DNA of 64,000 nucleotides from a virus, in the IMG/VR virus record IMGVR_UViG_3300036828_000568, positions 11,159 to 75,158 of that record, one strand, 5' to 3'. The notes under the pieces are model-generated. The model worked only from the letters and a program-made list of their open reading frames with translations. It did no database searches and was not told the origin of the DNA. Positions 1 to 64,000 of this stretch are shown here, in pieces. A program made the position numbers and the translations under genes. Within the stretch, counting starts at the first letter, position 1. The number at the start of each line of letters is the position of its first letter.

Positions 1-65
1 TGGGGGAGCAGGCTATTTGTTCAGGTATCCTGGCCGGGAAACTACGAAATAACAAGGGTTGAACT

Positions 66-251
66 ATGACCGTGTGGGCAGACGACGACGAGGGTCAGGT
101 GCAAGTCGAATTCGATTTCGATGAGAAAAATGCATGGCTCGTGTTCAACAAAGAAACATCCGTGCTGCTAATGTCGCATAAAGAGGCTGTGGAGTTCGGG
201 AAGCAATGGGCAGAAATGTTGGCAAAGATAGAGCAGAAGGGAGGAGGGTAG
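66..251 (+). CDS. hypothetical phage protein
   Basis: 61 aa ORF; followed 1 nt later by the next ATG, which has a GGAGG RBS. Confidence 0.55.
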   Translation: MTVWADDDEGQVQVEFDFDEKNAWLVFNKETSVLLMSHKEAVEFGKQWAEMLAKIEQKGGG

Positions 252-252
252 A

Positions 253-465
253 ATGGCGAGTGGTATAAATGAACCTGTCCAAAGAGTTCTTTTTGCTTTA
301 GATAGAATAATTCGTAGTGCAGAAGAAAAAGAAGCACGTGAATTATTTGACGCGGTTTTTGATTTAAGGCACGTTTGCATGAAAACCGGGAGGAAGTGGT
401 CGTGGCCCTTCAATTGGGTAATGGACCATTTGGAAACAGAAATGGAAAATTACGACAACAAATAG
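253..465 (+). CDS. hypothetical phage protein
   Basis: 70 aa ORF with GGAGGAGG RBS upstream. Confidence 0.6.
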   Translation: MASGINEPVQRVLFALDRIIRSAEEKEARELFDAVFDLRHVCMKTGRKWSWPFNWVMDHLETEMENYDNK

Positions 466-475
466 GAGGAAAAAA

Positions 476-715
476 GTGTACAATTTTACGGTGGGAGTAC
501 AGCGGTTTTTAGGGGAAAAATTCTGGTGGTTCTGGGGTTTAGCAGAATTTTTAAGGGAAAAATTCAGTATAACCGTGGTCAATTGTACGCGGAGTACTTC
601 AAAATTGTACTCTAAAATGGCTATAATAGCGCACGTAAGGAGTTGTACAATTTGTACACTTTGTACAGAAGGAATCTTCGCGAAAGTTTACCAGGGTGTC
701 TCACATGGTACACGC
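476..715. repeat. non-coding GTAC/TGTACA-rich tract with an imperfect direct repeat (TTTTTAgGGGAAAAATTC / TTTTTAaGGGAAAAATTC); candidate origin or terminus region
   Basis: 9 GTAC palindromes in about 235 bp; AT-rich; function is inference. Confidence 0.45.
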
Positions 716-799
716 GTATTTAGGTCGCTAGATGTGGCTTTTTTGTGGCAATCTTGGCCCAAAAACTTCTTTATCTTCGCGGACAATTTCCTCTGTATC

Positions 800-828
800 T
801 TGACTTGCTTTCCCCGATTCATTATGCT
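800..828 (+). promoter_or_regulatory. sigma70-type promoter
   Basis: TTGACT-N17-TATGCT upstream of the 891 gene, which has an AAGGAG RBS. Confidence 0.65.
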
Positions 829-890
829 TTACTGCGTCGGTAGCTGGCCCATACCGGTCCAGCACAAGCCATGGGAAAGGAGCACTTATC

Positions 891-1334
891 ATGGCCCAGA
901 AACCCAAGCAACTGAAGTCCGCTGCCGAGGCCCTCCACGATGCGAAGGTCCGGGTGGACCCCAAGACCATACCGGTCGCACCGGCGCAAGAAGATCAGAA
1001 GTCTGTGCCTGCGGCACAGGCGAAAGATCAGAAAGACGCCCCTGCGTCCACGAAGAAGTCCTCGAGCGCCGTCCAGAAGTGGAAGGCGGTTACGGCGGAC
1101 AAAACCCTCTGCACTCTCGACATGACCATTACGGTCAAGCCGGAATTCCGGGCCAAGAACCCCAAGCGCGATAGCGCGAGGGCCAAGGCGGCCACCCGGT
1201 TCAACCTGTATGTCGATGGCCAGAAGGTCCGCGAGTACATCGATCTTTGCCACACCAAGACGGGCCGCGCCAAGTCGGCGGCCCACGCTGATGTGCGCTG
1301 GGACTATGCACAGGGCTGGATCAACTGCAAGTAA
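891..1334 (+). CDS. small basic putative DNA-binding protein (NPK..RF..Y..ADxxWD domain)
   Basis: AAGGAG RBS, high-GC3 codons, Lys/Ala-rich N-terminus; C-terminal domain visibly similar to 51213..51617. Confidence 0.75.
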   Translation: MAQKPKQLKSAAEALHDAKVRVDPKTIPVAPAQEDQKSVPAAQAKDQKDAPASTKKSSSAVQKWKAVTADKTLCTLDMTITVKPEFRAKNPKRDSARAKAATRFNLYVDGQKVREYIDLCHTKTGRAKSAAHADVRWDYAQGWINCK

Positions 1335-1352
1335 TCCAGCACCAAAGGAAAG

Positions 1353-1375
1353 GGAGGGAGCGATCCCTCCTTTTT
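1353..1375 (+). terminator. intrinsic terminator
   Basis: GGAGGGA-GCGA-TCCCTCC stem-loop followed by TTTTT. Confidence 0.8.
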
Positions 1376-1384
1376 CCTTCTTTC

Positions 1385-1610
1385 ATTCTCGCGGAAAGAA
1401 TCCCTCCAGCAGATCTTCGCGAAAGAATCTTTCTTCAGGACAGAATCTTTCTTGTATCATTTCAGCAACACTGTGGCCTGAATGATTGATGTTGCTCGCA
1501 ACACACGGTAATTCAGCAACATGTTGCAGATATGTTGTAGAAAGAATCTTTCATGTTGCTCAGCCTCCAGTGTTGCATCAGCCTATTGTGCTGATTCTGC
1601 AACTGTGGTA
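1385..1610. repeat. non-coding tract of short repeats (AGAATCTTTC; GCAACA/TGTTGC)
   Basis: multiple copies of each motif seen directly. Confidence 0.5.
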
Positions 1611-1686
1611 AAATTACCACGAATGCCTTTTGGGAAGCCATGCATCATCTGCATACCAGCTATGCAATTCAACATGCATATTTTGC

Positions 1687-1715
1687 TTTACATCTTCGCA
1701 AAGCTTTGGTATCGT
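1687..1715 (+). promoter_or_regulatory. sigma70-type promoter
   Basis: TTTACA-N17-TATCGT with extended TG; the spacer carries ATCTTCGCAAAG. Confidence 0.45.
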
Positions 1716-1782
1716 GTTTGCATGGTTAGGGCAATAGTGTCCTATTCCATACGGGCATACCGCCCATTCCATAGGTGTTAAA

Positions 1783-2220
1783 ATGAATACCACTACCCTC
1801 GTTACCACTACGGCTCCCGCCCCTCAGGTGTCGCTCTCCGAGCGTTCGCACCCTATGGGCAAGTCCGGCCACGTCCGGGCATGGCGCGCTCAGTATAAGG
1901 CATGGCGCGTCCAGGCTCCGGCTTCCGACGCCACCATCCGCATCCTGCCGCAAGGCCGGTCGCCATGGGGGCGCGATACGGAGGGTGCGGTTTTCTACAC
2001 TGCGCTCGCCAAGGGTGCCACGTTCCAGGCGGTCATGGATTTGGCCGCAAAGGCGGGCATCAAGTACATCCCCGCGCTCAAGCATCTGGCGTGGGCGTAT
2101 ACCGCGAATGCGGCATACCTCGAGGTCGGTGGCCAAGTCTGGTCAATGCCGCAAGCCACGGCTCCGGTCGCAGCTCCGGTCGTTGCCAAGGGCAAGGGCA
2201 AGGGCTCCAAAAAGTCCTAA
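1783..2220 (+). CDS. small basic putative DNA-binding protein, possible distant paralog of 891..1334
   Basis: high-GC3 ORF, Lys-rich tail KGKGKGSKKS, followed by hairpin GGGTGTGGC-GTAAAT-GCCACACCC. Confidence 0.7.
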   Translation: MNTTTLVTTTAPAPQVSLSERSHPMGKSGHVRAWRAQYKAWRVQAPASDATIRILPQGRSPWGRDTEGAVFYTALAKGATFQAVMDLAAKAGIKYIPALKHLAWAYTANAAYLEVGGQVWSMPQATAPVAAPVVAKGKGKGSKKS

Positions 2221-2415
2221 CGCCTAGGTTCGTGTGGGGTGTGGCGTAAATGCCACACCCTCCATCCCTCCCACATATGGTGTTGCTCATGCGCAACTTC
2301 TTTTATTACCGCCTCATGCGCCGTCGCACTATGCGCCGTCGTATGCTGTTCTTGTATACAATGCGTCAGGCCCTCCAACAATCCCTCTAAGCCTCCAAAT
2401 ATCCTCCTCGACTCC

Positions 2416-2443
2416 GGCCCGCCTCGTGCGGGCCTTTTTATTT
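2416..2443 (+). terminator. intrinsic terminator
   Basis: GGCCCGC-CTCGT-GCGGGCC followed by TTTTTATTT. Confidence 0.7.
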
Positions 2444-2737
2444 GTCCATCATTCCAGAAAGAATCATTCCTATGTTATGGGCTCGGGCATCAGGGTCAGC
2501 GGTCCATCTACAGGAATCAACAGTCATTTTCCGTGGAATCCTCAAATACTTGTCACGCGCTTGATGAGAAGGAAACCTGATTTTGATGAGGAGCCAGAAA
2601 CAATTTGCTTTACAAACTCAAGCCCCTAGTCAAACGACTTATGATACAAGCACACTCCGACATAAGCCGCCACATATATCATCACAACGATCCCACCACA
2701 GACCCCCAGAAACACTATCACTTTAATAATCATTAGT

Positions 2738-3070
2738 TCAAACCCCCGGCCCCTGTCCCTTCCTTTTCAACCACTTCCTCTCTTCCAAAACATTTTTGAT
2801 AATAGTCCGTGCCGCCTCAGCAAATGACATCTCTACTATTTCATCAGGAGTTTCGTCTGGCAACCCTAAAACAGATCCCATAAACTGCAACCTCGCAGCA
2901 GCTTCCACCAATGCCATTTGAACTCCCACGATAGCAGTTCCGGCGCTTCCTTGCGAATCTTCATTCTGTTTCTTTTCAAAATATTTTTGGATCGCACCAT
3001 GAATCAGCGCGTAAGCTTCACTACGCGCGGCTTCAGCTTCTTGATGGTGTTTCTTAGTTAGCTTTATCAT
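2738..3070 (-). CDS. hypothetical protein
   Basis: start re-assigned to MIKLTKK (GAGAGG RBS); helical-looking 110 aa. Confidence 0.6.
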   Translation of the reverse strand: MIKLTKKHHQEAEAARSEAYALIHGAIQKYFEKKQNEDSQGSAGTAIVGVQMALVEAAARLQFMGSVLGLPDETPDEIVEMSFAEAARTIIKNVLEERKWLKRKGQGPGV

Positions 3071-3116
3071 GATGCCTCTCCGCAAAGAAGAAGAGGGGCA
3101 TTTGCGCCCCTCCTGA

Positions 3117-3473
3117 TTAGACTTGGTTTGCCTGGAAGGCGTCGAGTACCATCTGGTGATATTCGATCGGGATCCTTGGCATGTACAACGGTTGGTCGGG
3201 GCGGGGTATGATGGCCCACGATGGATAACCGCTGGAGCTTGGCCATCCGACAGGGTGGCCGGGGCCACCATCGTAGCGCCATGCCAGCCGAGCCTCGCCA
3301 TCCCACTGAATGAGGGCCAGTGTGTAGGTCAGCCGTTCCGTGGGACTTATGCCATCCCAACTTTCCGAGCCTTGGGGTTCCTTGCGTATTAGAATTTTTA
3401 GTATTCTTATACGAGCCTGGGGAAATAGGCAATCCTCCGGTTCGTATACCGTTGGTCTAGTCATCGTAGGCAT
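3117..3473 (-). CDS. conserved hypothetical protein (WD..RLAWRYDG..P.GWP.S.G.PSW motif)
   Basis: AAGGAG RBS and its own promoter at 3505-3533. Confidence 0.75.
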   Translation of the reverse strand: MPTMTRPTVYEPEDCLFPQARIRILKILIRKEPQGSESWDGISPTERLTYTLALIQWDGEARLAWRYDGGPGHPVGWPSSSGYPSWAIIPRPDQPLYMPRIPIEYHQMVLDAFQANQV

Positions 3474-3504
3474 GGCTATGCTCCTTTGCTCTTGCCAATG
3501 GTTA

Positions 3505-3533
3505 ATTATACTTTACACGAATAAGGAACACAA
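3505..3533 (-). promoter_or_regulatory. sigma70-type promoter (GTAAAG-adjacent class)
   Basis: minus strand TTGTGT-N17-TATAAT. Confidence 0.7.
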
Positions 3534-3536
3534 CCT

Positions 3537-3734
3537 CTAATGCTTCCTTATGTTTACTTCCTTTTTCTCTTCCCTGGTTAGTTCCCTCAGCCCATGCCCA
3601 TCATCCGTGATAGCCATCCCGTGGCCACATTCGTAGCAGATAACAAAGTCACCGGCCACAGGACCCCGGCCTGCGGGGCCTCCCGCTTCCATGAGGCCCT
3701 CTATTTCAACTCCACATTTGGTGCAGGCAGGCAT
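3537..3734 (-). CDS. small Zn-ribbon protein
   Basis: CTKC...CYEC; TAATG coupling to the upstream ORF. Confidence 0.6.
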   Translation of the reverse strand: MPACTKCGVEIEGLMEAGGPAGRGPVAGDFVICYECGHGMAITDDGHGLRELTREEKKEVNIRKH

Positions 3735-3910
3735 TACTCTACCCTCCACATCTTGGTAGCGTATGTCACAAGGTCCTTGAACATCAGCCGATCCAAGGCC
3801 ACATAATGATCCCCGCCCGCGCGGGGCGCGCGGAGCCATATGCTCCATCCATCGAACGATGCGTATAGGCCATCGCCCAGATATATTTCGTTTACAGCTT
3901 TTTCAGTCAT
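3734..3910 (-). CDS. 58 aa hypothetical phage protein (not in ORF track)
   Basis: hand translation MTEKAVNEIYLGDGLYASFDGWSIWLRAPRAGGDHYVALD...; ATGA/TAATG overlaps on both sides. Confidence 0.65.
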   Translation of the reverse strand: MTEKAVNEIYLGDGLYASFDGWSIWLRAPRAGGDHYVALDRLMFKDLVTYATKMWRVE

Positions 3911-4080
3911 GGTCTAGGGGTTGCCCTTAATCGTTTGCGTAGCTCTATCTTTTCTTCTTGGGTGAGGTTAAAGTTGTCGCTTATCCAGCGGCAAACATAG
4001 CAGACGTTGCGCTCATCAATCGCACCTATGGAATGTATTTCCAGGCCACATTCTTCACATGTGAATACCCTAGCAGTCAT
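3907..4080 (-). CDS. 57 aa Zn-ribbon protein (not in ORF track)
   Basis: hand translation MTARVFTCEECG...CYVCRW; overlaps its neighbours. Confidence 0.55.
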   Translation of the reverse strand: MTARVFTCEECGLEIHSIGAIDERNVCYVCRWISDNFNLTQEEKIELRKRLRATPRP

Positions 4081-4357
4081 AAACCTCTACCTCCGGCGGG
4101 CGTTCTTCTAGCATCTTTTTGTACTCGGGCATGTGCTGGATAGCTATGGCATTCAAGCCAGACCCTACCACTATCTGCATTCCACAGCTACGGCACTCGT
4201 ACAGGTCGGCTTGCCAGAGTTTATAGGATTCCCATTCAGAAGCAAATAGTTTCCCTGGGATTGCTCTTGGCTTCTTAGGCTTCATCTCCTGTACGCGAAT
4301 GCCGCATCGCGCCGGTTTGAAGAATGTGCCACATGAAACGCAGATAGGTTTCAGCAC
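4070..4357 (-). CDS. Zn-ribbon hypothetical protein
   Basis: CVSC...CRSC; GGAGG RBS. Confidence 0.65.
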   Translation of the reverse strand: MLKPICVSCGTFFKPARCGIRVQEMKPKKPRAIPGKLFASEWESYKLWQADLYECRSCGMQIVVGSGLNAIAIQHMPEYKKMLEERPPEVEVYDC

Positions 4358-5154
4358 GCCCTCCTCCTTCTGATATAGCGCCAGAACGCGAACGCGCCAA
4401 GCAAACCCGGTAATCCGGTGCCGACTATCGGACCTGGGACCGGGACTTGCTGATTTACCGGCGTAGTCATAATCAGCCCACCTACATCGCCCTGTGCAAA
4501 CGGAGGGTGCGTTCCACCAGTGAATGCGAACACCTCTGTAATCTTGAACTGTTGGCCTGGAAGCATGGCACTCAGTGTTATATCATCGATCCGCAGGCCA
4601 TTGCTGAACTGGTCCTGGCCCGCGAATGATGATGTACCTCCCACAAATGGTCCGCAGAATGGATTGGGTGTATTGCAGACTAGGACCTGGGTAGTCACTG
4701 TGTAGCCAGGAGTGCCTACTGCCGGGGTTTCGATCGTGCCCCATTTCGTAGGTAGCGTAATCATGGGGTTGCCCGTCAACGTGCCGGTCCACGAGGCGTA
4801 GAGGTACGCTGTCCCACCTTGGGGCGGAGCAAACCCATCGTTAAAGGTAAACTCGAATGTTGGGTTCGGACCTCCTAGACCGCCGCTGAACGTGTTGCCC
4901 CCTGGAGGGATAACTCCAGCAAAAATTTGGTCGAACCCGAAACCAGTGGGACCAGTTGGTAAAATCGGATTGCCGATAATCTGCACGTTTGGGGCTATGC
5001 CTCCAGGCGTCACAGTCCCGGTGTTGGTGCCGAGGATTGCAATACCAGTCATGCCAGCGCCAGGATCGAAGTAACCAACAGTCACAGTGTCAGCATTTGC
5101 TGCCAGAGGGCTGAGCAGCATGGTCGTAGCTAGTAACACAGAACGCATTTTCAT
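4351..5154 (-). CDS. secreted PEP-CTERM-like (VPGP..GxGLPG) surface protein
   Basis: signal peptide MKMRSVLLATTMLLSPLAANA; C-terminal VPVPGPIVGTGLPGLL-TM-RRRR; start re-assigned using the RBS and promoter. Confidence 0.8.
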   Translation of the reverse strand: MKMRSVLLATTMLLSPLAANADTVTVGYFDPGAGMTGIAILGTNTGTVTPGGIAPNVQIIGNPILPTGPTGFGFDQIFAGVIPPGGNTFSGGLGGPNPTFEFTFNDGFAPPQGGTAYLYASWTGTLTGNPMITLPTKWGTIETPAVGTPGYTVTTQVLVCNTPNPFCGPFVGGTSSFAGQDQFSNGLRIDDITLSAMLPGQQFKITEVFAFTGGTHPPFAQGDVGGLIMTTPVNQQVPVPGPIVGTGLPGLLGAFAFWRYIRRRRAC

Positions 5155-5191
5155 CGTGGGGTTCCTTTTCCTTTGCCCCCATGCCTTTTGC

Positions 5192-5220
5192 ATTTTACTT
5201 TACGGAAGTTAGGGATGCAA
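5192..5220 (-). promoter_or_regulatory. sigma70-type promoter (GTAAAG-adjacent class)
   Basis: minus strand TTGCAT-N17-TAAAAT. Confidence 0.65.
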
Positions 5221-5221
5221 G

Positions 5222-5470
5222 CTACCAAAGTTCTCTAAGGATCATTACAGATACAAGACCTGTAATAACAAGAAATGGATCCATGATCAAAGCGTAGGAC
5301 CATGGATGAAAGTATAAACCATCAACTACAGATGCAGTAACCGCTAGAGCAAAGATTACTAAATCTATTCGGCGTGCTTGGAATTTCCATATCCTTGGCC
5401 CTATATCTATATTGAGCCAGTCTAGAAACCGGTCAAACCATCGTGGCGTTTGTGGGATTGGTATTCTCAT
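5222..5470 (-). CDS. small membrane protein
   Basis: two hydrophobic segments; ATGA overlap with 5467..5745. Confidence 0.55.
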   Translation of the reverse strand: MRIPIPQTPRWFDRFLDWLNIDIGPRIWKFQARRIDLVIFALAVTASVVDGLYFHPWSYALIMDPFLVITGLVSVMILRELW

Positions 5471-5745
5471 TTGATACCGTACTTTTCTTCCAGTTGTTTG
5501 ATCCATACGTCTATTTCAGTTTCTTGTTTTTCTGGCATGGTTTTGGATTCTATTTTCATGCCTACACGTTTTCTTATTTCCTTTATTTCGTCTACTGTTT
5601 CGGCACGCATAATAAGATCATAAACGATATTAAATTCAATGCTTTGACGCCTTGCCTTAATTCGAACCATAGGAAATCCTGGGCGTGAAACATAGTGATA
5701 GCGTTTGCCATGGTTGTAAAACGATTTGAGGTGGGGGTATTTCAC
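5467..5745 (-). CDS. protein resembling the N-terminal arm-binding domain of alphaproteobacterial tyrosine integrases
   Basis: HGKRYHYVSRPG...RI....S.EF...Y pattern; no catalytic domain. Confidence 0.45.
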   Translation of the reverse strand: MKYPHLKSFYNHGKRYHYVSRPGFPMVRIKARRQSIEFNIVYDLIMRAETVDEIKEIRKRVGMKIESKTMPEKQETEIDVWIKQLEEKYGIK

Positions 5746-5866
5746 AACAGGAATATCATAGAATATAGGATGGCTATTTCGATATACATCATGATATTTT
5801 ACCGGAGGGGTTTGGGGAGAAGCCCCTCGCGCGTACGCGAGGGGTATTGTTTGATAGACCAGCGAG

Positions 5867-6541
5867 TTACGCTACAGCTTCACGTCGATACCACCATGCG
5901 AAACGCTTCTGGCGGAAACGAGCAAAGCCGAGCAACAGAAGACCGACTAGTCCCGGCAACCCTGCTCCAACGATTGGGCCAGGAACCGGAGCCGCAACAT
6001 CAACGCGATAATGCTCGAAGTCGGTGATAGTGCCACCGGTATCGCTTATCGTGAAGCTGTTGATGGTTTCGCCGTTGATGGCAGTCAACGTGAAGAAGTT
6101 TTGCCCCGGCCCGAGTGGGCCGAAGAGTGAGAGCAGGTCGAAGTTGACCGGCTTGGTTCCACCACCTGGCTCGTTCGCGGTCACGGCCACTGTCACGTCG
6201 CCGGTACCTGTGATTGAGAAGATGTCGGTGGCGGTGGGTAGCACCGTTGTCTTGTCTGCGGCAAAGACCTGCACACTCATACTGCCAAAGTCGTTGATCT
6301 TGATATCATTGCCTGAAGCTGCTCCGGTGAAACCAGTGCAGGTAACTAGGCAAGTGAAATCAACGAACCCTGTATGCTGGCCGTTGAAGCTGCCGACGAC
6401 AAGATTGCTACCGGCGACATGGCTGTCGAAGTTAACGAGATCACCTGTACTACCACCTGTGTCAGTGATGATCACGTCCGCCTTTGCAGGCATAACGGCG
6501 AGTCCCAAAAGCATGGTCCCCGCCAACAGATACTTTTTCAT
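5867..6541 (-). CDS. secreted PEP-CTERM-like (VPGP..GAGLPG) surface protein
   Basis: signal peptide MKKYLLAGTMLLGLAVMPAKA; C-terminal APVPGPIVGAGLPGLVGLLLLGFARFRQKR; AAGGA RBS. Confidence 0.85.
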   Translation of the reverse strand: MKKYLLAGTMLLGLAVMPAKADVIITDTGGSTGDLVNFDSHVAGSNLVVGSFNGQHTGFVDFTCLVTCTGFTGAASGNDIKINDFGSMSVQVFAADKTTVLPTATDIFSITGTGDVTVAVTANEPGGGTKPVNFDLLSLFGPLGPGQNFFTLTAINGETINSFTISDTGGTITDFEHYRVDVAAPVPGPIVGAGLPGLVGLLLLGFARFRQKRFAWWYRREAVA

Positions 6542-6649
6542 GTGCTAATGTCCTTTCGGTTGTTGCACATTACTGTTGGGGAAAGGTGATACTCGGTTTT
6601 TGTTATTTCATACACGACCCTCCTTCTTGGTTGTGTTCGACAACCTCCG

Positions 6650-6676
6650 AAAACCCGGTATCGTTGTACCGGGCTG
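6650..6676 (-). terminator. intrinsic terminator downstream of the tandem array
   Basis: minus strand AGCCCGGTA-CAACGA-TACCGGG-TTTT. Confidence 0.6.
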
Positions 6677-6744
6677 TAAAGCATTATTGCAGCATGATTT
6701 GCCGAACACAAGGCGTATTTTTTGTACAGAAAACTCGCGCGTCG

Positions 6745-7702
6745 TGGTACTTTCTTGTAGTATGGTTCGCTCACTTGCTGTGGTACACTCTTAGGTCGCC
6801 TGGCTCGCTCACGTCACAATGGTACTCTCGCCACTTTTGGCTCACTCCCGTTCTATGGTACTCTCCATATAGTTGGTTCGCTCTTCACCTATGGTACACT
6901 TGCTTCCGTTGGCTCGCTCTCCTGGTATGGTACTCTCCAGGTGATTGGCTCGCTCTTCTTCTATGGTACATTCTGCATTCTTGGCTCACTCACGTTTTAT
7001 GGTACTCTCCGTTGGGATGGCTCACTCGTACAGGATGGTACACTCAGTCAGGATGGCTCGCTCACTTTGTTTGGTACTCTCTGTCAATATGGCTCGCTTC
7101 ATTCGTATGGTACATTCGTGCGTCATGGCTCGCTTACACTTTATGGTACTCTTCAGGCTGTTGGCTCACTCCGCGGGTTTGGTACTCTTTGGTCTTGTGG
7201 CTCGCTTCCGTTCAATGATACACTCGACCAGGATGGCTCGCTCACCTCATATGGTACTCTAACCAGTTATGGCTCGCTCTTCGACGATGGTACACTCCCA
7301 ATACGTGGCTCGCTCTCATGATATGGTACTCTTCGAAGACATGGCTCGCTCTTGTGGGCTGGTACACTCGGTCGGGGTGGCTCGCTTCCTATGGTACACT
7401 CTATGAACATGGCTCGCTCAAGTTTCCTGGTACTCTTCCCCGCGCAGGTTCGCTCACCATTTATGGTACTCTTTCCCATAGTGGCTCACTCTTCTCGTAT
7501 GGTACACTCTGGCATGTTGGTTCGCTCGCAGTCTATGGTACTCTCTGCATGGGTGGCTCGCTTTCATCATATGGTACACTCAGGTGGGGTGGCTCGCTCT
7601 GTCTTATTGGTACACTCGACGCTTATGGCTCGCTCACGCACTATGGTACTCTCGTGTCGATTTGGCTCGCTCTCTGACTCTGGTACACTCACGCTTACTG
7701 GC
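6745..7702 (-). ncRNA. TIGR-like dual-repeat guide array (about 26-27 units of 36 nt)
   Basis: plus strand alternates TGGTACWCTY (27 copies, 6745..7681) and TGGYTCRCTY (26 copies plus a degenerate one at 7699) at 18-bp spacing with unique 8-9 nt spacers; abuts the stop codon of a Nop-domain gene. Confidence 0.9.
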
Positions 7703-8518
7703 TTACCAAGTTCCCCACTCGGGCGGTGGTTCGATCTTATCGATGTGCCCGAGGTGGGTTATTGGGAAAGGTTGTGGAGCATCTTTCCCAAACTCTAGCT
7801 TGTACCACACCTGATGCAAGTGGGACAAGAATATCTTAGTAGCGTACCGACGACTACGAGCATCTATCTGTGCAGGAGGCAATTTACCTGTAAGAAGATG
7901 CTTGCGTGTTTCCGTAGGTTTCTTATAGCGTGGCAAGAGTTCCCTAGCAGTCTGTGCGTTGCCGCCGTTTTCGTTGCGCTTGATTTCATATTCCTTGCGC
8001 ACCTCATAGATCTTGCCGTAATAGCATTTGTCGTTGTTGTGGAATTTCATAAAGCATTGACCGATATGCCAGCACAATGTCTTAAGACCAGCATTCCAAG
8101 GGCGCTTTTCACCCTCGCCCCATTTGTCTGTGGGATCCAACCCGGCAAAGCGCCAGATATGCCCGGTGGAGGGGCAGACTTTGATGTCGATATGGGCGAT
8201 TAATCCGGCTGATATTACTGGCCCAATCCCAAAAATGTTCTTCATACGACGGCCAATTTCTTTGCTGTCGCTATACCGGTCAAGCGCACTACGGAGGTTG
8301 CGTTCCAGTACATCGCTCTGTACTGCCAACCAGTTCAGGATTTCGTGTGGTTCTACCACTTCTTCAGTGGTCATAGACCGGATTTGGTTATCCGACCGTT
8401 TGCGCATTTCCTGCATGATGTAATAGCTATCAACAAGGAAGCGTGCTTCCCTATCTGATAGTGTTACCGCCGCTGTCCGTAAATCACGGGACAGTCGTTC
8501 TACAGATTCTATGTCCAT
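7703..8518 (-). CDS. tasA: TIGR-associated Nop-domain RNA-binding protein, TasA-like (no RuvC or HNH domain)
   Basis: coiled-coil N-terminus, then GIGPVISAGLIAHID...GHIWRFAGLDP...WNAGLKT (IS110 C-terminal/Nop-like); AGGAG RBS favours the start at 8518 (track start 8524). Confidence 0.8.
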   Translation of the reverse strand: MDIESVERLSRDLRTAAVTLSDREARFLVDSYYIMQEMRKRSDNQIRSMTTEEVVEPHEILNWLAVQSDVLERNLRSALDRYSDSKEIGRRMKNIFGIGPVISAGLIAHIDIKVCPSTGHIWRFAGLDPTDKWGEGEKRPWNAGLKTLCWHIGQCFMKFHNNDKCYYGKIYEVRKEYEIKRNENGGNAQTARELLPRYKKPTETRKHLLTGKLPPAQIDARSRRYATKIFLSHLHQVWYKLEFGKDAPQPFPITHLGHIDKIEPPPEWGTW

Positions 8519-8805
8519 TACCATTCTCCTTTCATTGGAACATATACTCCATTACGCTCTACTAATTGAACCGGGTTCATACCCGGTCCGACACTACGTT
8601 CTGCGCACGCCCGCACGCGCGGGGGTCGTTTTACCCATAATTTCCGACCAATGAACGTGCCTAGCTGGATTGTTAACACGCATATCCAAAACAGGCCCAC
8701 TATGATTTGAGCTGCTAATTGAATTAGTAGCCCGATCAATATCAGGGTTTCGCGCGCTAGTAGAACTAGCAGCACTCCCAGTATAAAAAAGAACACCAAG
8801 GTCAT
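8518..8805 (-). CDS. small membrane protein coupled to the tasA-like gene
   Basis: long hydrophobic N-terminal half; TAATG stop/start overlap. Confidence 0.6.
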   Translation of the reverse strand: MTLVFFFILGVLLVLLARETLILIGLLIQLAAQIIVGLFWICVLTIQLGTFIGRKLWVKRPPRVRACAERSVGPGMNPVQLVERNGVYVPMKGEW

Positions 8806-9020
8806 AGTATCACCTATTCGGTGCCCCCACTTTCGCAGGGGGCTCGCGGCTTAGTCAGAATCCTTTCAGGTATCTCCACTGCCACAGGAACTGTCCCACT
8901 ATGGGGGCACCACGACAGGGCCTTACTGAAATCATAGGCGGACATTCCCTAAACTGCCGGAGTTACTATAACCGCGACCACCGGCTGCGCGGTGCTCTTA
9001 TCGAACTTAACCATGCCCTA

Positions 9021-9049
9021 ATTATACTTTACAGAAACAAGGAAAGCAA
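9021..9049 (-). promoter_or_regulatory. sigma70-type promoter for the membrane protein/tasA/array unit
   Basis: minus strand TTGCTT-N17-TATAAT. Confidence 0.75.
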
Positions 9050-9198
9050 TGCTCTTGTTTTATTTTGTTTTTCCGATTATTTCGTTCAGTTCTGCTAGGG
9101 TTTTGTCTGGAGAACTAACGACTGCACTGATTTTGCATTTTCCTGGGAATCGTATATCAAAATCCTTTATATGTTCTAACCATGATTGGATCAATTCA

Positions 9199-9363
9199 TC
9201 AGGAAGTTCTGTTATCGTCAGGATCTTCAACTTCTGCCTCCACTTTTCCTGTGCCCTCACAATGAGTGCATGGTGTAATGTCTGTAATGATAAAATTATG
9301 GGAAGTGTCCATTGTTATTACTTCACCTTCACCCTTGCAACATGGACATGTGACCTTTGGCAT
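9199..9363 (-). CDS. small DnaJ-type Zn-finger protein
   Basis: CPCCKGEG...CTHCEGTG; TAATG overlap with the upstream ORF. Confidence 0.6.
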   Translation of the reverse strand: MPKVTCPCCKGEGEVITMDTSHNFIITDITPCTHCEGTGKVEAEVEDPDDNRTS

Positions 9364-9545
9364 TATCGTCCTCCCTTCAGATGTATACTGTGATACCATT
9401 CTAATTTTGAAACAGTATCACGATAGCTCTTGTTTCCTGGAATTCCAGACAAGATTTTTAATAGCCGGTTGATTTGCATATCGGTAATACCGACCGCTCG
9501 AAATGCTTCATACATCTGTAGTGCAGTGTCATCTGATACAACCAT
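9363..9545 (-). CDS. hypothetical protein
   Basis: AGGAGG RBS; 60 aa. Confidence 0.6.
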   Translation of the reverse strand: MVVSDDTALQMYEAFRAVGITDMQINRLLKILSGIPGNKSYRDTVSKLEWYHSIHLKGGR

Positions 9546-9659
9546 AGTACCTCCTATAAAGTTGGAGCCTCCCCGTTCCGCTTACCTGCGGTCTTAAAGC
9601 GTAGGGGGAGGCCCCTGGAGTGGAGAGCACGCCACTCCCGCACAGAACCATGACAGGGG

Positions 9660-9965
9660 TCAGGAGTCCCGTGCGTTTTCTTTTTCGACCATACCACCTC
9701 CTACAGCAAATCGAGGCAGGAACCGTTTTAAAGATCCATCGAGGATATCGAGGTGGTTATGAATTCCTAGAATATCATGCATGAAATTAAAGTCACTTGC
9801 TTCTAAAAGATGCTTTAGATGCAATGGTTTGATTTCGAAGTGAACAATCCTTAATTCTGATTCTATGTATGATGATTGAACATCACGACCATACTTCTTA
9901 TACATGCGCGCGGCGCGCTCAGCAATTTGTTGTATGAGGCTGTTTTCTTCCCGGATGTTTGCCAT
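9660..9965 (-). CDS. conserved phage hypothetical protein (L..LL.A.DFNF.HDI.GI..HL....FLPRF)
   Basis: recognisable phage motif; start re-assigned to MANIREE (AAGGA RBS). Confidence 0.7.
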   Translation of the reverse strand: MANIREENSLIQQIAERAARMYKKYGRDVQSSYIESELRIVHFEIKPLHLKHLLEASDFNFMHDILGIHNHLDILDGSLKRFLPRFAVGGGMVEKENARDS

Positions 9966-10123
9966 CGTTGGTTCCTTAATTATGTTGCGAGCCCTGGAGT
10001 ACGGGGGGCGTATTTTCCAGGGCTCGCAGCCAAACGGAGTCAGAGATGTGGGTGCTGTTCCGTTTAACCATAAAAGTTTACAGCGTTGATAACCGGATGG
10101 CAATAATCTTTTGCGGTGGGGGC

Positions 10124-10152
10124 TTGTAAAATGATACAACATGTGGTACTGT
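10124..10152 (+). promoter_or_regulatory. putative promoter for the packaging operon
   Basis: TTGTAA-N17-TACTGT with extended TG. Confidence 0.45.
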
Positions 10153-10242
10153 CTTTTCCCCAACGGACGCAGTGCCAGGAGCCACGTCTCGTTGGCTTAG
10201 ACCTCTACCTACAATCAGGAGGTCTGTTCTTCCCCTTGCCAC

Positions 10243-10515
10243 ATGCCCGATCCAGTAGAAGGCGAAATTCTTGGGCCTGAGCATGACTATAACAAAGATG
10301 ACCTTTCGCCCAAAGAATTTCTCTATGCAGTTTATCGCGATAAGAAATTGCCTATGTCCGTGCGGATTGATGCGGCAAAGGCGGTCGCTGTGTATGAGCA
10401 TCCTCGCCTCCAGCAAGTAGCGAGTGATGTTACGGCAGGAGTTAAACTCATAATTGAAGGTGGACTCCCACCTCTTCCGGGCACTAACATAATAATGCCA
10501 GATGTGGAGAAGTAA
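10243..10515 (+). CDS. terminase small subunit (putative)
   Basis: SPKEFL.AVYRD...RIDAAKAVAVYEHPRL motif; immediately upstream of TerL. Confidence 0.65.
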   Translation: MPDPVEGEILGPEHDYNKDDLSPKEFLYAVYRDKKLPMSVRIDAAKAVAVYEHPRLQQVASDVTAGVKLIIEGGLPPLPGTNIIMPDVEK

Positions 10516-10662
10516 TTCCGTGGTTAATCAGACTCCCAACCTGCTCTGATCACGGTAGTTCGTAGCCCCAACTTTCCCCACCAGCCCTCCCCCCCGACCC
10601 GGCGAGTTGCTGCTACGAATACAGGGAAGCCGGGAACGCGAACCCGGCTTCCCAACCAAAAC

Positions 10663-11964
10663 ATGACAATACAACTTCCAATCCCACTACAAGGACAAAG
10701 AATTATTAGTCTGCCTCGCTTGCATCCTGGGCAGATAGAAGCTTTCCTAATGTCTGCTCGATTTAGAGCATTGCGTTGTGGGCGACGGTGGGGGAAGACT
10801 AATTTCTTAAAAGCTGTCGCCTGTGACTTCGCAGCGAAAGGTGCCCAAGTTGGATGGTTTGTCCCTAACTACCGCTATGCCTCGGAGGCGTATAGTGAAA
10901 ACGAGGTTACGCTAGAACCCGCCGTTCGAAGTTCCTCACGCAACTTGGGCACCATTCATACAACCTCTGGTGGACGAATTGAACTCTGGACTCTTGAGGA
11001 TGAAAAGGCTGGTCGTTCCCGTCGTTACCATCTGGTGATTATTGATGAAGCCGCTTTCACTAAGCCGAATGCTATCGCCATCTGGGAGAAAGCTATTAGG
11101 CCAACGCTGCTGGACTTCCGTGGCGCTGCCATCGTTGCATCAAACACTAATGGGATCAACGAGGATAATCTTTTCTGGCGCATCTGCAATTTGTCAGAGT
11201 ACGGATTCAAAGAATATCACGCACCGTCACATAACAATCCGTTCCTCCCAGCCGATGAACTCGAGCGTCTTGAGCGCGACAACCACCCCCTCGTCTATGC
11301 CCAAGAATACTTAGCAGAATTTGTCGATTGGTCAGGTGAAGCATTCTTTAGCCTGAACAATTTGTTAACCGAAGGCAAGCCAGAACCATTTCCTCAGCGG
11401 TGTCTTTATGTTTTTGCAACGATGGATACTGCTGTTAAGACTGGTAAAGAAAATGATGGTACGGGAGTTATCTATTGGGCATATGAAAGACTTGGTGAGG
11501 AGAAGTGGTTAAAGATTATTGATTATGAATATTTGCAGATTGAAGGTTCTTTGCTTGAAACTTGGCTTCCTGTAGTTTATCAGAACTTAGAAGAATATGC
11601 GAAAAAATGTGGTTCAAGGCTAGGACACCGAGGGTGCTTTATCGAAGACAAGGCCAGTGGGTCGATTCTGCTACAGCAAGCACGACGCCGGATGCTAGTC
11701 GTCAGCGAAATGCCGCAAAAGCTCACGCAGCTTGGAAAAGCGGAGCGAGCGATAAACGTCAGCGGGTACGTGTTCCAAGGCAAAGTCAAACTTCTGGAAA
11801 CGGCGTACGATAAAGTGCTTTCATATAAGCAAGTCACAAAAAATCATCTACTTGGGCAAGTGCTAGGGTTCCGTGTAGGTGATGTTGAAGATCGAGCAGA
11901 TGATCTGTTAGATGCCTTCACATACGGTATCGCAATTAGCATGGGAAATTGGGAGGGATTCTAA
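10663..11964 (+). CDS. terL: terminase large subunit
   Basis: Walker A CGRRWGKT, Walker B VIIDEAAF, nuclease MDTA...DDLLDA. Confidence 0.95.
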   Translation: MTIQLPIPLQGQRIISLPRLHPGQIEAFLMSARFRALRCGRRWGKTNFLKAVACDFAAKGAQVGWFVPNYRYASEAYSENEVTLEPAVRSSSRNLGTIHTTSGGRIELWTLEDEKAGRSRRYHLVIIDEAAFTKPNAIAIWEKAIRPTLLDFRGAAIVASNTNGINEDNLFWRICNLSEYGFKEYHAPSHNNPFLPADELERLERDNHPLVYAQEYLAEFVDWSGEAFFSLNNLLTEGKPEPFPQRCLYVFATMDTAVKTGKENDGTGVIYWAYERLGEEKWLKIIDYEYLQIEGSLLETWLPVVYQNLEEYAKKCGSRLGHRGCFIEDKASGSILLQQARRRMLVVSEMPQKLTQLGKAERAINVSGYVFQGKVKLLETAYDKVLSYKQVTKNHLLGQVLGFRVGDVEDRADDLLDAFTYGIAISMGNWEGF

Positions 11965-12557
11965 TGACCGCGATAACTGTAGATGAAACCTCGCGCGGAC
12001 AAATTGTTGCGACAGAAAATATGTTGACGAGTATTACACTAAAGTCGGTCCCTACACAATATGGAAATGATTATATCTGTTTGGTTAATCAATTTCTGGT
12101 GCAAGATGAAGATGGTAATCCTGTTGTAGTAGAAGAAAATGTATTGTTTAATCTTCACATTGCAACATCTCACGTGAGCGTTGACAGCAATCTCATGTCT
12201 GGTGGCAGAATGCGTTTTGCAAATCTCGTAGTTAAAGAAATTCCTCCTGGAAGTAGTTTTGAAGTTGAATACGAACCCATCCCAGCACCCCCAACTCTAA
12301 CTTCGATTTCACCGGATACTGCTGTGTCCGGTGATCTTGATTTTACGCTTTCTTGTATTGGCACAGGATTTGATGCCAATACAGTTATTAGATTTGGTGA
12401 TTTTGATGAACCAACAACTCTTGTTTCCGACACTGAAGTGACAACGGTAGTGAAACCTTCGTTGTTTGCGCCAGCCACAGTTCCTGTCGTCGTACATGAG
12501 GGTCCGTTTAATACGGATCCTATTGATTTTACCTTCACAGAACCTGTGGTGGAATAA
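11964..12557 (+). CDS. IPT/TIG Ig-like domain protein
   Basis: PTLTSISPDTA...GTGF...TTLVSDTEVT; TAATG overlap with terL. Confidence 0.65.
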   Translation: MTAITVDETSRGQIVATENMLTSITLKSVPTQYGNDYICLVNQFLVQDEDGNPVVVEENVLFNLHIATSHVSVDSNLMSGGRMRFANLVVKEIPPGSSFEVEYEPIPAPPTLTSISPDTAVSGDLDFTLSCIGTGFDANTVIRFGDFDEPTTLVSDTEVTTVVKPSLFAPATVPVVVHEGPFNTDPIDFTFTEPVVE

Positions 12558-12558
12558 G

Positions 12559-12891
12559 ATGGTTGCCTACGTTGTTGATAGTACCAAAGTTGGAACGGCT
12601 CTGGTGTCGGCAGCCGGAGCTATAACTTCTATTACTGTTGCTGCGGTGCCAACAACTACAGATAAGGATACCCAGGTCCGTATTACAGATGGCCTTGGAG
12701 GTCGTACTTTGGTCGCAGCTACTATATCTGCATTAGCTGCTTTGTTTGAACCAAGGCCAGGAGTTCCTCTAACTCCAGGATTAACTGCTCCAACTTTTCC
12801 TAGATCATTGTTTACTGGTTCACAAGCATTTGCAAATGGTCTCTATGTTGCGAGTTGTCCAACAGGAATGTCTTTTACAGTGAATGCATAA
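12559..12891 (+). CDS. putative virion structural protein
   Basis: Ala/Thr-rich beta-type sequence; start re-assigned to MVAYVVD. Confidence 0.55.
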   Translation: MVAYVVDSTKVGTALVSAAGAITSITVAAVPTTTDKDTQVRITDGLGGRTLVAATISALAALFEPRPGVPLTPGLTAPTFPRSLFTGSQAFANGLYVASCPTGMSFTVNA

Positions 12892-14415
12892 ATGACCTCT
12901 ATCCCATCTGGTTCAATTGATACAACTCCTGGCAATGCTTTGCAGGAGCTTCTGGTAGCTCCCGATATTGTCCCTGGAGATGTCGTGAGCTACCAGACTT
13001 GCAAAGAAATCTACTTATATCATCCATTGGGAGCACGCATTACCGAAGGTCCTGTAAGTCTTGCAATGTCGCAAAAGCGCGATATCAAGGTTCCAGACAG
13101 TCCCGGTGAATTATGTGTAGATGCCTTTAATGAGGAATGGAAGGCTCTTGGCTGCGATTTTCTTGTTCATAATCTACTTACTATTAGTCGGATTTATGGC
13201 GTGGCTAGTATCGCCCTATTGATTGATGGGTTGAAAAGCAATGTGCCAATCGACTATTGGGAGTTACCTGATCTTAATGTTTCTTTCAATGTACTTGACC
13301 CTCTTAATACTGCTGGTAGTCTGGTCCTCAATCAAAATCCTAATGCTATCGATTTTTTGAAATATACTCAGATTGCAGTTAGCGGGACTGCGTATCATCC
13401 CTCGCGTACTGTAACGGTAACGAATGAAAAGCCTATTTATCTGGGTTATACTACCTCTGCTTTTGGCTTCGTTGGGCGCTCAGCTTATCAACGCGCTTTT
13501 TATCCACTGAAATCTTACATTAAGAGTTTGATTGCTGATGATTTGGTTGAAACGAAAGTTGGTGTCCTCGTAGCGAAGACGAAACAACCCGGTAATTTCG
13601 TCGATAATATCATGGCCTGGGCGATGGCGTTCAAGCGTGCCATCGTAAAAGAGGCAGAAACTGGTAACGTAATCAATATTACACCTGAAGAAGACATTGA
13701 ATCTCTTAATATGCAGAATTTGGAAGGCCCGCACGTTCTTGCTCGTAGAAATATCTTAGAAAATATCGCGAATGCAGTTGACATGCCCGTAAAACTCCTC
13801 ACCCAGGAGTCGTTCGCAGAGGGGTTTGGGGAAGGTTCGGAGGATGCGAAGGCGGTAGCGCGATATATGGACCGACTACGGGAGGTCATGGATCCAGTAT
13901 ATCGGTTTCTTGATCGTATCGTAATGCACCGCGCCTGGACTCCTGCCTTCTTTAATAGTATAAAGAAACAATTTCCAGAAAAATATGATGGAATGTCTTA
14001 TAAAGAAGGATTTTATGAATGGGCTAATTGTTTTCAAGCTGTGTGGCCTTCTTATTTACGTGAACCTGATTCTGACCAAGTTAAGGTTGATGATACTAAG
14101 ATGAAGGCTGCTATTTCAGTTTATCAGATTTTGGAGTTTTCACTCGATTCTGAAAATAAAGCTCGTTTAATTCAATGGATTGCAGACGCAATTACGAACA
14201 ACAAGCTTTTGTATTCTAGTCCGTTAACTCTTGACTATAAGAAATTGCTGACACAATTGAAAAAAGATCAAAAAATGCGTGAACAGCAGCAAGAAATTGG
14301 CATGGAACCGGATGATCCTAGGCCAGAACTTCCAAAAGTTAAGATGGCAAGAGCAGATTCGCGTGAAAAAAGCGTAATTCATTTGCTTGAGCACCTTAGC
14401 AATGTCCCTAAGTAG
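12892..14415 (+). CDS. portal protein (DUF1073-like)
   Basis: 507 aa after TerL; SRIYG, HPSR, GFGEGSEDA motifs. Confidence 0.85.
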   Translation: MTSIPSGSIDTTPGNALQELLVAPDIVPGDVVSYQTCKEIYLYHPLGARITEGPVSLAMSQKRDIKVPDSPGELCVDAFNEEWKALGCDFLVHNLLTISRIYGVASIALLIDGLKSNVPIDYWELPDLNVSFNVLDPLNTAGSLVLNQNPNAIDFLKYTQIAVSGTAYHPSRTVTVTNEKPIYLGYTTSAFGFVGRSAYQRAFYPLKSYIKSLIADDLVETKVGVLVAKTKQPGNFVDNIMAWAMAFKRAIVKEAETGNVINITPEEDIESLNMQNLEGPHVLARRNILENIANAVDMPVKLLTQESFAEGFGEGSEDAKAVARYMDRLREVMDPVYRFLDRIVMHRAWTPAFFNSIKKQFPEKYDGMSYKEGFYEWANCFQAVWPSYLREPDSDQVKVDDTKMKAAISVYQILEFSLDSENKARLIQWIADAITNNKLLYSSPLTLDYKKLLTQLKKDQKMREQQQEIGMEPDDPRPELPKVKMARADSREKSVIHLLEHLSNVPK

Positions 14416-14578
14416 TGAAATTGGAAGATCTTTGGCTTATTTGCGGAAAAAATACAAGGTTTCTGAGCGGGATCTAGTGTCTTTAGCGAAAAAGTTGTCA
14501 CAAACAGAAGAACAAGAAGAAAGTTGGGAAGAAATCACCCAAAACTATCTAAAACATAGAAAAAACAGGAAAAGGTAA
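14402..14578 (+). CDS. hypothetical protein
   Basis: short ORF overlapping the end of the portal gene. Confidence 0.4.
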   Translation: MSLSSEIGRSLAYLRKKYKVSERDLVSLAKKLSQTEEQEESWEEITQNYLKHRKNRKR

Positions 14579-14686
14579 GAAATTGCCTTCATAAGAAGGG
14601 GTGTGGTAAAGTAAAAATGCCCCCACTGAACAGAACTCACTTACCTGGGGCGAATGCACCTGAAATCTTCACAAAAGGAGTATCTT

Positions 14687-15283
14687 ATGACTGGTATTCT
14701 AGCATACATCTTCCCGGTTGGTGGTGGACCGGTTGATCCTGGCTTTGGCGTGCCCGGATGGCCTGCTCATCCGATTGCGCCGGGTGGTCAGCCGCCCGGT
14801 ATCTGGGGCGGCCCTGGATCGTTGCCACCGTGGGTGATGCCACCTATTGCTCCTGGTGGTATGCCTCCGGGCATCTGGGGTGGTCGTCCACCGTCTTATG
14901 TTGATATCGGACTTCCTGGTCCGCAGCCAGTACCTGGATGGCCTCCAGTCATAATGCCACCGATCTACTATCCTCCTGGCGGTGGTGGTTCCCCTCCGGG
15001 CATTTGGGGCGGCGCTGGCTCGTTGCCGCCGTGGGTCATGCCGCCAATTTTCATCCCGATTCCTCCGGGAGAAAAGCCTCCGGAGCCCGGTAATGGCTTG
15101 ACACCATCACATCCAATTGTGATCCCACCTCCGGCGGGTGGTGGTGGCGGTGATAAGCTGTTGGTGCATGTCTATATCCCGGGAGCCGGTGGAGTCTGGT
15201 TCCTAGTTGAAGGTCCACCGCCAGCTCCGACACATCCGATTGTAGAGCCGTCACCTCCGGCACAGCCGAAGCGTGGTGGGTGA
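14687..15283 (+). CDS. Pro/Gly-rich repeat protein
   Basis: AAGGAG RBS; PPGIWGG x3, HPI/MPPI repeats. Confidence 0.7.
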   Translation: MTGILAYIFPVGGGPVDPGFGVPGWPAHPIAPGGQPPGIWGGPGSLPPWVMPPIAPGGMPPGIWGGRPPSYVDIGLPGPQPVPGWPPVIMPPIYYPPGGGGSPPGIWGGAGSLPPWVMPPIFIPIPPGEKPPEPGNGLTPSHPIVIPPPAGGGGGDKLLVHVYIPGAGGVWFLVEGPPPAPTHPIVEPSPPAQPKRGG

Positions 15284-15405
15284 GGAAGTAATATTTCGAC
15301 CACAGTGAGACCTTTCCCACCTCACTGTGTAAACTCGATGGGTCACGGAACGCCCTTAATCCCGCTGCAAACGGCTATCCGTGACCCCTTTCCCCGGAGG
15401 TCAAA

Positions 15406-15720
15406 ATGCCATTGACTGAAAAGGGTGAAAAAATTAAATCTGCGATGACCAAGCAATATGGTCCCGAAAAAGGTGAACAAGTTTTCTATGCTTCCAAGAA
15501 CGCAGGGCGAATTACCGGGGTAGATGATTTTCAACATATGGGGTTCACTGGTGGTGAAGCCAAACCGATTAAGGATTTGATTTCTGAATGTGATGCGCTT
15601 GCAACCCGGTTAGATGCTTTTGAAAAACGCAAATCAATGCGTAAGCCTGAACAAGTTAAGCCGAGGACCAAAGACAATATGCAGCCATCTATGCCCCACC
15701 CTAAGGAACCGGGTGGATGA
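15406..15720 (+). CDS. conserved phage head-region protein (MPLT.KG.KI..AM..QYG..KGE.VFYAS.N.G.I)
   Basis: GGAGG RBS; recognisable motif. Confidence 0.75.
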   Translation: MPLTEKGEKIKSAMTKQYGPEKGEQVFYASKNAGRITGVDDFQHMGFTGGEAKPIKDLISECDALATRLDAFEKRKSMRKPEQVKPRTKDNMQPSMPHPKEPGG

Positions 15721-16832
15721 CCAAAGCGGCAGGGATCTTGTTTAAATCCCCAGAAGGTCGTGTTTTGCTTTGCCGTCGTACTGATGGGTTGGGATGGTGT
15801 ACTCCAGGTGGTGTACAAAAAGATGGCGAAACAATTGAATCCTGCGCCGTTAGGGAGTGCTTGGAAGAAACGGGGTTTCTTACCGGTCATGCAGGAAGAT
15901 TGCTTTGCCGTCGAGTTGCAGATGATGTTGATTTCACCACTTTTATTTACGATTGCGATGATGAATTTGTCCCTAAACTAAATCATGAACATGATGCTTT
16001 TGTTTGGATAAATCCTGATCATGCTTCTAGCATGAATTTGCATCCTGGTATAAACATTGCCCTGCGCAAAATGAAGGGCATGAATGAATTACAGCTTGCA
16101 GAGGCTATCAGGGACGGGGAGCTGGTTTCTCCTCAATATATTGAAAATGTTATGCTAGTGGATATGCGAATCAGTGGTACAGGGTTCAGCTTTAGACCCA
16201 AGCTCAATGAGTGGGTATATCGCCGTGACACCATATATCTTAGCCCTGAATTTGTTAATCGATGTAGCGGAATTCCAGTTATTTTGGACCACCCAAGCAC
16301 TCAGATTCTTAATTCTGATGAATTCTCCAAGCGAGTCGTTGGAACAATGTTTCTACCATATGTTAAGGGAGATGAGGTCTGGGGAATTGCCAAGGTTTAT
16401 GATCGTAGGGCACAGATAGCATTAAATGACTTTGATCTTTCTACTTCACCTAGCGTAGTATTTAGGGATACGAGTGTAAATTACAATATCGAAATGGATG
16501 ATGGTAGTAATTTGCTGGTCGAAGGAAATCCAAGTTTTGTGGACCATTTGGCAATTTGCGAAAAGGGTGTGTGGGACAAAGGCGGCGATCCTTCTGGAAT
16601 TCGAATTGATTCCCAGGCAACTGGTGAACCCAGGGAAAAGGTTGTCACCGCAAAGCCAGATCAAGGTGGTATTCTACCAGAGCCACCTTTGCCGATTGGT
16701 GGATCTAATGATGTTCCTGCTCCACCGATGCAAAGTATTCCACCCGGTCTAGTTGGTTTGGCAGATAATCTTGGCCGACTTACCGATAGAATTGAGAAAT
16801 TCATGACTCGGCGAGACCTGATGGTCCGTTGA
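15717..16832 (+). CDS. Nudix hydrolase fused to a DUF2213-like prohead protease domain
   Basis: Nudix box GVQKDGETIESCAVRECLEETG; C-terminal LDHP...STSPSV...DHLAICEKGVWDK. Confidence 0.8.
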   Translation: MTKAAGILFKSPEGRVLLCRRTDGLGWCTPGGVQKDGETIESCAVRECLEETGFLTGHAGRLLCRRVADDVDFTTFIYDCDDEFVPKLNHEHDAFVWINPDHASSMNLHPGINIALRKMKGMNELQLAEAIRDGELVSPQYIENVMLVDMRISGTGFSFRPKLNEWVYRRDTIYLSPEFVNRCSGIPVILDHPSTQILNSDEFSKRVVGTMFLPYVKGDEVWGIAKVYDRRAQIALNDFDLSTSPSVVFRDTSVNYNIEMDDGSNLLVEGNPSFVDHLAICEKGVWDKGGDPSGIRIDSQATGEPREKVVTAKPDQGGILPEPPLPIGGSNDVPAPPMQSIPPGLVGLADNLGRLTDRIEKFMTRRDLMVR

Positions 16833-16879
16833 ACCGCGCGATGAGCGCATAGTGTAAGCTGCAATATAGGAGTCTTACG

Positions 16880-17887
16880 ATGCCCACTACCGCAGCAGAC
16901 GGCAGCGTCAGCGTGGATTCATTGCTCGCCGACGCCATTTCGAAGATGGATGCGCTCACCAAGCGCATGGATGCCCTGGAGACCGGCGAAAAGCACGGGA
17001 CTCCGATCAAAGGAGACGACGATGACGATAAAAAGTCTAAATCGGATAGTAAGGCAGCGTCGTCTCGCGGCGACGACGATGACGATGAACGCCGAAAGGA
17101 CAGCGGCGGGAAGGCCGACGGTTCGACAGCTCCCAAGACTAAGATCCTTGACTCAGAAAAAGCTGATGCAAAGGCAGATGCAGGCTTCCCTCCGTCCAAG
17201 ATGAAAAAGGACGATGATGGGGAGCTTGAAATCAAACATGGCAAGGAAAAGTCCGATGCTTTTCCGCCCAAGAAAAAGGACGATGCTGCCAAGGCCAAGT
17301 CCGACGACGATGATGACGACAAAAAGGACGACGCGGCCAAGGCAAAGTCCGACGACGATGATGACGACAAAAAGAAGAAGGACGACGCTGTGAAGGACGA
17401 CGCCATTTCTGGTCTGCGCAGGCAAATTGCAGACCAGCAATCTGTTATTGAGCGGCTGCAATCGCTCATTAAACCTCGTTCCGATGATGAACATGCTCAG
17501 TTTGCAGAGGCTCAGTCTCGGGCTGATGCCGTGTTCAATGGATTTGGGCAGCGTGCCCCACGTCCGCTTGATGGTGAGGGTATCCTCGACTATCGGAAGC
17601 GGCTGGCAACGAAGCTGAAAAATCATTCGGCGATTTGGAAGGGTGTGAAACTTTCCGTGTTGCCGGAAGAGGCTTTTGGCATTGCCGAAACCCAAATCTA
17701 TACAGATGCGACAACCGCCGCCACCAATCCTGTGGATCTGGAAGCAGGTGAATTGCGCATGGTCACGAAGATCGACCCCGCGACCGGTGTGCGCTCGAAC
17801 GTCTTCTATGGTAAGGAGTCGTTCGTGAAAGCGATGGGTCGTCCGGGCCGTAGGGTTGCGTCTTTCCGCACCCTTGCTTCCCAGTAA
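16880..17887 (+). CDS. capsid scaffolding protein
   Basis: Asp/Lys-rich with a 48-bp internal tandem duplication near 17276-17375; C-terminal RAPRPLDGE...YRKRL; upstream of the capsid genes. Confidence 0.75.
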   Translation: MPTTAADGSVSVDSLLADAISKMDALTKRMDALETGEKHGTPIKGDDDDDKKSKSDSKAASSRGDDDDDERRKDSGGKADGSTAPKTKILDSEKADAKADAGFPPSKMKKDDDGELEIKHGKEKSDAFPPKKKDDAAKAKSDDDDDDKKDDAAKAKSDDDDDDKKKKDDAVKDDAISGLRRQIADQQSVIERLQSLIKPRSDDEHAQFAEAQSRADAVFNGFGQRAPRPLDGEGILDYRKRLATKLKNHSAIWKGVKLSVLPEEAFGIAETQIYTDATTAATNPVDLEAGELRMVTKIDPATGVRSNVFYGKESFVKAMGRPGRRVASFRTLASQ

Positions 17888-17920
17888 CCCTTCCCGCACT
17901 CTAAAGAAGGACCATTCGCT

Positions 17921-18529
17921 ATGGTTTCACTGAACCCCTATGTCCAGACCAATGCGGCTGGAATGTTCACCATTGAATCCGATGGATTCATTGTGGGCAC
18001 TGCGATGCCTGACCCGGCAGCTCGGTTCGCGCTTTCTGGTGGGTGGCTTGCACAGACCGAAACTCTCCCCATGTTTGGTGGAGTGGCTATTGGTGAAAGC
18101 ATTCCCCAGGAACGCCCACCTATGACGCGTGCTGATGTTGCTCTTGGCGGCATTATCGCTCGTTCTGCCGGCTATCCTACTCTTACTGGTTTCAGCGTAT
18201 TCGATCAGAACTATGCGGCGGTGAATACTCCACAGTCACCTGTTCCAACAACGGACAAGGGTGGTATGGTGAACTTCTATCGCCTTGGTTCTGGTGCTCG
18301 CGTTGCGCTGGCAATCGACCCCACCTTGATTACCTTGGAAGGTACTCTGATTACTTCCCAGGTTTCTTGGGACTTTGCTAACCAGAAGATCATTGCGTTT
18401 GCCACCACGGCATTGAACGTGAGGGTCTTACAGGTCAGGGCTTCGGGGTGTATGGTTCCATCATACAATGCTGGAACCGGATTCGTAACGTGGAACTACA
18501 ACGGAGCAGCAGCGCTCTGTCTGCTGTAA
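17921..18529 (+). CDS. head decoration/cement protein
   Basis: position before the MCP; PDPAARFAL.GG, FYRLGSGAR motifs. Confidence 0.65.
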   Translation: MVSLNPYVQTNAAGMFTIESDGFIVGTAMPDPAARFALSGGWLAQTETLPMFGGVAIGESIPQERPPMTRADVALGGIIARSAGYPTLTGFSVFDQNYAAVNTPQSPVPTTDKGGMVNFYRLGSGARVALAIDPTLITLEGTLITSQVSWDFANQKIIAFATTALNVRVLQVRASGCMVPSYNAGTGFVTWNYNGAAALCLL

Positions 18530-18591
18530 GGCTACTCTCAACCTGAAGGCCGGGGCCTCTCTGGCCTTATCCTTAACCAAAGGAGTATCAC

Positions 18592-19614
18592 ATGGCTTCG
18601 ATTGCTCCGGCATTCGTTCAGGTTCATCCTTCTTACATGATGCCTGATACCCTGATGCCGTATTCCCAAGCGTCTGGTGCTTTCGAGCTCCTGGCGTCAG
18701 GTGCCCCACTTGTCCGGCTTTCGGATGGTGATCTTTACGCTTACATCAAGCGTGTTGATCTGCGTACCCGCATGGCGGCTGGTCAATCAGCTTACAACCA
18801 GTTGCCGGGTGTCAACTTCGCACTGTCGCAAATCAGTGCGCCAACGTACCTTCTGCGGGTTCGTGCTGAATATGATCACCACGACACGGCAGCTATGGCA
18901 CGATGGGGCCTTAGCATCGTAGATGCTCATCGCCTCGGTATGCGGCAAGCCACGTTCCAGCTTATTCGGAATGGGCTTCTGTACGGCTTCAACCCGGCAA
19001 ACGGTGAGGGGCTGCTCAACGCTACCGGAGCCACAGCTATCAGTCTTCCGGCAGATAGTGCGGGCAATTCGACTGTAGTCACCTATGACAACGGTCAAAT
19101 GGCGTTTTTCCTTATTTCCCAGGTGCAGGCGATCAAGACCAGGACTAATCAGCTTGGAATTGGTCGTAAGTTCGTATTCGTTGGGCCGCAACGCACGCTC
19201 GGTGCAATGGAATACCAGAACATTGTGCAACTCACCAGTTACCAGCGCGTCGGTGCTGGTAGTCAGTCTACGGCAGGCGTCATCAAAGATGTTCTTGCTG
19301 TAAACGATGATGATATCATCTGGGCCTATGACGATACGCTTATCGGCAAGGGCGCAGGTGGTAACGATGCGGTGTTGATTGTTATGCCTGAGGTCGAACA
19401 GCCCAAGGGTTCGGCGATCAACACGAACGAATTTGCCAAACTCACACCGTCTATGACTGCTTGCACGATTCAGCTTGCAGATATGGCCGCGCCGCGTGAA
19501 ATTCCAGTTCCGCTTGCTGGTGGTGCAATTGACGTGCTTGCTGAGCAGCGCGTCACTTCTGGATGGGCAGTTCGTCCGGAAGCCGTCACAATCGTGACGA
19601 TGCAGTATCAGTAA
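18592..19614 (+). CDS. major capsid protein
   Basis: 340 aa, AAGGAG RBS, biased codons, followed by a terminator; LLYG...GEGLLN motif. Confidence 0.85.
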   Translation: MASIAPAFVQVHPSYMMPDTLMPYSQASGAFELLASGAPLVRLSDGDLYAYIKRVDLRTRMAAGQSAYNQLPGVNFALSQISAPTYLLRVRAEYDHHDTAAMARWGLSIVDAHRLGMRQATFQLIRNGLLYGFNPANGEGLLNATGATAISLPADSAGNSTVVTYDNGQMAFFLISQVQAIKTRTNQLGIGRKFVFVGPQRTLGAMEYQNIVQLTSYQRVGAGSQSTAGVIKDVLAVNDDDIIWAYDDTLIGKGAGGNDAVLIVMPEVEQPKGSAINTNEFAKLTPSMTACTIQLADMAAPREIPVPLAGGAIDVLAEQRVTSGWAVRPEAVTIVTMQYQ

Positions 19615-19647
19615 TCGTGTCTCCTCGGTGGTTGCTCGGCAAACTTG

Positions 19648-19680
19648 ATTAGGGCGGTGGCCTCCGCCCTAATCCTTTTG
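19648..19680 (+). terminator. terminator after the major capsid gene
   Basis: GATTAGGGCGG-TGGCCT-CCGCCCTAATC followed by CTTTTG. Confidence 0.65.
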
Positions 19681-19690
19681 GGAGGAATTT

Positions 19691-20224
19691 ATGCCTGAAC
19701 TGTTCATCGGTAATGTGTCTAAACAGATTCAAATGTTCGCTTACCGCGTGCCAGAGCGGCAAGGAATCATTACTCAAACAATCCCAATAGGAACCCAAAT
19801 TCGGGTTGCCCCTAACGGTATCAACACTGACTTATCTCCGCTTGAAGTAGATGCGATTATTGCTCAACATCGTGTGTATGGGATCAGGCCAGCAGAAGAT
19901 TTGAAGGAAAATAGTAGTCCATTCAATGGGCTTATTTATTCTATCGGAAAACCTATTACCGTGGAAAAGCTTCAAAAAGCTATGCGGAAAAAGGACGATG
20001 AACTCAAGGAATTTGGGGCAAAAGTAAGGCAAGAGGCTGCTCTTGCAGTAAATTCGCAAATTGAAGAACAAATCGGTGCGCCTTTGCGCAACTTGGAAAT
20101 GAGTTTTCAAGAGGAAGAACCGCGTGGCGGGTATTCCGATGATTTGGACCATATTGCAGAAGGGGTTCGTGTTACCCGTGAAAGTAATGTGGCTCCTATT
20201 GAAGGGCGACGTAGTCGTCGGTAA
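19691..20224 (+). CDS. virion/head-associated protein
   Basis: GGAGG RBS; follows the MCP. Confidence 0.65.
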   Translation: MPELFIGNVSKQIQMFAYRVPERQGIITQTIPIGTQIRVAPNGINTDLSPLEVDAIIAQHRVYGIRPAEDLKENSSPFNGLIYSIGKPITVEKLQKAMRKKDDELKEFGAKVRQEAALAVNSQIEEQIGAPLRNLEMSFQEEEPRGGYSDDLDHIAEGVRVTRESNVAPIEGRRSRR

Positions 20225-20226
20225 AT

Positions 20227-20736
20227 ATGGCTGATGTAGCCGTAAGACCAAAAGCAGGTCCTCCCCTAGTAATTCCGCCGGGGGATCCAACTATAGAAGG
20301 ATTTACAGCTTGGGTGTCGGCTGTAATGGGCGTGTCTGCTGGAGATATGCCAGATCCTACTACACTTCAGGTTGCTTTTGATCAAGCTTTAAATCTTACT
20401 TATTTGGGATTGCAAGGTGTTCCTAGTCAAGTTACGACTATGAGTATTTATGCTCAGGCTGTTTATAATCTAGGTGGACATTATTTAGTAGAGTTTGCAG
20501 TAGATAATCCAAATTCTACGTTTTGGACAGATTTAAGAAATAAATTCGGTATCTATAATTTTACAGGTGGGCTCACAAACCAAGCTCATGACCAGGGAAC
20601 TGGTGAAGGGATGTACATTTTTCCTATTTTTGCTGGTATGACAATGTTGGGTCTACAATTACTGAAAACCCCTTGGGGACGCGCTTATCTGGCAATAGCC
20701 GGTAGTTGGGGAACACTCTGGGGTCTTACAATATGA
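20227..20736 (+). CDS. head-tail adaptor (DUF4054-like)
   Basis: AVYNLGGH.L...LKTPWGRAYLAIA motif. Confidence 0.7.
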   Translation: MADVAVRPKAGPPLVIPPGDPTIEGFTAWVSAVMGVSAGDMPDPTTLQVAFDQALNLTYLGLQGVPSQVTTMSIYAQAVYNLGGHYLVEFAVDNPNSTFWTDLRNKFGIYNFTGGLTNQAHDQGTGEGMYIFPIFAGMTMLGLQLLKTPWGRAYLAIAGSWGTLWGLTI

Positions 20737-21227
20737 AACTCCAGTTTGGTGTTCGTGATATTCCCTACGCTGCCAGATACACGGCACAATCGCCGTTAAC
20801 CCCTTCTATGAAAAGAAGAAGGGCAACGATTTTATCTCCTCAACAACGAGGGTATGGACAAGGCAAGACCACCGGTCAAGTGGCTACGGAATTAGAAAAA
20901 AGATACGGAATTATGGAGACATTCTTTGGATTTGAAGAAAATTTCATAGTAGAAAATTTTGAAAAGGCTTATGCAGAAGGTACGACAAACGGAATGAATT
21001 TGGGTCCTTGGGATGTTAAATGGGATCCTTTTCCTTTAGAAAATAGATTTGCGCGAACATTAACTGGTCGTAAATTTGATGGTGTAATTAAAGGAGTTCC
21101 TACTCAAGCTGCACAAAGAGGTGTTTCACATTTACGACGAAATCCATATACTCCTCGCGCGCCTCGCCCTAGCTTTGTAGACACTTCACTCTATCAACGA
21201 AGTTTCACAGCATGGTTGGAGCCGTAA
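20733..21227 (+). CDS. neck/tail completion protein
   Basis: GVPTQAA..G...RPSFVDTSLYQRSF motif. Confidence 0.65.
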   Translation: MKLQFGVRDIPYAARYTAQSPLTPSMKRRRATILSPQQRGYGQGKTTGQVATELEKRYGIMETFFGFEENFIVENFEKAYAEGTTNGMNLGPWDVKWDPFPLENRFARTLTGRKFDGVIKGVPTQAAQRGVSHLRRNPYTPRAPRPSFVDTSLYQRSFTAWLEP

Positions 21228-21228
21228 T

Positions 21229-21390
21229 ATGCAGAATATCGGTTTGATCCTTTTAGTCTTCGCCTTCGTATTTGCTGTGATTGCAGCGTGCATCATGCAA
21301 GGGACAGGGCGCTGGAATTTCTTGGCAGCAGCAATCGCTTTCTGGATTGCCAGTGAACTGATTGGTGGTCTTGGGAGGGTTTTGCATTGA
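21229..21390 (+). CDS. 53 aa two-TM membrane protein (not in ORF track)
   Basis: hand translation MQNIGLILLVFAFVFAVIAACIMQGTGRWNFLAAAIAFWIASELIGGLGRVLH; GGAG RBS. Confidence 0.65.
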   Translation: MQNIGLILLVFAFVFAVIAACIMQGTGRWNFLAAAIAFWIASELIGGLGRVLH

Positions 21391-21533
21391 CACAGTGGGC
21401 TGACCTAAGTTCAAAGGAACGCCTTATTCTTGGAGGCTTTATTCTCATTGTACTTGTATTGATCCTTCTAGCTTGGATTGGTTACTTTTCAGGTGGTTGG
21501 GAATCTGCTACTGATGCAGTGCAAGGAAAATGA
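21387..21533 (+). CDS. 48 aa single-TM protein (not in ORF track)
   Basis: TTG start overlapping the previous stop, GGAGG RBS; TM resembles that of 45427..45801. Confidence 0.55.
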   Translation: MTQWADLSSKERLILGGFILIVLVLILLAWIGYFSGGWESATDAVQGK

Positions 21534-21745
21534 TAATAGAAAACTGCGAAAAATGTGGTGGCACACATATCGGATCATATGAGTGTCCTTTTACTGATGA
21601 ACAAATTAGGATAATGACGATGGCAACAGAACCCTGTTCTCCCATCAGTAAACCAGGTGGTCCTCAAGGCAAAGGAACTCCTATGCCTAAGCCACCGAAG
21701 CCAACATCACCCGGTTGTGGTTCGAATTCTTCTGGGGGGAAGTAA
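21530..21745 (+). CDS. hypothetical protein
   Basis: ATGA/TAATG coupling on both sides. Confidence 0.45.
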   Translation: MIIENCEKCGGTHIGSYECPFTDEQIRIMTMATEPCSPISKPGGPQGKGTPMPKPPKPTSPGCGSNSSGGK

Positions 21746-21990
21746 TGGCAATTCTGCCATATATGAGGCAGTTGTCGCTGGATTATTATAAGAATAATTT
21801 TCCTATAACTCCTGCTGTGGTGACTGCTCCGGCAGTATCTGAATTACCTTATCAGTTTCCTTCTCCTGAGCTAGGGGATCCTCTACCTCCTCCTACGGGT
21901 GGTGGTATTCCAGAAGCTCCTAATGATGGTAGAACATATGCTCGTCAGAGTGTTGCTTGGACAAGTACTTGGGAAGGTGGGTCCTATTAA
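21745..21990 (+). CDS. small protein with a foldon-like motif
   Basis: GIPEAPNDGRTYARQSVAW resembles the T4 fibritin foldon. Confidence 0.55.
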   Translation: MAILPYMRQLSLDYYKNNFPITPAVVTAPAVSELPYQFPSPELGDPLPPPTGGGIPEAPNDGRTYARQSVAWTSTWEGGSY

Positions 21991-23357
21991 TGCCTTCCAT
22001 TAACGACGCTCTTAATTCTAAACCTCCTCTTGGTGCTGCTCTCGCGCAGGGTGTCAAAACCCTGTCGATGGATCAACAAATTTCTTTTTCCCTTTATCAG
22101 CGTTATGTTTTTCCACTCGATGGCATGGTTTACTGGATAAAGGTTCCTTCCCAAGCCGGGTCTATTACAACCCCCGGTATTCAAACAATAGCTGGATTAG
22201 CTGCAATAACCGATGATGGTGGTGCTGCCATTCAGGTTGCTCCTGGTAGTTTTTGGGGTACGAATAGAGTTGTAGGTGGTAAGATTACTAATCCTCTTAC
22301 TGCTGTTGACCAAGGACTTTCGACAGCAGAAGTATTATATTATGATTTTACTGGTCCTTCTTATTCGTATGTAACTGCGACTACTGGAGTTCTTCAACCA
22401 GGAGAAAGTATAGATATTCCAGATCATAATCCAAGTGGGGCATGGGTTACTTCTCCTAGTGATGGTCATAAGTTTTCATGCGTCGTGTATATTTCACTAC
22501 CTTCTGTTACCTTACCAACTGATGTTAATGTTCAAGGCTCTTTTCATTATGCATCAACTAGCGAACAGCGTGAAGATGCAACTGTAGATTCTAATGACAT
22601 TGTTTTTACTTCATTGTCTGAAATTCAGGCTTTTAATCAAATAGGTCCTAATAACCTATACATTGGGACATATAGGGACTTGTTGTTCGCTTTTAGCAGT
22701 CGTGCTAAATTGTACGAACAAGCTGATCTTTACCATTATCAAGGTGTTGCAGTTAAATCAACTCATGCAACACAAATTATTAGTGATCCTAGTCAATTTA
22801 ATCCTACTACTATTCCTTCTAATTCCCTACCTATTTGGTTGAGTCTTTCTGGTTATGTCCCGCCGTATCCTACTTTTAATTGTCCTTTTCCTTTGTATCC
22901 ATCTTATCTTGTGGACGATAATTTACCTCCTCCTTTCGGTTCAGTACATATAGAAGAAACAAAAGCATTAGCAATGATCCCATACATGGGTCCTAAAACA
23001 CAGACCGCTTATCTGTGTAGAGATAAAGTTAAGATTCATTTATATGGGTTAGATGCAGAAGATGTAAGTGATTTTATGATTTGTGTAGAAAATTATTCTC
23101 GTGATTGGATGACTCTTGGATTTGCGAATAGCCCTGTTCCTTATGATGAAAAGCAGACTGCAACAGAAACAAAGACAATTTCTCAGCGTAAATCTATAGA
23201 ATATGAGGTTAATTATCTGCAAACTGTAGTAAGAGATATAACGCGACAATTTATCCTTCATGCCAAAGTTCAATTTTATGATCCACAATTCTTCACTGAT
23301 CAACCGGAGGTAACTCCCCATGCCACAGACAACTTATCTACCAGTCTACACGGCTGA
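21990..23357 (+). CDS. head closure/tail terminator-type structural protein with an inserted NPL-DQG module
   Basis: Y.RYVFPLDG.VYW and YEQADLYHY.G motifs; position before the sheath. Confidence 0.65.
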   Translation: MPSINDALNSKPPLGAALAQGVKTLSMDQQISFSLYQRYVFPLDGMVYWIKVPSQAGSITTPGIQTIAGLAAITDDGGAAIQVAPGSFWGTNRVVGGKITNPLTAVDQGLSTAEVLYYDFTGPSYSYVTATTGVLQPGESIDIPDHNPSGAWVTSPSDGHKFSCVVYISLPSVTLPTDVNVQGSFHYASTSEQREDATVDSNDIVFTSLSEIQAFNQIGPNNLYIGTYRDLLFAFSSRAKLYEQADLYHYQGVAVKSTHATQIISDPSQFNPTTIPSNSLPIWLSLSGYVPPYPTFNCPFPLYPSYLVDDNLPPPFGSVHIEETKALAMIPYMGPKTQTAYLCRDKVKIHLYGLDAEDVSDFMICVENYSRDWMTLGFANSPVPYDEKQTATETKTISQRKSIEYEVNYLQTVVRDITRQFILHAKVQFYDPQFFTDQPEVTPHATDNLSTSLHG

Positions 23358-23655
23358 ATATCCTATTCTTGCCAAGGCTCAAAAGCCGGGTGGGGTGACA
23401 GTACTCTCAGCAGTCAGCGGTGGTGATGTGCCGAACAAGCCGACATATGCTGCCGGTACAATCCAAAGTTTAGAGCAAACATTGGCGGCTGAAGCAGAAG
23501 CTGCTGCTCATCAAAATGAAGGTGTTACCGAGGAACCCGAAGATAATGAAGTGCATGAGGAAGAAGTAGAAGAGGACGATGGGAACGGTGGAACAGTAAA
23601 GAGGAAGCGCACTGTTACCCGTTCCAGGACTACGACGACCCATCGTCGTCGATAA
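23320..23655 (+). CDS. acidic protein with an Arg-rich tail
   Basis: GGAGG RBS; 111 aa. Confidence 0.55.
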   Translation: MPQTTYLPVYTAEYPILAKAQKPGGVTVLSAVSGGDVPNKPTYAAGTIQSLEQTLAAEAEAAAHQNEGVTEEPEDNEVHEEEVEEDDGNGGTVKRKRTVTRSRTTTTHRRR

Positions 23656-23678
23656 TTTTAATAGAAGGAACGTGAACC

Positions 23679-25331
23679 ATGGCCGTCCAAACTCAGTTTA
23701 GCACGGACCCCAATGCTATCGTAACGGTCCACGTTTCGATCATTGAGGCCCCGACCCCTATCAACTATCAACGTACCGGGGCATTTGTGTCCTTTGGTGC
23801 GACTTCTCTTGCTGTTGGAAGTACTGTGTTGTTGACACAGTTTGGTGATATCGAAATTCCTCCTTCTGACGACCCTGCTGGTCCTCCAATTCTTTTGGGG
23901 CCTGCGGCTGTTACGAGTGTGACCTGGGCAGCGGGAGTTGCGACAGTTACCACTACAGATCCGATGCCTGGGGTTCAAGTAGGTGATATGGTTCCGTTTA
24001 TTATGAAAGACTTTGAACCCATTGGCCCGGGACTCAATGGTTTACATGATGGTACGATTACTTCTCCTACGACGTACACATACCCGGTTGCTGTTGATCC
24101 AGGAGCAGTTACTACATATGGAACATATCAGTTTCAATCGGCAGTCGAATTGTCACAAATGGCAACGACTTTCTTTGCTCAGGGTAATGAAGTTGGAGTA
24201 TGGATACTTGAACTTGGGTATGATAATAACCCGGATAATAACGTCGCAGCCCTTGAAAATTGGCTGAATGAAAACCCACTTACGATCTATGCTTTCTTAC
24301 TGCCTCGCCGGTTTGGCTGTGATCCGTTTATCTTGGGATCTGCTGAACAGCCACTTCCTTTTACCAATATGCTCAAGCGATATGAGGCTCCTTCAAATAC
24401 GATGGAATATTTCTGGATTACTGTGGTCGGTCAACTGCCTCCTGCAGCAGGGCAACCAGGAGCTGGTACTATTTGGACAGCCGTGACAATGAATAATCTG
24501 TTCTATCCAGGCCAGTTGGGTTCTGGTGGAACTAAGGGCATTGGTTCGTCCTTTAAAGACGTTATTCAAATGGTCGAAGCCCCTGTGCTTAGTGACCCAA
24601 CTCTTATCTATGTCCCAGCAAGCGGGATTGATCCCGAACGGTGGGAAATTCCCAGTTTCCTGGATCCGGAGGGTGAGTTTACGCTGGCGGCGGCGTTCTA
24701 CAATGCCTTGGCGTATCGCCCATCGAATACGAACCGTATTACCCCGATGGCGTTCAAGTTCATGTACGGGGTTACGGAATATCCGCAGCGACACAACGGT
24801 CCACTGCTCCGTAGTTTCAAGTCAGCAAATACGAACTACATTTCAACCGGTGCAGAGGGCGGTATTGCTTTCACCATGATTTATGAAGGAGTTACGCTCG
24901 ATGGGCATGACTACTTCAACTGGTGGTATACGATCGATTGGGTGCAAATCGAGGTTAACTTGAACCTCAGCAATGCTATTATCAATGGCTCGAATAACCC
25001 GCTCGCTCCGTTGTACTACAACCAGGATGGAATCAACTATCTGGAAACTGTCCTTTTCCACACTATGCAGAGCGCGCAAACGTTCGGCATGGTACTCGGC
25101 AAGATTGAAATGACCGGTTACGATGGCCCGGATCTTACTGCGGCTATCAATGGTGGTCAGTTCGCCGGCAAGTGTAACGTGAATGCTGTGCCGTTCCTCC
25201 AGTATTCACTTGCCAATCCTGGAGACTACAAGATCGGTGAATATGATGGGCTTTCTACCCTGTTTATTCCCGCGCGTGGCTTCATTCACATTCTTGTGAA
25301 TGTTGTTGCAACCGACCTTATCTCAATCTAA
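23679..25331 (+). CDS. contractile tail sheath protein
   Basis: 550 aa; WYTIDWVQI...NAIINGSNN..PLYYNQDGI C-terminal motif; precedes the tube gene. Confidence 0.8.
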   Translation: MAVQTQFSTDPNAIVTVHVSIIEAPTPINYQRTGAFVSFGATSLAVGSTVLLTQFGDIEIPPSDDPAGPPILLGPAAVTSVTWAAGVATVTTTDPMPGVQVGDMVPFIMKDFEPIGPGLNGLHDGTITSPTTYTYPVAVDPGAVTTYGTYQFQSAVELSQMATTFFAQGNEVGVWILELGYDNNPDNNVAALENWLNENPLTIYAFLLPRRFGCDPFILGSAEQPLPFTNMLKRYEAPSNTMEYFWITVVGQLPPAAGQPGAGTIWTAVTMNNLFYPGQLGSGGTKGIGSSFKDVIQMVEAPVLSDPTLIYVPASGIDPERWEIPSFLDPEGEFTLAAAFYNALAYRPSNTNRITPMAFKFMYGVTEYPQRHNGPLLRSFKSANTNYISTGAEGGIAFTMIYEGVTLDGHDYFNWWYTIDWVQIEVNLNLSNAIINGSNNPLAPLYYNQDGINYLETVLFHTMQSAQTFGMVLGKIEMTGYDGPDLTAAINGGQFAGKCNVNAVPFLQYSLANPGDYKIGEYDGLSTLFIPARGFIHILVNVVATDLISI

Positions 25332-25343
25332 TGAGGTGACCCC

Positions 25344-25784
25344 ATGGCCTTTCAGTTCACTCCTCCCGGCGTCCTGAACCGGCTCCGGGCATCAGTAGTA
25401 TTTAATGAACATCCAGAACTCAATGTAACCAGCAATTTTCTTACAACGGAAGGTATTCGCCTTGCGTTGGAAGGAAATGCTACGGATCTGTTGCCTGCGA
25501 TGGTCAGCTTGGTGAGCAGCCCCGCTCCCTACCTTGCAGCATCTATTACGATGTCGATCGTGCGTAGTGCGACTTTGGCCGCAATCTATAAACTTCAGTT
25601 TGAAGATACCACCCTCGTAGGTCTGGTAAGCATTTTCCCAGATACGGATGTTCTCAATCCATTTATTATCAACAACGTGGCGCTTGAAAGCATTCGTGAA
25701 ATGGCTATGGCAGGAATGGAAGCTGCCATGGTGGTGACTGCAAGAGGATACTACAATGTCAACACAGGGTTCTTCGGGACCTAA
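25344..25784 (+). CDS. tail tube protein
   Basis: 146 aa after the sheath; G.LNRLRASV...PELNVT motif. Confidence 0.75.
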   Translation: MAFQFTPPGVLNRLRASVVFNEHPELNVTSNFLTTEGIRLALEGNATDLLPAMVSLVSSPAPYLAASITMSIVRSATLAAIYKLQFEDTTLVGLVSIFPDTDVLNPFIINNVALESIREMAMAGMEAAMVVTARGYYNVNTGFFGT

Positions 25785-25798
25785 CCGAGGAGTAGCGT

Positions 25799-26368
25799 AT
25801 GACTAAACCAGCTCTGAACAGGAAATTAAACCTAGTTCTGAGTGTAGAAACCGAAAAGGGGCCAGTCCACATCCACTCAAGTCCAATAAGTAGGGAAATC
25901 TTCGAAGATAATTTCCTTACAATATCCCGGGCCTTTACCGCTGTCTACACGAACGGATTAGGACCAGTGACAGGGCCGCGAGTTGCGGCTCTATTGCTTA
26001 AGGAAGAAGCGAAGAAACTTGGCGTCTGGGAACGAACCCAACAGTCGCTAATGGCCGAAATCTACCGGTTAACAAACGTGATTGCTCCTGGTGATGGTGG
26101 CTGGGAAACTATGCCGTATGACATTGCCAAGAAGCGTGGTGTAATAGATGAGGACGCAGCGGCAGAGGTAGAAAACTGCATCGTATATTTTATATGCGCC
26201 TCGTCAATTCACCTGAGAGCGGAAATGGCAGTGGCGCTGGAAGGGTTGAACACTCTCTGGAGCGCGCAAACTACATCGTCGAATTGTACGGAATACATGC
26301 GCTCCTTGCCGATATCGACGCAGGAAGAGAATACTGGCGAGAATCAGACGATAGCGGTGAATCAATAA
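25799..26368 (+). CDS. tail assembly chaperone
   Basis: between tube and tape measure; LNLV...HS.PISREIFE motif. Confidence 0.65.
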   Translation: MTKPALNRKLNLVLSVETEKGPVHIHSSPISREIFEDNFLTISRAFTAVYTNGLGPVTGPRVAALLLKEEAKKLGVWERTQQSLMAEIYRLTNVIAPGDGGWETMPYDIAKKRGVIDEDAAAEVENCIVYFICASSIHLRAEMAVALEGLNTLWSAQTTSSNCTEYMRSLPISTQEENTGENQTIAVNQ

Positions 26369-26500
26369 TCCATTCTTGCCTTGATTGGCTGATGGATGAG
26401 GGGTTCGCCAAGTTTTTTGATCAATTTGAACTATCCTGGCCGCACACATCTCGGTTGCAGTGGCAGCAGAGATATATGATCGCGATGTGGAAAGCTTGAA

Positions 26501-29500
26501 ATGGCTTACAAAGCGGCCATAAAGATTACTCCTCAGTTTGATCCTGCTGGTGATTTGCAGAAATTGACATTGACTGTGCAAAGATTGAATGCACAGACTC
26601 AGCAGCTTAATCAAAAGTTTTCAGCACGAATACTTCCATTTAACCCTAAGCTTCAATCCAACAGCCAACTAATCGCACAACACAGCCGACGTACCGCTCG
26701 AGCTATAGATAGGCTCGAGCGAATTTTTAATAGCGTTGTGAGTCGATTGATACAGACACTAGGGGGAATGTCTAGGTTTATAATCAGAGGATTTAACGTC
26801 GAGGCATTCGTTATATCCCCGGTTATGGGTCTAATAGGATCGGTAAGCCTGGGTATCTTACCGATGATGCTTGCTACGGCAACTGGAATATTCAAATGGT
26901 TGTGGAATAAGGTTGCAGAACTAGGTGATGCAATGATACAGGACCGTATGCTCGCAATGCGTGCGGGCACCACGGTCGGGGCGATAAGAGCGTTTAGAAC
27001 TGCTTTCCCTATGATTAATGATCCTAATTTAATTGGGAACGTTGCTCTTACTCGTATTGACCTAACTAGCCGAGCAACATCTGTTCTACATTGGCTTTTG
27101 AAGGTTAAAAAGTCTAATGATTCAATGACGGTTATTGTAGATACCCTTATTCAAGCCAGGGAATTTATGAAGAAAGAATCTGCTGATAGGGCCATTTTGA
27201 GTGCCCAAAACTTTAAATTGTTAGAAACTATGAATGCTCAAACTTTATTGAACTTGCGTGAAATGACTGATGACGAATTTATGCATACGATTGAACAATA
27301 TCATACCCTACGACCAAGATTTTCACAAACTGTAGAAGCCCAGAATATGCTTGTTGATTTTATTCTTCAAATAAAAAGAATGTGGACTAATATCGAAACA
27401 AAACTTGGAAAGACATTAGTAGAGACTGGCATTACGAAATCTTTAGAAAACTTGAGTAAGGCTACACTAGATTTTATTGATTTTGGATTACATCTACCGG
27501 TTACTCAAAGAATGTTTAAGGGTTTAGAAGGAGATATACAGTGGTTTGCTGATTGGTTGGGTGATACCAAAAATCAGAAAAGAGTTGGTAAAATTGTTCA
27601 AGATATGATACTTAATTTTGAAAAAGGAGTTGCATACTTAGTAGAATTTTCTGGTAATGTAGAAGAAGCCCGTGAAATGCGCCGGGAAATTCTGCGCTTT
27701 GAAGCCCGTGAAGGGCGTCGTGAACGTGGACTTCCTGCAAGGCCACGACGTATGCCTGGGGTTCCTGGTGGAGTAGTTAGGTCTTTTGGACCTAAGCTGC
27801 CGGAAGGGCAAAGACTACAACCCGATCAAACTAGAAAGCCAGTGCCTACAGAAAAACCAGATTCATCAGGAACACGCCCCCAAACTCCATCTACTCCAAC
27901 GACGAGAGCAACACCTCCTACCGGTACATCGCCTTCAACGCCTTCTACTACTGCTCCAGGTTCAACTCGACCAGCTCTAACTCCTACCCCGTTAGGACCG
28001 TATAATCGACCACGCGGTCCTGCGATTGAACACCCACATTGGACTCGACACCCTACCAAGGTTCGTCCTTCTCCTTTTCCAGCTCCTGCTCGCCCCGCTC
28101 CTGCCCCCGCTCCTGCCCCCGCTCCTGCCCCCGTTGCTCCTGCTCCTACTCCACCTGCTGCTTCACCTAAATTGGGTGAAACTCGTGTAAGACCTGATGG
28201 TAAGATTGAACAGTGGAATGGTTATCAGTGGCAAGGACCAGTTGCGCCAGGAGGAACAGGTCGCCCCGCGCCTGCTCCTGCTCCTATTCCTGTCCCTTCA
28301 CCACAACCATCTAATGTACCTCTAGGTCCTTATAACCGTCAACGTGGTGATCCACGTTGGACTCGACATCCTCAAGCCCCTTTAGAGCCTTCTGGTCGCC
28401 CAAGGGATGCCCCGTTTACAGGAGATCCGTTTACTGCGGCAAGAGTCCCAGGTCAAAGGGGGGGACCTTCTGGTCCGCCTGCGTATGGTCCGCCCAAGCC
28501 ACCGTTTCAACCGGTTACGGAAGATGATATAATTCAGCGTCGGTTTAGAACAAATCAACGAGTACCAATAGATCCACGCCGGTATCCTGATCGCCCGTCT
28601 GGTAGGCCCAGAGATGCTCCGTTTACAGGGGCTCCCCCTACTACAGCAGGAATTCCGAGTTTAATAGAACAGCAGCGTGCTCCTCTTAGACCTTCTGGTC
28701 GTCCTAGAGATGCTCCGTTTACTGGAGGTCAATTTGATCCTGTTACAGGGATGCCGCGTAGTGCAGTCGGAATTCCAGGTGCAGTGGGTGGACCTTCTGG
28801 TCCTGCTGCTCCTAGGGCTCCGGTAATTCCTGTGACTCGTGGACCATTACCTTTTGAACCGCCTAAACCTCCGATGCAACCAATTATAGAAGGTGATAGA
28901 ATACCACGTCCGTTTAGAACAGGTCAAAGAGTACCAATAGATCCGAATAGGTATCCATTACCATCTGGCAGGCCCAGAGATACACCGTTTACCGGCGCAC
29001 CTCCGTCCGCAGCCGGTGTTCGTGGAGCTCAAGGTGGACCTTCTGGTGCTGCGGCATATGGTCCACCTAAACCACGACCAGGTTCAGAAATTCTGGATAA
29101 TGACATTATAACACGTCAATTTAGAACGGGGCAACGAGTTCCAATAGATCCGCGTCGATATCCTGACAGACCTTCTGGTCGTCCTAGAGATGCTCCGTTT
29201 ACGGGAAGACCTTATGACCCGGTTGGCGTGGCTCCCTTGACAGAACGTCAGGAAAGGTTGTCTCGTCCATCTCCATTTCCTGGACCTCCCACTGCTCCTG
29301 CTCCTAGTCCTGCTCCTGCTCCTACTACTTCTGGTGTACCTTCAACTCGTACTGCTCCTACTGGTTCAGTTCCTTCTCCGGTAGGACAACAAGTTTTACC
29401 ACCATCGGCTACTGTCGGTGTACGACCCCCATTTCAAGCTGGTCCTCCACCGTTAGTAGCTGGACCGGGTGGAAAGGTAAATGAAACAGATTTCTATAGT

Positions 29501-31384
29501 AATGTAAGAGAAAAATTTAGACTTTCTCCATTGAATGGTTTTGTTCCTAAAGACGGTGATAGATGGGGTATTAAAACTGGAAGTCCTGATGAATGGGCCA
29601 GATTGGCGGTTGCAACAGCAAAACAAGAAAATAATATGGACGCTACTCCTAATAAAGATGGTGGAATGCTTCAATTTAAACAGGAAGATCTTAAGCGTTT
29701 GGGTGTCACAGGTAATGTTGCTGATCCAAATGCACAGACACAAGCTCTCGTAAATCAGTGGTCAAAAAATGTCCCTGCATCTGGTGTTTTTAGTTCACCT
29801 GTTCCAAAAGGAACACCAGGATCAACTACTTTTTCTAATGGTAGTACGTGGGGTGGAGCAGGAACAGAATTTGGATCATTGCAATGGGGTCCGACTGCAA
29901 CTAATTTGAAAACAATACCAAGTCGATTGGAACATGCAGATATAGAAAAACATCTGCCTGCGGCGGATGAACTGCAAAAACAAGTTGGAGTACAAAATGC
30001 GGCTGATGCGCCAATGTGGGATAGGCCATGGGAGAAAGTGAAAGCAACATCTGGTGACACTGGTTATGTTGGGACTGGTGGATTTAATTTTATGGGAAGT
30101 AAACGAGCTAAAGATATGGGGATGGGGGATGTTTCCCTGTATTCTGCTACAGCTCAACAAACATTTGAGACAGGAATCACTGATGGAAAAGGACCAGCAG
30201 TCATTCGTGCGAATAAATACGCTGGTCCTGATATAGCTGGTTTCTTAAAAGATCTGCATGATGCCGGTGCTCCTCTTAAAGATTTTGCTGGTGCTTATGT
30301 TCAAAAACCTCGACAACACGGTCATGGTAACGCGGTAGATATTGAAACTGGATTTGGTGGTGGGCCTGATAATAGCCCTGCTCTATATAAATGGGCTAAG
30401 GAAAATCCTGAATTATTTCAAAAAATACAAGATGATCATCATATGAAGAACCTTACTAAAGAAGCTAGTGGTGTGAATGATTGGGGGCATTTTGAATGGT
30501 CGCCACAAAGAAAGGCTACACCGGCCGAAATGGAGGCTCGTAAAAAGAGTAATTGGCCCGATTCTAAAGAGGCAAAAGAAGGAGTAGCTCCTAAGGGTCT
30601 TCCCACTGGTGATGATCAAACATATACTAAAGATTGGGCTGTACCGAATACGGTGTTAGGAAGAGAACAATGGAAATGGACTCAGCCGAATGCCGGGGTT
30701 CCTTCTACAAATCAGCCTTCAACTACAGTGACACCGACTGGTAAACCATGGCCAACTGTTGATGTGCCAAAAGCATTGGAAAAAATGCAGACAGATCCTG
30801 AAACTGGTCAACAAATATTCCCTAGAGAAAGGCTTACTCCACAAAAAGGTGGAATTCCTGCGCCACATGTTCCTCATCTTCCTAAAATGGTGAAAGGAGC
30901 TCCTTATAGAGGAATATTTGATACACCTAAAGATGTTCCTTGGTATCTTGATACACCATCTACCTCACTTGTGCCTACTGATTTAAAGAATAAGAAGAAG
31001 AATGAACCTGCTCAAAAACCTCCACCTCCAAGATGGACTGAAGGAGAAGCTCTTCCCTATACTAATTATGATCCTAATGCAAATCCAATGGATAATTTGA
31101 GAATATTGAATAGTTCTGATGCAAGAGCGACATGGGCCAAGCCATACGGTTCAGATGTTCGTGATATTCCATATCCCCCGGCAGAGGATAAACCCAAAAC
31201 CCAGGTTGAAGATCCTGATAAGGGTGAAAAGAAAAATCAAGATACAGACAAGCCGAAAGATTCTGATAAACCGACTAAAGATAATGATAAACCAGCTCAA
31301 GATTCTGATAATAATAATTCTGATTCTAATACTTCTACAGACGCACCTACTGCTGAAGATCATCCTGCCGACACGGATTCCTAA
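26501..31384 (+). CDS. tape-measure-like protein with Pro-rich repeats and lysozyme-like plus M15-like peptidase domains
   Basis: 1627 aa; helical N-terminus, PSGRPRDAPFTG x5, AKQE..GMLQF, HGHGNAVD...DWGHFE. Confidence 0.7.
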   Translation: MAYKAAIKITPQFDPAGDLQKLTLTVQRLNAQTQQLNQKFSARILPFNPKLQSNSQLIAQHSRRTARAIDRLERIFNSVVSRLIQTLGGMSRFIIRGFNVEAFVISPVMGLIGSVSLGILPMMLATATGIFKWLWNKVAELGDAMIQDRMLAMRAGTTVGAIRAFRTAFPMINDPNLIGNVALTRIDLTSRATSVLHWLLKVKKSNDSMTVIVDTLIQAREFMKKESADRAILSAQNFKLLETMNAQTLLNLREMTDDEFMHTIEQYHTLRPRFSQTVEAQNMLVDFILQIKRMWTNIETKLGKTLVETGITKSLENLSKATLDFIDFGLHLPVTQRMFKGLEGDIQWFADWLGDTKNQKRVGKIVQDMILNFEKGVAYLVEFSGNVEEAREMRREILRFEAREGRRERGLPARPRRMPGVPGGVVRSFGPKLPEGQRLQPDQTRKPVPTEKPDSSGTRPQTPSTPTTRATPPTGTSPSTPSTTAPGSTRPALTPTPLGPYNRPRGPAIEHPHWTRHPTKVRPSPFPAPARPAPAPAPAPAPAPVAPAPTPPAASPKLGETRVRPDGKIEQWNGYQWQGPVAPGGTGRPAPAPAPIPVPSPQPSNVPLGPYNRQRGDPRWTRHPQAPLEPSGRPRDAPFTGDPFTAARVPGQRGGPSGPPAYGPPKPPFQPVTEDDIIQRRFRTNQRVPIDPRRYPDRPSGRPRDAPFTGAPPTTAGIPSLIEQQRAPLRPSGRPRDAPFTGGQFDPVTGMPRSAVGIPGAVGGPSGPAAPRAPVIPVTRGPLPFEPPKPPMQPIIEGDRIPRPFRTGQRVPIDPNRYPLPSGRPRDTPFTGAPPSAAGVRGAQGGPSGAAAYGPPKPRPGSEILDNDIITRQFRTGQRVPIDPRRYPDRPSGRPRDAPFTGRPYDPVGVAPLTERQERLSRPSPFPGPPTAPAPSPAPAPTTSGVPSTRTAPTGSVPSPVGQQVLPPSATVGVRPPFQAGPPPLVAGPGGKVNETDFYSNVREKFRLSPLNGFVPKDGDRWGIKTGSPDEWARLAVATAKQENNMDATPNKDGGMLQFKQEDLKRLGVTGNVADPNAQTQALVNQWSKNVPASGVFSSPVPKGTPGSTTFSNGSTWGGAGTEFGSLQWGPTATNLKTIPSRLEHADIEKHLPAADELQKQVGVQNAADAPMWDRPWEKVKATSGDTGYVGTGGFNFMGSKRAKDMGMGDVSLYSATAQQTFETGITDGKGPAVIRANKYAGPDIAGFLKDLHDAGAPLKDFAGAYVQKPRQHGHGNAVDIETGFGGGPDNSPALYKWAKENPELFQKIQDDHHMKNLTKEASGVNDWGHFEWSPQRKATPAEMEARKKSNWPDSKEAKEGVAPKGLPTGDDQTYTKDWAVPNTVLGREQWKWTQPNAGVPSTNQPSTTVTPTGKPWPTVDVPKALEKMQTDPETGQQIFPRERLTPQKGGIPAPHVPHLPKMVKGAPYRGIFDTPKDVPWYLDTPSTSLVPTDLKNKKKNEPAQKPPPPRWTEGEALPYTNYDPNANPMDNLRILNSSDARATWAKPYGSDVRDIPYPPAEDKPKTQVEDPDKGEKKNQDTDKPKDSDKPTKDNDKPAQDSDNNNSDSNTSTDAPTAEDHPADTDS

Positions 31385-32982
31385 TGCGATATTATAGCAT
31401 TTCTATCGATAAAGCTCCAGGGGTATTTAAACCGGCGGAAGGAGCATCTATTCCTGGTGCCCTGTGGGATACGTGGATTAATGGGGTAAATGATTTTGGT
31501 GCTCAGCAGATTGAATTTTCAATAGAAATGCAAGAAACTGCTGCTCCAACTAATAATTCACAAATTGTTATCAAGGGGGTAAGTTGGGATCAAATTAAAG
31601 AAACAAATAATCTTATAAATAAAGGGATTTTGATGCACGCTGGTATGAAACCAGGGTTGCCCCTTGCCACGGCGCAATCCCAGCACTATACTGAACTCTT
31701 CCGTGGAATTATTCTTAGGGCCTGGGGTAACTGGGAAGGCACCGAAATGAGTATCGGCCTACAGGTTGCTTCCGGTAAGGCAGCGGAAAAGAGTGCTGAT
31801 AGTGGAGGGGGTAAGGGCGGAAGTCAGCTTGCAGGTCTAGCAGAATCTTTGATTGGGAGTTTTGGTGGAGGTGGAGGTGGGAGTGCTGCCGCTGTAATTG
31901 CACGACACAATTATCTAAGAAATGTAGACAAGCTTCGTTTTCAACGAACTGGTCCACGTTCTATTGATGGAAGGCCATTTTCACGCGGACCAGTTTCACA
32001 GAGCCCAGGAGTTCAGCCACTTGATACTGGTGGGAATGGTGGTACGAGTGCTGGCTTTGATATGAGTGGTACAGGAATTAGTAGTCCACAAGTAGGAGGT
32101 GATTTTTTCGGGGGAGGTACACCTGGATTAACAGATCCTCTTAATCTTATTCATAACATGATGCCGAATATGCCAATGTCTTCAGCCGTTCAACAAATGC
32201 TTTCTAAAGCATTCCCTGGAGCTAATATCATCACAAATATTCATCCTGGCCTTAAACTTCCTCACCAGGATGCAGGCATGTATCAAAGCATGTCTCAAGT
32301 TATGCCTTTCTTAAAGAATTTAAGTCAATCAATATTAGGGGCTAAGAACTATACCGGGGTTAGAGCTGCCTCATACGGTGATACTGTTCACGTGTTTGAT
32401 GGTACACAGCCTCCTATTAATTCCGGTTTGATTCAGGTTATAGATATTATTGGACAACCTACATGGATTGATCAGCAACGAATTCATCTAAAAACTGTGT
32501 TGCGAGCAGATTTACATATTGGTGATAGATTTACACTTCCGTCAAATATCTTAATGGCATTAAGTCCTGAAGCTAACGTCTTAGGAGCAAACGGAGCAGC
32601 CAGTCCACAACGGTCACATGTTACTGTAGAAGGGATGGTATTTAGAATATATAAAATTCTGCATGTTGGTGATTTTCGAAGTCCACACGGTTCTGATTGG
32701 AGTTCAAATTATGAGGCTCAAGTAGAAGGAGAAGGAGGTACAACTCCTCCTGGTGCTGATTCTGGTGCGAGTGTAAATAGTTCGAGTCAGCAGCAAAATC
32801 CTAATAATCAACCAACGAGTGAAGAACCCCCCGCTGTTCCTTCTCAAATACCAGGAGTAACTGTGCCTCCTTCGATTGATACTACTCCACAAAAATTGGG
32901 AATATCTCCACCCTTTAAGAAGGATATTCCTCAGAATGTTTCTTTCGGTTCTAAGTACACTCGTAAGACAAGGCACTACTGA
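31384..32982 (+). CDS. baseplate hub protein
   Basis: MRYY.I, AGM.PGLPLA, AWGNWEGTEM, IIGQPTWI, H.GDFRSP.G..W. Confidence 0.7.
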   Translation: MRYYSISIDKAPGVFKPAEGASIPGALWDTWINGVNDFGAQQIEFSIEMQETAAPTNNSQIVIKGVSWDQIKETNNLINKGILMHAGMKPGLPLATAQSQHYTELFRGIILRAWGNWEGTEMSIGLQVASGKAAEKSADSGGGKGGSQLAGLAESLIGSFGGGGGGSAAAVIARHNYLRNVDKLRFQRTGPRSIDGRPFSRGPVSQSPGVQPLDTGGNGGTSAGFDMSGTGISSPQVGGDFFGGGTPGLTDPLNLIHNMMPNMPMSSAVQQMLSKAFPGANIITNIHPGLKLPHQDAGMYQSMSQVMPFLKNLSQSILGAKNYTGVRAASYGDTVHVFDGTQPPINSGLIQVIDIIGQPTWIDQQRIHLKTVLRADLHIGDRFTLPSNILMALSPEANVLGANGAASPQRSHVTVEGMVFRIYKILHVGDFRSPHGSDWSSNYEAQVEGEGGTTPPGADSGASVNSSSQQQNPNNQPTSEEPPAVPSQIPGVTVPPSIDTTPQKLGISPPFKKDIPQNVSFGSKYTRKTRHY

Positions 32983-34811
32983 TGGCTAAGACTATTAATC
33001 TTACCGTACAAGTAGATGACTCGCAGTTCCAAAAGTTCATGCGGGACTATACGGCGTTTTCAAATCAAGTGAAAACGCTGCAAGTCAATTTCAAGGCTGT
33101 GACCAATACAATAAGTCAGGCACAAAAACAGACAATAGATTGGCAAAAGTCTTTACAGGGTGTTAATAATTTCATAACAGGGATTGTTCCTGGGGTAAAG
33201 AAAATCACTGAACATTTTTCCAAGTGGGCTGCTCTTATTGGCGGCATTGGGATGATGTTGGGGACTGGCAGTATACTTGGAATTGATCGGTTGGCGAATA
33301 CGTTGGTTCAGCGCCGTCGCCAGATGCTAATGCTGGGAGGTGATTGGGGCGGCATTCAGGCTCGTCAGCTAGGCGCACAAGGCACCATTTCCGATACTAT
33401 GGGAGTTATGCAAAGAATTCAGTATGGTAAGATGGGTGACGTTCTTACTCGTGCTGGTCTACAGGCGGCTGGCGTTAATTTGAAGGATGTACTAGATCCC
33501 AATAAAAGTTCTGCGGATATTTTTGAAGATGTTATTCGGAAAATGCCTGAAACGTTCAAACAGGCAGAACCAGGACAGGAACTTCAGTTTATTATTGGTC
33601 GTCATTTAGACAAAATAATGCCAGTTGAAGAATGGATGAAATTTATCAAGCCTGGGGGCGGTGTTGATATAAATGAACAACAGCGAGTATTGAGAAATAT
33701 TGAAGAACAAAAGAAACATCCCGGTCTTACCCCGGAAGAGGGGCGTTCCTGGGCGGATCTGTATACAGCGGCCAAGGCTTTCGTAACTGATATACAGACT
33801 AAGCTCGGTTCATCGCTTTCTGGCATTGCTGGCTCGCTTACCGAAGTCAGTAAAGGATTCAGTAACCTACTGGATGCTCTTTTAGATTCCCCGGCTGTTA
33901 AGAGAGCCTTGGCACAAGTCAAAGAATGGTTAGATTCATTTGCAGAATACTTGAAAGGGGATGAGGCTAAGAAAAAACTGCAAGAATGGACTGAGGAAAT
34001 GGAAAAAATTCCTTGGGCCAAGTTAGGTGAAGTGATTGGGACGTTCATTGAAAACTTAGGAACAGTTATTAGAGCGTTGTTGGCGTTGAAGGGATTAACC
34101 ATGGGAGCCGCTGTAGGTGGAGCAGTAGGTGGTCCTTTGGGAGCCGCTGTAGGTGGAGTAGTAGGAGCAGGAGTTGGGTGGTTTTCACCGGAACTTCTTC
34201 AAGGAGCATTTACCGGGAAACTTCCTTGGCCAGGAGCCCCTGGTCAAGCAGATCGCCAAGAATTACAACAGGAGCAAACTCCTGGTCAACAAAAATTCAA
34301 TAATTACATGGACTATTTCCTAAACGGATTAGGAGGATGGTTTGGTTTCGGAAAGCAACAACAGGCTCCTACATTCCCGGTAAATCCGATGGATCCTAAT
34401 GCTACTGTTCCACCGGCAGCGACAGGACAACCTCAACAGCAGCAGCAAGGAGCAGTGGTAGGTCCTTCGAATTTTGCTTTTAATAATAGTCCAGTTAATA
34501 ATATGATAGCTTCTGGAGGCAGTAGAACTTCGCTTGCGATGGCAGGTGGAGGTGGAGGTAGTCCAACATCATCTGTTAATGTTGCTTCAATGGCAGGATC
34601 AGTTAGAAGCTTTGCTCCACGAACAACAGGAACTGGTGGGGATTTTACATCATCAACTCAATTAGCATTGAATATGGCTAATGGAGGAAGACAGAGGGGG
34701 CGGAGTGGTCCATTAGATGTAGATAATTGGCAAATGAACAGAACTGCACAGCTTCGTATTGATAATGTTGCAGGAGCAAGTGTGTTTGCTACTGGAGTAG
34801 GATTAGCCTGA
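32982..34811 (+). CDS. tape measure protein (second paralog)
   Basis: 609 aa helical; N-terminus I.L.V.VDDSQFQKF; Gly/Ala hydrophobic repeats. Confidence 0.65.
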   Translation: MAKTINLTVQVDDSQFQKFMRDYTAFSNQVKTLQVNFKAVTNTISQAQKQTIDWQKSLQGVNNFITGIVPGVKKITEHFSKWAALIGGIGMMLGTGSILGIDRLANTLVQRRRQMLMLGGDWGGIQARQLGAQGTISDTMGVMQRIQYGKMGDVLTRAGLQAAGVNLKDVLDPNKSSADIFEDVIRKMPETFKQAEPGQELQFIIGRHLDKIMPVEEWMKFIKPGGGVDINEQQRVLRNIEEQKKHPGLTPEEGRSWADLYTAAKAFVTDIQTKLGSSLSGIAGSLTEVSKGFSNLLDALLDSPAVKRALAQVKEWLDSFAEYLKGDEAKKKLQEWTEEMEKIPWAKLGEVIGTFIENLGTVIRALLALKGLTMGAAVGGAVGGPLGAAVGGVVGAGVGWFSPELLQGAFTGKLPWPGAPGQADRQELQQEQTPGQQKFNNYMDYFLNGLGGWFGFGKQQQAPTFPVNPMDPNATVPPAATGQPQQQQQGAVVGPSNFAFNNSPVNNMIASGGSRTSLAMAGGGGGSPTSSVNVASMAGSVRSFAPRTTGTGGDFTSSTQLALNMANGGRQRGRSGPLDVDNWQMNRTAQLRIDNVAGASVFATGVGLA

Positions 34812-35605
34812 TGCCATTTGATGCTCAGTTAAAATATCAAATTTGCCCGATTATCCTAACAGGTGGCACGGCTGCTCAAATGAATGGCGGCATGATGCCA
34901 TTAATCAGCATGTTTGCTACGAATAGTGATATTAACTATTTAGGATTGCCATTTGACATGGGTGACTTAGATAGTGCGTTCGGGCATTTTAATGTTCTAC
35001 CGGGTGGAACATTGGTTACTCAGCAGATTGCTAAATATCCATTTGCTAATCAATGGGTTGCTGCGAATGCGGTTATCCGTGAACCATTAACTCTTTCTGT
35101 TATTATGGATTCTCCTATGCGGCCTCCATCCAATAATCCTTTTATGGATGTTTGGCAATACAAGCAATCAGTATTCACAGCGTTAAAGGCAACTCTTGAT
35201 CGACACAATAATATAGGAGGAACGTACACTGTTGCTACTCCAGCTTTCATGTATGAAAACCTTGTCATGCTTTCTATGACAGATAATTCACGTGGGAATA
35301 ATTCCCTGCCGCAGAATGCTTGGCGTTTTGATTTTGAAAAACCCCTTATTACACTAACTGATTTGCAAGGGGCACAGAACCAATTAATGAGTGCAATGTC
35401 ACGGGCAACTCCTAACACAGGACAGGTGACAGGACAACAACCCGGTCAATCTCAAGGTGATGCAACACAGGCTCGAACTCTAAAAATCACAGGAGGACTT
35501 ACGATAAATAAACCTCAAGCTTTAACACCTCTTCCAAATCAAGGCGGTGGTAACTTTCCTGCTCTTCCTAGTCCAGCTAGTTTCCCCTATGGCGGTGTTT
35601 CGTGA
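34811..35605 (+). CDS. baseplate/tail initiator protein
   Basis: PIILTGG.A, YPFANQ.VAANAVI.EPL, HNN.GGTYTVATP, W.FDFEKPL. Confidence 0.7.
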   Translation: MPFDAQLKYQICPIILTGGTAAQMNGGMMPLISMFATNSDINYLGLPFDMGDLDSAFGHFNVLPGGTLVTQQIAKYPFANQWVAANAVIREPLTLSVIMDSPMRPPSNNPFMDVWQYKQSVFTALKATLDRHNNIGGTYTVATPAFMYENLVMLSMTDNSRGNNSLPQNAWRFDFEKPLITLTDLQGAQNQLMSAMSRATPNTGQVTGQQPGQSQGDATQARTLKITGGLTINKPQALTPLPNQGGGNFPALPSPASFPYGGVS

Positions 35606-36120
35606 CTACAATTATTCCATTTATACCATCTAACTTAGTGGCTCCTTCTTTTCGGGCTGTATTTGATGGTGTTGATCATAATGTGATTATTACTTGGAAT
35701 GTTTCTGCACAACGATATTATGTTAATGTCTACACATCGAACGGGGCCTGGGTTATCACTATTCCTCTTTTTGCAAGTCCTCCTGGGCGTGCAGCAGCGA
35801 ACGCAGTTTATGATCCATTTCTTAATGCCGTAATTGTAGACTTGGTTGATCCTAGTTTGTGGCCTTGTCCTCTTGCTGGTCCAATAACTAAACCGGGAAC
35901 GATAATTGATTATACCTTGGAAAATTTTCAACCTTTGACATATAACGGAAGGTTTAGATCATTACACATTAATTCACAGCGGTTTTCATTTCCTATTGAC
36001 TTTAATCCTGGGCAGTTGGTTGTTCTTGGTCAAGTAAGTCGATATCTTAATATGATAGAAAGTGTATTTCAAACATCTTCCATGATTTATCGAAACGGTT
36101 CGTTCGAAATCAACCCATAG
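35602..36120 (+). CDS. baseplate protein
   Basis: F.A.FDG....TWNV.AQRYYVN motif. Confidence 0.65.
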   Translation: MTTIIPFIPSNLVAPSFRAVFDGVDHNVIITWNVSAQRYYVNVYTSNGAWVITIPLFASPPGRAAANAVYDPFLNAVIVDLVDPSLWPCPLAGPITKPGTIIDYTLENFQPLTYNGRFRSLHINSQRFSFPIDFNPGQLVVLGQVSRYLNMIESVFQTSSMIYRNGSFEINP

Positions 36121-36127
36121 GTGTACC

Positions 36128-37336
36128 ATGGGACGATATGATGCTCATATGAATCCGCTTTCTTACCGCTTGCAAGAGTGGTTGGATAAGCATGTCACTA
36201 ATCACAGAGAACAAGAAGCTAAATCCATTCCTGGACATGTCCAGAAAATGGAAAAAGACTTCATGCACATTGCCTTTGAAACAGGCAATAAGATCTTTAC
36301 TCCTCCTGTGATGAAAATGACTCAGTCATTTTCGAGGTTTGGCCGTGAACCTACTCAGAACAAAGATATGGGAATGGCCGTTCCCGGCGACTATTATTTG
36401 GGAGGTATTTCTGCCTTCGGTGGTGGCAGAACTAATTTCTATCCTCGTGGTAATCTTTCTTCTCTTAGTTTTCAACCTGTAAGCAATTTGGATGCACCTA
36501 AACGTGATTATGATCAGCATTGGGAAACTGGTGGTCCTAATGGTTGGCGATGTAAGGTCCAAGAAAAGCAAACCAATTCTCCTCCTCCTGGGGCATTTGC
36601 AGGCGGGAATGGTGGTGGTAGCGGAGGAAATGGTGGTTCATCAGCCGCAGCAGTAACAAGATCCCACCGAACAGTAATGCAGCAGAGAAATGCTGTTCAG
36701 TTTGCAGATAGCGGTGGGTCTACAAGTCAAAGTGGTTCATCACAACAGCAACAGCAACAGCAGAAAGACTATACTGAATTTAGTTTTGATAAAGATGGTC
36801 AAGGTATTGTACAAAGTAAGGATAGGAAACATTATCTTAAAGTAAATCAAAAAGATAAAAAGATTATGTTAACCGGTGAAGGTGACAGCACCTTCTTTGG
36901 AAAGAATAATGCTTATTTGAATTCAGCCGGATTATGTATCGTAAATCCAGAAGGACAATCTGAAGAAAGCGGTGCTGGTTGGGATGATCAACAACAAGGT
37001 GGAAGTAGTCAAAGTGGTAGTGGACAGGGTGGGCTTGGTGGACAGAGTGTTCTAACCGGTCATGTTGCAGGAATGCCATTATCATCTGGCAGAGCGTTAC
37101 AGCAAAGAATGCCCAAGGTAGTAAGAACAAGAACAGGAGTAGCAATTCCTACGTTGCCATATAGAATCACTAAAGAAGGTGATCTTGTGATAAATCCTTT
37201 AGATGGTGGTGGAGGTGGTGGTGGCGGTGGTGGAGGGAATAAGGTATATTTGGGAGGTGATCCTCAGAAGCATAAGTTCTGTTTGGTTGAAACGGTTTGT
37301 GGTCCTAGCAAGAATGTGTATGCGAGGATTGGATGA
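36128..37336 (+). CDS. baseplate spike-like protein
   Basis: GREPTQ..D.G.AVP.DYYLGG.S..GGG...GNLS.L.F.PVSN; Gly/Gln-rich insertions. Confidence 0.65.
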   Translation: MGRYDAHMNPLSYRLQEWLDKHVTNHREQEAKSIPGHVQKMEKDFMHIAFETGNKIFTPPVMKMTQSFSRFGREPTQNKDMGMAVPGDYYLGGISAFGGGRTNFYPRGNLSSLSFQPVSNLDAPKRDYDQHWETGGPNGWRCKVQEKQTNSPPPGAFAGGNGGGSGGNGGSSAAAVTRSHRTVMQQRNAVQFADSGGSTSQSGSSQQQQQQQKDYTEFSFDKDGQGIVQSKDRKHYLKVNQKDKKIMLTGEGDSTFFGKNNAYLNSAGLCIVNPEGQSEESGAGWDDQQQGGSSQSGSGQGGLGGQSVLTGHVAGMPLSSGRALQQRMPKVVRTRTGVAIPTLPYRITKEGDLVINPLDGGGGGGGGGGGNKVYLGGDPQKHKFCLVETVCGPSKNVYARIG

Positions 37337-37749
37337 GAACCTATGGCCGAACCCAAGATGTGATTTCTGGTAAGAAAAAATGGTGGGTTGTCACGACCGA
37401 CCAAGGGGGGTATAATGACTCTGTCTATTTAACTGACCTAGCTCAAGTATTGAAATTAAACTTGGGTGAAAGTCCGTTCTTTGCTAACTATGGTATCCCG
37501 GCCCATGAATCAATCATGACTCAGGTGTTCCCAGACTTTTATATCGCACGTACTCAACAGCAATTTGCTGGATATTTTGCATCGTTGATTGTAACGGCAC
37601 TTCCAGTTCAACAGGGCTCAGCAGACAGCTTCGCAACACAACAAGAGGGTGCTTCTGCTCCTCGGTACTATCTCAATGTCCTCACTAACTACGGCTCACG
37701 TATCGGCGTTCACGTAAGACCGGGATACCCGGTAGAGCAGCCTATCTGA
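37333..37749 (+). CDS. baseplate wedge protein
   Basis: MRTYGR...L.Q.LKLNLGESPFFANYGIPA motif. Confidence 0.7.
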   Translation: MRTYGRTQDVISGKKKWWVVTTDQGGYNDSVYLTDLAQVLKLNLGESPFFANYGIPAHESIMTQVFPDFYIARTQQQFAGYFASLIVTALPVQQGSADSFATQQEGASAPRYYLNVLTNYGSRIGVHVRPGYPVEQPI

Positions 37750-37759
37750 AGTTAAAATC

Positions 37760-39214
37760 ATGGCAATTCTTCCACTCATAATGACACCACAGGGGTTGCA
37801 GCCCGCAGCTCCGGCAGACTTACGAGCAAGCCTGATTTCACTTGTTTCTGCAATAGTGCCAGATTATACAGCCAATCTGCCTGGGTCATTGATTGAAGAC
37901 ATTTCTAGTACTGATACATTTGCCTTGGTTGAAAGTGATAGTTTTCTTGTAGACTTGGTTAACTCCGTCACTCCTTTTGGTGCTAATGCATTCTTGCTGA
38001 ATCAACTTGGCATTCTATATGGAGTAGACCATCAACCAGTTACGAATACTGCCGTCTATGTAGTATTTCAAGGACCTCCTGGTTATGTGATTAATCAGGG
38101 GTTCGTAGTAGGCGATGGAACTTATCAGTATGTTTGTCAGACCGGTGGCATTTGCGGGATAGATGGAAGTACTCTTCCAATTTATGCTTTGGCTACGACT
38201 ACAGGAGCATGGGAAGTTTTACCGAATACCGTGGTTCAATTTCTAACTTCTGTCCCTGCCAGTATTCCACTTTCCTGCACTAACCCGGTAGCAGGAATTC
38301 CTTCATTATCTGGCGAACCGATTAGCGTATTCCGTGAACGATGTTTCACAGCAGGCCTCGCAGCATCCACCGGTATGGCTCGTTATTTGAAAACACTTTG
38401 TGGAAATATTCCGGGAGTGCAAAATCGTTTAATTGCTATTCAACAAGATAGTGGTCAGTACGTGGTGATTGTGGGTGGAGGAGACCCGTATCAAGTTGCT
38501 CATGCTATTTGGCAATCTGATTTCTATACCCCTGGTCTTTCTGGAGCAACAATTAGAATAACCAACATTTCTAACACTAATCCAGTGGTTATCACCACAG
38601 CCGCTAACCATAATCTTAGTGATAATGATTTAGAGGTTATTTCTGGTGTAGTAGGGATGGTAGGAATAAATGGAATTGAATATCCTATAACTACAATGCG
38701 GACAGCTTTTCCAAATAGCCCTGGTCCAATTCCAGATAGACAGTTTACAATTCCTGTTAATGGAACTACTATGGGTCCATACATGTATGGAGGAACTGTT
38801 TTTCCTAATCCTATCAATATAAATATTTCTGTTGCTGACTTTCCCGATTCGTATATCATTCCTTTTGTTATTCCACCACAAGAACGTGTGTTCATACAGG
38901 TTATCTGGCGAACAGATTCACCAAACTTCGTTTCACCAGATGCAGTAGCCACGGCAGCGGTTCCGGAAATTGTTGATTACATTAATTCACTACCGGCAGG
39001 AACAACTCCGATTAACTTGAATGTATTGAACAAGGTTTTCTTAGATGCTGTTTCTACTATCTTAGTTGGTGAATATATTGTTGATTTAGAATGGAGCATT
39101 ACTATAAATGGAATTCCGTTTTCTCCAGTTAGTGGAACTCAGGTTATTTGGGGCGATCCGTTTAGTTATTTCTATACTGAAAATGGGCAGGTTCAAGTCT
39201 TAAGGGGTCCGTAG
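37760..39214 (+). CDS. baseplate J-like protein
   Basis: YTANLPGSLIEDISST, AN.FLL.QLG, GGGDPY.VA.AI. Confidence 0.8.
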   Translation: MAILPLIMTPQGLQPAAPADLRASLISLVSAIVPDYTANLPGSLIEDISSTDTFALVESDSFLVDLVNSVTPFGANAFLLNQLGILYGVDHQPVTNTAVYVVFQGPPGYVINQGFVVGDGTYQYVCQTGGICGIDGSTLPIYALATTTGAWEVLPNTVVQFLTSVPASIPLSCTNPVAGIPSLSGEPISVFRERCFTAGLAASTGMARYLKTLCGNIPGVQNRLIAIQQDSGQYVVIVGGGDPYQVAHAIWQSDFYTPGLSGATIRITNISNTNPVVITTAANHNLSDNDLEVISGVVGMVGINGIEYPITTMRTAFPNSPGPIPDRQFTIPVNGTTMGPYMYGGTVFPNPININISVADFPDSYIIPFVIPPQERVFIQVIWRTDSPNFVSPDAVATAAVPEIVDYINSLPAGTTPINLNVLNKVFLDAVSTILVGEYIVDLEWSITINGIPFSPVSGTQVIWGDPFSYFYTENGQVQVLRGP

Positions 39215-40779
39215 TGCAACCGACTGTTTTAGAACCTGGTCTAGCCTTTGTTATCACTAGAGGTGGTACTTCTGTACAGATTGTTGATATAACTAAGACG
39301 ATTGGTGGTTCTGAAGTTCCTATGAATGAATTGGGTGGGGTTATCATAAACCCACTCAGAGCGATAGATCAAGGAATTACTACAGTTGAATCGTTATATG
39401 TAAATCTTCTTGGTCCAGCTTCTATCAGTCAATCTGGTGGAAATACTGAAATAATTCCAGGTCAATGGTTTCTTGTTCCAGCTAACACGAATGCTTGGGT
39501 AAATGCAAGGACCAATAATCATAAATTTACTTCATATTTTCGTTCTACGTTCAGGCCACCTCATCCTTCACTTCCAGTTCCTGGTCAACCAGGAACTAAT
39601 CTACCAGCATTAGGAGCAGAGCCAGGGGCACCTCCATATCCACCTCGTTCTGTTACCGGGTTGACAACGGTTATTCCATCTTATTTGTATCAAGAATATA
39701 CTGATGATGATGACTTGCAAGGATGGGTTGAAGCTCAGAATATAATGCAGCAGGATTATGTTGATACATTCAATGCTCTTAATCTTCCGATTTATACAGG
39801 GCCTATTGTATCTGGTGCTTTGTTGGATTGGGTTGGTCGTGGTGTTTATGGTTTTCAACGTCCTGTTATTGGACCAGAAATACAGAGTACGTTTGGACCA
39901 TTGAATACGTATGGGCCGAATTGGCTCGTACCAATGTGGGATGAATTTGCTCCTGCTACTCGTAATCGTGGAACTTGGCAAGTCGCAGTTAATACTCCTG
40001 ATCTAAATAACTTGGGTCCTTCACATGGTGATTACTGGACTGCGGTGACTGCTAGTCCCAATGTGCCAGAAACAGCTCCGTCCTCTATACCAGGGATTGG
40101 AGGGTTCTTAATCTACGATGGGGATAAAATACTATATGATGCCGGTAGAAAAACTTATGGTCAAACTGATCTTTCTGGGGTAGAGGCTGTTTTCGGGTTA
40201 AATGTGTACGAACATTATGATTTTGAAAACCTTGTTTTAACTAATGATGATGTTTATCGTCGAATCCTTTCATGGCATTTCTTTAAACAAGACGGAAATT
40301 ACTTTTCTACTGAATTCTTAAAGCGTCGAGTATGGCGATTTTTATATGGGAAGGATGGAAAAGACTACGATTATATTGATATGACATTAGGTGCTCCACA
40401 TCCTACTCCCCAATGGCCGGGAAGCGTGGCTGAGCTTACTGATAAATTTATTGCTGATCGTAGACAAATAAGCGTAACGATGGGTGCAAATAGAAACGTC
40501 TGCATTCGCTTTGTATTAGGTGACCGTCCTGTGAATGGCGGAACGATGTTAAATGTGGTAGGGTGCAACGGGTTCAACCCAGGGTTTGGAATGACTCCTC
40601 CGTGGACTATAGGAAATGATATTGTCAATAGGCCAAACTTCGGGATTTATTTGAACGACATTGAAACAGCCTATACTCCCTACCCACGATTACCAATGAT
40701 GCAAACCTTTAAAGAAGCGTTAGATCTAGGTGTGCTTGAAGTTCCGTATCAGTTTAACTTCTCCTGCAAGATAGGGTGA
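39214..40779 (+). CDS. baseplate wedge protein (DUF2612-like) with an N-terminal NPL-DQG module
   Basis: IPSYLYQEY.DDDDLQ, LLDWVG.GVYG..RP, DD.YRRIL.W.F, LKRRV.RFL. Confidence 0.75.
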   Translation: MQPTVLEPGLAFVITRGGTSVQIVDITKTIGGSEVPMNELGGVIINPLRAIDQGITTVESLYVNLLGPASISQSGGNTEIIPGQWFLVPANTNAWVNARTNNHKFTSYFRSTFRPPHPSLPVPGQPGTNLPALGAEPGAPPYPPRSVTGLTTVIPSYLYQEYTDDDDLQGWVEAQNIMQQDYVDTFNALNLPIYTGPIVSGALLDWVGRGVYGFQRPVIGPEIQSTFGPLNTYGPNWLVPMWDEFAPATRNRGTWQVAVNTPDLNNLGPSHGDYWTAVTASPNVPETAPSSIPGIGGFLIYDGDKILYDAGRKTYGQTDLSGVEAVFGLNVYEHYDFENLVLTNDDVYRRILSWHFFKQDGNYFSTEFLKRRVWRFLYGKDGKDYDYIDMTLGAPHPTPQWPGSVAELTDKFIADRRQISVTMGANRNVCIRFVLGDRPVNGGTMLNVVGCNGFNPGFGMTPPWTIGNDIVNRPNFGIYLNDIETAYTPYPRLPMMQTFKEALDLGVLEVPYQFNFSCKIG

Positions 40780-40788
40780 GGATTCGCC

Positions 40789-42300
40789 ATGGCAATGCTT
40801 TGGAGTAATAATGCTTCCACCACGGTTGCAGGAGCTATCGCCGCTACAGACACCACGGTAACACTGAATTCGTTAGAATTTTTTCCAGGTAATCCTCCCA
40901 ACACACCTCCTATTAATACTGGTGATTATTTCGTTGCTACTTTCTATGATCAACAGACTAAGACTTTAAACGAAATTGTCCATGTTACCGGTGTTTCTGG
41001 CAATACAGCTACGATTGTACGCGGGCAGGAAGGAACTACTCCTCTTGCCTGGAGTGCTGGTGATATTTTTGCTAATTTGATTACCGCTGGGACGCTTGAC
41101 AATTTTGTTCAAAAAGGTGCTGTCCCTATTGATACTTCTATCGTATACGTGGGGGATGATACTTCTACAAATCCGTTGCATATTGTCTGTAATACAGTTC
41201 CTGTTCCAGCGAACTTTTCAGTTGGAATGCTTTTCAATATTAGGGTTGGAACGCAATGGGCAGCAGGAGTGAATGCGAACTTACCGGCTACTGATCTTCA
41301 GCTTAATGGCAAGCCGGTAGTTCTTGCCAAGCGTACTGACGGATCGAATTTGGTGGGTGGTGAATTACGACGTGGTCAGGATTATATTTTCATTTATAAT
41401 GGAGCAGCATTTGATACTACAATGATGCCTGTTCCACAACAACCTCCTCAGTATACTTTCTATGTTAGGTCAGACGCCGCGAGTACCGTTAATTCAAGTG
41501 GCATTGAAAGTGCCTCTGGTTTTGCGAATACTGTGCAGGATGCTTTCCGTACAATTCAGGGTGCTATCAACACAATTAAAGCCAGATATATTTCTTCTCT
41601 TGCCATTACTATTAGAGTGGCAGATGGAGTTTATCAAAGTGGCTTTGGAGATAATACTCAATATATCGCGTCTTGGAATATTGTAGGTAATAGAAGTCAG
41701 CCACAAAACTGTCAGATCATCTGCACTTCAGTAAGTCCGTCTACATATGTTCCTTATGCTCCGGTAGCAGTTTGTGTCGCTCTTGGGCAGGTCTCTGTTA
41801 TGACTGTGGCTGGATTTAGCTTCCAGTCGTATAATCAGAACGCTTTGATTGATGGTCTCTTAGAACTATGGGATTGTCATTTTACCGCTCCTACAAGTGG
41901 ATTGCCATGTGTTGATTCTGCTGGAACTGCTCGGATCTATGGTTACTGCACATTGTCAGCGGCGAACGCATTTTCTCAATTCGCCTGTGCCCATGCTGGT
42001 GGACAAGTGGGTTTGGGATACTATGATGGAATCTTCACGCCTATCGGTTTTAATATGACCATAAATGGTACACCGAATGTTACACAGGGATTTGTGTCTG
42101 GATTCGAAACAGGGACTATTTCCATATACGATAATGTTTGCGCCTTCACAGGTCAGTGCCATGGATATCAGTATATTTGTTCAACCGGTGGTGGCATCGG
42201 GTTCTATACTGGAAATACCGGTATTCTGCCAGCAGATACTCCTGGAATTGTTACGACGGCATCGCCTGGTGATTGCGGTGGATGGATAACTCACGGATAA
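40789..42300 (+). CDS. tail fibre protein
   Basis: NNASTT.AG.I...EIVHVT...TIVRGQEGT N-terminus; AFRTIQGAIN beta-helix entry motif. Confidence 0.75.
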   Translation: MAMLWSNNASTTVAGAIAATDTTVTLNSLEFFPGNPPNTPPINTGDYFVATFYDQQTKTLNEIVHVTGVSGNTATIVRGQEGTTPLAWSAGDIFANLITAGTLDNFVQKGAVPIDTSIVYVGDDTSTNPLHIVCNTVPVPANFSVGMLFNIRVGTQWAAGVNANLPATDLQLNGKPVVLAKRTDGSNLVGGELRRGQDYIFIYNGAAFDTTMMPVPQQPPQYTFYVRSDAASTVNSSGIESASGFANTVQDAFRTIQGAINTIKARYISSLAITIRVADGVYQSGFGDNTQYIASWNIVGNRSQPQNCQIICTSVSPSTYVPYAPVAVCVALGQVSVMTVAGFSFQSYNQNALIDGLLELWDCHFTAPTSGLPCVDSAGTARIYGYCTLSAANAFSQFACAHAGGQVGLGYYDGIFTPIGFNMTINGTPNVTQGFVSGFETGTISIYDNVCAFTGQCHGYQYICSTGGGIGFYTGNTGILPADTPGIVTTASPGDCGGWITHG

Positions 42301-42310
42301 GGGGTAAGAT

Positions 42311-42616
42311 ATGAGCACTCCAGTTGCTGGAATGGCGTCACAAACATCGGCAACTCCCGGTGTTCCCACTAACGCAATAGCACCGAATCAGTCCGGTGGC
42401 TATATTGTCAATCCACTTGCGCCAGCAGATCAAGGACTTGCTGCGGCTGAAGTGCTATACGTCAGTCAAGTTGGTGCTGCTGATACGAGTGCTAACAACG
42501 TGACTGTAGCTCTTCAACCAGGGCAGTCGTACACAGTAATCCCGAATACGACCACACCGGTCAGTGTTGCATCTAACAGTGCGAGTCATCAGTTCACCGC
42601 TGTTCAATGGGCTTAA
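42311..42616 (+). CDS. stand-alone NPL-DQG module virion protein
   Basis: GGYIVNPLAPADQGLAAAEVLY. Confidence 0.65.
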   Translation: MSTPVAGMASQTSATPGVPTNAIAPNQSGGYIVNPLAPADQGLAAAEVLYVSQVGAADTSANNVTVALQPGQSYTVIPNTTTPVSVASNSASHQFTAVQWA

Positions 42617-42617
42617 A

Positions 42618-43172
42618 ATGGAACAGGTCGTAGCCCCACGTGAATCTGTCCTTGGTTCAGGAGCGGGTGGTCCGCTTACTGCGCCTACACAATGGAATGC
42701 ATTTCAAGGATATATTCAGTATTCTTATGGGGTTGTGATTGGAAATCCTACTGGCGGTAATAAAGGGAACGGAACATTAAATCTTGATAATGGCCTTTAT
42801 CTAGATGGAGTTATTGTAGATCTTACCAAATACCTTCTTCTTACTGGCGGCACGTTGTCTGGGAAATTGACTCTAGCTATGGATCCTACTAATCCATTTG
42901 ATGCTGCCACAAAGAAATACGTTGATGCTCAAATCGTAACTGTTAATGGAAATTTTGCCAGTTATCTTCCTTTAGTTGGTGGTACGTTGACAGGACCATT
43001 AACTCTTCCTGCAGATCCAACTACTGATTTTCAAGCTGCTACGAAAATATATGTAGATAATAAAACTTCTAGTTTAATAGGAATAGCAGATGCACCGAGT
43101 GATGGAACTACCTATGGTCGGAAAAATGCGGCTTGGGTGAATGCTTCCCTAATTGATGTAGGAACCTACTGA
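42618..43172 (+). CDS. fibre-associated protein
   Basis: GGTLSG.LTL..DPT...AATK.YVD x2; foldon-like DAPSDGTTYGRKNAAW. Confidence 0.7.
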   Translation: MEQVVAPRESVLGSGAGGPLTAPTQWNAFQGYIQYSYGVVIGNPTGGNKGNGTLNLDNGLYLDGVIVDLTKYLLLTGGTLSGKLTLAMDPTNPFDAATKKYVDAQIVTVNGNFASYLPLVGGTLTGPLTLPADPTTDFQAATKIYVDNKTSSLIGIADAPSDGTTYGRKNAAWVNASLIDVGTY

Positions 43173-44302
43173 TGGTTGCTAAAATTCAAATTCTTCGTTC
43201 TGTTACACCCGGTAGTCGTCCTTCTGGAAAGACGTATGGCGAACCATATGTCAATTTTGGGGATAATCAGTTTGGGGTTTTTGACTCAAGCAACGTAGCA
43301 CGTGACCTTATTGGTGTTCCGTATTTTTCAGCAGCACTTTCTTATATTCAAGGAGCCACGGTTAATTATCAAGGGAAACTTTATCAATCTATTACGTCTG
43401 TGGCGGCAGGAGCGTGGAACCCTGCGCAATGGGCTCTCGTCGTACAGCAATTTTATGTTGATAGTTCTGTAAATGCTTTTTGCCCGCAGAATTGTCGATT
43501 TATTTGTACCGGTACAACAACAACAAATCTTTCACCGTTCAATGGTAGTAAGATAAAGATAAATGGTGCCTATTATGATATACCTGCCTCTGGTATTCAA
43601 GCTGTGAATACTAATCTTATGATAAATGGAGTAGGTGGAAGAACTCTTGCTGCAAGTGCTCCCTATTATGTTTTTGCCTTCGCTACTGGACCTACTACTA
43701 TTGGTCTTGATTTTCGAACAACTGGTGCTGGAGGTTATGCTCATGTTATGTCGTCTACGCCTGGAAATTTAGGCGTCGAAATTATGTGTAATACCGATGG
43801 CTCAGGCAAAAATGACGGATATACTTTTGTTGGATTGATTGTTGCAAGTTCCGCAAGTCAATTTAGTGATACAGTAGGTACTAGACAGGTTCTTTCTTGG
43901 TATAACAGAAGACCTAAATCATTGCTTGGACCTGCTATTGGAGCTGTTAATACGACAGCAACAGGGGCACAAGAACTTTCTCCTTCTCAACGTCAATATT
44001 TCTTAAACTGGATAAATCAGGATGTTTATTTAGGAGTAATAGGATATTCTTATATAGATACGGCCGGACAAGCTACTTTTATTCAAGTATCATCTGACGG
44101 AGTTATTCTAACAAATCCATTCCCATACAATACTCATGCAGCAGTATCATATGCTAATAATTTGAGTTTTGGTCAATGGATGGATGGTACTGCTGCTCCA
44201 TTTGCTAGTGAACTTGGCCTACACAGTAGTTCTATTCTTGGTGCTGTAACTGGTGGGACTGGAACTTTTAATGTGCGTCAAACTGGGATGATATTCGGGT
44301 GA
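43172..44302 (+). CDS. tail fibre/receptor-binding protein
   Basis: IQILRS...P....GE..VN fibre N-terminus; VLSWYNRR motif. Confidence 0.65.
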   Translation: MVAKIQILRSVTPGSRPSGKTYGEPYVNFGDNQFGVFDSSNVARDLIGVPYFSAALSYIQGATVNYQGKLYQSITSVAAGAWNPAQWALVVQQFYVDSSVNAFCPQNCRFICTGTTTTNLSPFNGSKIKINGAYYDIPASGIQAVNTNLMINGVGGRTLAASAPYYVFAFATGPTTIGLDFRTTGAGGYAHVMSSTPGNLGVEIMCNTDGSGKNDGYTFVGLIVASSASQFSDTVGTRQVLSWYNRRPKSLLGPAIGAVNTTATGAQELSPSQRQYFLNWINQDVYLGVIGYSYIDTAGQATFIQVSSDGVILTNPFPYNTHAAVSYANNLSFGQWMDGTAAPFASELGLHSSSILGAVTGGTGTFNVRQTGMIFG

Positions 44303-44306
44303 TACC

Positions 44307-44576
44307 ATGGCTGATGTAGTAATAGGACCAACCTTTGGACAAGAATTAATTGCTGCTGGACTTGGAGGCTGTTCTGCTAGCTGGATGGAGAATGGTACTT
44401 TCTATAATCGTGAGTTGCTTACAGACGAGCAGAATATAAAGTTAGATGAGGTAATTGCGGCTCATGATCCCACTAAACCACCACCACCTACTATACTAGA
44501 TAGACTAGAGGCTAGGGTTGAACAACTTAGTGCAGAAGTTGAAGAGTTAAAAGGCAAACGTAGAAAGAAAGACTAA
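44307..44576 (+). CDS. tail fibre assembly-like protein
   Basis: V.AAHDP motif plus C-terminal coiled coil. Confidence 0.55.
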   Translation: MADVVIGPTFGQELIAAGLGGCSASWMENGTFYNRELLTDEQNIKLDEVIAAHDPTKPPPPTILDRLEARVEQLSAEVEELKGKRRKKD

Positions 44577-45091
44577 TGGCTGCTGTCATCAAGATTAAGC
44601 GTCGTGTTGGCTCCTCCGGGGTGCCAACTTCGTTAGCTGAAGGTGAACTGGCATTCCAAGATCCCGGCGGTGGTCCAGCTAGTCTCTATATCGGCACTAC
44701 TCCAGCAGCAGTAATGACTCTTGTCAGTGCTACTCGGCAAGTTGAAATTGCCGGGGCACAGACTATTACAGGAACAAAGACGATTGCTGTTGCTGCCTTC
44801 AAGTTGACAGGAGGTGCGAATACCAACATTCTTTCTACTGATGGTGCAGGTAATCTAACATGGACCGCAGCCCCTGGAGGTGGAATTACAGCCGTTTCCC
44901 ATGACACAACGATGACCGGTGATGGTAATGCTACTCCGCTTAGTGTGATCAAGCTGGCGACGGCACGGACCATCGGTATCACTGCCACTGGTGGAACAAC
45001 GATTACGCAAACTCCAGCATCCTTTGATGGTAGTGCAAACGTGTCTATTAGTGGATTCGAAATTACTGGTTTGGATGGAGGAGTGTACTAA
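44576..45091 (+). CDS. short fibre-like protein
   Basis: IKIKRR...PTSLAEGELAF; KLATARTI...SFDGSANV. Confidence 0.65.
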   Translation: MAAVIKIKRRVGSSGVPTSLAEGELAFQDPGGGPASLYIGTTPAAVMTLVSATRQVEIAGAQTITGTKTIAVAAFKLTGGANTNILSTDGAGNLTWTAAPGGGITAVSHDTTMTGDGNATPLSVIKLATARTIGITATGGTTITQTPASFDGSANVSISGFEITGLDGGVY

Positions 45092-45306
45092 TGGGTGATC
45101 CTATTTTTGTTAGTAATGAAGCAGAGTCGGAAGAAAAGCCGACTTATATAGTTTCCAGGTTAGTTGCCGGAGAAATACCTCCAGAAGAGGTAGTAATACC
45201 AGATGAGCCAGAAAAAGTTCCAGAAGATAGGCCAACTTACATCGCTTATAAGGTGGAAGAAAAAGGAACCAGAGGAACTGGAAGCGACGATAACCCACCA
45301 TCCTAA
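45091..45306 (+). CDS. acidic hypothetical protein
   Basis: TAATG coupling; internal PTYI repeat. Confidence 0.45.
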   Translation: MGDPIFVSNEAESEEKPTYIVSRLVAGEIPPEEVVIPDEPEKVPEDRPTYIAYKVEEKGTRGTGSDDNPPS

Positions 45307-45426
45307 TGGTTTAATCGTACTTCAATTAAACCAACCTCTACAGAGTATCTTCCTTAGTGCAGAGGAAGCTTGTGCTATCGCTAAGGCTCTTTTAATAGAG
45401 GCACGTAGGGTCAGGATAGCAAGGTT

Positions 45427-45801
45427 ATGAAATGGTTAAATCACGAAAAAACTGAGACCTGGGTCATCTACTTTATTCTAGTGGTGGTGGTCCTGATAGT
45501 ACTCGCCGCCATTGGATACATGGCGGGACGCTGGTATATCGAACCTAGTCAGGCTCAACAAACTCGTGTTGATCTCTATGGTAATGTACCACTCGATGCT
45601 ATTTTGTTACCGATTGATCGTAAGGCACTCGATGAAGCTTACCATGCTCACCTCATCAAATTATGGACCGTTTGGCTTACTGATGGTGCCAAGGATTCGT
45701 CACGCTTTCGTAATGGATTGAAGATTGCTCGCGGGGCTTATCACGAAGCAATAGAGGCTCTCACTAAACGTGAACAGCTATTGAAAGAACAGGCAAAATG
45801 A
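45427..45801 (+). CDS. membrane-anchored lysis-region protein (holin/spanin candidate)
   Basis: N-terminal TM; ATGA overlap with the endolysin gene. Confidence 0.5.
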   Translation: MKWLNHEKTETWVIYFILVVVVLIVLAAIGYMAGRWYIEPSQAQQTRVDLYGNVPLDAILLPIDRKALDEAYHAHLIKLWTVWLTDGAKDSSRFRNGLKIARGAYHEAIEALTKREQLLKEQAK

Positions 45802-47357
45802 AAATAGTCATATCATCTGGCCACGGAAAATACATTCGTGGAGCCGAGGGTCTCATCGATGAAGTCGATGAAGCCCGCAGAGTGGTTGACCAGGTGGCAG
45901 AAATCCTTATCACTGCTGGAGTGCCGACTGTAGTATTTCATGATAATACTAGTGATGATCAGGATGAAAATCTTAAACGTATTGTCGATTACCATAATGA
46001 TCAAATACGTGATCGAGATGTCAGTGTACATTTCAATGCATATTTAGATGAAGGTGAAACAACTCCTGATCCAAAGGGCACAGAAGTCTGGTATAAGACT
46101 CAAAATGCCTTAGCTGCGGAGGTAAGTGATTCTATTGCTGCTCACAGTGGTCTCAAAAACAGAGGTGCTAAACCCACGGATAATTTGTATTTTCTAAATG
46201 AGACGGATGAAGCTGCCATTTTAATCGAAGTTTGCTTTGTGGATAGTCAAGCTGATTGTGATATTTATCGTGGGCGATTTGAAGATATTTGCTTTGCTAT
46301 TGCAGAAAGCATTTCTGGAGAAACCATTTCCGGCAACCCTGATCGTCCTGAAAAACCAGAACGTCCACCAGAAGGGCCGGACCATCCACCGACTGCACCA
46401 GAAGCTCGGCGTACATTGGAAGAAGGTGATGAAGGTGAAGATGTTGCGGAAGTACAGCGTATTCTTGGTATACCTGATGATGGGGACTTTGGTCCTGCCA
46501 CAGATTCTTGGGTTGCAGCGTTTCAAGCTGCATGTGGTCTTGATGATGATGGTGTGGTTGGGCCAAACACATGGGAAGAATTAGATGATCTTGATACTAG
46601 AATGGAACAAGGCTTAGACGGCATTAGTGAAGAACTTGCTGTAAAGATTAATACTTTGGTCGAGCGTTCTGGGCTTGCAAATTATGAATGGGATGATCGG
46701 GGTGAGCCACCTCCCGGTTACATTGCCGGGATGGCTAAGACATATGCTCTTGCAGTAACTCTATACCAAACTGGTAATCAGCCAATCTGGATTATGGGGA
46801 AGGCCGAGACTGGTGATTCTGATGACGATGCGTTAACATGGTATCACAAAAAATTTGCAGATAAGGGAATGAAGAATGATAAGGATGGTATCGACACGTT
46901 GCGGCATTTATTTGTGATGATGATTGGTTTGGGGATGCGTGAAAGTTCTGGTAACCATTGGGAAGGCCGGGACATGTCTGCCGACAATGTTGAAGCTGAT
47001 ACATGCGAAGCCGGGTTATTTCAAACGTCGTGGAATATCAATACATGTTCGGATACAATACCTCGGCTGCTAAACGAGTATTGGGAAGACCCGAATGGAT
47101 TCCAACCTACCTTTACTCATGGACTTTATCCTAATGCAAGTCAGCTAGATTGCTATGGAACTGGCGATGGAGCACGTTACCAATTTCTAGCACGATTTTC
47201 TCCAGCGTTTCATGTTCTTGTTACCGGTGTCGGAATGCGTTTGCGTGGTGGTGAAGAAGGCCATTGGGGACCAATTCGACGAGGTGAGGTTGATATAGTA
47301 AAAGAATTCGATGATCTTTTAATGGATGTTGAACGGTTAATGGATATAGAAGTCTAA
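45798..47357 (+). CDS. endolysin: N-acetylmuramoyl-L-alanine amidase + peptidoglycan-binding domain + lysozyme-like domain
   Basis: SSGHG..E, SVHFNA, LIEVCFVD; DGDFGPAT...FQ...DGVVGPNTW; MRESSG...AGLFQTS. Confidence 0.85.
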   Translation: MKIVISSGHGKYIRGAEGLIDEVDEARRVVDQVAEILITAGVPTVVFHDNTSDDQDENLKRIVDYHNDQIRDRDVSVHFNAYLDEGETTPDPKGTEVWYKTQNALAAEVSDSIAAHSGLKNRGAKPTDNLYFLNETDEAAILIEVCFVDSQADCDIYRGRFEDICFAIAESISGETISGNPDRPEKPERPPEGPDHPPTAPEARRTLEEGDEGEDVAEVQRILGIPDDGDFGPATDSWVAAFQAACGLDDDGVVGPNTWEELDDLDTRMEQGLDGISEELAVKINTLVERSGLANYEWDDRGEPPPGYIAGMAKTYALAVTLYQTGNQPIWIMGKAETGDSDDDALTWYHKKFADKGMKNDKDGIDTLRHLFVMMIGLGMRESSGNHWEGRDMSADNVEADTCEAGLFQTSWNINTCSDTIPRLLNEYWEDPNGFQPTFTHGLYPNASQLDCYGTGDGARYQFLARFSPAFHVLVTGVGMRLRGGEEGHWGPIRRGEVDIVKEFDDLLMDVERLMDIEV

Positions 47358-47372
47358 CCACAGGAGGCTTAA

Positions 47373-47534
47373 ATGCGAGATAAGGACAAGGTGCGAAGAA
47401 TTCTTAACTACCCTGCGGGTGAAGGGCAACCTCCATCATTGGTAGCTGTTGGAACTCCTGCGGCTGTTCTTCAGCAAACTATTCCACTGAAACCACTAGA
47501 AGAAAAACCTGTCGCAGAAGAGGAAAAAGAATAA
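47373..47534 (+). CDS. 53 aa hypothetical protein (not in ORF track)
   Basis: AGGAGG RBS; MRDKDKVRRILNYPAG...; TAATG coupling to the next ORF. Confidence 0.5.
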   Translation: MRDKDKVRRILNYPAGEGQPPSLVAVGTPAAVLQQTIPLKPLEEKPVAEEEKE

Positions 47535-47740
47535 TGCCATACACAATCAGTAACCGGGTGCCTGCGCTTCTAACAGGTCCCCTAACTCATAAGTATTTTT
47601 CTAATCCTACTTCTAGGTTTCTATGGGTAAATGAAAAACCCTACGTTAGCCCGAATTGGAGTCCAGGTCAGCTAACGACTGCTAAAATGCGGGTAAACAC
47701 GGCTAAAATGCCCATTAGGAGGGTTAACAGAGCCCTTTAA
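47534..47740 (+). CDS. hypothetical protein
   Basis: coupled ORF at the end of the late operon. Confidence 0.4.
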   Translation: MPYTISNRVPALLTGPLTHKYFSNPTSRFLWVNEKPYVSPNWSPGQLTTAKMRVNTAKMPIRRVNRAL

Positions 47741-47745
47741 ACGGG

Positions 47746-47762
47746 GTTGCAGTGCCACTAAC
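47746..47762. repeat. 17-bp dispersed repeat GTTGCAGTGCCACTAAC (copy 1)
   Basis: identical copy at 53739..53755. Confidence 0.7.
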
Positions 47763-47814
47763 CCGCACGCTATGGGGTACGGTATACCCCCCACTTCAGC
47801 TAAATGTGGGATCT

Positions 47815-48279
47815 TCAGTTAAGTTTCTTGGTAATAGGAAAGAAGTCCGCAAATCGGCCAATACTCCTCGTTGCGTCATGAACTTCAAACTTTTCTAGCC
47901 GAGTAATTCCTTGGTCTCTATTAATCTTAGCATCACAACCAAACTTTTCACCAGTTCTAAATTCTATTTGTACGTTCACAATTTCCCAGGCTTGAGGATC
48001 ATGGGGTGAAATGCTACTAGGTAATTCAGAAGTGATTCCTTGAATTATTTTGGTTCTAGCCTCTGCCATATAGATTACAACATCTGGTTCTGAGTTCTTT
48101 ACTAGGTCTTTAATTCCCTGAGCAACTATTTCCTTATGTGCGATGTTCTGATAATAGACAGGAACTGCAAATCGTTTGTCATCTTTAATCAAAACAACCA
48201 TCGGTTTGACTACTTTTTGAATAGCAAACATCGCACTTATTAGACTGAGTTCTTGGTCTACAAACTCACGAGGGTCCAT
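47815..48279 (-). CDS. hypothetical protein
   Basis: 154 aa ORF in the replication operon. Confidence 0.65.
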   Translation of the reverse strand: MDPREFVDQELSLISAMFAIQKVVKPMVVLIKDDKRFAVPVYYQNIAHKEIVAQGIKDLVKNSEPDVVIYMAEARTKIIQGITSELPSSISPHDPQAWEIVNVQIEFRTGEKFGCDAKINRDQGITRLEKFEVHDATRSIGRFADFFPITKKLN

Positions 48280-48538
48280 ACTTATATCCTTTTTTTATAT
48301 CTTGGGCATAGGCCCAATCCCGCCATTTCTTATAAAGAAGATATGGAGCTTGATGACTCAAGCCTAATTCGTCACCTATTCTCCGCCAACGCATATTTTC
48401 CCTGTCTCTTAAATCAATGATCTTAAGAATTAGAGTAGGATTACTAGGTTCGAAAGCAATTTTACGACCCTGAGGTCCTTTACGCGGTCTAAAGCCACCA
48501 GGAGCTTTACGATCGGGCACCATTTCTACACTAGCCAT
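48266..48538 (-). CDS. HTH DNA-binding protein
   Basis: MRWRRIGDELGLSHQ HTH-like segment. Confidence 0.55.
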   Translation of the reverse strand: MASVEMVPDRKAPGGFRPRKGPQGRKIAFEPSNPTLILKIIDLRDRENMRWRRIGDELGLSHQAPYLLYKKWRDWAYAQDIKKGYKYGPS

Positions 48539-50013
48539 GATCTATACTCATCTCCTTGAAGGGTGGAACTAATAGTGATTTTCTTGCGCAGTGTTTTGAT
48601 TAGCTTTTCATCTATTGTTCCACGAACCCGCAGGTCAATGTAGGTCACGGATCTAGTTTGACCTATACGATGTGCTCTATCCTCGCTCTGCTGCCTATCT
48701 TCATTGTCGAAACTGTTCGCATAGTATATTACCACATTACAGGCTGTCCAGGTATTCCCAAATTTTCCTACGCTTTGGTTACTCACGATGAATCTACATG
48801 TATCATCACGCTGAATCCGTCCTCTAGCCTCAAGACGTTCATCTAACGACGTTTCTCCCCAGAAGCTGGCTGTACTTTCGGGACCGAATTCCTTGTGAAG
48901 GCGGTCCCGAATTTTTTCTAATGCTCGCGGCCATGGGCACCATATGATTGCTTTATCAGAAGTTTGATGTAGTATTTCTACAACAGCATCAACCCGGTTT
49001 TCTGGGATATCTTCTACATTTCCCATTTCTGTTTTAACGTGTCCACATAATATGTGTTGAAGCTTGCCTAATTGGTCAAGCTTCTGGGTAGGACTAACAA
49101 ACTCACCACTAGCAAGCTCAGCCATAGCTATATCACGTACAGAATTGTATATTCGTTCTTGTTCCGGGGTCATTTCTACATCCCAGAACTGGTAAATCTT
49201 GGGTGGTAAATCTAGAACATCTTTCTTCAATACCCGGTAGCTGTGTGTCATAATCTTTTGATTAAGTTCATCTAAATTACGATAATCAACTATGATAGTA
49301 GGCTTCCTATAAAACTTTCTATGGACTTCATCCATAACTCTACTGGCAGCGGGCCGGAAGTCTATTTGTTCTGTGATTGCATACCGGTTTCTAAATCCCC
49401 AAAAAGTCTTCTGTCCTATAATTCGCCAGTCCAAATACCGGTATTGAGTGTACAGATCCATCGGGCTTTCTGGAGCTACTAGTCCACTCAGTATACGACG
49501 GGCCACGAATTTGTCTGATAATTCATCTAGAATAAACTCGGTTCGCTTTGCACTTTCATGGCAGATAGTGGTCGATTCATCTATAACGCCAATGACTTTA
49601 TGATCTTTAATAAATTCTAATAGATATTCACGTGCTTTACCTTCCCGGTTAAGGGCTTCAATATTCATTGTAAGGAATCGTGGACTCTTGGCATGAAGTA
49701 AATTTGCTTGCATCTGTCGGTGCGATGTGTTAGCACCACTCCGCCAGTAACCAATATTGAAAAATGAAAGTGTCTCTGGAGGGATCCACAATGTAAGTTC
49801 ACCCGGTTCTTCTTCTGTACCTATCCAATTTAGATAGCACCCTTTCGGTGCTAGTATAACCAGATCCTGGGCTGTTCCGGCGGTAATTCTTGCCAGCCAA
49901 TCGTCTATTATTGGCCTGGATTTACCTGTGCCTTGTTCCATCAACAAGGCATAGACGTCGTTATCCTTCAATAATTTTGCAGCAGTTTCTTGATGTTGAT
50001 AAGGTAGTTCCAT
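48526..50013 (-). CDS. SNF2-family helicase
   Basis: MEQGTGKS, IDEST, LSG..., QSEDRAHRIGQ. Confidence 0.9.
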   Translation of the reverse strand: MELPYQHQETAAKLLKDNDVYALLMEQGTGKSRPIIDDWLARITAGTAQDLVILAPKGCYLNWIGTEEEPGELTLWIPPETLSFFNIGYWRSGANTSHRQMQANLLHAKSPRFLTMNIEALNREGKAREYLLEFIKDHKVIGVIDESTTICHESAKRTEFILDELSDKFVARRILSGLVAPESPMDLYTQYRYLDWRIIGQKTFWGFRNRYAITEQIDFRPAASRVMDEVHRKFYRKPTIIVDYRNLDELNQKIMTHSYRVLKKDVLDLPPKIYQFWDVEMTPEQERIYNSVRDIAMAELASGEFVSPTQKLDQLGKLQHILCGHVKTEMGNVEDIPENRVDAVVEILHQTSDKAIIWCPWPRALEKIRDRLHKEFGPESTASFWGETSLDERLEARGRIQRDDTCRFIVSNQSVGKFGNTWTACNVVIYYANSFDNEDRQQSEDRAHRIGQTRSVTYIDLRVRGTIDEKLIKTLRKKITISSTLQGDEYRSWLV

Positions 50014-50022
50014 CGTAGTTTA

Positions 50023-50463
50023 TTATAGCATGGCTGGTCTTGGAGTTAAACCCTTATGAATTATTTCATGGATTTCTTGAAAGTTCCAATTCCCAGGTCC
50101 TCCACCCCAACATGTTGCATGAACTCCTTCTAACCCATTATAAAACAGGGCATCTGCTTGATCCCCATTCATAAACCATAGCTCATCTATCCCTTCCCAT
50201 TTTTTAGCATTAGGAATACGTCGAACAGCAATCCAAGCACTTGCACCATATCGGCAACGACGCATAAGCCATGCAACTTGAAATGAAGTGATATTTACAG
50301 CGTATGCATGAGTTCGTTTAAATTCAATCCAACCTTGTTTTCCCCAAGGGCTGCAAAATTCACTATCAGGAACTCCTGTAGATACTCCAGCAGTTTCAAT
50401 AGATGTCCATTGATACTGAGGTAGTCCTAATCGGAATTCTTTTCTAAGTCCACCATCTTTCAT
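50023..50463 (-). CDS. VRR-NUC/Holliday junction resolvase-like nuclease
   Basis: IET...GVPD...WIEFK...Q.AW. Confidence 0.75.
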   Translation of the reverse strand: MKDGGLRKEFRLGLPQYQWTSIETAGVSTGVPDSEFCSPWGKQGWIEFKRTHAYAVNITSFQVAWLMRRCRYGASAWIAVRRIPNAKKWEGIDELWFMNGDQADALFYNGLEGVHATCWGGGPGNWNFQEIHEIIHKGLTPRPAML

Positions 50464-51161
50464 GGTCGATGCAATAGGTAATCGAGTGTATAGACTAAGT
50501 CAGGTTCTAATCCTTCTTGTTTACGAAGCCATTGCAAATAATCACGAGGAATATTTCTAAACTCTTGCCCACGATGTTTGCCGAAGTTAAGAGTTTTCAA
50601 CCTAACCGGTAGGGAAGATAACCCCAACAGTTGAGCAGGGGTGTGGTGCTCTAACATTTTTTGAAGAAGGCTAGTGGTGACGGCTACATCATATAATGCT
50701 TGATGAGGAAACTTTCCGACAGGAAGGTCTGGTTTTAATTCTAACCAATATCGAAGAACCTGATTGCTATAGCTGGGAGCTCCTTGCCAAATATGCTGAG
50801 CTGCTCGCTTGGTACAAATCCATGGTACGTTAATCTCTGGTAAAAACTTAGAATCAAATGCTGCATTATGAGCGACCATAACAGAATCTTGCTTGATAAA
50901 TGTTTGCAGATGTTGGATTGTGGTGTACCTGTCCCTTGCTCCCTTTTCTTTTGTGAGTAAATCTCTAGTAATGTGGTTGACAGCCTGGGCATGGGGATTA
51001 AAAACCATATTCAGAGGTTGTTCAATATAAGTTTCATAGCAACCAACTTGTTCCCACACTTTACCGGTATGAGCTAGGTCAATCCACGCAACTTCTAAAA
51101 GCTTAGCTCCTTTATCAGGATCTAAGTCCGAAGTCTCAGTGTCTAGTACAATAAGATTCAT
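50460..51161 (-). CDS. DEDDh 3'-5' exonuclease (ExoX-like)
   Basis: LDTET, AHNAAFD, HQALYD; C-terminal FGKHRG...IPRDYLQWL. Confidence 0.9.
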   Translation of the reverse strand: MNLIVLDTETSDLDPDKGAKLLEVAWIDLAHTGKVWEQVGCYETYIEQPLNMVFNPHAQAVNHITRDLLTKEKGARDRYTTIQHLQTFIKQDSVMVAHNAAFDSKFLPEINVPWICTKRAAQHIWQGAPSYSNQVLRYWLELKPDLPVGKFPHQALYDVAVTTSLLQKMLEHHTPAQLLGLSSLPVRLKTLNFGKHRGQEFRNIPRDYLQWLRKQEGLEPDLVYTLDYLLHRP

Positions 51162-51162
51162 A

Positions 51163-51197
51163 GAAAAAATGGACCCCGCCTGCCGGGGCAGGGTCCA
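51163..51197 (-). terminator. intrinsic terminator
   Basis: minus strand TGGACCCTGCC-CCGGCA-GGCGGGGTCCA-TTTTTT. Confidence 0.7.
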
Positions 51198-51212
51198 AGG
51201 CTGGGAACGCCC

Positions 51213-51617
51213 TTACGCGGCAGGCTTCGCCGTCGCCGGCTGAGCCTGTTGCGGAACTGGGACCACGGTCGGGCCGATGTGGATGAACTTGTGGTTTTCA
51301 TCCCAACGCAGGTCGGCATAAATCATGCCTTCGGCCCGCTTGAAATCTTCCTTGATCTTTTCGACGTATGCCTTCACAGTCATACCAGTCTTATAACGCA
51401 GGAACCGCTGGTTTGCACCGCGAGCCTTGGCATTCTCCTTGAGCACGGTGATCACATGCTCATCGGGGTACTTGGGAAGACGCGGGCGGGCAACCGAACC
51501 CTCCGGCCGTTCCTTCTTTACTTTCGGAGCCTTGGGCTCCTTCTTTTCCCCTGCGGGAGCTGCGGGAGCGGCTGGCTTGGCAACAGGAGCAGGGCCTTGA
51601 GCCGGGTTAACTACCAT
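51213..51617 (-). CDS. small basic putative DNA-binding protein, paralog of 891..1334
   Basis: RF.RYKTGMTVKAY...ADLRWD...FI; GAGGAG RBS; high GC3. Confidence 0.75.
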   Translation of the reverse strand: MVVNPAQGPAPVAKPAAPAAPAGEKKEPKAPKVKKERPEGSVARPRLPKYPDEHVITVLKENAKARGANQRFLRYKTGMTVKAYVEKIKEDFKRAEGMIYADLRWDENHKFIHIGPTVVPVPQQAQPATAKPAA

Positions 51618-51703
51618 GATATTCTCCTCTTATTTCTGGCTGTACTCTTCGTACATTATTCACTTAACACACCGAAGACAAAAAAGCAAGCCCTGAGAGA
51701 GAA

Positions 51704-53692
51704 TTATTTTTTTAACTGCCCCCAATTAGGACCACACTTTACATCAGTCAACATTGGAATGGTAATTACCGGCATAGCTTCTTCCATAATACGAGCACAT
51801 TCCTTTGCTTGTTTCATATCAGTCAAGCTAAAACACAATTCATCATGCAGTTGTAACACTGGTTGATATCCAGCTTTAACAAGATCTAACATGGCCTTCT
51901 TCGTTTGGCGTGCAGCACTCCCTTGAATCATTCTATTAAATGCTTTATGAACATGTGCTCGTTTTATTGGTTGACCATACCATGAATGATTAGGGTTACG
52001 TGTACGTCTAATGGCTTCATCATAAGGACATGCATATGGTACTCCTGGTTCTGTAAAATCACGATACTCAATTGGTTCAAATAAATTAAAGTGATTACGA
52101 GCACCATCTATCAATTTTATATATCCGTGCTTTGCAGCATAGTTCATATATCGATCTGATGCTTCACGAACAAATGGTAGTTCAGCATCATACTGATTAT
52201 AAACATCCCTTGCCTCATCTTCATCCATCCCTGTCATTAAAGCAAACTTCCTAATTCCAGCTCCATAAGCTTTTGCGAAGTTAGTATCCTTGGCGCGGGG
52301 GCGCTCAAGCCTAGTGATCTGTGCTACGTAATTATGAAAGTCTGTAGAAGGATCATTACGATACCGGTCAGCCGCTTTCTTTGCGCCACGCGCACGTAAT
52401 AGTTCTGCTACGAATACGATTAACCGGTATTCTTGCTGTCTATAGTCGATGCTGCACCAGAATTCCCCCTCTTCTGGTAGAAAGCAAGACCGTACAAGCG
52501 GAGCCCATGCATCATCCCTGCTAGGCATCTGCTGTAAGGGTGGGTCCGAGTAGCTAAACCGATGGCTTTTAGCTCCACCAGTTTCTGACTTGAATTGATT
52601 AATCGTTGGGTGTACTCTTCCATTATGAGCATATGCTACTATGAATTTTTGTAAGAATTTGTCTGCTAGATCTGCTTGGTGCTTTATCTTTTGAACCATT
52701 CTTGGAAACCAGTGTCGATGACCTGTCATGACACTTTTATCAAATTTAGGATTTTTCTTTGCAGTAAATTCTTCAATTCGTATATCTAATTGTTCAAACT
52801 TCTTTTTTACCCATCGACTAGATCTAATATCTTTTAGACTAATGGGAGGAGGGAGAGTACGGCCAAAGAAATCTTGTTGAGTATTTCGTTGTATCTTAAT
52901 GCCTTCTTCTTCTAATAGGTTTGCCATGATTTCAGAATCTTTATAATTTTGTTCTTCTACACTCTTCATTATTTCTTTAGCTCTTAACGTGCTAACACGA
53001 ATTCCCTTTTGCTTCATTCTTAATGTAATAGGCATTAACTCACGTTCAACTTGATATGCTGCATTAAGATTTTCTTCTTCTAAAATAGGAAGCAGCTTAT
53101 AATAGAGTTCTAGTGTGCTTATCGCATCTTGTTCAGCATAATCACCCACCATTTCTGGTGGAAGTTTATAGAGTTCATTTTTTGAAACATTCAGTTTCTT
53201 TTTCCCTGGAACCTTTTGCCATTCACAAAGGCTATCTAGATCGAATGAAAATCTATTTTCATCAATAATAGAAGCCATTGCCATGGTATCATCTATAAGT
53301 GCAGGAGGTGGTATATCAAACATTGCTTGAATCCAACCCCAATCATATTGAAAATTGTGAAATATAAACCGGGTATGATTCTGGGCAACTAATGATTTTA
53401 GCCATTGCCCCACTAATGCCCGATTAAAATAATTTCTGCTTGCATGTCGAAGTGGGATGTAGACTTTTTCATTACGCCATGCTGCTGATATCCCACAAAT
53501 ATATCCCGTATTATTGTCATATTGATCACATTTAAAAAATCCTGGTCCTTTATTTGCTCTTAAACCAGGGTCGAAAGTTTCTGTATCGATTGATACTTCA
53601 GTTTCGTGCGTAAGATCAGGAAGCTCAGTAGGCATAATCCATTCAGAAGGGGTGTAGATATGTTTGTCTTCTACGATTGACCGCATTAACAT
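51704..53692 (-). CDS. polA: DNA polymerase family A with a 3'-5' exonuclease domain
   Basis: IDTET, FHN..YD; motif A DYRQQEYR, motif B RAKDTNFAKAYG, motif C LHDEL. Confidence 0.95.
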   Translation of the reverse strand: MLMRSIVEDKHIYTPSEWIMPTELPDLTHETEVSIDTETFDPGLRANKGPGFFKCDQYDNNTGYICGISAAWRNEKVYIPLRHASRNYFNRALVGQWLKSLVAQNHTRFIFHNFQYDWGWIQAMFDIPPPALIDDTMAMASIIDENRFSFDLDSLCEWQKVPGKKKLNVSKNELYKLPPEMVGDYAEQDAISTLELYYKLLPILEEENLNAAYQVERELMPITLRMKQKGIRVSTLRAKEIMKSVEEQNYKDSEIMANLLEEEGIKIQRNTQQDFFGRTLPPPISLKDIRSSRWVKKKFEQLDIRIEEFTAKKNPKFDKSVMTGHRHWFPRMVQKIKHQADLADKFLQKFIVAYAHNGRVHPTINQFKSETGGAKSHRFSYSDPPLQQMPSRDDAWAPLVRSCFLPEEGEFWCSIDYRQQEYRLIVFVAELLRARGAKKAADRYRNDPSTDFHNYVAQITRLERPRAKDTNFAKAYGAGIRKFALMTGMDEDEARDVYNQYDAELPFVREASDRYMNYAAKHGYIKLIDGARNHFNLFEPIEYRDFTEPGVPYACPYDEAIRRTRNPNHSWYGQPIKRAHVHKAFNRMIQGSAARQTKKAMLDLVKAGYQPVLQLHDELCFSLTDMKQAKECARIMEEAMPVITIPMLTDVKCGPNWGQLKK

Positions 53693-53738
53693 AGGGTATA
53701 CCCCGCTTTAATGACTCTTTCCTTGCCCCACAAGTGCC

Positions 53739-53755
53739 GTTGCAGTGCCACTAAC
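53739..53755. repeat. 17-bp dispersed repeat (copy 2)
   Basis: identical to 47746..47762; lies upstream of polA. Confidence 0.7.
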
Positions 53756-53953
53756 GCCCTATGCCCTAGGGGTAGTACACCCTAGCGTTCACGTGCATGG
53801 GAATTCACGTATTTGTCTTTCCGTTTGATTGCCATTTTCATAGCTTCTTCTATCTTTAACATCCGTTCCGATGGTACTTTTCCACGTCGTATGGCGCGCT
53901 TCAACTTGCGCATTGAAGAATTTTCTGCTATGGTGCATTTACCCTCAAACGGA

Positions 53954-54445
53954 TCATTCCTCTTTCCGCTCCTCCAATTCCTCCATAGACTGGTTGGCAT
54001 GGTGTCCTCCATCTTCTGGTGTGCCGGGACGATTAGGCTCTATCACTCTTGGAATTTTTTCATCTAATCTAGCTAGGTCGATAATATCTTCCAACACTAA
54101 TTGTGCTGTTCTAAGATCATCGTCACTTTTATAAGAACTAAGCAAGAAGATAAATTCTTCTTCCACTATACTCAAACCATTTGCTACGGAGAAGCGACTT
54201 ACCTCATAGTGGATTTCAGTTCGTATTAACTTTCGCACTGGATTATGTGGATAGGTTTCCATAAGCTTGTCGAGGTAATGCATTGCTTTGTGAAGATCAT
54301 CTATACCACCTTTCTTCCGCCATCGTGCGACGTATTTGGTTGAGGATCCCTCTAAGTATCCAAGAGGAATGACTATACATAGATCCCAGTGCTCGTACTG
54401 AGTCTTATAGTGTTTTCCTCCCACTTGCTTTTCATTAGCGGACAT
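53954..54445 (-). CDS. DUF3310-like protein
   Basis: QVGGKHY...KYVARWRKKGG.DDL.KA.HYL. Confidence 0.8.
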   Translation of the reverse strand: MSANEKQVGGKHYKTQYEHWDLCIVIPLGYLEGSSTKYVARWRKKGGIDDLHKAMHYLDKLMETYPHNPVRKLIRTEIHYEVSRFSVANGLSIVEEEFIFLLSSYKSDDDLRTAQLVLEDIIDLARLDEKIPRVIEPNRPGTPEDGGHHANQSMEELEERKEE

Positions 54446-54975
54446 TAGATGCTGCTCCCTCTATTTCTGAGCCATTGGTTAACGTTCATGGACATGCATG
54501 ATTCACTCGCTAGACGTTGAGCTTCGTACATTGTATCTCTCATTATAGCTTCTGCGTACTTGTTACCTAGATTCATTTCATGTTCACCAGTTTCATGCAT
54601 CTCCAGCAAATCACATATTTTTACTTGGATTCTTTCTTCTTTAGTTAGTTCTGGAAGCCGGAGTTCAAGTTGTCGTAAGCCAATAGCTTCACCCTTTTCC
54701 ATTCCTTCTTTTAGCTCAGGAATTTGTTTCTTAATGCTATAGGGAACATCTCCCGCCCATAGTTCACCACTATCATGATGCAGGCAATAATAGAGTACTT
54801 CTGCACGAGGAAGTCCAAACACTTCTGTGAATATACAAGCGACGCGCCAGCAATGATGTCCGACCGTCTGCTCCTTTATCATAGGCCAAGTATGATATCG
54901 CTTGACACATCCAGCTAAGTATCGAGAACTATAGATATTGTGGCGGTCAATCACGACATCCTCCTTCTTATCCAC
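54445..54975 (-). CDS. HD-domain 5'-deoxynucleotidase (YfbR-like)
   Basis: VKRYH...TVGHH...LHHD..E...GDVP...K.CD.LE. Confidence 0.85.
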   Translation of the reverse strand: MDKKEDVVIDRHNIYSSRYLAGCVKRYHTWPMIKEQTVGHHCWRVACIFTEVFGLPRAEVLYYCLHHDSGELWAGDVPYSIKKQIPELKEGMEKGEAIGLRQLELRLPELTKEERIQVKICDLLEMHETGEHEMNLGNKYAEAIMRDTMYEAQRLASESCMSMNVNQWLRNRGSSI

Positions 54976-55955
54976 TCAGTACCAGCCTTCCGCCAGTCTT
55001 CTGCAATAACTTCTTCTATCTTTTCTAAAGCCCCACCTATATCTTTTTTCTTATATAGATAATGCGCCTCAGCCATAGGTAGAACAACCTGTGCTAAAAA
55101 TGGATTAGTGATATTTCCGCTATAAGCTTCTTCGTCCTTGTGTATGTCTTCTATCCATTGCATAGTTTCTTCCAATTCATTGTCAAACGATTCAGGATAT
55201 TTAATAAGAGGCTGTGTTCCTTCATAATCCCATCCATTCTTTAAAGCCACATATAAATTTCCTGTTGATCCAATTCGCTTCTGTAACATCGCCAGATGTT
55301 CTGTATAAAAATGTAGGTTAGTTGATATCTGCCAATATCGACCTACTTCAACCCCTACCATGCTCGCTATATATTCCTGCATCATTGGGAAATGAACTGC
55401 GTTGGCACCACAGCATCCCCATATTAAATCATTAGACCGATTAAACACAGTCATGTCTAATTTCTTAGCATTGTTTAGAATACGAAATGTAGCTACAAGA
55501 TTACAGGGTTTGATAATACTCGGTGTCACTAAATCACCATCCCACATTTGAAGTACAGCTTGCCGGGTAGAAGGGTTTCTTTTCAACTGCTTAATGATTT
55601 CACGCAGTTGATCGTATCCTAACTGAGTTCTCCACCTATGCCCGTATGCATCTGGGATTATACCATGTTCATCCCCATAGTTTTTACTGAAATCTTTGAT
55701 ATAATAGTCCAGAAATTCCCCATCATTTCTACCTGCAAGCATCCACATAGCTTCCATTAAATGAAAGAAGGGATTCGCATCTCTTACTTCATTTACTAGA
55801 ACATGCTGTTTAGGATACTCATAGCGAATACTAACTGGTGATGGACTAACCCAAGCATCACCATTCCTGGTCTTTTCTTTATTACCAGAATGTAAAACGT
55901 GTCGAACTGCTTTCGGAAGTGCATCCCTCACGTTAGCCGCATTTATCATATACAT
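54951..55955 (-). CDS. thymidylate synthase homolog, probable dUMP hydroxymethyltransferase
   Basis: ANPFFH, AYG.RWR, RQAV, PCN, RSND..WG..GAN (Asn at the dUMP-specificity position), NLH.Y. Confidence 0.85.
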   Translation of the reverse strand: MYMINAANVRDALPKAVRHVLHSGNKEKTRNGDAWVSPSPVSIRYEYPKQHVLVNEVRDANPFFHLMEAMWMLAGRNDGEFLDYYIKDFSKNYGDEHGIIPDAYGHRWRTQLGYDQLREIIKQLKRNPSTRQAVLQMWDGDLVTPSIIKPCNLVATFRILNNAKKLDMTVFNRSNDLIWGCCGANAVHFPMMQEYIASMVGVEVGRYWQISTNLHFYTEHLAMLQKRIGSTGNLYVALKNGWDYEGTQPLIKYPESFDNELEETMQWIEDIHKDEEAYSGNITNPFLAQVVLPMAEAHYLYKKKDIGGALEKIEEVIAEDWRKAGTEWIRRRMS

Positions 55956-56625
55956 GTGTTTCTCCCCCTTCCAATACGATGCGTGCACCACTCAACTTTA
56001 CATCACGTGGAGTTCCCCAGTCTATTGGGGTATAGAGTGTTTGCTGAGCTTCTTTTTCACATATCATAAGATCAAACACATGGCTCAAATAAGGTTCTGA
56101 ATATCCTTCACACACCTCCCCTAAAATAGTCATAAACTGTGGGACTGCATCAGGAGCCACGAAGTAAGCACCTCGCACAGCATATTCAGATATCCGTTCC
56201 TTTTCTTTAATACGTGAAAAATTGTGAAGCTTATCAACATAGGAAAAGGCCGGATTAGCACTTCGACTTACCAGCACTCCAATACCGGTACGAAGTTCTG
56301 TTAATAACGAAAGATCATTGGTAGAATTGAGTATATCAGAATCCATTATTAAACATGACTGAGGGCCTATGGATTCTAAAACCTTCTTGGTAGTTTCTGC
56401 GGGACCCTTTGTATCAACAATTTGAACCCATCCTCGACTACACTTATATCGAGGAGGAACTGCTGCAACTACATGTATCAATTCCCAAGGAACTGTATGA
56501 ACTACATGTTCAATCATTGGCATAGTTGTGCCTTGCCACATGATATCAATAAACGGTTTGGGAGTCATGTATCCATCTTCCCGAAACCTCTTGCTCTGTC
56601 CAGCCGCTAGGATAATCACATGCAT
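55933..56625 (-). CDS. nucleotidyltransferase (NTP-transferase family)
   Basis: IILAAGQSKRF...PKPFI; D.DI; KEK; DWGTP. Confidence 0.8.
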   Translation of the reverse strand: MHVIILAAGQSKRFREDGYMTPKPFIDIMWQGTTMPMIEHVVHTVPWELIHVVAAVPPRYKCSRGWVQIVDTKGPAETTKKVLESIGPQSCLIMDSDILNSTNDLSLLTELRTGIGVLVSRSANPAFSYVDKLHNFSRIKEKERISEYAVRGAYFVAPDAVPQFMTILGEVCEGYSEPYLSHVFDLMICEKEAQQTLYTPIDWGTPRDVKLSGARIVLEGGETHVYDKCG

Positions 56626-57292
56626 TTTCTAACTCCTTGCTTACCCTGGTTGCCCATTGGGTCGCGCTGTCAAAGATATCCCTTTTAGCGATTCGTTGTA
56701 AAGCGACCATTGCCCAGAAGACTGCTCTTCTTGCAGTATCATAGTCCTGCATAAAATTAGGCCATTCATATGATATCTTTTCATGACCACGTAGTACGAC
56801 TTCCCACCCAAGAAAAGACTGAAGCATTTTACCATGATCTACTGCCACTATGCTCGGTTTCCTTAGCCATAGTTTTGGGATAGGGTCAATTAACCTCATG
56901 AACCCATCCTTTGTTATCATTACATTATCCAGTGTTGGGTCCCCATGTATTAAGGAACGGCTCCATACATGCTGTTCCAAAAATCTTTCTAACACTAATA
57001 AGGAATCAAAATTATGCTCAATAGGATACAAATACTCCATGCAATAAGCACCGTCGTATACCATAAGGATCTTTGGACAAACGTGTTCCCCCAAATATCC
57101 CATGAACCGGGCTTGATCCTCGGCATATCCTGGTGGGCGCATTCTTTTGAAGACAGCCACACAGATTTCTGCATCACTATACCCATGCATTTCTGTTGCG
57201 AAATGGGGCGTAGGAACGTAGTCTGCCTTGTATTTTAGCGAAATCTCAGCTAACTGCCGTAGCTTCGATTTGAGCTCGGTAGCGTCGGCCAT
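56546..57292 (-). CDS. APH/choline-kinase-like phosphotransferase
   Basis: HGDPTLDNV, LIDP, D.GK.LQS. Confidence 0.8.
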   Translation of the reverse strand: MADATELKSKLRQLAEISLKYKADYVPTPHFATEMHGYSDAEICVAVFKRMRPPGYAEDQARFMGYLGEHVCPKILMVYDGAYCMEYLYPIEHNFDSLLVLERFLEQHVWSRSLIHGDPTLDNVMITKDGFMRLIDPIPKLWLRKPSIVAVDHGKMLQSFLGWEVVLRGHEKISYEWPNFMQDYDTARRAVFWAMVALQRIAKRDIFDSATQWATRVSKELENACDYPSGWTEQEVSGRWIHDSQTVY

Positions 57293-58058
57293 CCTCTAGT
57301 GCCTTCTGCCACTGAACTATCACCTCTACCCTTGGCGTACTCGCCTTATACGCACGTTCTACAGTAGAAACATAGCTTGGAAATAGTTCCTTCAGTTTAT
57401 GAGCTTCAGCATTTGAAATTTCTACTGTGCGTTCAAAACTAGTTCCACCCGGTTTATCATATCCACGCTGGTCCACGACCGTTGTGTGATACACCGCATT
57501 AGGATAACCCTTCACCAATAACTGCAACGCCAATTCCATATCTTCCCGCAGCGCAATTCGCCGGAAAACGCATTCCTTTATGACCACCGGTAGATAGTAT
57601 CCTAGAGCATAGCACATCTTACCGGGTGATTTCCAGCCGACTTCTTCTAGCTGGTTATTTCCTTGCCGCTGACCAAATCCTGCATGTGGTGTTTCTGGGC
57701 TAAGTCTTTCAGCAATACGTTCGAACTCTGGTATTAATTCTTCGCCTTTTATTTCCCGTAAGTGCCAATCTGTTTCACTAATACGGGTGGCAAACCGCAA
57801 GTCATCATCTAACATAATGATCTTTTCTTCCCCACGCCTATGAAATTCCTCTAATATCCAGGCACGTTTATCACCAATTTTCATATCTGGATCAGGTTGT
57901 GGGATGTATTCTGGCACGCCAGAAACATATTGAGCTGATAATTTAAAGATTTCTTTCTTTGGGGCGACAATGGTAGTTTGTTCCCTCAGTACCTTCGGCA
58001 ACATGCTGAGGGTTAACTGCTGGTCTGTACGACCGCGAGTTGGTATTACTATCCGCAT
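57246..58058 (-). CDS. GT-A fold glycosyltransferase (TET-associated/GREB1-like)
   Basis: IVIPTRGR, MLDDDL, EDMEL.LQLL..G, PGG.S. Confidence 0.75.
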   Translation of the reverse strand: MRIVIPTRGRTDQQLTLSMLPKVLREQTTIVAPKKEIFKLSAQYVSGVPEYIPQPDPDMKIGDKRAWILEEFHRRGEEKIIMLDDDLRFATRISETDWHLREIKGEELIPEFERIAERLSPETPHAGFGQRQGNNQLEEVGWKSPGKMCYALGYYLPVVIKECVFRRIALREDMELALQLLVKGYPNAVYHTTVVDQRGYDKPGGTSFERTVEISNAEAHKLKELFPSYVSTVERAYKASTPRVEVIVQWQKALEDGRRYRAQIEATAVS

Positions 58059-58120
58059 TTTAAGTGGCCTCTATGTTTACCCTAACATGGTGGAATTCAC
58101 TTTACAAGTTCAAAGGCAGT

Positions 58121-58867
58121 CTACCCACAGTCTATACCACCTTGACGCATTGCTTCCTTCCATTTATACTTAACATGACGTGGCCCTGGATCTACAATGC
58201 CTCCCCAATATTGCTTGAGTAAATTGTGAGCCTCATCAAGGACCTGTTGATTGCGCCAATCACTGCAACCTCCGGGGCGGTCGGACTTACTCATCTTACT
58301 AAATTCTGTACTGACAGCGGTTTTTATCCCCCGTGTGAGAAATTGTAGATGCACATCGTGCTCTTCATCATGTGGCACACGAAAAGCAGGCCATGGATCT
58401 GGGAATAAATCCCGATTGTATCCGTGGATATCATTAAACCGAGTACATTCTTTGAATTCCCTAGGGGTAAGATGGCTCCATGCCTTATCTACCAGACCTA
58501 CCATGGGGTATCTGTCTAGTAGATCGAACATGGCCCCGATCATACGTTCTGTGGCTTCTATTTCGTATGGCTGAATACGGGCAAATTTTGAATCTGATAG
58601 ACGTTGGTAGAAGGCAAGGTCATCATCTATCATAATTACCTTACCGGTATTTCGCATGTGTAGAATAAACTGTCGGGTGGGACCAATACCATATGCATCA
58701 CATGGTGTGATATGAACATCCGGAAAAGCTTCTTGGTACAATTCTACTTGTTCAGGTGGAACTACAAGTGTCACGTAATGCCATAGCCGTCTAGAAAGAT
58801 TCATAAGCGACTTTTGCTTGTAGTGCCTGGACCGGGAAGGAATCACAATCTGTAGATCACCGAACAT
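58121..58867 (-). CDS. second GT-A fold glycosyltransferase paralog
   Basis: IVIPSRSR, MIDDDL, EEHDV.LQFL..G, PGGCS..R; start re-assigned using the GGAGG RBS. Confidence 0.75.
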   Translation of the reverse strand: MFGDLQIVIPSRSRHYKQKSLMNLSRRLWHYVTLVVPPEQVELYQEAFPDVHITPCDAYGIGPTRQFILHMRNTGKVIMIDDDLAFYQRLSDSKFARIQPYEIEATERMIGAMFDLLDRYPMVGLVDKAWSHLTPREFKECTRFNDIHGYNRDLFPDPWPAFRVPHDEEHDVHLQFLTRGIKTAVSTEFSKMSKSDRPGGCSDWRNQQVLDEAHNLLKQYWGGIVDPGPRHVKYKWKEAMRQGGIDCG

Positions 58868-59768
58868 TTGGCCCTCCATGTTTGAACGTTTGTCGGGGGC
58901 GACCCCATCCATTGGCTGTCTTCGTATACTTACTCCATTCACAAAGACAGTTTTGTAGGTCTTGGTTGTGCAGGCGTTCCATTCCCATGCTATTCAGCTT
59001 TGGGTTTATCCGATTGCTCAATAGCGTAAGTTCTTGCAGCCATTGACCCTTCGGCCATGGTTCCTCCATAGGACGTTCTAATACAATGTTCAAACCGCGC
59101 ATACTTCCCGGTCCAGGAGTAGCCCAAGACCACCAATCTTTTGCTTCTTGCATGAATGGTAGATACTTGAGGTCTGCTACAAGCTGTCCAGTCATAAAGC
59201 TTCCCAGACCCTCATTCTGTAACCATTCAAACATTTCACATAGCAATGGAGAATGCGTTTGCCATGCTTCAAACGTCCTTCGCCAGCTCTTTTGAACACA
59301 CCATTGATGAATGTAGTGGCAGACGCCTTCTCCTTTAGGAAACCCTGGCTTCCCGGTGATGATAAAGGAACCGGTTACATGAGGAGTGGGAAGTTTTAGT
59401 ATAAGATCTGTTAGTATAGTAACATCATTGTGATTAATATACTTTTCAAATACAGATTCGTTATCAAGCAGAGGTTCATTAAAAAGAGCATCACAAGTGC
59501 TAATACGATTAAACCAACGATAGGCCACCGTCGCAGGAAATACGATAGCATCCTCGGTATATCTGTTACGGATAGATCGCTGATAATGTTTGGATACAGC
59601 ATCGTCTTCCCTATGTACATTTGTGAACCTATATTCTTGTAGAATAGGGTCTTTAGTCCATGGCGGTGGGTCACTTCTTTCAAACCTGCGAAACCGTATG
59701 GTTTCGCGTTCGAATATAAAAGCCACGAATCTGTCTATGGGGTCATTGATTTCTGTGATGTGTACCAT
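58857..59768 (-). CDS. 5-hmdU DNA kinase-like protein (aGPT-Pplase1 family)
   Basis: ERE.IR..R...PPWTKDPIL..YRFTNV.REDD; G.FM..Q.VADL; GPGS.RGL; QN.LCE.SKY. Confidence 0.8.
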   Translation of the reverse strand: MVHITEINDPIDRFVAFIFERETIRFRRFERSDPPPWTKDPILQEYRFTNVHREDDAVSKHYQRSIRNRYTEDAIVFPATVAYRWFNRISTCDALFNEPLLDNESVFEKYINHNDVTILTDLILKLPTPHVTGSFIITGKPGFPKGEGVCHYIHQWCVQKSWRRTFEAWQTHSPLLCEMFEWLQNEGLGSFMTGQLVADLKYLPFMQEAKDWWSWATPGPGSMRGLNIVLERPMEEPWPKGQWLQELTLLSNRINPKLNSMGMERLHNQDLQNCLCEWSKYTKTANGWGRPRQTFKHGGPNVR

Positions 59769-60166
59769 GGCACGAACTTTAGGATTTCCTTAGGGTCGAA
59801 GCGAGGATCAGACCAGTTGCCATTGAATGGTATACAACGATCATCTATTGTGATGAACGCACTTGGCTTTTCTGCCACGAAACGTAGTCTTTCTGCCAGA
59901 GTACTATCTGGTCCTGCGTGTTGTTTAACATAGTGATACATGGCAAGTCTACCATCTGCATCAGAAGATCGAGCAGAAAATATGCAAATGTCAAAGTGTA
60001 CTAGAGCAGTTTCTAACCATTCTATTACTCCTGGAACCGGTGGATCCGGTATTATATTAGCACCCCGCCAGCCTGATGTATAGCTATGGACACAGCCATC
60101 GAAATCCAGCAGCAGGATTAGCTTCCCTTGTGGTTTTCGCCGAGGGTCAGTCGAAGAGCTGTCCAT
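59735..60166 (-). CDS. HAD-family phosphatase
   Basis: DFDG..HSY, FSAR, KP...IDDR. Confidence 0.8.
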   Translation of the reverse strand: MDSSSTDPRRKPQGKLILLLDFDGCVHSYTSGWRGANIIPDPPVPGVIEWLETALVHFDICIFSARSSDADGRLAMYHYVKQHAGPDSTLAERLRFVAEKPSAFITIDDRCIPFNGNWSDPRFDPKEILKFVPWYTSQKSMTP

Positions 60167-61706
60167 AGTAATGCCTCTTTTCAGGTTGCACCACGATTAG
60201 ATTTTCATATGTTCTTGTGATTCCGGTATAAAACACTCGTGTTTCCTCATCTCGATTCGTGGAAGCAATTTTTTCTGATGCTTTAGCAGTGTCAGAAAGA
60301 AGAACAACCGTGTCGGCTTGCCCTCCCTTAACCCGATGTATCGTTGAAATGTGGATATGGGGTTTGTCCAAGATACTGAAACCGTTATCGAGTACCTTCC
60401 CAATATATTCAGCGTCTTGAGGTTCAATTTCGGTAAAGACATCTTTCCATTCTCCTTCTGCCAATAGCCCAAAGTCCCGCTTTAATTCAGTCATAGTAAT
60501 CTTAGGAGGTTCAGGCTGGTCAGCTAAACGAGTTAGCAATACCTTGAATCCCCTCTTTATTAACCCTTTCTTTTTCTTATGACCTTCTGATGGTAATAGA
60601 TTATAGATACGAACAGCATCATCAACTGGTATGGGGAACCCTTCATGTAACTGTTTCCATGCATCGATAGCTGTCGCCTGGGTTGGTTTGATGCTCGGGT
60701 TTTCAAAATACCGGTAAAGCAACCCATTCTTCCTACAGAATGGGATAAAATGTTTCCTCAACATTTTTACCGTGCGCCCTAATAACATCACATTACCGAG
60801 GGCAGGATCACATTGGCTTGGGTCTAACTGAGCGATTCCTTCTATAGTTTTATAAGACCCTAGTGCATCTCTTGGGTTCCATTCTTTTTCACGTCGATCA
60901 TATATCTGGGTTATTACTCGATTAGCAAGATGATGAACCTTACGAGGAACCCGGTAACTCTGTTTTAATTGTTGAACTTTTCCGGGCATATGAATAAAGT
61001 GTTCGGAGGCTCCAGCCCATGTGAAAATGGTTTGATCATCATCACCAGCAATATACAATCTTTTCACGTGACGAGCAAGTTGTTGAACCATTATCCATTG
61101 TATTTCACTAAGGTCCTGTGCTTCATCTACCATTAATACATCTAATAGTGGTGGGCTGTCAAGTTTAATGAATTCTTCAAGCATATCAGTGAAGTCATAT
61201 AACCCTTGTTCTTCTTTATAGGCCCGCAGGGCCTTTATCACTCTCCAAGCACGTTCTGAATCTGGTAATGCGTAATCGTACATCGTTAACACTTCTGCTA
61301 ATGGTCTTTTAGTTATGCGCGAAAAGTTTTCAAGGAATAAAATCAGATCATCACCGAAGAAATTAGTATAGGTCCCATCATCGGATGATAAACTACCATG
61401 TAGCTCAAGGCCGTTAGCTTCCCCAAATTCGTGAACTCGTGCGCCGGTAAAAACCTGACTTGTATTGAGCCCCAAGTGTCGAAATGCTGCGCTGTGTAGA
61501 GTATTAAAATATCGGAATTCTTTTCGCTCCAATCTAAACCTATCAGAAGCACGACTAATTGCCTCCTCTACCCCACGTTTGGTGAAGGTCATAAACCCAA
61601 TGCGATCAGGCGGGACACCGTGGGCCATTTCCTGGTCCACGGTATCCAACAATGTGCTTGTCTTACCCGTTCCCGGTGGGCCGAGGAAGATCGTTGGCTC
61701 TATCAT
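60147..61706 (-). CDS. UvrD/Rep-like SF1 helicase
   Basis: GPPGTGKT, TLHS, VDEAQD, GDDDQ, QSYR, TIH.VKG; start re-assigned to MIEPT. Confidence 0.9.
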   Translation of the reverse strand: MIEPTIFLGPPGTGKTSTLLDTVDQEMAHGVPPDRIGFMTFTKRGVEEAISRASDRFRLERKEFRYFNTLHSAAFRHLGLNTSQVFTGARVHEFGEANGLELHGSLSSDDGTYTNFFGDDLILFLENFSRITKRPLAEVLTMYDYALPDSERAWRVIKALRAYKEEQGLYDFTDMLEEFIKLDSPPLLDVLMVDEAQDLSEIQWIMVQQLARHVKRLYIAGDDDQTIFTWAGASEHFIHMPGKVQQLKQSYRVPRKVHHLANRVITQIYDRREKEWNPRDALGSYKTIEGIAQLDPSQCDPALGNVMLLGRTVKMLRKHFIPFCRKNGLLYRYFENPSIKPTQATAIDAWKQLHEGFPIPVDDAVRIYNLLPSEGHKKKKGLIKRGFKVLLTRLADQPEPPKITMTELKRDFGLLAEGEWKDVFTEIEPQDAEYIGKVLDNGFSILDKPHIHISTIHRVKGGQADTVVLLSDTAKASEKIASTNRDEETRVFYTGITRTYENLIVVQPEKRHYYGQLFD

Positions 61707-61890
61707 GTATCTGTTTCCGTTTACGTGAGTAGTGAACATCACCAAGTAGTTTCATAAATCCGTGGACAGACATACTTCCTCTTGCCTTTTGTCCTCTTCT
61801 TATGAAAGAATCTAACGAATCTGGTTTAAGACATCTTTCTAGAGCATTGTAAATGATCGCAGTCACTCTTTCACTGTCTAGATCTGACAT
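61663..61890 (-). CDS. hypothetical protein
   Basis: TAATG coupling to the upstream ORF. Confidence 0.45.
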   Translation of the reverse strand: MSDLDSERVTAIIYNALERCLKPDSLDSFIRRGQKARGSMSVHGFMKLLGDVHYSRKRKQIHDRANDLPRPTGNG

Positions 61891-62066
61891 TATATGAACC
61901 CTATCTTTTTTGCAAGCCATTCAGGCATGGTGAATGTTCCATCACCATTATCTTCAACTAAGGACTTGGGAACCCACTCCTCTTTGTCACCATCAAAGAG
62001 GAGATAGGCTCTGTCCGTTTCATGCCGCTTTTCAGCGGCTATTTCTGTTAACCGGGGATCGCCCAT
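61890..62066 (-). CDS. 58 aa conserved alphaproteobacterial phage protein (not in ORF track)
   Basis: hand translation MGDPRLTEIAAEKRHETDRAYLLFDGDKEEWVPKSLVEDNGDGTFTMPEWLAKKIGFI. Confidence 0.7.
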   Translation of the reverse strand: MGDPRLTEIAAEKRHETDRAYLLFDGDKEEWVPKSLVEDNGDGTFTMPEWLAKKIGFI

Positions 62067-62072
62067 AGGACA

Positions 62073-62870
62073 TTAGAAGGGGATTTCAGACTCTGTACTC
62101 CCCGCCTCTTCGTGCCTTGCATCGGGAGCTGCGGCTTTCTTTTCACCCTTACGAACTGCCATGCATAAGGCTTTGGCTTCGCTGTATTCAGTCTTATTCA
62201 CAAATCCTTCATCCTGGAACTTAAGACCGAACCACTTGCCGATAGCGTTGCTCGCAGGAATCGTGGTTAACCGGTATTTCCGGCTGAAGCTCGGCAAGAA
62301 GTCATTGGTTTGGGGATGCTTAAACTGTTTGTAGAAGGTGTTCCATTGCCGAGCGAAGGTATGTTTTGTCCCACTACATGGAAGAACGTAGGGCTGTCCG
62401 TCCACAAGCAAGAAAAATTCCCTTGTGTCCTGGATTACGTTCCCATTTTCACCACGAACAAGGACTTGCTTTTCACGACCATCATCCCCGCGTACCATAC
62501 TGGTCTTCATATCAAGGGGCGGGGCATCATGTCTTGCAACAAATCCCTGCCGGTTAGGAAGCCACTCGATCCATGTGCGCTGCATTTCACATGGAATCAC
62601 AATGATTCCTTCTTCGCCGTTTTTGATAGGTTCTAGGGCATTTCGCAGCCAAAAGTCACCCGGTTCGGCTCCCTCGATGTGATTATCCCCACGCTTGTCA
62701 ACAGCCGGGGAATTTGTCTGGAGGACATATATAAGAGGAAGTAGTTGGTCTTCAGGCTTGAAGCTGATGCCCATTCCGGCATCGCCCTTGGTAACTTCCA
62801 TTAAGTCGTCTGGAAGTTGAGCTTTGCTCGTAGTCAACGCTGTGCTGGACTCTTTCGGTTCTTTAGCCAT
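62073..62870 (-). CDS. putative single-stranded DNA-binding protein
   Basis: LQ..SP, GA.PGD, EW.P...G.V..H; acidic tail ending ESEIPF. Confidence 0.6.
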   Translation of the reverse strand: MAKEPKESSTALTTSKAQLPDDLMEVTKGDAGMGISFKPEDQLLPLIYVLQTNSPAVDKRGDNHIEGAEPGDFWLRNALEPIKNGEEGIIVIPCEMQRTWIEWLPNRQGFVARHDAPPLDMKTSMVRGDDGREKQVLVRGENGNVIQDTREFFLLVDGQPYVLPCSGTKHTFARQWNTFYKQFKHPQTNDFLPSFSRKYRLTTIPASNAIGKWFGLKFQDEGFVNKTEYSEAKALCMAVRKGEKKAAAPDARHEEAGSTESEIPF

Positions 62871-63005
62871 TGTCATCACTCCTGGTTCCACAGAACTTCT
62901 TCGCCGGGCGCTTACAGTCGCCCCTACAGTTTGAAGCACGTCTATTCGTACTGGCGAAAGATTCTGCTGCGGGTAGCGTAAACCAAAAACCTATAGAGCG
63001 CCACA

Positions 63006-63380
63006 TCAAATATTCTTCAAGTTATCATTTAACGAGCTTTCTGCTATTTTTTCATTAGCAGCTACCCGTTTCACATATCCAGCAATACGCTTCAATCGCT
63101 TGTGAAAGTCTTGTGTCATAGGTAATATCACACAAGCGCACGAATGTTCATAGCTAGAAGCGTGCTCTAGCCATGTATCCCGGGACTTCACACTCCTGCT
63201 GGATTCGACCAGCAATGCCTTCCCTTTCTTGCCTGGTTTTGTCGGAAGCTTCCGTCCTATACACACGTATTCTATAGGATTAAGCCGATTGAACATTTGC
63301 CAGAGGGCCTTGCCTTTCCCTCTACATAGAGGGCAGTTTGGCAATGGCTTCCGCCTCCAGCCGGGTGGCAGGCTGCTCAT
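63006..63380 (-). CDS. hypothetical protein with a Cys cluster
   Basis: CPLCRG; AAGGA RBS. Confidence 0.5.
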   Translation of the reverse strand: MSSLPPGWRRKPLPNCPLCRGKGKALWQMFNRLNPIEYVCIGRKLPTKPGKKGKALLVESSRSVKSRDTWLEHASSYEHSCACVILPMTQDFHKRLKRIAGYVKRVAANEKIAESSLNDNLKNI

Positions 63381-63656
63381 TTTCTGTTCCTTTGGTGGGG
63401 GTGGCCTAGGTGCGCGGGGCGCAATCTAAGCCATGGGCGGCCACGCTAGGGGCGTGGGAGCGCGTCAAATAAGGGTGGGCTGGCCAGCCCGTAGTTCTGC
63501 ATCGTAGCCATCTGGTGCGGCATTCGCGCCGTAACACGTTTTCGTCGCGCAACTACTTCGGTGCAGCTAAAGCATGGGGTGGACCAATTTGGGCTCGGTC
63601 CATTACTACGCTGCAACCCTAGTAAAGCAAAATTGCCTGCGGAGCGCAAGCTCAAA

Positions 63657-63995
63657 TTATTTCGTGTACTTCCTGATGTATTCACCAACCTCCTTGATAT
63701 GTTCAATCAAGGTGTCCCTTGATTTCCTCGCTTCGGCTGGTGATTGGGAATAGATTTCCTTGATAAGATCAACGCAGTGTTTCTGAACCCTCTGAAGCTT
63801 TGATTTGGGTTCAGGACGGGGGTTATTGCTGACAAGCCGTAAGGCGTCATTCACACTTAAATATCGTTGGGGGGATTCCGCAGCTAGCTCTAGAATTTCC
63901 TTACGATTTTCGAAGAGCCTCATCCAACTGCTGGCGGTGCTGTGACTGAATTCAAAGTGTTGCTTCAACCACGAAATCCACTTGCCGTAGAGCAC
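63657..63995 (-). CDS. DUF3102-like protein (probably 5'-truncated by the window edge)
   Basis: GKWISWLK.HF.FS..TA..WMRL. Confidence 0.6.
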   Translation of the reverse strand: MLYGKWISWLKQHFEFSHSTASSWMRLFENRKEILELAAESPQRYLSVNDALRLVSNNPRPEPKSKLQRVQKHCVDLIKEIYSQSPAEARKSRDTLIEHIKEVGEYIRKYTK

Positions 63996-64000
63996 CTTTC

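Follow-up and report, generated by a model that had tools for sequence, protein, structure and literature searches.

The window analysed here, a stretch of 64,000 nucleotides of one strand, is part of a 75,158-bp virus record in IMG/VR (IMGVR_UViG_3300036828_000568) that comes from soil and is rated 97% complete. On the minus strand it encodes a 271-aa protein that we assign to TasA, the solo-Nop effector of TIGR-Tas systems, together with a long array of putative guides. The features of the locus are as follows (coordinates are those of the window, and residues are numbered as in the listed open reading frame, P0001):

9021..9049, minus strand: promoter-like TTGCTT-N17-TATAAT, with GTAAAG directly 5' of the -10 box, ahead of the unit (putative function)
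8518..8805, minus strand: 95-aa hydrophobic ORF, the stop of which overlaps the tasA ATG
7703..8518, minus strand: tasA, coding for 271 aa from the likely start (span includes the stop codon)
8267..8455, minus strand: coiled-coil hairpin (residues 24-86; AlphaFold2 helices 24-53 and 61-86), the predicted dimer interface
7709..8260, minus strand: Nop-type RNA-binding domain (residues 89-272), which includes a GIGPV helix-hairpin-helix and aligns with the Nop domains of TasH and TasR
8093..8149, minus strand: FAGLDPT...RPWN loop (residues 126-144), by alignment the equivalent of the IS621 S241 loop, without Ser-Gly
7874..7969, minus strand: basic segment (residues 186-217) of two short helices and a GKLPP turn, confidently modelled
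7745..7768, minus strand: C-terminal loop F253...H260, which by alignment matches the Y289/H296 dyad with which SpTasH processes pre-tigRNA
6745..7690, minus strand: dual-repeat TIGR array of 26 units of 36 nt, with 27 edge repeats (AGWGTACCA) alternating with 26 loop repeats (AGYGARCCA)
6648..6675, minus strand: terminator-like hairpin (9-bp stem, 6-nt loop, UUUU), about 70 nt past the last repeat

The listed ORF that covers tasA runs from 7703 to 8524 (minus strand, 273 aa, P0001), and its third codon, at 8518, is an ATG. We consider 8518 to be the better start because this ATG has an AAGGAG Shine-Dalgarno sequence 7 nt upstream, overlaps the TAA stop of the 95-aa ORF (TAATG, with one A in common) and is also the start of the database copy of the protein (271 aa, P0002). 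The span of 7703-8518 given in the original prediction is thus a better gene model than the listed 7703..8524, and both peptides quoted there were located in the translation (FAGLDPTDKWGEGEKRPWN at residues 126-144 and NGGNAQ...GKLPP at residues 186-217, P0001 numbering). No Pfam or PADLOC match was obtained for the 95-aa ORF, which is absent from all 123 related loci examined; it may be specific to this phage, or may be no gene at all. Four ORFs on the plus strand within 6586-7798 (210, 126, 119 and 148 aa, with periodic peptides of WYS/WLA type) are artefacts of the 18-nt periodicity of the array and are not to be annotated as genes.

The array begins 13 bases past the tasA stop codon, directly downstream of the gene. 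Its repeats keep a strict 18-nt phase, and each unit contains two spacers, mostly of 9 nt; the five exceptions measure 5 nt (one spacer), 10 nt (three) and 11 nt (one). There are 39 matches to the pattern AGNGNNCCA-N9-AGNGNNCCA, against 0.00 expected, and all fall within the array. The GTACCA repeat is taken as the edge repeat because the array both starts and stops with it, following the definition of Faure et al. (PMC12045711). Both repeats end in CCA, which is "box C" of the same authors (PMC12045711), and begin with AG at the "box D" position. The 5-nt spacer is a spacer A (TAGGA) in one unit at 7383-7400 (minus strand). Of the 23 regular units, 17 have a spacer A that begins with TA, and almost every spacer has a purine as its last base.

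The unit has a simple order: promoter-like site, leader, 95-aa ORF, tasA, array and hairpin. The window contains three copies of TTGYNT-N11-GTAAAG-YANAAT, all on the minus strand, against 0.03 expected; the motif could represent a promoter class specific to this phage. Its copies are at 3505-3533, 5192-5220 and 9021-9049, the first two upstream of other leftward genes. The terminator-like hairpin has a predicted fold of -16.3 kcal/mol (z -2.5) and was missed by a consensus terminator scan because its T run consists of four T only; it was picked out by visual inspection. There was no match to Rfam at 6000-9500, nor to PADLOC.

The protein scores 185.9 bits (cut-off 100) over residues 27-240 against the NCBIfam model NF052498, "TIGR-Tas system RNA-guided endonuclease", which has 215 positions and covers the Nop core only. 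The NCBIfam model for IS110 (NF033542) gives 25 bits against a cut-off of 140. In Pfam the only match, to the IS110 C-terminal domain PF02371, is borderline and partial (21.4 bits; residues 93-135, covering profile positions 3-46 of 87), and among the PHROGs the protein falls into PHROG 4285, labelled "transposase" (6.5e-40). When a profile of 30 sequences, in which G99, G101 and P102 are invariant, was compared with solved chains, TaTasR (9mty) was matched at an E-value of 8e-29, SpTasH at 6e-18 and IS621 at 5e-7.

The AlphaFold2 model (pLDDT 88.7, pTM 0.86) is all-helical, without a beta strand. It has helices at residues 5-19, 24-53 and 61-86, in agreement with the helical coiled-coil N-terminus described in the original prediction, and a helical domain that follows the hairpin formed by 24-53 and 61-86. 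Foldseek ranks TasH and TasR at the top for this model, with ISCro4 and IS621 next. In VIA-align comparisons, TasH gives a Z of 20.4 (rmsd 3.4, 234 aligned residues, model 21-272 against TasH 65-309), TasR 18.2 (rmsd 2.7, 195 aligned, model 23-272 against TasR 110-322) and IS621 13.6 (model 21-271 against IS621 125-317); archaeal Nop5 (1nt2_B) gives 7.1 and aligns from Nop5 residue 82 only. The homology to TasR and TasH in profile and fold, the match to NF052498 and the adjoining array support the predicted identity of the protein as a programmable DNA binder of the TasA type.

A homodimer was predicted with a score of 0.59, compared with 0.00 for the best of three controls, a result that may reflect likeness to solved Tas dimers. 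Between runs, at least 67% of contacts agree, the pLDDT of the partner is at least 81, and the interface residues (11-80) are those of the coiled coil. Of 30 proteins solved as pairs of one chain, 20 reach the mark used; of 23 solved as single chains, 1 does. Because the dimers of TasR and TasH are already solved, we read the pass as likeness and not as independent proof.

Lacking from TasA are the N-terminal domains that carry the DNA nuclease centres of its relatives. The HNH domain of TasH, the RuvC domain of TasR and the DEDD domain of IS621 have no counterpart in the structural alignments, since only about 20 residues precede the coiled coil, and without a single beta strand the model leaves no basis for a RuvC or HNH fold. 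A Pfam profile search, in which a nuclease domain would have refuted the original prediction, likewise found no nuclease family. The claim that DEDD/RuvC and HNH motifs are missing is therefore borne out by profile search, structural alignment and the all-alpha model. The recombinase residues of IS110 enzymes are missing as well. In IS621 the catalytic S241 (with G242) is located in a Tnp-domain loop and makes the phosphoserine link to DNA (PMC11208158). Our alignment with IS621 stops at R239 (FAGLTPR), opposite T132 of TasA (FAGLDPT), after which comes D-K-W; S241-G242 would match K134-W135. No serine is present in residues 129-146 of TasA, and in 271 relatives the conserved residues after FAGLDPT are W135, R141, P142 and N144, not Ser-Gly. 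The absence of Ser-Gly after the GLxP motif, as originally described, agrees with both the alignment and the composition of the loop.

Public names for this protein are misleading: Pfam calls the family "Transposase IS116/IS110/IS902", PHROG 4285 is a "transposase" and the NCBIfam model is an "RNA-guided endonuclease". Because TasA has no DNA nuclease or recombinase site, the labels "transposase" and "endonuclease" are wrong here, and in public models they are misnomers for such proteins in general.

The C-terminal loop of the Nop domain leads to a different conclusion for RNA. SpTasH cuts its own precursor RNA without metal by means of Y289 and H296 in this loop (PMC13421893), and its H268 is also required for processing. 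In the profile alignment H296 corresponds to H260, Y289 to F253 and H268 to H235. H260 is kept in 270 of 271 relatives; at position 253 the same 271 sequences have Tyr in 210 cases, Phe in 52 (19%) and Trp in 8. According to a 2026 preprint, dual-repeat systems conserve the Tyr/His dyad and stem-loop systems lack it (10.64898/2026.09.09.750476), and TaTasR, with Trp at the position of the dyad Tyr, still has precise 36-nt guides (PMC12045711). With Phe in place of Tyr at 253, the efficiency or chemistry of guide processing may differ, and self-processing of guides by TasA is not assured. The original heading, that the effector has no nuclease or recombinase centre, therefore holds for DNA; for RNA it does not, the processing site being partly kept (H260 is present and Tyr is replaced by F253). 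As judged from the alignments, TasA has no DNA nuclease or recombinase centre yet retains most of an RNA-processing centre, and since the guide-processing loop is present in dual-repeat TasA proteins, "catalytically empty" is an unfit description of them.

The basic segment precedes the last long helix (residues 217-245), the position originally assigned to it. It is conserved in the family (N184, G187, A193, G213, L215 and P216 at 90% or more), and its start aligns near K233 of SpTasH, a residue that is needed for pre-tigRNA processing and lies close to the ends of the guide (PMC13421893). We infer that the segment may have a role in holding the edge repeat.

Relatives of TasA are numerous. 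We obtained 4491 matches among proteins of similar length and 1248 clusters (50% identity) below 1e-30, and there are at least 537 related loci in IMG/VR. A length of 265-290 aa is the norm among them. Of the 80 best related viral loci, 72 have an array with a 36-nt period next to the gene, and the arrays of relatives share the A-x-x-G-x-x-x-C-A repeat shape with different sequences. In two sister phages, whose large terminases are 84% identical, tasA is at the same place; one of them (L024) has the same two repeat sequences and the other (L002) a close version. Further copies of tasA are present in genomes and metagenome bins from many bacterial phyla. Among 50,697 GenBank phage records the sole match is Salicola phage CGphi29 (TasH), and therefore no cultured relative is available. 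None of 12 neighbour proteins is conserved beside tasA in 123 related loci, save the terminase genes of the two sister phages. The conserved module is the gene and its array, and nothing else.

A close variant of the unit comes from a second soil study. Its tasA differs at 10 positions, all 10 of them synonymous, and the gene is under purifying selection. The array of the variant has three substitutions in about 950 nt and the same 26 units, none gained or lost. Two of these substitutions fall in repeats, each producing a repeat variant that other units of the array already show, and the third is in a spacer; over the distance to this variant the array changes no faster than the gene.

Some relatives are much longer. 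We considered that these might be nuclease fusions and rejected the idea, as neither RuvC nor HNH was detected in 10 long representatives, of which four have an intein and six have no additional Pfam domain. Inteins are indicated in the four (P0141, P0147, P0151 and P0221; 689-783 aa, outside the window) by Pfam LAGLIDADG matches together with Hint-type matches, the latter in three of the four (P0141 has LAGLIDADG only). In P0221, the only one aligned, the intein is placed exactly before the conserved Cys of LKTL-C-W (Cys151 in the phage TasA), inside the Nop domain. The word "intein" is absent from the 2026 TIGR diversity preprint.

TasA was named in 2025 as the solo-Nop effector that is commonest in TIGR systems, with a proposed role in blocking transcription or replication (PMC12045711). 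The modes of action put forward in the original prediction (repression, blocking of replication, recruitment of a partner) had already been discussed by Faure et al. in 2025 (PMC12045711). FpTasA of Flavonifractor plautii binds processed 36-nt tigRNAs (PMC12045711). MbTasA binds target DNA tightly without cutting it and reversibly represses reporters and the chromosomal cysG (10.64898/2026.09.09.750476), and in the solved ternary structure of PlTasA with its target, the target is unwound and both spacers pair with opposite strands (10.64898/2026.08.11.744272). MbTasA and PlTasA are stem-loop types; for dual-repeat TasA, guide binding only has been demonstrated, not repression.

The phage protein shares with FpTasA and other dual-repeat TasA proteins the solo coiled coil and Nop domain, the lack of a nuclease, the adjoining dual-repeat 36-nt array and carriage by a mobile element. 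It differs from them in sequence, in the number of units (26, versus the usual 5-15), in the Phe at the dyad Tyr and in residing in a soil phage. MbTasA and PlTasA, like it, have no nuclease, and both are dimeric RNA-guided DNA binders, but their guides are stem-loop units and they belong to clades without the Tyr/His dyad, whereas the phage TasA is of the dual-repeat kind with the loop and its His kept. SpTasH of Salicola phage CGphi29 (9w03, 9w04, 21kl) is the best structural match and is also phage-borne with a dual-repeat array; it cuts DNA and starts with an HNH domain (about residues 1-64), whereas in the phage TasA about 20 residues precede the coiled coil and the basic segment is about 13 residues longer than in SpTasH. 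TaTasR (9mty), the best sequence match among solved structures, also has both repeats ending in the box C CCA. Unlike the phage TasA, it has an N-terminal RuvC domain (about residues 1-109) and cleaves both strands, and it lacks the stretch 186-222, which takes in the basic segment; box D is UG in TaTasR and AG in the phage array, and the dyad position is Trp in TaTasR. The recombinases IS621 and ISCro4 of the IS110 family (8wt6, 9t56) resemble the phage protein in the coiled coil with a Tnp/Nop-like helical domain, the GIGP helix-hairpin-helix, FAGL.P and the two-part guide RNA. They possess a DEDD RuvC domain and the S241-G242 loop, both lacking in the phage TasA, the guides of which form an array; no transposon ends were seen.

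The gene is very probably a TasA, the solo coiled-coil and Nop effector of a dual-repeat TIGR-Tas system in a soil phage of about 75 kb, and one that binds and blocks its targets without cutting them. We propose that a single transcript would start from the promoter-like site at 9049 and continue through the small ORF, tasA and the array, ending at the hairpin near 6650. TasA is predicted to form a dimer via its coiled coil and, by homology, would bind the AG...CCA (box D and box C) ends of each repeat. The precursor may then be cut within the edge repeats, with the help of TasA, into 26 guides of 36 nt, a step in which His260 of the C-terminal loop would be expected to share, with Phe in the place of its partner Tyr. 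In each guide, the two spacers of about 9 nt would pair with opposite strands of an 18-bp DNA site, as in characterised relatives. Having no DNA nuclease or recombinase residues, the complex would bind and bend the site without cutting it and, if it behaves like MbTasA and PlTasA, would block transcription, and perhaps replication, of a gene of the host or of a rival element.

An arrangement in which TasA is a targeting module only, with a separate nuclease, helicase or other effector of phage or host recruited to destroy or remodel the target, seems unlikely to us. Some TasA loci are in operons with ParB-like genes (Faure et al., PMC12045711), the 95-aa ORF is translationally coupled to tasA, and the family-conserved basic segment at 186-217 has no assigned role. 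However, none of the 12 neighbour proteins recurs beside tasA in the 123 related loci (the terminases of the two sister phages excepted), neither ParB nor fibrillarin was identified in the 97%-complete phage record, the 95-aa ORF belongs to no Pfam or PADLOC family, and MbTasA alone is sufficient for repression in E. coli (10.64898/2026.09.09.750476). With no conserved neighbour gene, the earlier suggestion of partner recruitment is unsupported. A second reading draws on the Nop domain that the protein shares with Nop5 (1nt2_B, Z 7.1), on the box C/D-like AG...CCA ends of the repeats and on the His that relatives use for RNA cleavage: the unit would then be a particle like those of archaeal box C/D systems, the guides pairing with RNA and directing its modification or cleavage, rather than DNA binding. 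We regard this as highly improbable. The absence of a fibrillarin gene from the phage counts against it, as does the absence from TasA of the N-terminal fibrillarin-binding domain of Nop5 (the alignment starts at Nop5 residue 82), and all characterised Tas proteins target double-stranded DNA (PMC12045711, 10.64898/2026.08.11.744272).

The family label "transposase" in Pfam and PHROGs and the fold match to IS621 (Z 13.6) would also suit a decayed protein, no longer functional, that descends from a bridge recombinase of IS110 type or from a TasR or TasH nuclease and has lost its catalytic domain. This explanation is close to refuted. The score against the IS110 NCBIfam model is far below its cut-off (25 bits against 140), the 265-290 aa form is normal in thousands of relatives (the 4491 matches and 1248 clusters given above), all 10 differences from the second variant are synonymous, and the array is intact, with an identical number of units in the variant.

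We regard the phage TasA as an ordinary member of a known family and a putative DNA binder; its interpretation matches the literature and is not new. What the locus provides is a clean annotation of a dual-repeat TIGR-TasA unit that is complete, under selection and equipped with 26 guides, in a phage genome that is itself nearly complete. The boundaries of the unit are clear (promoter-like site, coupled small ORF, gene, array and terminator-like hairpin), and there is no integrase, ParB or other partner. A compact 271-aa dual-repeat TasA with many natural guides is also a reasonable test case for repression.

The phage encodes a large terminase, a portal protein, a DNA polymerase, helicases, a primase, a thymidylate-synthase-like enzyme and two glucosyltransferase-like proteins, and genes for a Tyr or Ser integrase were not identified in the 97%-complete record. 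From this gene content and the lack of an integrase, the phage looks virulent, and probably is, and it probably modifies its DNA. The suggestion in the literature that TasA helps a phage integrase does not fit a record of this completeness without either type of integrase. The thymidylate-synthase-like gene (PHROG 5131, 4e-95) adjoins two genes similar to beta-glucosyl-HMC-alpha-glucosyltransferase (PHROG 842) at 54951-58942 of the window (minus strand), and the group is probably a DNA hypermodification module in this TasA-bearing phage.

The spacers do not point to the phage itself. A search of its own 75-kb contig with the 26 spacer pairs, in both possible geometries, with gaps of 0-2 and with the array masked, gave no target at 0-1 mismatches, two at 2 mismatches and 30 at 3; shuffled spacers in the same search gave 0, 0.05, 2.15 and 33 at 0, 1, 2 and 3 mismatches, which is the same level. 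No targets at two or fewer mismatches were found in 699 kb of related loci, and no spacers were common to related loci beyond a few chance 16-mers. For an exact 18-mer, several chance matches are expected in collections of 100 Gb or more, which makes such collections a poor source of targets.

A broader idea, which we offer tentatively and hold to be unlikely, is that this soil phage, virulent, equipped with replication genes of its own and probably hypermodifying its DNA, would use the 26-guide TasA during infection as a multiplex, non-destructive silencer of genes of the host or of rival phages, from which the phage's own DNA would be exempt through its modification and the split guides. The Phe-for-Tyr exchange, found in about one-fifth of relatives, might then mark a sub-group that matures its guides by another chemistry or with a host RNase.

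Directly downstream of the array are genes for two secreted proteins, at 4351-5193 and 5867-6541 (minus strand). They have no match in PHROGs or Pfam and were not found in related loci. Both end in a C-terminal tail of the form VPGPIVG.GLPGL, a hydrophobic stretch and RRR, which resembles a PEP-CTERM-like sorting signal.

Follow-up and report, generated by a model that had tools for sequence, protein, structure and literature searches.

A candidate kinase-free route to glycosylated 5-hydroxymethyluracil DNA in a phage gene cluster

The characterised thymine-hypermodifying phages all use a DNA kinase and an amino-acid transferase. In an uncultured phage, a single gene cluster combines a thymidylate synthase (TS) homologue with two glycosyltransferases (GTs) and a set of putative sugar-activating enzymes. 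This cluster occurs in the window analysed here, a 64,000-nucleotide stretch of the virus record IMGVR_UViG_3300036828_000568 (positions 11,159 to 75,158). The reading that we favour, with rather more confidence than doubt, is a pre- plus post-replicative pathway to glycosylated 5-hydroxymethyluracil (hmU) DNA that needs no DNA kinase and would dispense with both of the usual enzymes. Most likely, hmU takes the place of thymine in the DNA and two GTs of the TAGT family glycosylate it directly with a phage-made NDP-sugar, giving one or two sugars per hmU.

The gene cluster and its conservation

The cluster (53954-60166) comprises nine ORFs, all nine of them on the minus strand, which overlap or abut with the sole exception of a 62-nt gap between GT1 and GT2. 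Within 53954-60166, no terminator-like site was found on the minus strand. The first strong hairpin of this type on that strand (51197-51170) lies past polA (51704-53692, minus strand), the family A DNA polymerase gene that is the downstream neighbour in all relatives, and closes the unit. The nine genes thus form a tight, co-oriented operon, and the adjacency of the cluster to polA described in a sequence-only reading of this DNA is real. A UvrD/Rep-type SF1 helicase (60147-61745, minus strand; Pfam UvrD-helicase E 2e-24) opens the conserved block to which the cluster belongs.

The block order UvrD-HAD-PF18723-GT1-GT2-kinase-NT-TS-HD-DUF3310-PolA, in which NT denotes the nucleotidylyltransferase, recurs in the related contigs L004-L014 at 35-75% identity, and no fewer than nine further phage contigs of IMG/VR carry the full nine-gene set at this identity. 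Because the same gene order recurs in these relatives, the arrangement is not a matter of chance. The helicase lies directly upstream of the cluster in L007-L012 (67-74% identity), PolA is 52-60% identical in L006, L009, L011, L013 and L014, and gene order is retained even where kinase identity drops to 35-45%.

Glycosyltransferases and a candidate donor branch

GT1 (58121-58942) and GT2 (57246-58058), both on the minus strand, are GT-A glycosyltransferases that exceed the gathering cut-off of the TAGT family (PF20691; E 2e-17 and 6e-15, respectively), match phrog_842 (E 4e-38 for GT2) and carry a DDD motif; they are 26% identical to each other. Orthologues of GT1 align only from residue 26-30 onward, and its translation probably begins at Met22 or Met26 (near 58879 or 58867). 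Within the clade, GT2 is 61-73% identical compared with 45-53% for GT1, and identity to gp22 of phage PhiJL001 is 30.6% for GT2 and 25% for GT1. On account of its stronger conservation and its greater similarity to the only GT of PhiJL001, GT2 is likely to be the base-proximal transferase, which would place a sugar on the 5-CH2OH of hmU in DNA, while GT1 may add a second sugar or the other anomer.

Members of the TAGT family glycosylate 5hmC or glucosyl-5hmC in DNA (PMC13390438; bioRxiv 10.1101/2023.12.21.572611), and recurrent neighbours of phage GT-A genes include ThyS, second GTs and APH phosphotransferases (bioRxiv 10.1101/2023.12.21.572611). The GT-A fold is generic, and since about 65% of surveyed phage GT-A contigs do not adjoin base-modification genes (bioRxiv 10.1101/2023.12.21.572611), the fold alone is no proof of a DNA acceptor. 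Both GTs and the NDP-sugar branch might instead serve host surface polysaccharide or virion proteins, in which case the DNA would contain plain 5-hmdU and the adjacency would reflect early-gene organisation. This alternative is unlikely, however, given that both GTs are of the TAGT family, that they are placed between the PF18723 gene and the TS homologue within the replication module, and that the order survives in the relatives with 35-45% kinase identity, with the TS-PF18723-TAGT subset kept in other phage families.

Direct glycosylation of hmU DNA by GT1 and GT2 would draw its donor from the products of three further genes, all on the minus strand. The first encodes a minimal APH/choline-kinase-fold small-molecule kinase of 248 aa (56546-57292), whose APH match is sub-threshold by sequence. 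Its AlphaFold model (pLDDT 88.5) resembles LicA (Z 10.0), methylthioribose kinase (Z 9.8) and NahK (Z 8.1), and the HGDPTxDN catalytic loop and D-P-I-P are invariant in 26 homologues; its proposed reaction is phosphorylation, at C1, of either a free sugar or a sugar phosphate. The second encodes a sugar-1-phosphate nucleotidylyltransferase of 230 aa (55933-56625) with the signature LAAGxSxRF...PKPF. It matches Arch_glmU (E 9e-6) and, just below cut-off, NTP_transf_3 (E 4e-5), and the profile of its orthologues matches the dual sugar-1-phosphate nucleotidylyltransferase ST0452 over its full length in the PDB (E 3e-7), as well as UGPase and MurU. That the kinase and the NT constitute an NDP-sugar branch feeding both GTs, as the sequence-only reading had suggested, is plausible.

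The third gene, which that reading left out of the donor branch, encodes a small capless HAD-like phosphatase of 143 aa (59735-60166). Its product has no Pfam match, yet the HAD motifs DFDG, SxRS, K and IDD do not vary among five orthologues, weak HAD_SAK_2 matches occur in all five family members (best E 0.0024), and the ESM Atlas clusters closest to it belong to HAD families. It also matches phrog_1238, labelled 'phosphoheptose isomerase', which is the product name of RB69 gp51, and pairwise BLASTP against gp51 itself gives E 8e-4. Like AfhF and GmhB, the HAD protein is proposed to dephosphorylate a sugar bisphosphate at its non-anomeric position, and it is probably the third donor-branch enzyme beside the kinase and the NT, by analogy with the AfhE/AfhF route (PMC13326640). 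In a branch of this kind, the kinase would add a phosphate to C1 of a host sugar phosphate, the HAD protein would take off the other phosphate to leave a sugar-1-phosphate, and the NT would convert the latter to an NDP-sugar. A free-sugar anomeric kinase would render the HAD protein unnecessary to the branch.

In RB69, DLP3 and HY126, these three activities produce the UDP-Araf with which DNA is glycosylated (PMC13326640), and a pentofuranose such as arabinose offers the best precedent for the sugar. The donor enzymes resemble RB69 gp51-53 at the motif level only: by hhalign, the kinase aligns with the catalytic loop of gp52 at 93% probability over 55 columns, but the NT and the HAD protein reach 19% and 10% against their RB69 counterparts. 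The sugar precursor is a guess, because no sugar-phosphate isomerase (including arabinose-5-phosphate isomerase) or transaldolase was found in the genome; in relatives L011 and L012, a TAL_FSA transaldolase-family gene is inserted between the kinase and NT genes.

The PF18723 protein and the pre-replicative genes

The PF18723 protein (HMUDK_hel, formerly aGPT-Pplase clade 1; 303 aa; 58857-59768, minus strand) is full length, spanning positions 4-275 of the 281 in the Pfam profile (E 3e-34). Pfam, PHROG and model evidence supports the gene families named in the sequence-only reading, with the exception of the kinase-like character assigned to this protein: it has no Walker A/P-loop motif and no kinase domain, and its model (pLDDT 95.4) has a helix-hairpin-helix (HhH) DNA-glycosylase fold, with VIA-align Z scores of 9.5-10 to HhH glycosylases, DUF2419 and PaMx11 gp46 (8z2m), so that a role as 5-hmdU DNA kinase is ruled out. 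The protein is a paralogue of the clade-2 amino-acid:DNA transferase, with its Cys at the same position, and Cys276-Glu277 is invariant in a 64-sequence alignment. This conserved, catalytic-looking Cys-Glu pair has no role in the favoured scheme, in which the protein may act on flipped-out 5-substituted uracil.

In phages with an experimentally validated 5-hmdU DNA kinase, this enzyme is a P-loop protein of its own; PaMx11 gp49, for example, is encoded beside the PF18723 protein gp50. Genome-wide absences were judged on a record that is 97% complete rather than 100%. In it we found no P-loop 5-hmdU DNA kinase (5-HMUDK), no small Walker A protein and, in agreement with the earlier reading, no clade-2 amino-acid:DNA transferase (PF18724, AADT). 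The core invoked in that reading, a hydroxymethylase together with a 5-hmdU DNA kinase, consequently lacks its kinase here, and phospho-hmU, whether as intermediate or as the proposed GT acceptor, is unsupported because the genome has no enzyme that makes it.

The canonical chemistry might nevertheless proceed without a P-loop kinase if the APH-fold kinase phosphorylated 5-hmdU in DNA, the PF18723 Cys displaced the phosphate with a nucleophile and the GTs decorated the adduct. The missing P-loop kinase, the invariant Cys-Glu, the fold match to gp46 (Z 9.5) and the adjacency of PF18723 and DNA kinase genes in characterised phages all accord with this route. In a local hhalign match, the Cys also falls on Cys247, the catalytic residue of gp46, but at a probability of only 1%, and PF18723 has Q/N where gp46 has the metal ligands E243/T244. 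Furthermore, PhiJL001 and LuckyBarnes carry PF18723 and TAGT proteins without a homologue of the APH-fold kinase, and neither has a PF18748 match; the kinase's structural neighbours are small-molecule kinases; and it stays paired with the NT in the distant 103-kb phage contig L015, where no PF18723 match was found in the fetched 20.6-kb locus. Taken together, these observations make such a route improbable.

For the favoured pathway, the hydroxymethyl group would be installed before replication. The TS homologue (346 aa; 54951-55991, minus strand; Pfam E 3e-29, phrog_5131 E 4e-95) keeps the catalytic Cys and has Asn at the TS N177 position, in keeping with the dUMP-type assignment made earlier. 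It is about 80 residues longer than bacterial TS, has FSKNY in place of the TS segment IWDEW (so that the Trp pair is lost) and falls far under every NCBIfam thymidylate synthase equivalog cut-off. Its only full-length matches are in Mesyanzhinovviridae (about 40% identity), where they sit in hmU-pathway clusters, followed by ViI-type proteins. The homologue is read as a dUMP hydroxymethylase that would convert dUMP to 5-hmdUMP, although sequence cannot prove hydroxymethylase versus methylase. True thymidylate synthases share the Cys and the dUMP-type Asn, but an ordinary dTMP synthase, which would leave thymine in the DNA, the GTs without a hydroxymethyl acceptor and the PF18723 gene as a relic, is very hard to reconcile with the replaced Trp pair, the extra length, the equivalog scores, the restriction of full-length relatives to hmU hypermodification clusters and the conservation of the PF18723, HD and DUF3310 partners.

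The HD-domain YfbR-like 5'-deoxynucleotidase (54445-54975, minus strand; PF12917 E 4e-7, phrog_6047/7076), whose gene is syntenic with PaMx11 gp52 and PhiJL001 gp25, is proposed to clear dTMP or another canonical dNMP and would thereby deplete the competing nucleotide. The DUF3310 protein (53954-54445, minus strand; PF11753 E 2e-5; syntenic with PaMx11 gp53 and PhiJL001 gp26) had been listed merely as following the cluster. Several nucleotide-kinase-labelled PHROGs (e.g., phrog_236, E 1e-13) match it over their DUF3310 segment, which places it probably in the pre-replicative hmdUTP supply. Direct comparison with T7 gp1.7 is weak (E 0.06), and the protein is possibly a gp1.7-type nucleotide kinase acting on hmdUMP. 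Replication by the phage's own family A polymerase would then yield hmU DNA.

Comparison with known systems

The hypermodification clusters of PaMx11 and M6 (Pseudomonas), ViI (Salmonella) and PhiW-14 (Delftia) have the same TS-HD-DUF3310 core order by polA (PMC5889632; PMC8989533), and PaMx11 gp51-53 are 29-39% identical to the three proteins described here. A PF18723 gene directly upstream is a further shared feature. However, where these clusters encode a P-loop kinase (PaMx11 gp49 type) and a clade-2 transferase (gp46 type), this phage has two TAGT GTs and an NDP-sugar branch, so an O-glycosylated hmU should result, not a side chain derived from an amino acid.

The cultured phages PhiJL001 (gp18-gp28; Alphaproteobacteria) and LuckyBarnes (gp38-gp41; Brevibacterium) likewise combine a TS homologue, PF18723 and TAGT with no P-loop kinase match, and PhiJL001 is syntenic with this phage from PF18723 to polA. 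Neither has the kinase, NT and HAD branch, so that a host UDP-sugar is presumably their donor. Instead of two GTs, PhiJL001 has one, together with an Nmad5 protein, and the LuckyBarnes TS protein is longer (517 aa vs. 346 aa).

The arabinosyl-5-hydroxycytosine phages (RB69 gp51, gp52:53 and gp55; DLP3 gp81-83; HY126 AfhE/AfhF; PMC13326640) also encode an APH-fold kinase, a HAD protein and a MurU-like NT beside DNA GTs and a TS homologue, and the RB69 kinase catalytic loop resembles that of the kinase here. They differ in that the kinase and NT are fused in AfhE but separate here, in the arabinose-5-phosphate isomerase that this genome lacks, in arabinosyltransferases with GT-B-type structural matches for RB69 and DLP3, as read from a table (PMC13326640), in place of GT-A (TAGT) enzymes, and in the acceptor, which is 5-hydroxycytosine rather than the proposed hmU.

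Finally, base J (beta-D-glucosyl-hydroxymethyluracil) of kinetoplastids and the phage pathways that pair TET/5mYOX with TAGT also have a hydroxymethylpyrimidine glycosylated post-replication by a GT-A-type transferase (PMC8256090; bioRxiv 10.1101/2023.12.21.572611; PMC13229309). In the pathway proposed here, hmU would be made before replication by the TS homologue instead of by oxidation of T in DNA, and the sugar donor is probably phage-made.

The gene block and its relatives

The window is the right-hand part (64 kb) of an IMG/VR virus record that spans 75,158 bp and is rated 97% complete. On its minus strand, 11 head-to-tail open reading frames (ORFs) extend from 61745 to 51704, most of them overlapping by a few codons. 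Their order is a UvrD-type helicase, a 143-aa HAD-like protein (59735-60166), a 303-aa PF18723 protein (58857-59768), two glycosyltransferases (GT1, 58121-58942; GT2, 57246-58058), a 248-aa APH-like kinase (56546-57292), a 230-aa nucleotidyltransferase (55933-56625), a 346-aa thymidylate synthase (TS) homologue (54951-55991), an HD nucleotidase (54445-54975), a DUF3310 protein (53954-54445) and a family A DNA polymerase (PolA). The families to which these genes had been assigned by the sequence-only reading were borne out by Pfam, PHROG and NCBIfam scans. No terminator-like hairpin was found on the minus strand across the unit before 51197-51170. The strong minus-strand hairpin at this site divides the polA unit from an RNase T-type exonuclease gene (50460-51161) and an SNF2-type helicase gene (48526-50013), which together occupy 48526-51161 on the same strand downstream of polA.

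The cluster is judged, with moderate confidence, to encode a pathway in which 5-hydroxymethyluracil (hmU) DNA would be produced before replication and its 5-hydroxymethyl group would then be O-glycosylated, by GT2 and subsequently by GT1. The trio of kinase, HAD protein and nucleotidyltransferase would supply the NDP-sugar, and the PF18723 protein, an HhH enzyme, would take part in the pathway.

Homologues of the kinase fall into ~50 metagenome clusters, none of which is named, and 13 IMG/VR loci were retrieved with the alignment of these homologues. In 11 of the 13 (L004-L014), tblastn recovered this gene set in unchanged order as far as each contig extends, with identities to the window ranging from 35-45% (kinase) to 60-75% (GT2, TS homologue and HD protein). 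At the DNA level, megablast found no match of the cluster to cultured phages. In two of the loci, the UvrD helicase and HAD genes are separated by a conserved Cys-rich ORF (L009:6372-7022 and L011:6328-6981) that encodes 216-217 aa. The two copies share 74% identity, have no Pfam match and are without counterpart in the window. In addition, a 288-aa protein encoded at 62073-62939 on the minus strand matches Pfam Pam3_Gp34 (E 5e-37). This match, together with a PF18723 homologue in Pseudanabaena phage Pam3, hints at a shared early-gene module.

Glycosyltransferases and the predicted sugar donor

GT1 and GT2 score 64.3 and 56.3 bits against PF20691 (TAGT), a GT-A glycosyltransferase family with a cut-off of 27.5, and both contain the DDD motif, while being 26% identical to each other. 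A phmmer search of PDB sequences with GT2 gave no match. Since GT2 is better conserved than GT1 and closer to the single glycosyltransferase of phage PhiJL001, we infer that GT2 is the base-proximal enzyme and GT1 performs the second step. Members of the TAGT family add glucose onto glucosyl-5hmC in T6-like phages and act with phage TET enzymes (PMC13390438). A metagenome survey places phage GT-A genes next to ThyS, second glycosyltransferases, epimerases and APH phosphotransferases, with no hmU product characterised (bioRxiv 10.1101/2023.12.21.572611). Action of the two enzymes on an acceptor other than DNA is unlikely; their position between the PF18723 and TS genes and the conserved synteny support a hydroxymethylpyrimidine in DNA as the putative acceptor of both.

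Across the homologue alignment of the kinase, the loop HGDPTxDN is invariant, and a D-P-I-P segment is also present. Structural matches of the kinase model (pLDDT 88.5) include LicA choline kinase (Z 10.0), methylthioribose kinase (9.8) and NahK (8.1), as well as choline/ethanolamine kinases, APH enzymes, fructosamine-3-kinase, maltokinase and glucosamine kinase. Foldseek returned only generic protein kinases for this model, at a TM of about 0.33, and neither the kinase nor the HAD profile found anything useful among PDB sequences. In tblastn searches of cultured phages, the sole match of the kinase spans 66 residues in Synechococcus phage S-CBWM1 and the nucleotidyltransferase has none; the donor branch is therefore without a cultured relative.

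The nucleotidyltransferase profile aligns over its full length with the ST0452 dual sugar-1-phosphate nucleotidylyltransferase (E 3e-7) and also matches UGPase, GlmU and MurU. All four HAD motifs are retained in the HAD-like protein across five orthologues. Its weak matches to PNKP-annotated genes raised the possibility of a polynucleotide 3'-phosphatase, which was ranked below a role on a sugar bisphosphate, given the gene's conservation alongside the kinase and nucleotidyltransferase and the PHROG label it has in common with RB69 gp51.

Two further arrangements tie the kinase to the nucleotidyltransferase and to sugar-phosphate metabolism. L015, a phage contig of 103 kb, has a distant homologue of the APH-like kinase near an NTP_transf_3 gene (L015:9872-11935), the two being separated by an unknown ORF of 203 aa. 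In L011, and likewise in L012, kinase and nucleotidyltransferase flank a TAL_FSA transaldolase/fructose-6-phosphate-aldolase gene (L011:10717-11463; Pfam E 7e-35). The window's own genome lacks both a transaldolase and a SIS isomerase, so that a host metabolite must serve as the precursor. The L015 pair also has dUTPase-like and C5 cytosine methylase-like genes nearby, and this locus may represent a different DNA sugar-modification system.

The PF18723 protein, the search for a DNA kinase and the predicted supply of hmU

The PF18723 protein matches its family at 119 bits (gathering cut-off 25) over profile positions 4-275 of 281, and the family comprises 3436 representative relatives or clusters. 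Pfam's present name for it is '5-hmdU DNA kinase, helical domain', and close metagenome homologues are still labelled 'alpha-glutamyl/putrescinyl thymine pyrophosphorylase clade 1'. Enzymes with proven 5-hmdU DNA kinase activity are distinct P-loop proteins, among them PaMx11 gp49 and M6 gp54, and the transferases that have been proven belong to clade 2 (Lee et al. 2021, Table 1), the family PF18724. An earlier view of the protein as 5-hmdU DNA kinase-like is thus not sustained: it has an HhH DNA-glycosylase-like fold and contains no Walker A motif, which the control PaMx11 gp49 carries as GTSGSGKS.

The AlphaFold model of this protein, computed from a 64-sequence alignment, has a pLDDT of 95.4. 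Its 25 best VIA-align matches (Z 5.3-10) all fall on the HhH glycosylase superfamily, including the DNA glycosylases Mag1, Ogg, EndoIII, AlkA and MutY, on the queuine-salvage protein DUF2419 or on the PaMx11 transferase gp46 (8z2m; Z 9.5 over 217 aligned residues), and the next match drops to Z 4.7. Foldseek was insufficient for this model, with no match at E <= 0.001 and PaMx11 gp46 in its top row at E 0.25, and phmmer against PDB sequences gave no match; it took the VIA-align search to recognise the fold. Across the 64-sequence alignment, R21, R53, D56, N87, F191, D211, G219, G221, G225, C276, E277 and K280 are invariant. The sole hhalign match to gp46, a weak one (21 columns, E 0.046, probability 1%), pairs C276 with gp46 C247, and Q271/N272 with E243/T244, the metal ligands of gp46; this hhalign match, although statistically weak, agrees with the fold match. 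From the fold, the invariant residues and the gp46 match, the protein looks like a putative enzyme handling a flipped-out pyrimidine and related to the amino-acid:DNA transferase.

In some relatives the PF18723 domain is fused to a family A DNA polymerase or to PrimPol and an AAA_25 helicase (proteins P0298, P0306, P0286 and P0271), which suggests a role for the family at the replication fork or close to it. In view of the same fusions to PolA or PrimPol-helicase, the protein was also considered as a possible uracil- or thymine-excising glycosylase. Judging by gene position, we take M6 gp55 to be the clade-1 protein of M6. In the published M6 lysate reconstitution of glycinylation, gp54 and gp51 alone were sufficient and gp52, gp53 and gp55 were left out, so that, on this assumption, the clade-1 aGPT-Pplase was not needed. 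The present clade offers a clean setting in which to ask what clade-1 aGPT-Pplase proteins, with their conserved Cys-Glu, do.

Across the whole genome, no match was obtained with PF18748, PF18751, AAA_33 or PF18724. The PF18748 profile is insensitive, as the validated PaMx11 gp49 itself scores only 18 bits; tblastn of the whole genome with gp49 and gp46 was therefore added, and gave best E values of 0.89 and 3.0. PF18748 is also unmatched in PhiJL001, LuckyBarnes and three clade contigs. PF18724 matched neither the cluster proteins nor any other part of the genome, with the control PaMx11 gp46 at E 2e-27. Together with the gp46 tblastn result, this extends to the rest of the genome, for clade 2, the earlier observation that no amino-acid:DNA transferase is seen. 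When every ORF of 60 aa or longer is considered, the Walker A pattern occurs only in the UvrD helicase and a 376-aa structural-region protein, and a looser pattern adds the SNF2 helicase and three unrelated ORFs. The 376-aa protein (43172-44302, plus strand), which has a Walker A-like GSRPSGKT and a CBM_5_12 match below cut-off, is probably a tail or host-recognition protein and not a kinase. As no P-loop kinase was matched by profile, tblastn or Walker A search, the phospho-hmU intermediate that had been proposed as one of two acceptors has no candidate enzyme in the genome, unless the APH-fold kinase takes that part.

It is quite unlikely that the pathway runs instead through the PF18723 protein by a route dispensing with a P-loop kinase. 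Such a protein could be a Cys-dependent enzyme acting on unphosphorylated 5-hmdU in DNA, for example by making a C5 exocyclic methylene and coupling to it a nucleophile, sugar-derived or otherwise; in a second variant, the APH-fold kinase could be a new non-P-loop nucleobase kinase feeding it. The invariant C276 and the fold match to gp46 are compatible with the first variant, and the structural matches of the kinase, among them LicA, methylthioribose kinase and NahK, are to small-molecule kinases. If either variant were true, the pathway would end in a glycosyl- or phosphoglycosyl-thymidine of new chemistry, made by a transferase class without an assigned function.

Direct O-glycosylation, the preferred reading, depends on a supply of hmU. 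In a HMMER alignment of the TS homologue to TS 6auj, GAN falls on pfN and kPCn on aPCh, and the catalytic Cys is kept; the Asn occupies the TS N177 position, where the CMP hydroxymethylase MilA has Asp. The IWDEW segment of TS is replaced by FSKNY. The first Trp of IWDEW shields the exocyclic methylene intermediate, and its mutation lets solvent nucleophiles trap this intermediate; the replacement thus fits a predicted hydroxymethylase. The only full-length phage matches of the homologue are in Mesyanzhinovviridae hmU clusters (~40% identity), followed by ViI-type enzymes. That it is an ordinary thymidylate synthase, as the retained Cys and Asn might suggest, is very improbable, given the lost segment and NCBIfam scores far under every thymidylate synthase equivalog cut-off. 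The HD protein is YfbR-like. The DUF3310 protein has matches among PHROGs with the label nucleotide kinase, in their DUF3310 segment, and its direct match to the T7 gp1.7 kinase is weak (E 0.06). No dCMP deaminase was found.

Comparison with known modification systems

The donor branch resembles that of phages with arabinosyl-5-hydroxycytosine, in which AfhE (RB69 gp52:53) is an APH-like kinase domain fused to a MurU-like nucleotidyltransferase domain (PMC13326640) and AfhF (RB69 gp51) is a HAD phosphatase (Lee et al. 2026, PMC13326640). Together they convert arabinose-5-phosphate via the 1,5-bisphosphate and the 1-phosphate to UDP-arabinofuranose (PMC13326640). Similarly, the window combines a predicted APH-fold kinase, a HAD protein and a nucleotidyltransferase in one operon with the two putative DNA glycosyltransferases. 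Unlike in AfhE, the kinase and nucleotidyltransferase are separate ORFs in the window and in all relatives, and unlike the AfhE/AfhF phages, the genome has no SIS-domain (arabinose-5-phosphate isomerase) gene. The kinase aligns with the catalytic loop of RB69 gp52 (hhalign probability 93%, 55 columns), the HAD protein with gp51 (BLASTP E 8e-4, hhalign 10%) and the nucleotidyltransferase with the N-terminal motif alone of gp53 (hhalign 19%). The HAD protein also matches phrog_1238, a family labelled 'phosphoheptose isomerase', as is the RB69 gp51 product. By these sequence comparisons, the likeness to RB69 is probably one of function and not of orthology.

Among cultured phages, PaMx11 has the same TS-HD-DUF3310-polA core as the window and a PF18723 protein (gp50); unlike the window, it adds an upstream P-loop kinase (gp49), the transferase gp46 and tailoring enzymes. 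PhiJL001 is syntenic with the window from the PF18723 protein to polA and has one glycosyltransferase and an Nmad5 protein, without kinase, nucleotidyltransferase or HAD genes. LuckyBarnes has the TS homologue, two glycosyltransferases and the PF18723 protein.

To our knowledge, all biochemically solved routes of thymidine hypermodification begin with a P-loop DNA kinase and continue with an amino-acid:DNA transferase. No literature report of glycosylated hmU from this gene set was found. Bulky sugar bases are relevant to restriction and CRISPR evasion, to targeting by type IV restriction and to sequencing bias in viromes. In the clade, as in the simpler sets of PhiJL001 and LuckyBarnes, the hmU core and the clade-1 HhH protein are kept and the DNA kinase and amino-acid:DNA transferase are replaced by glycosyltransferases, so that the predicted product is hmU O-glycosylated with a phage-made sugar, the phage equivalent of base J.
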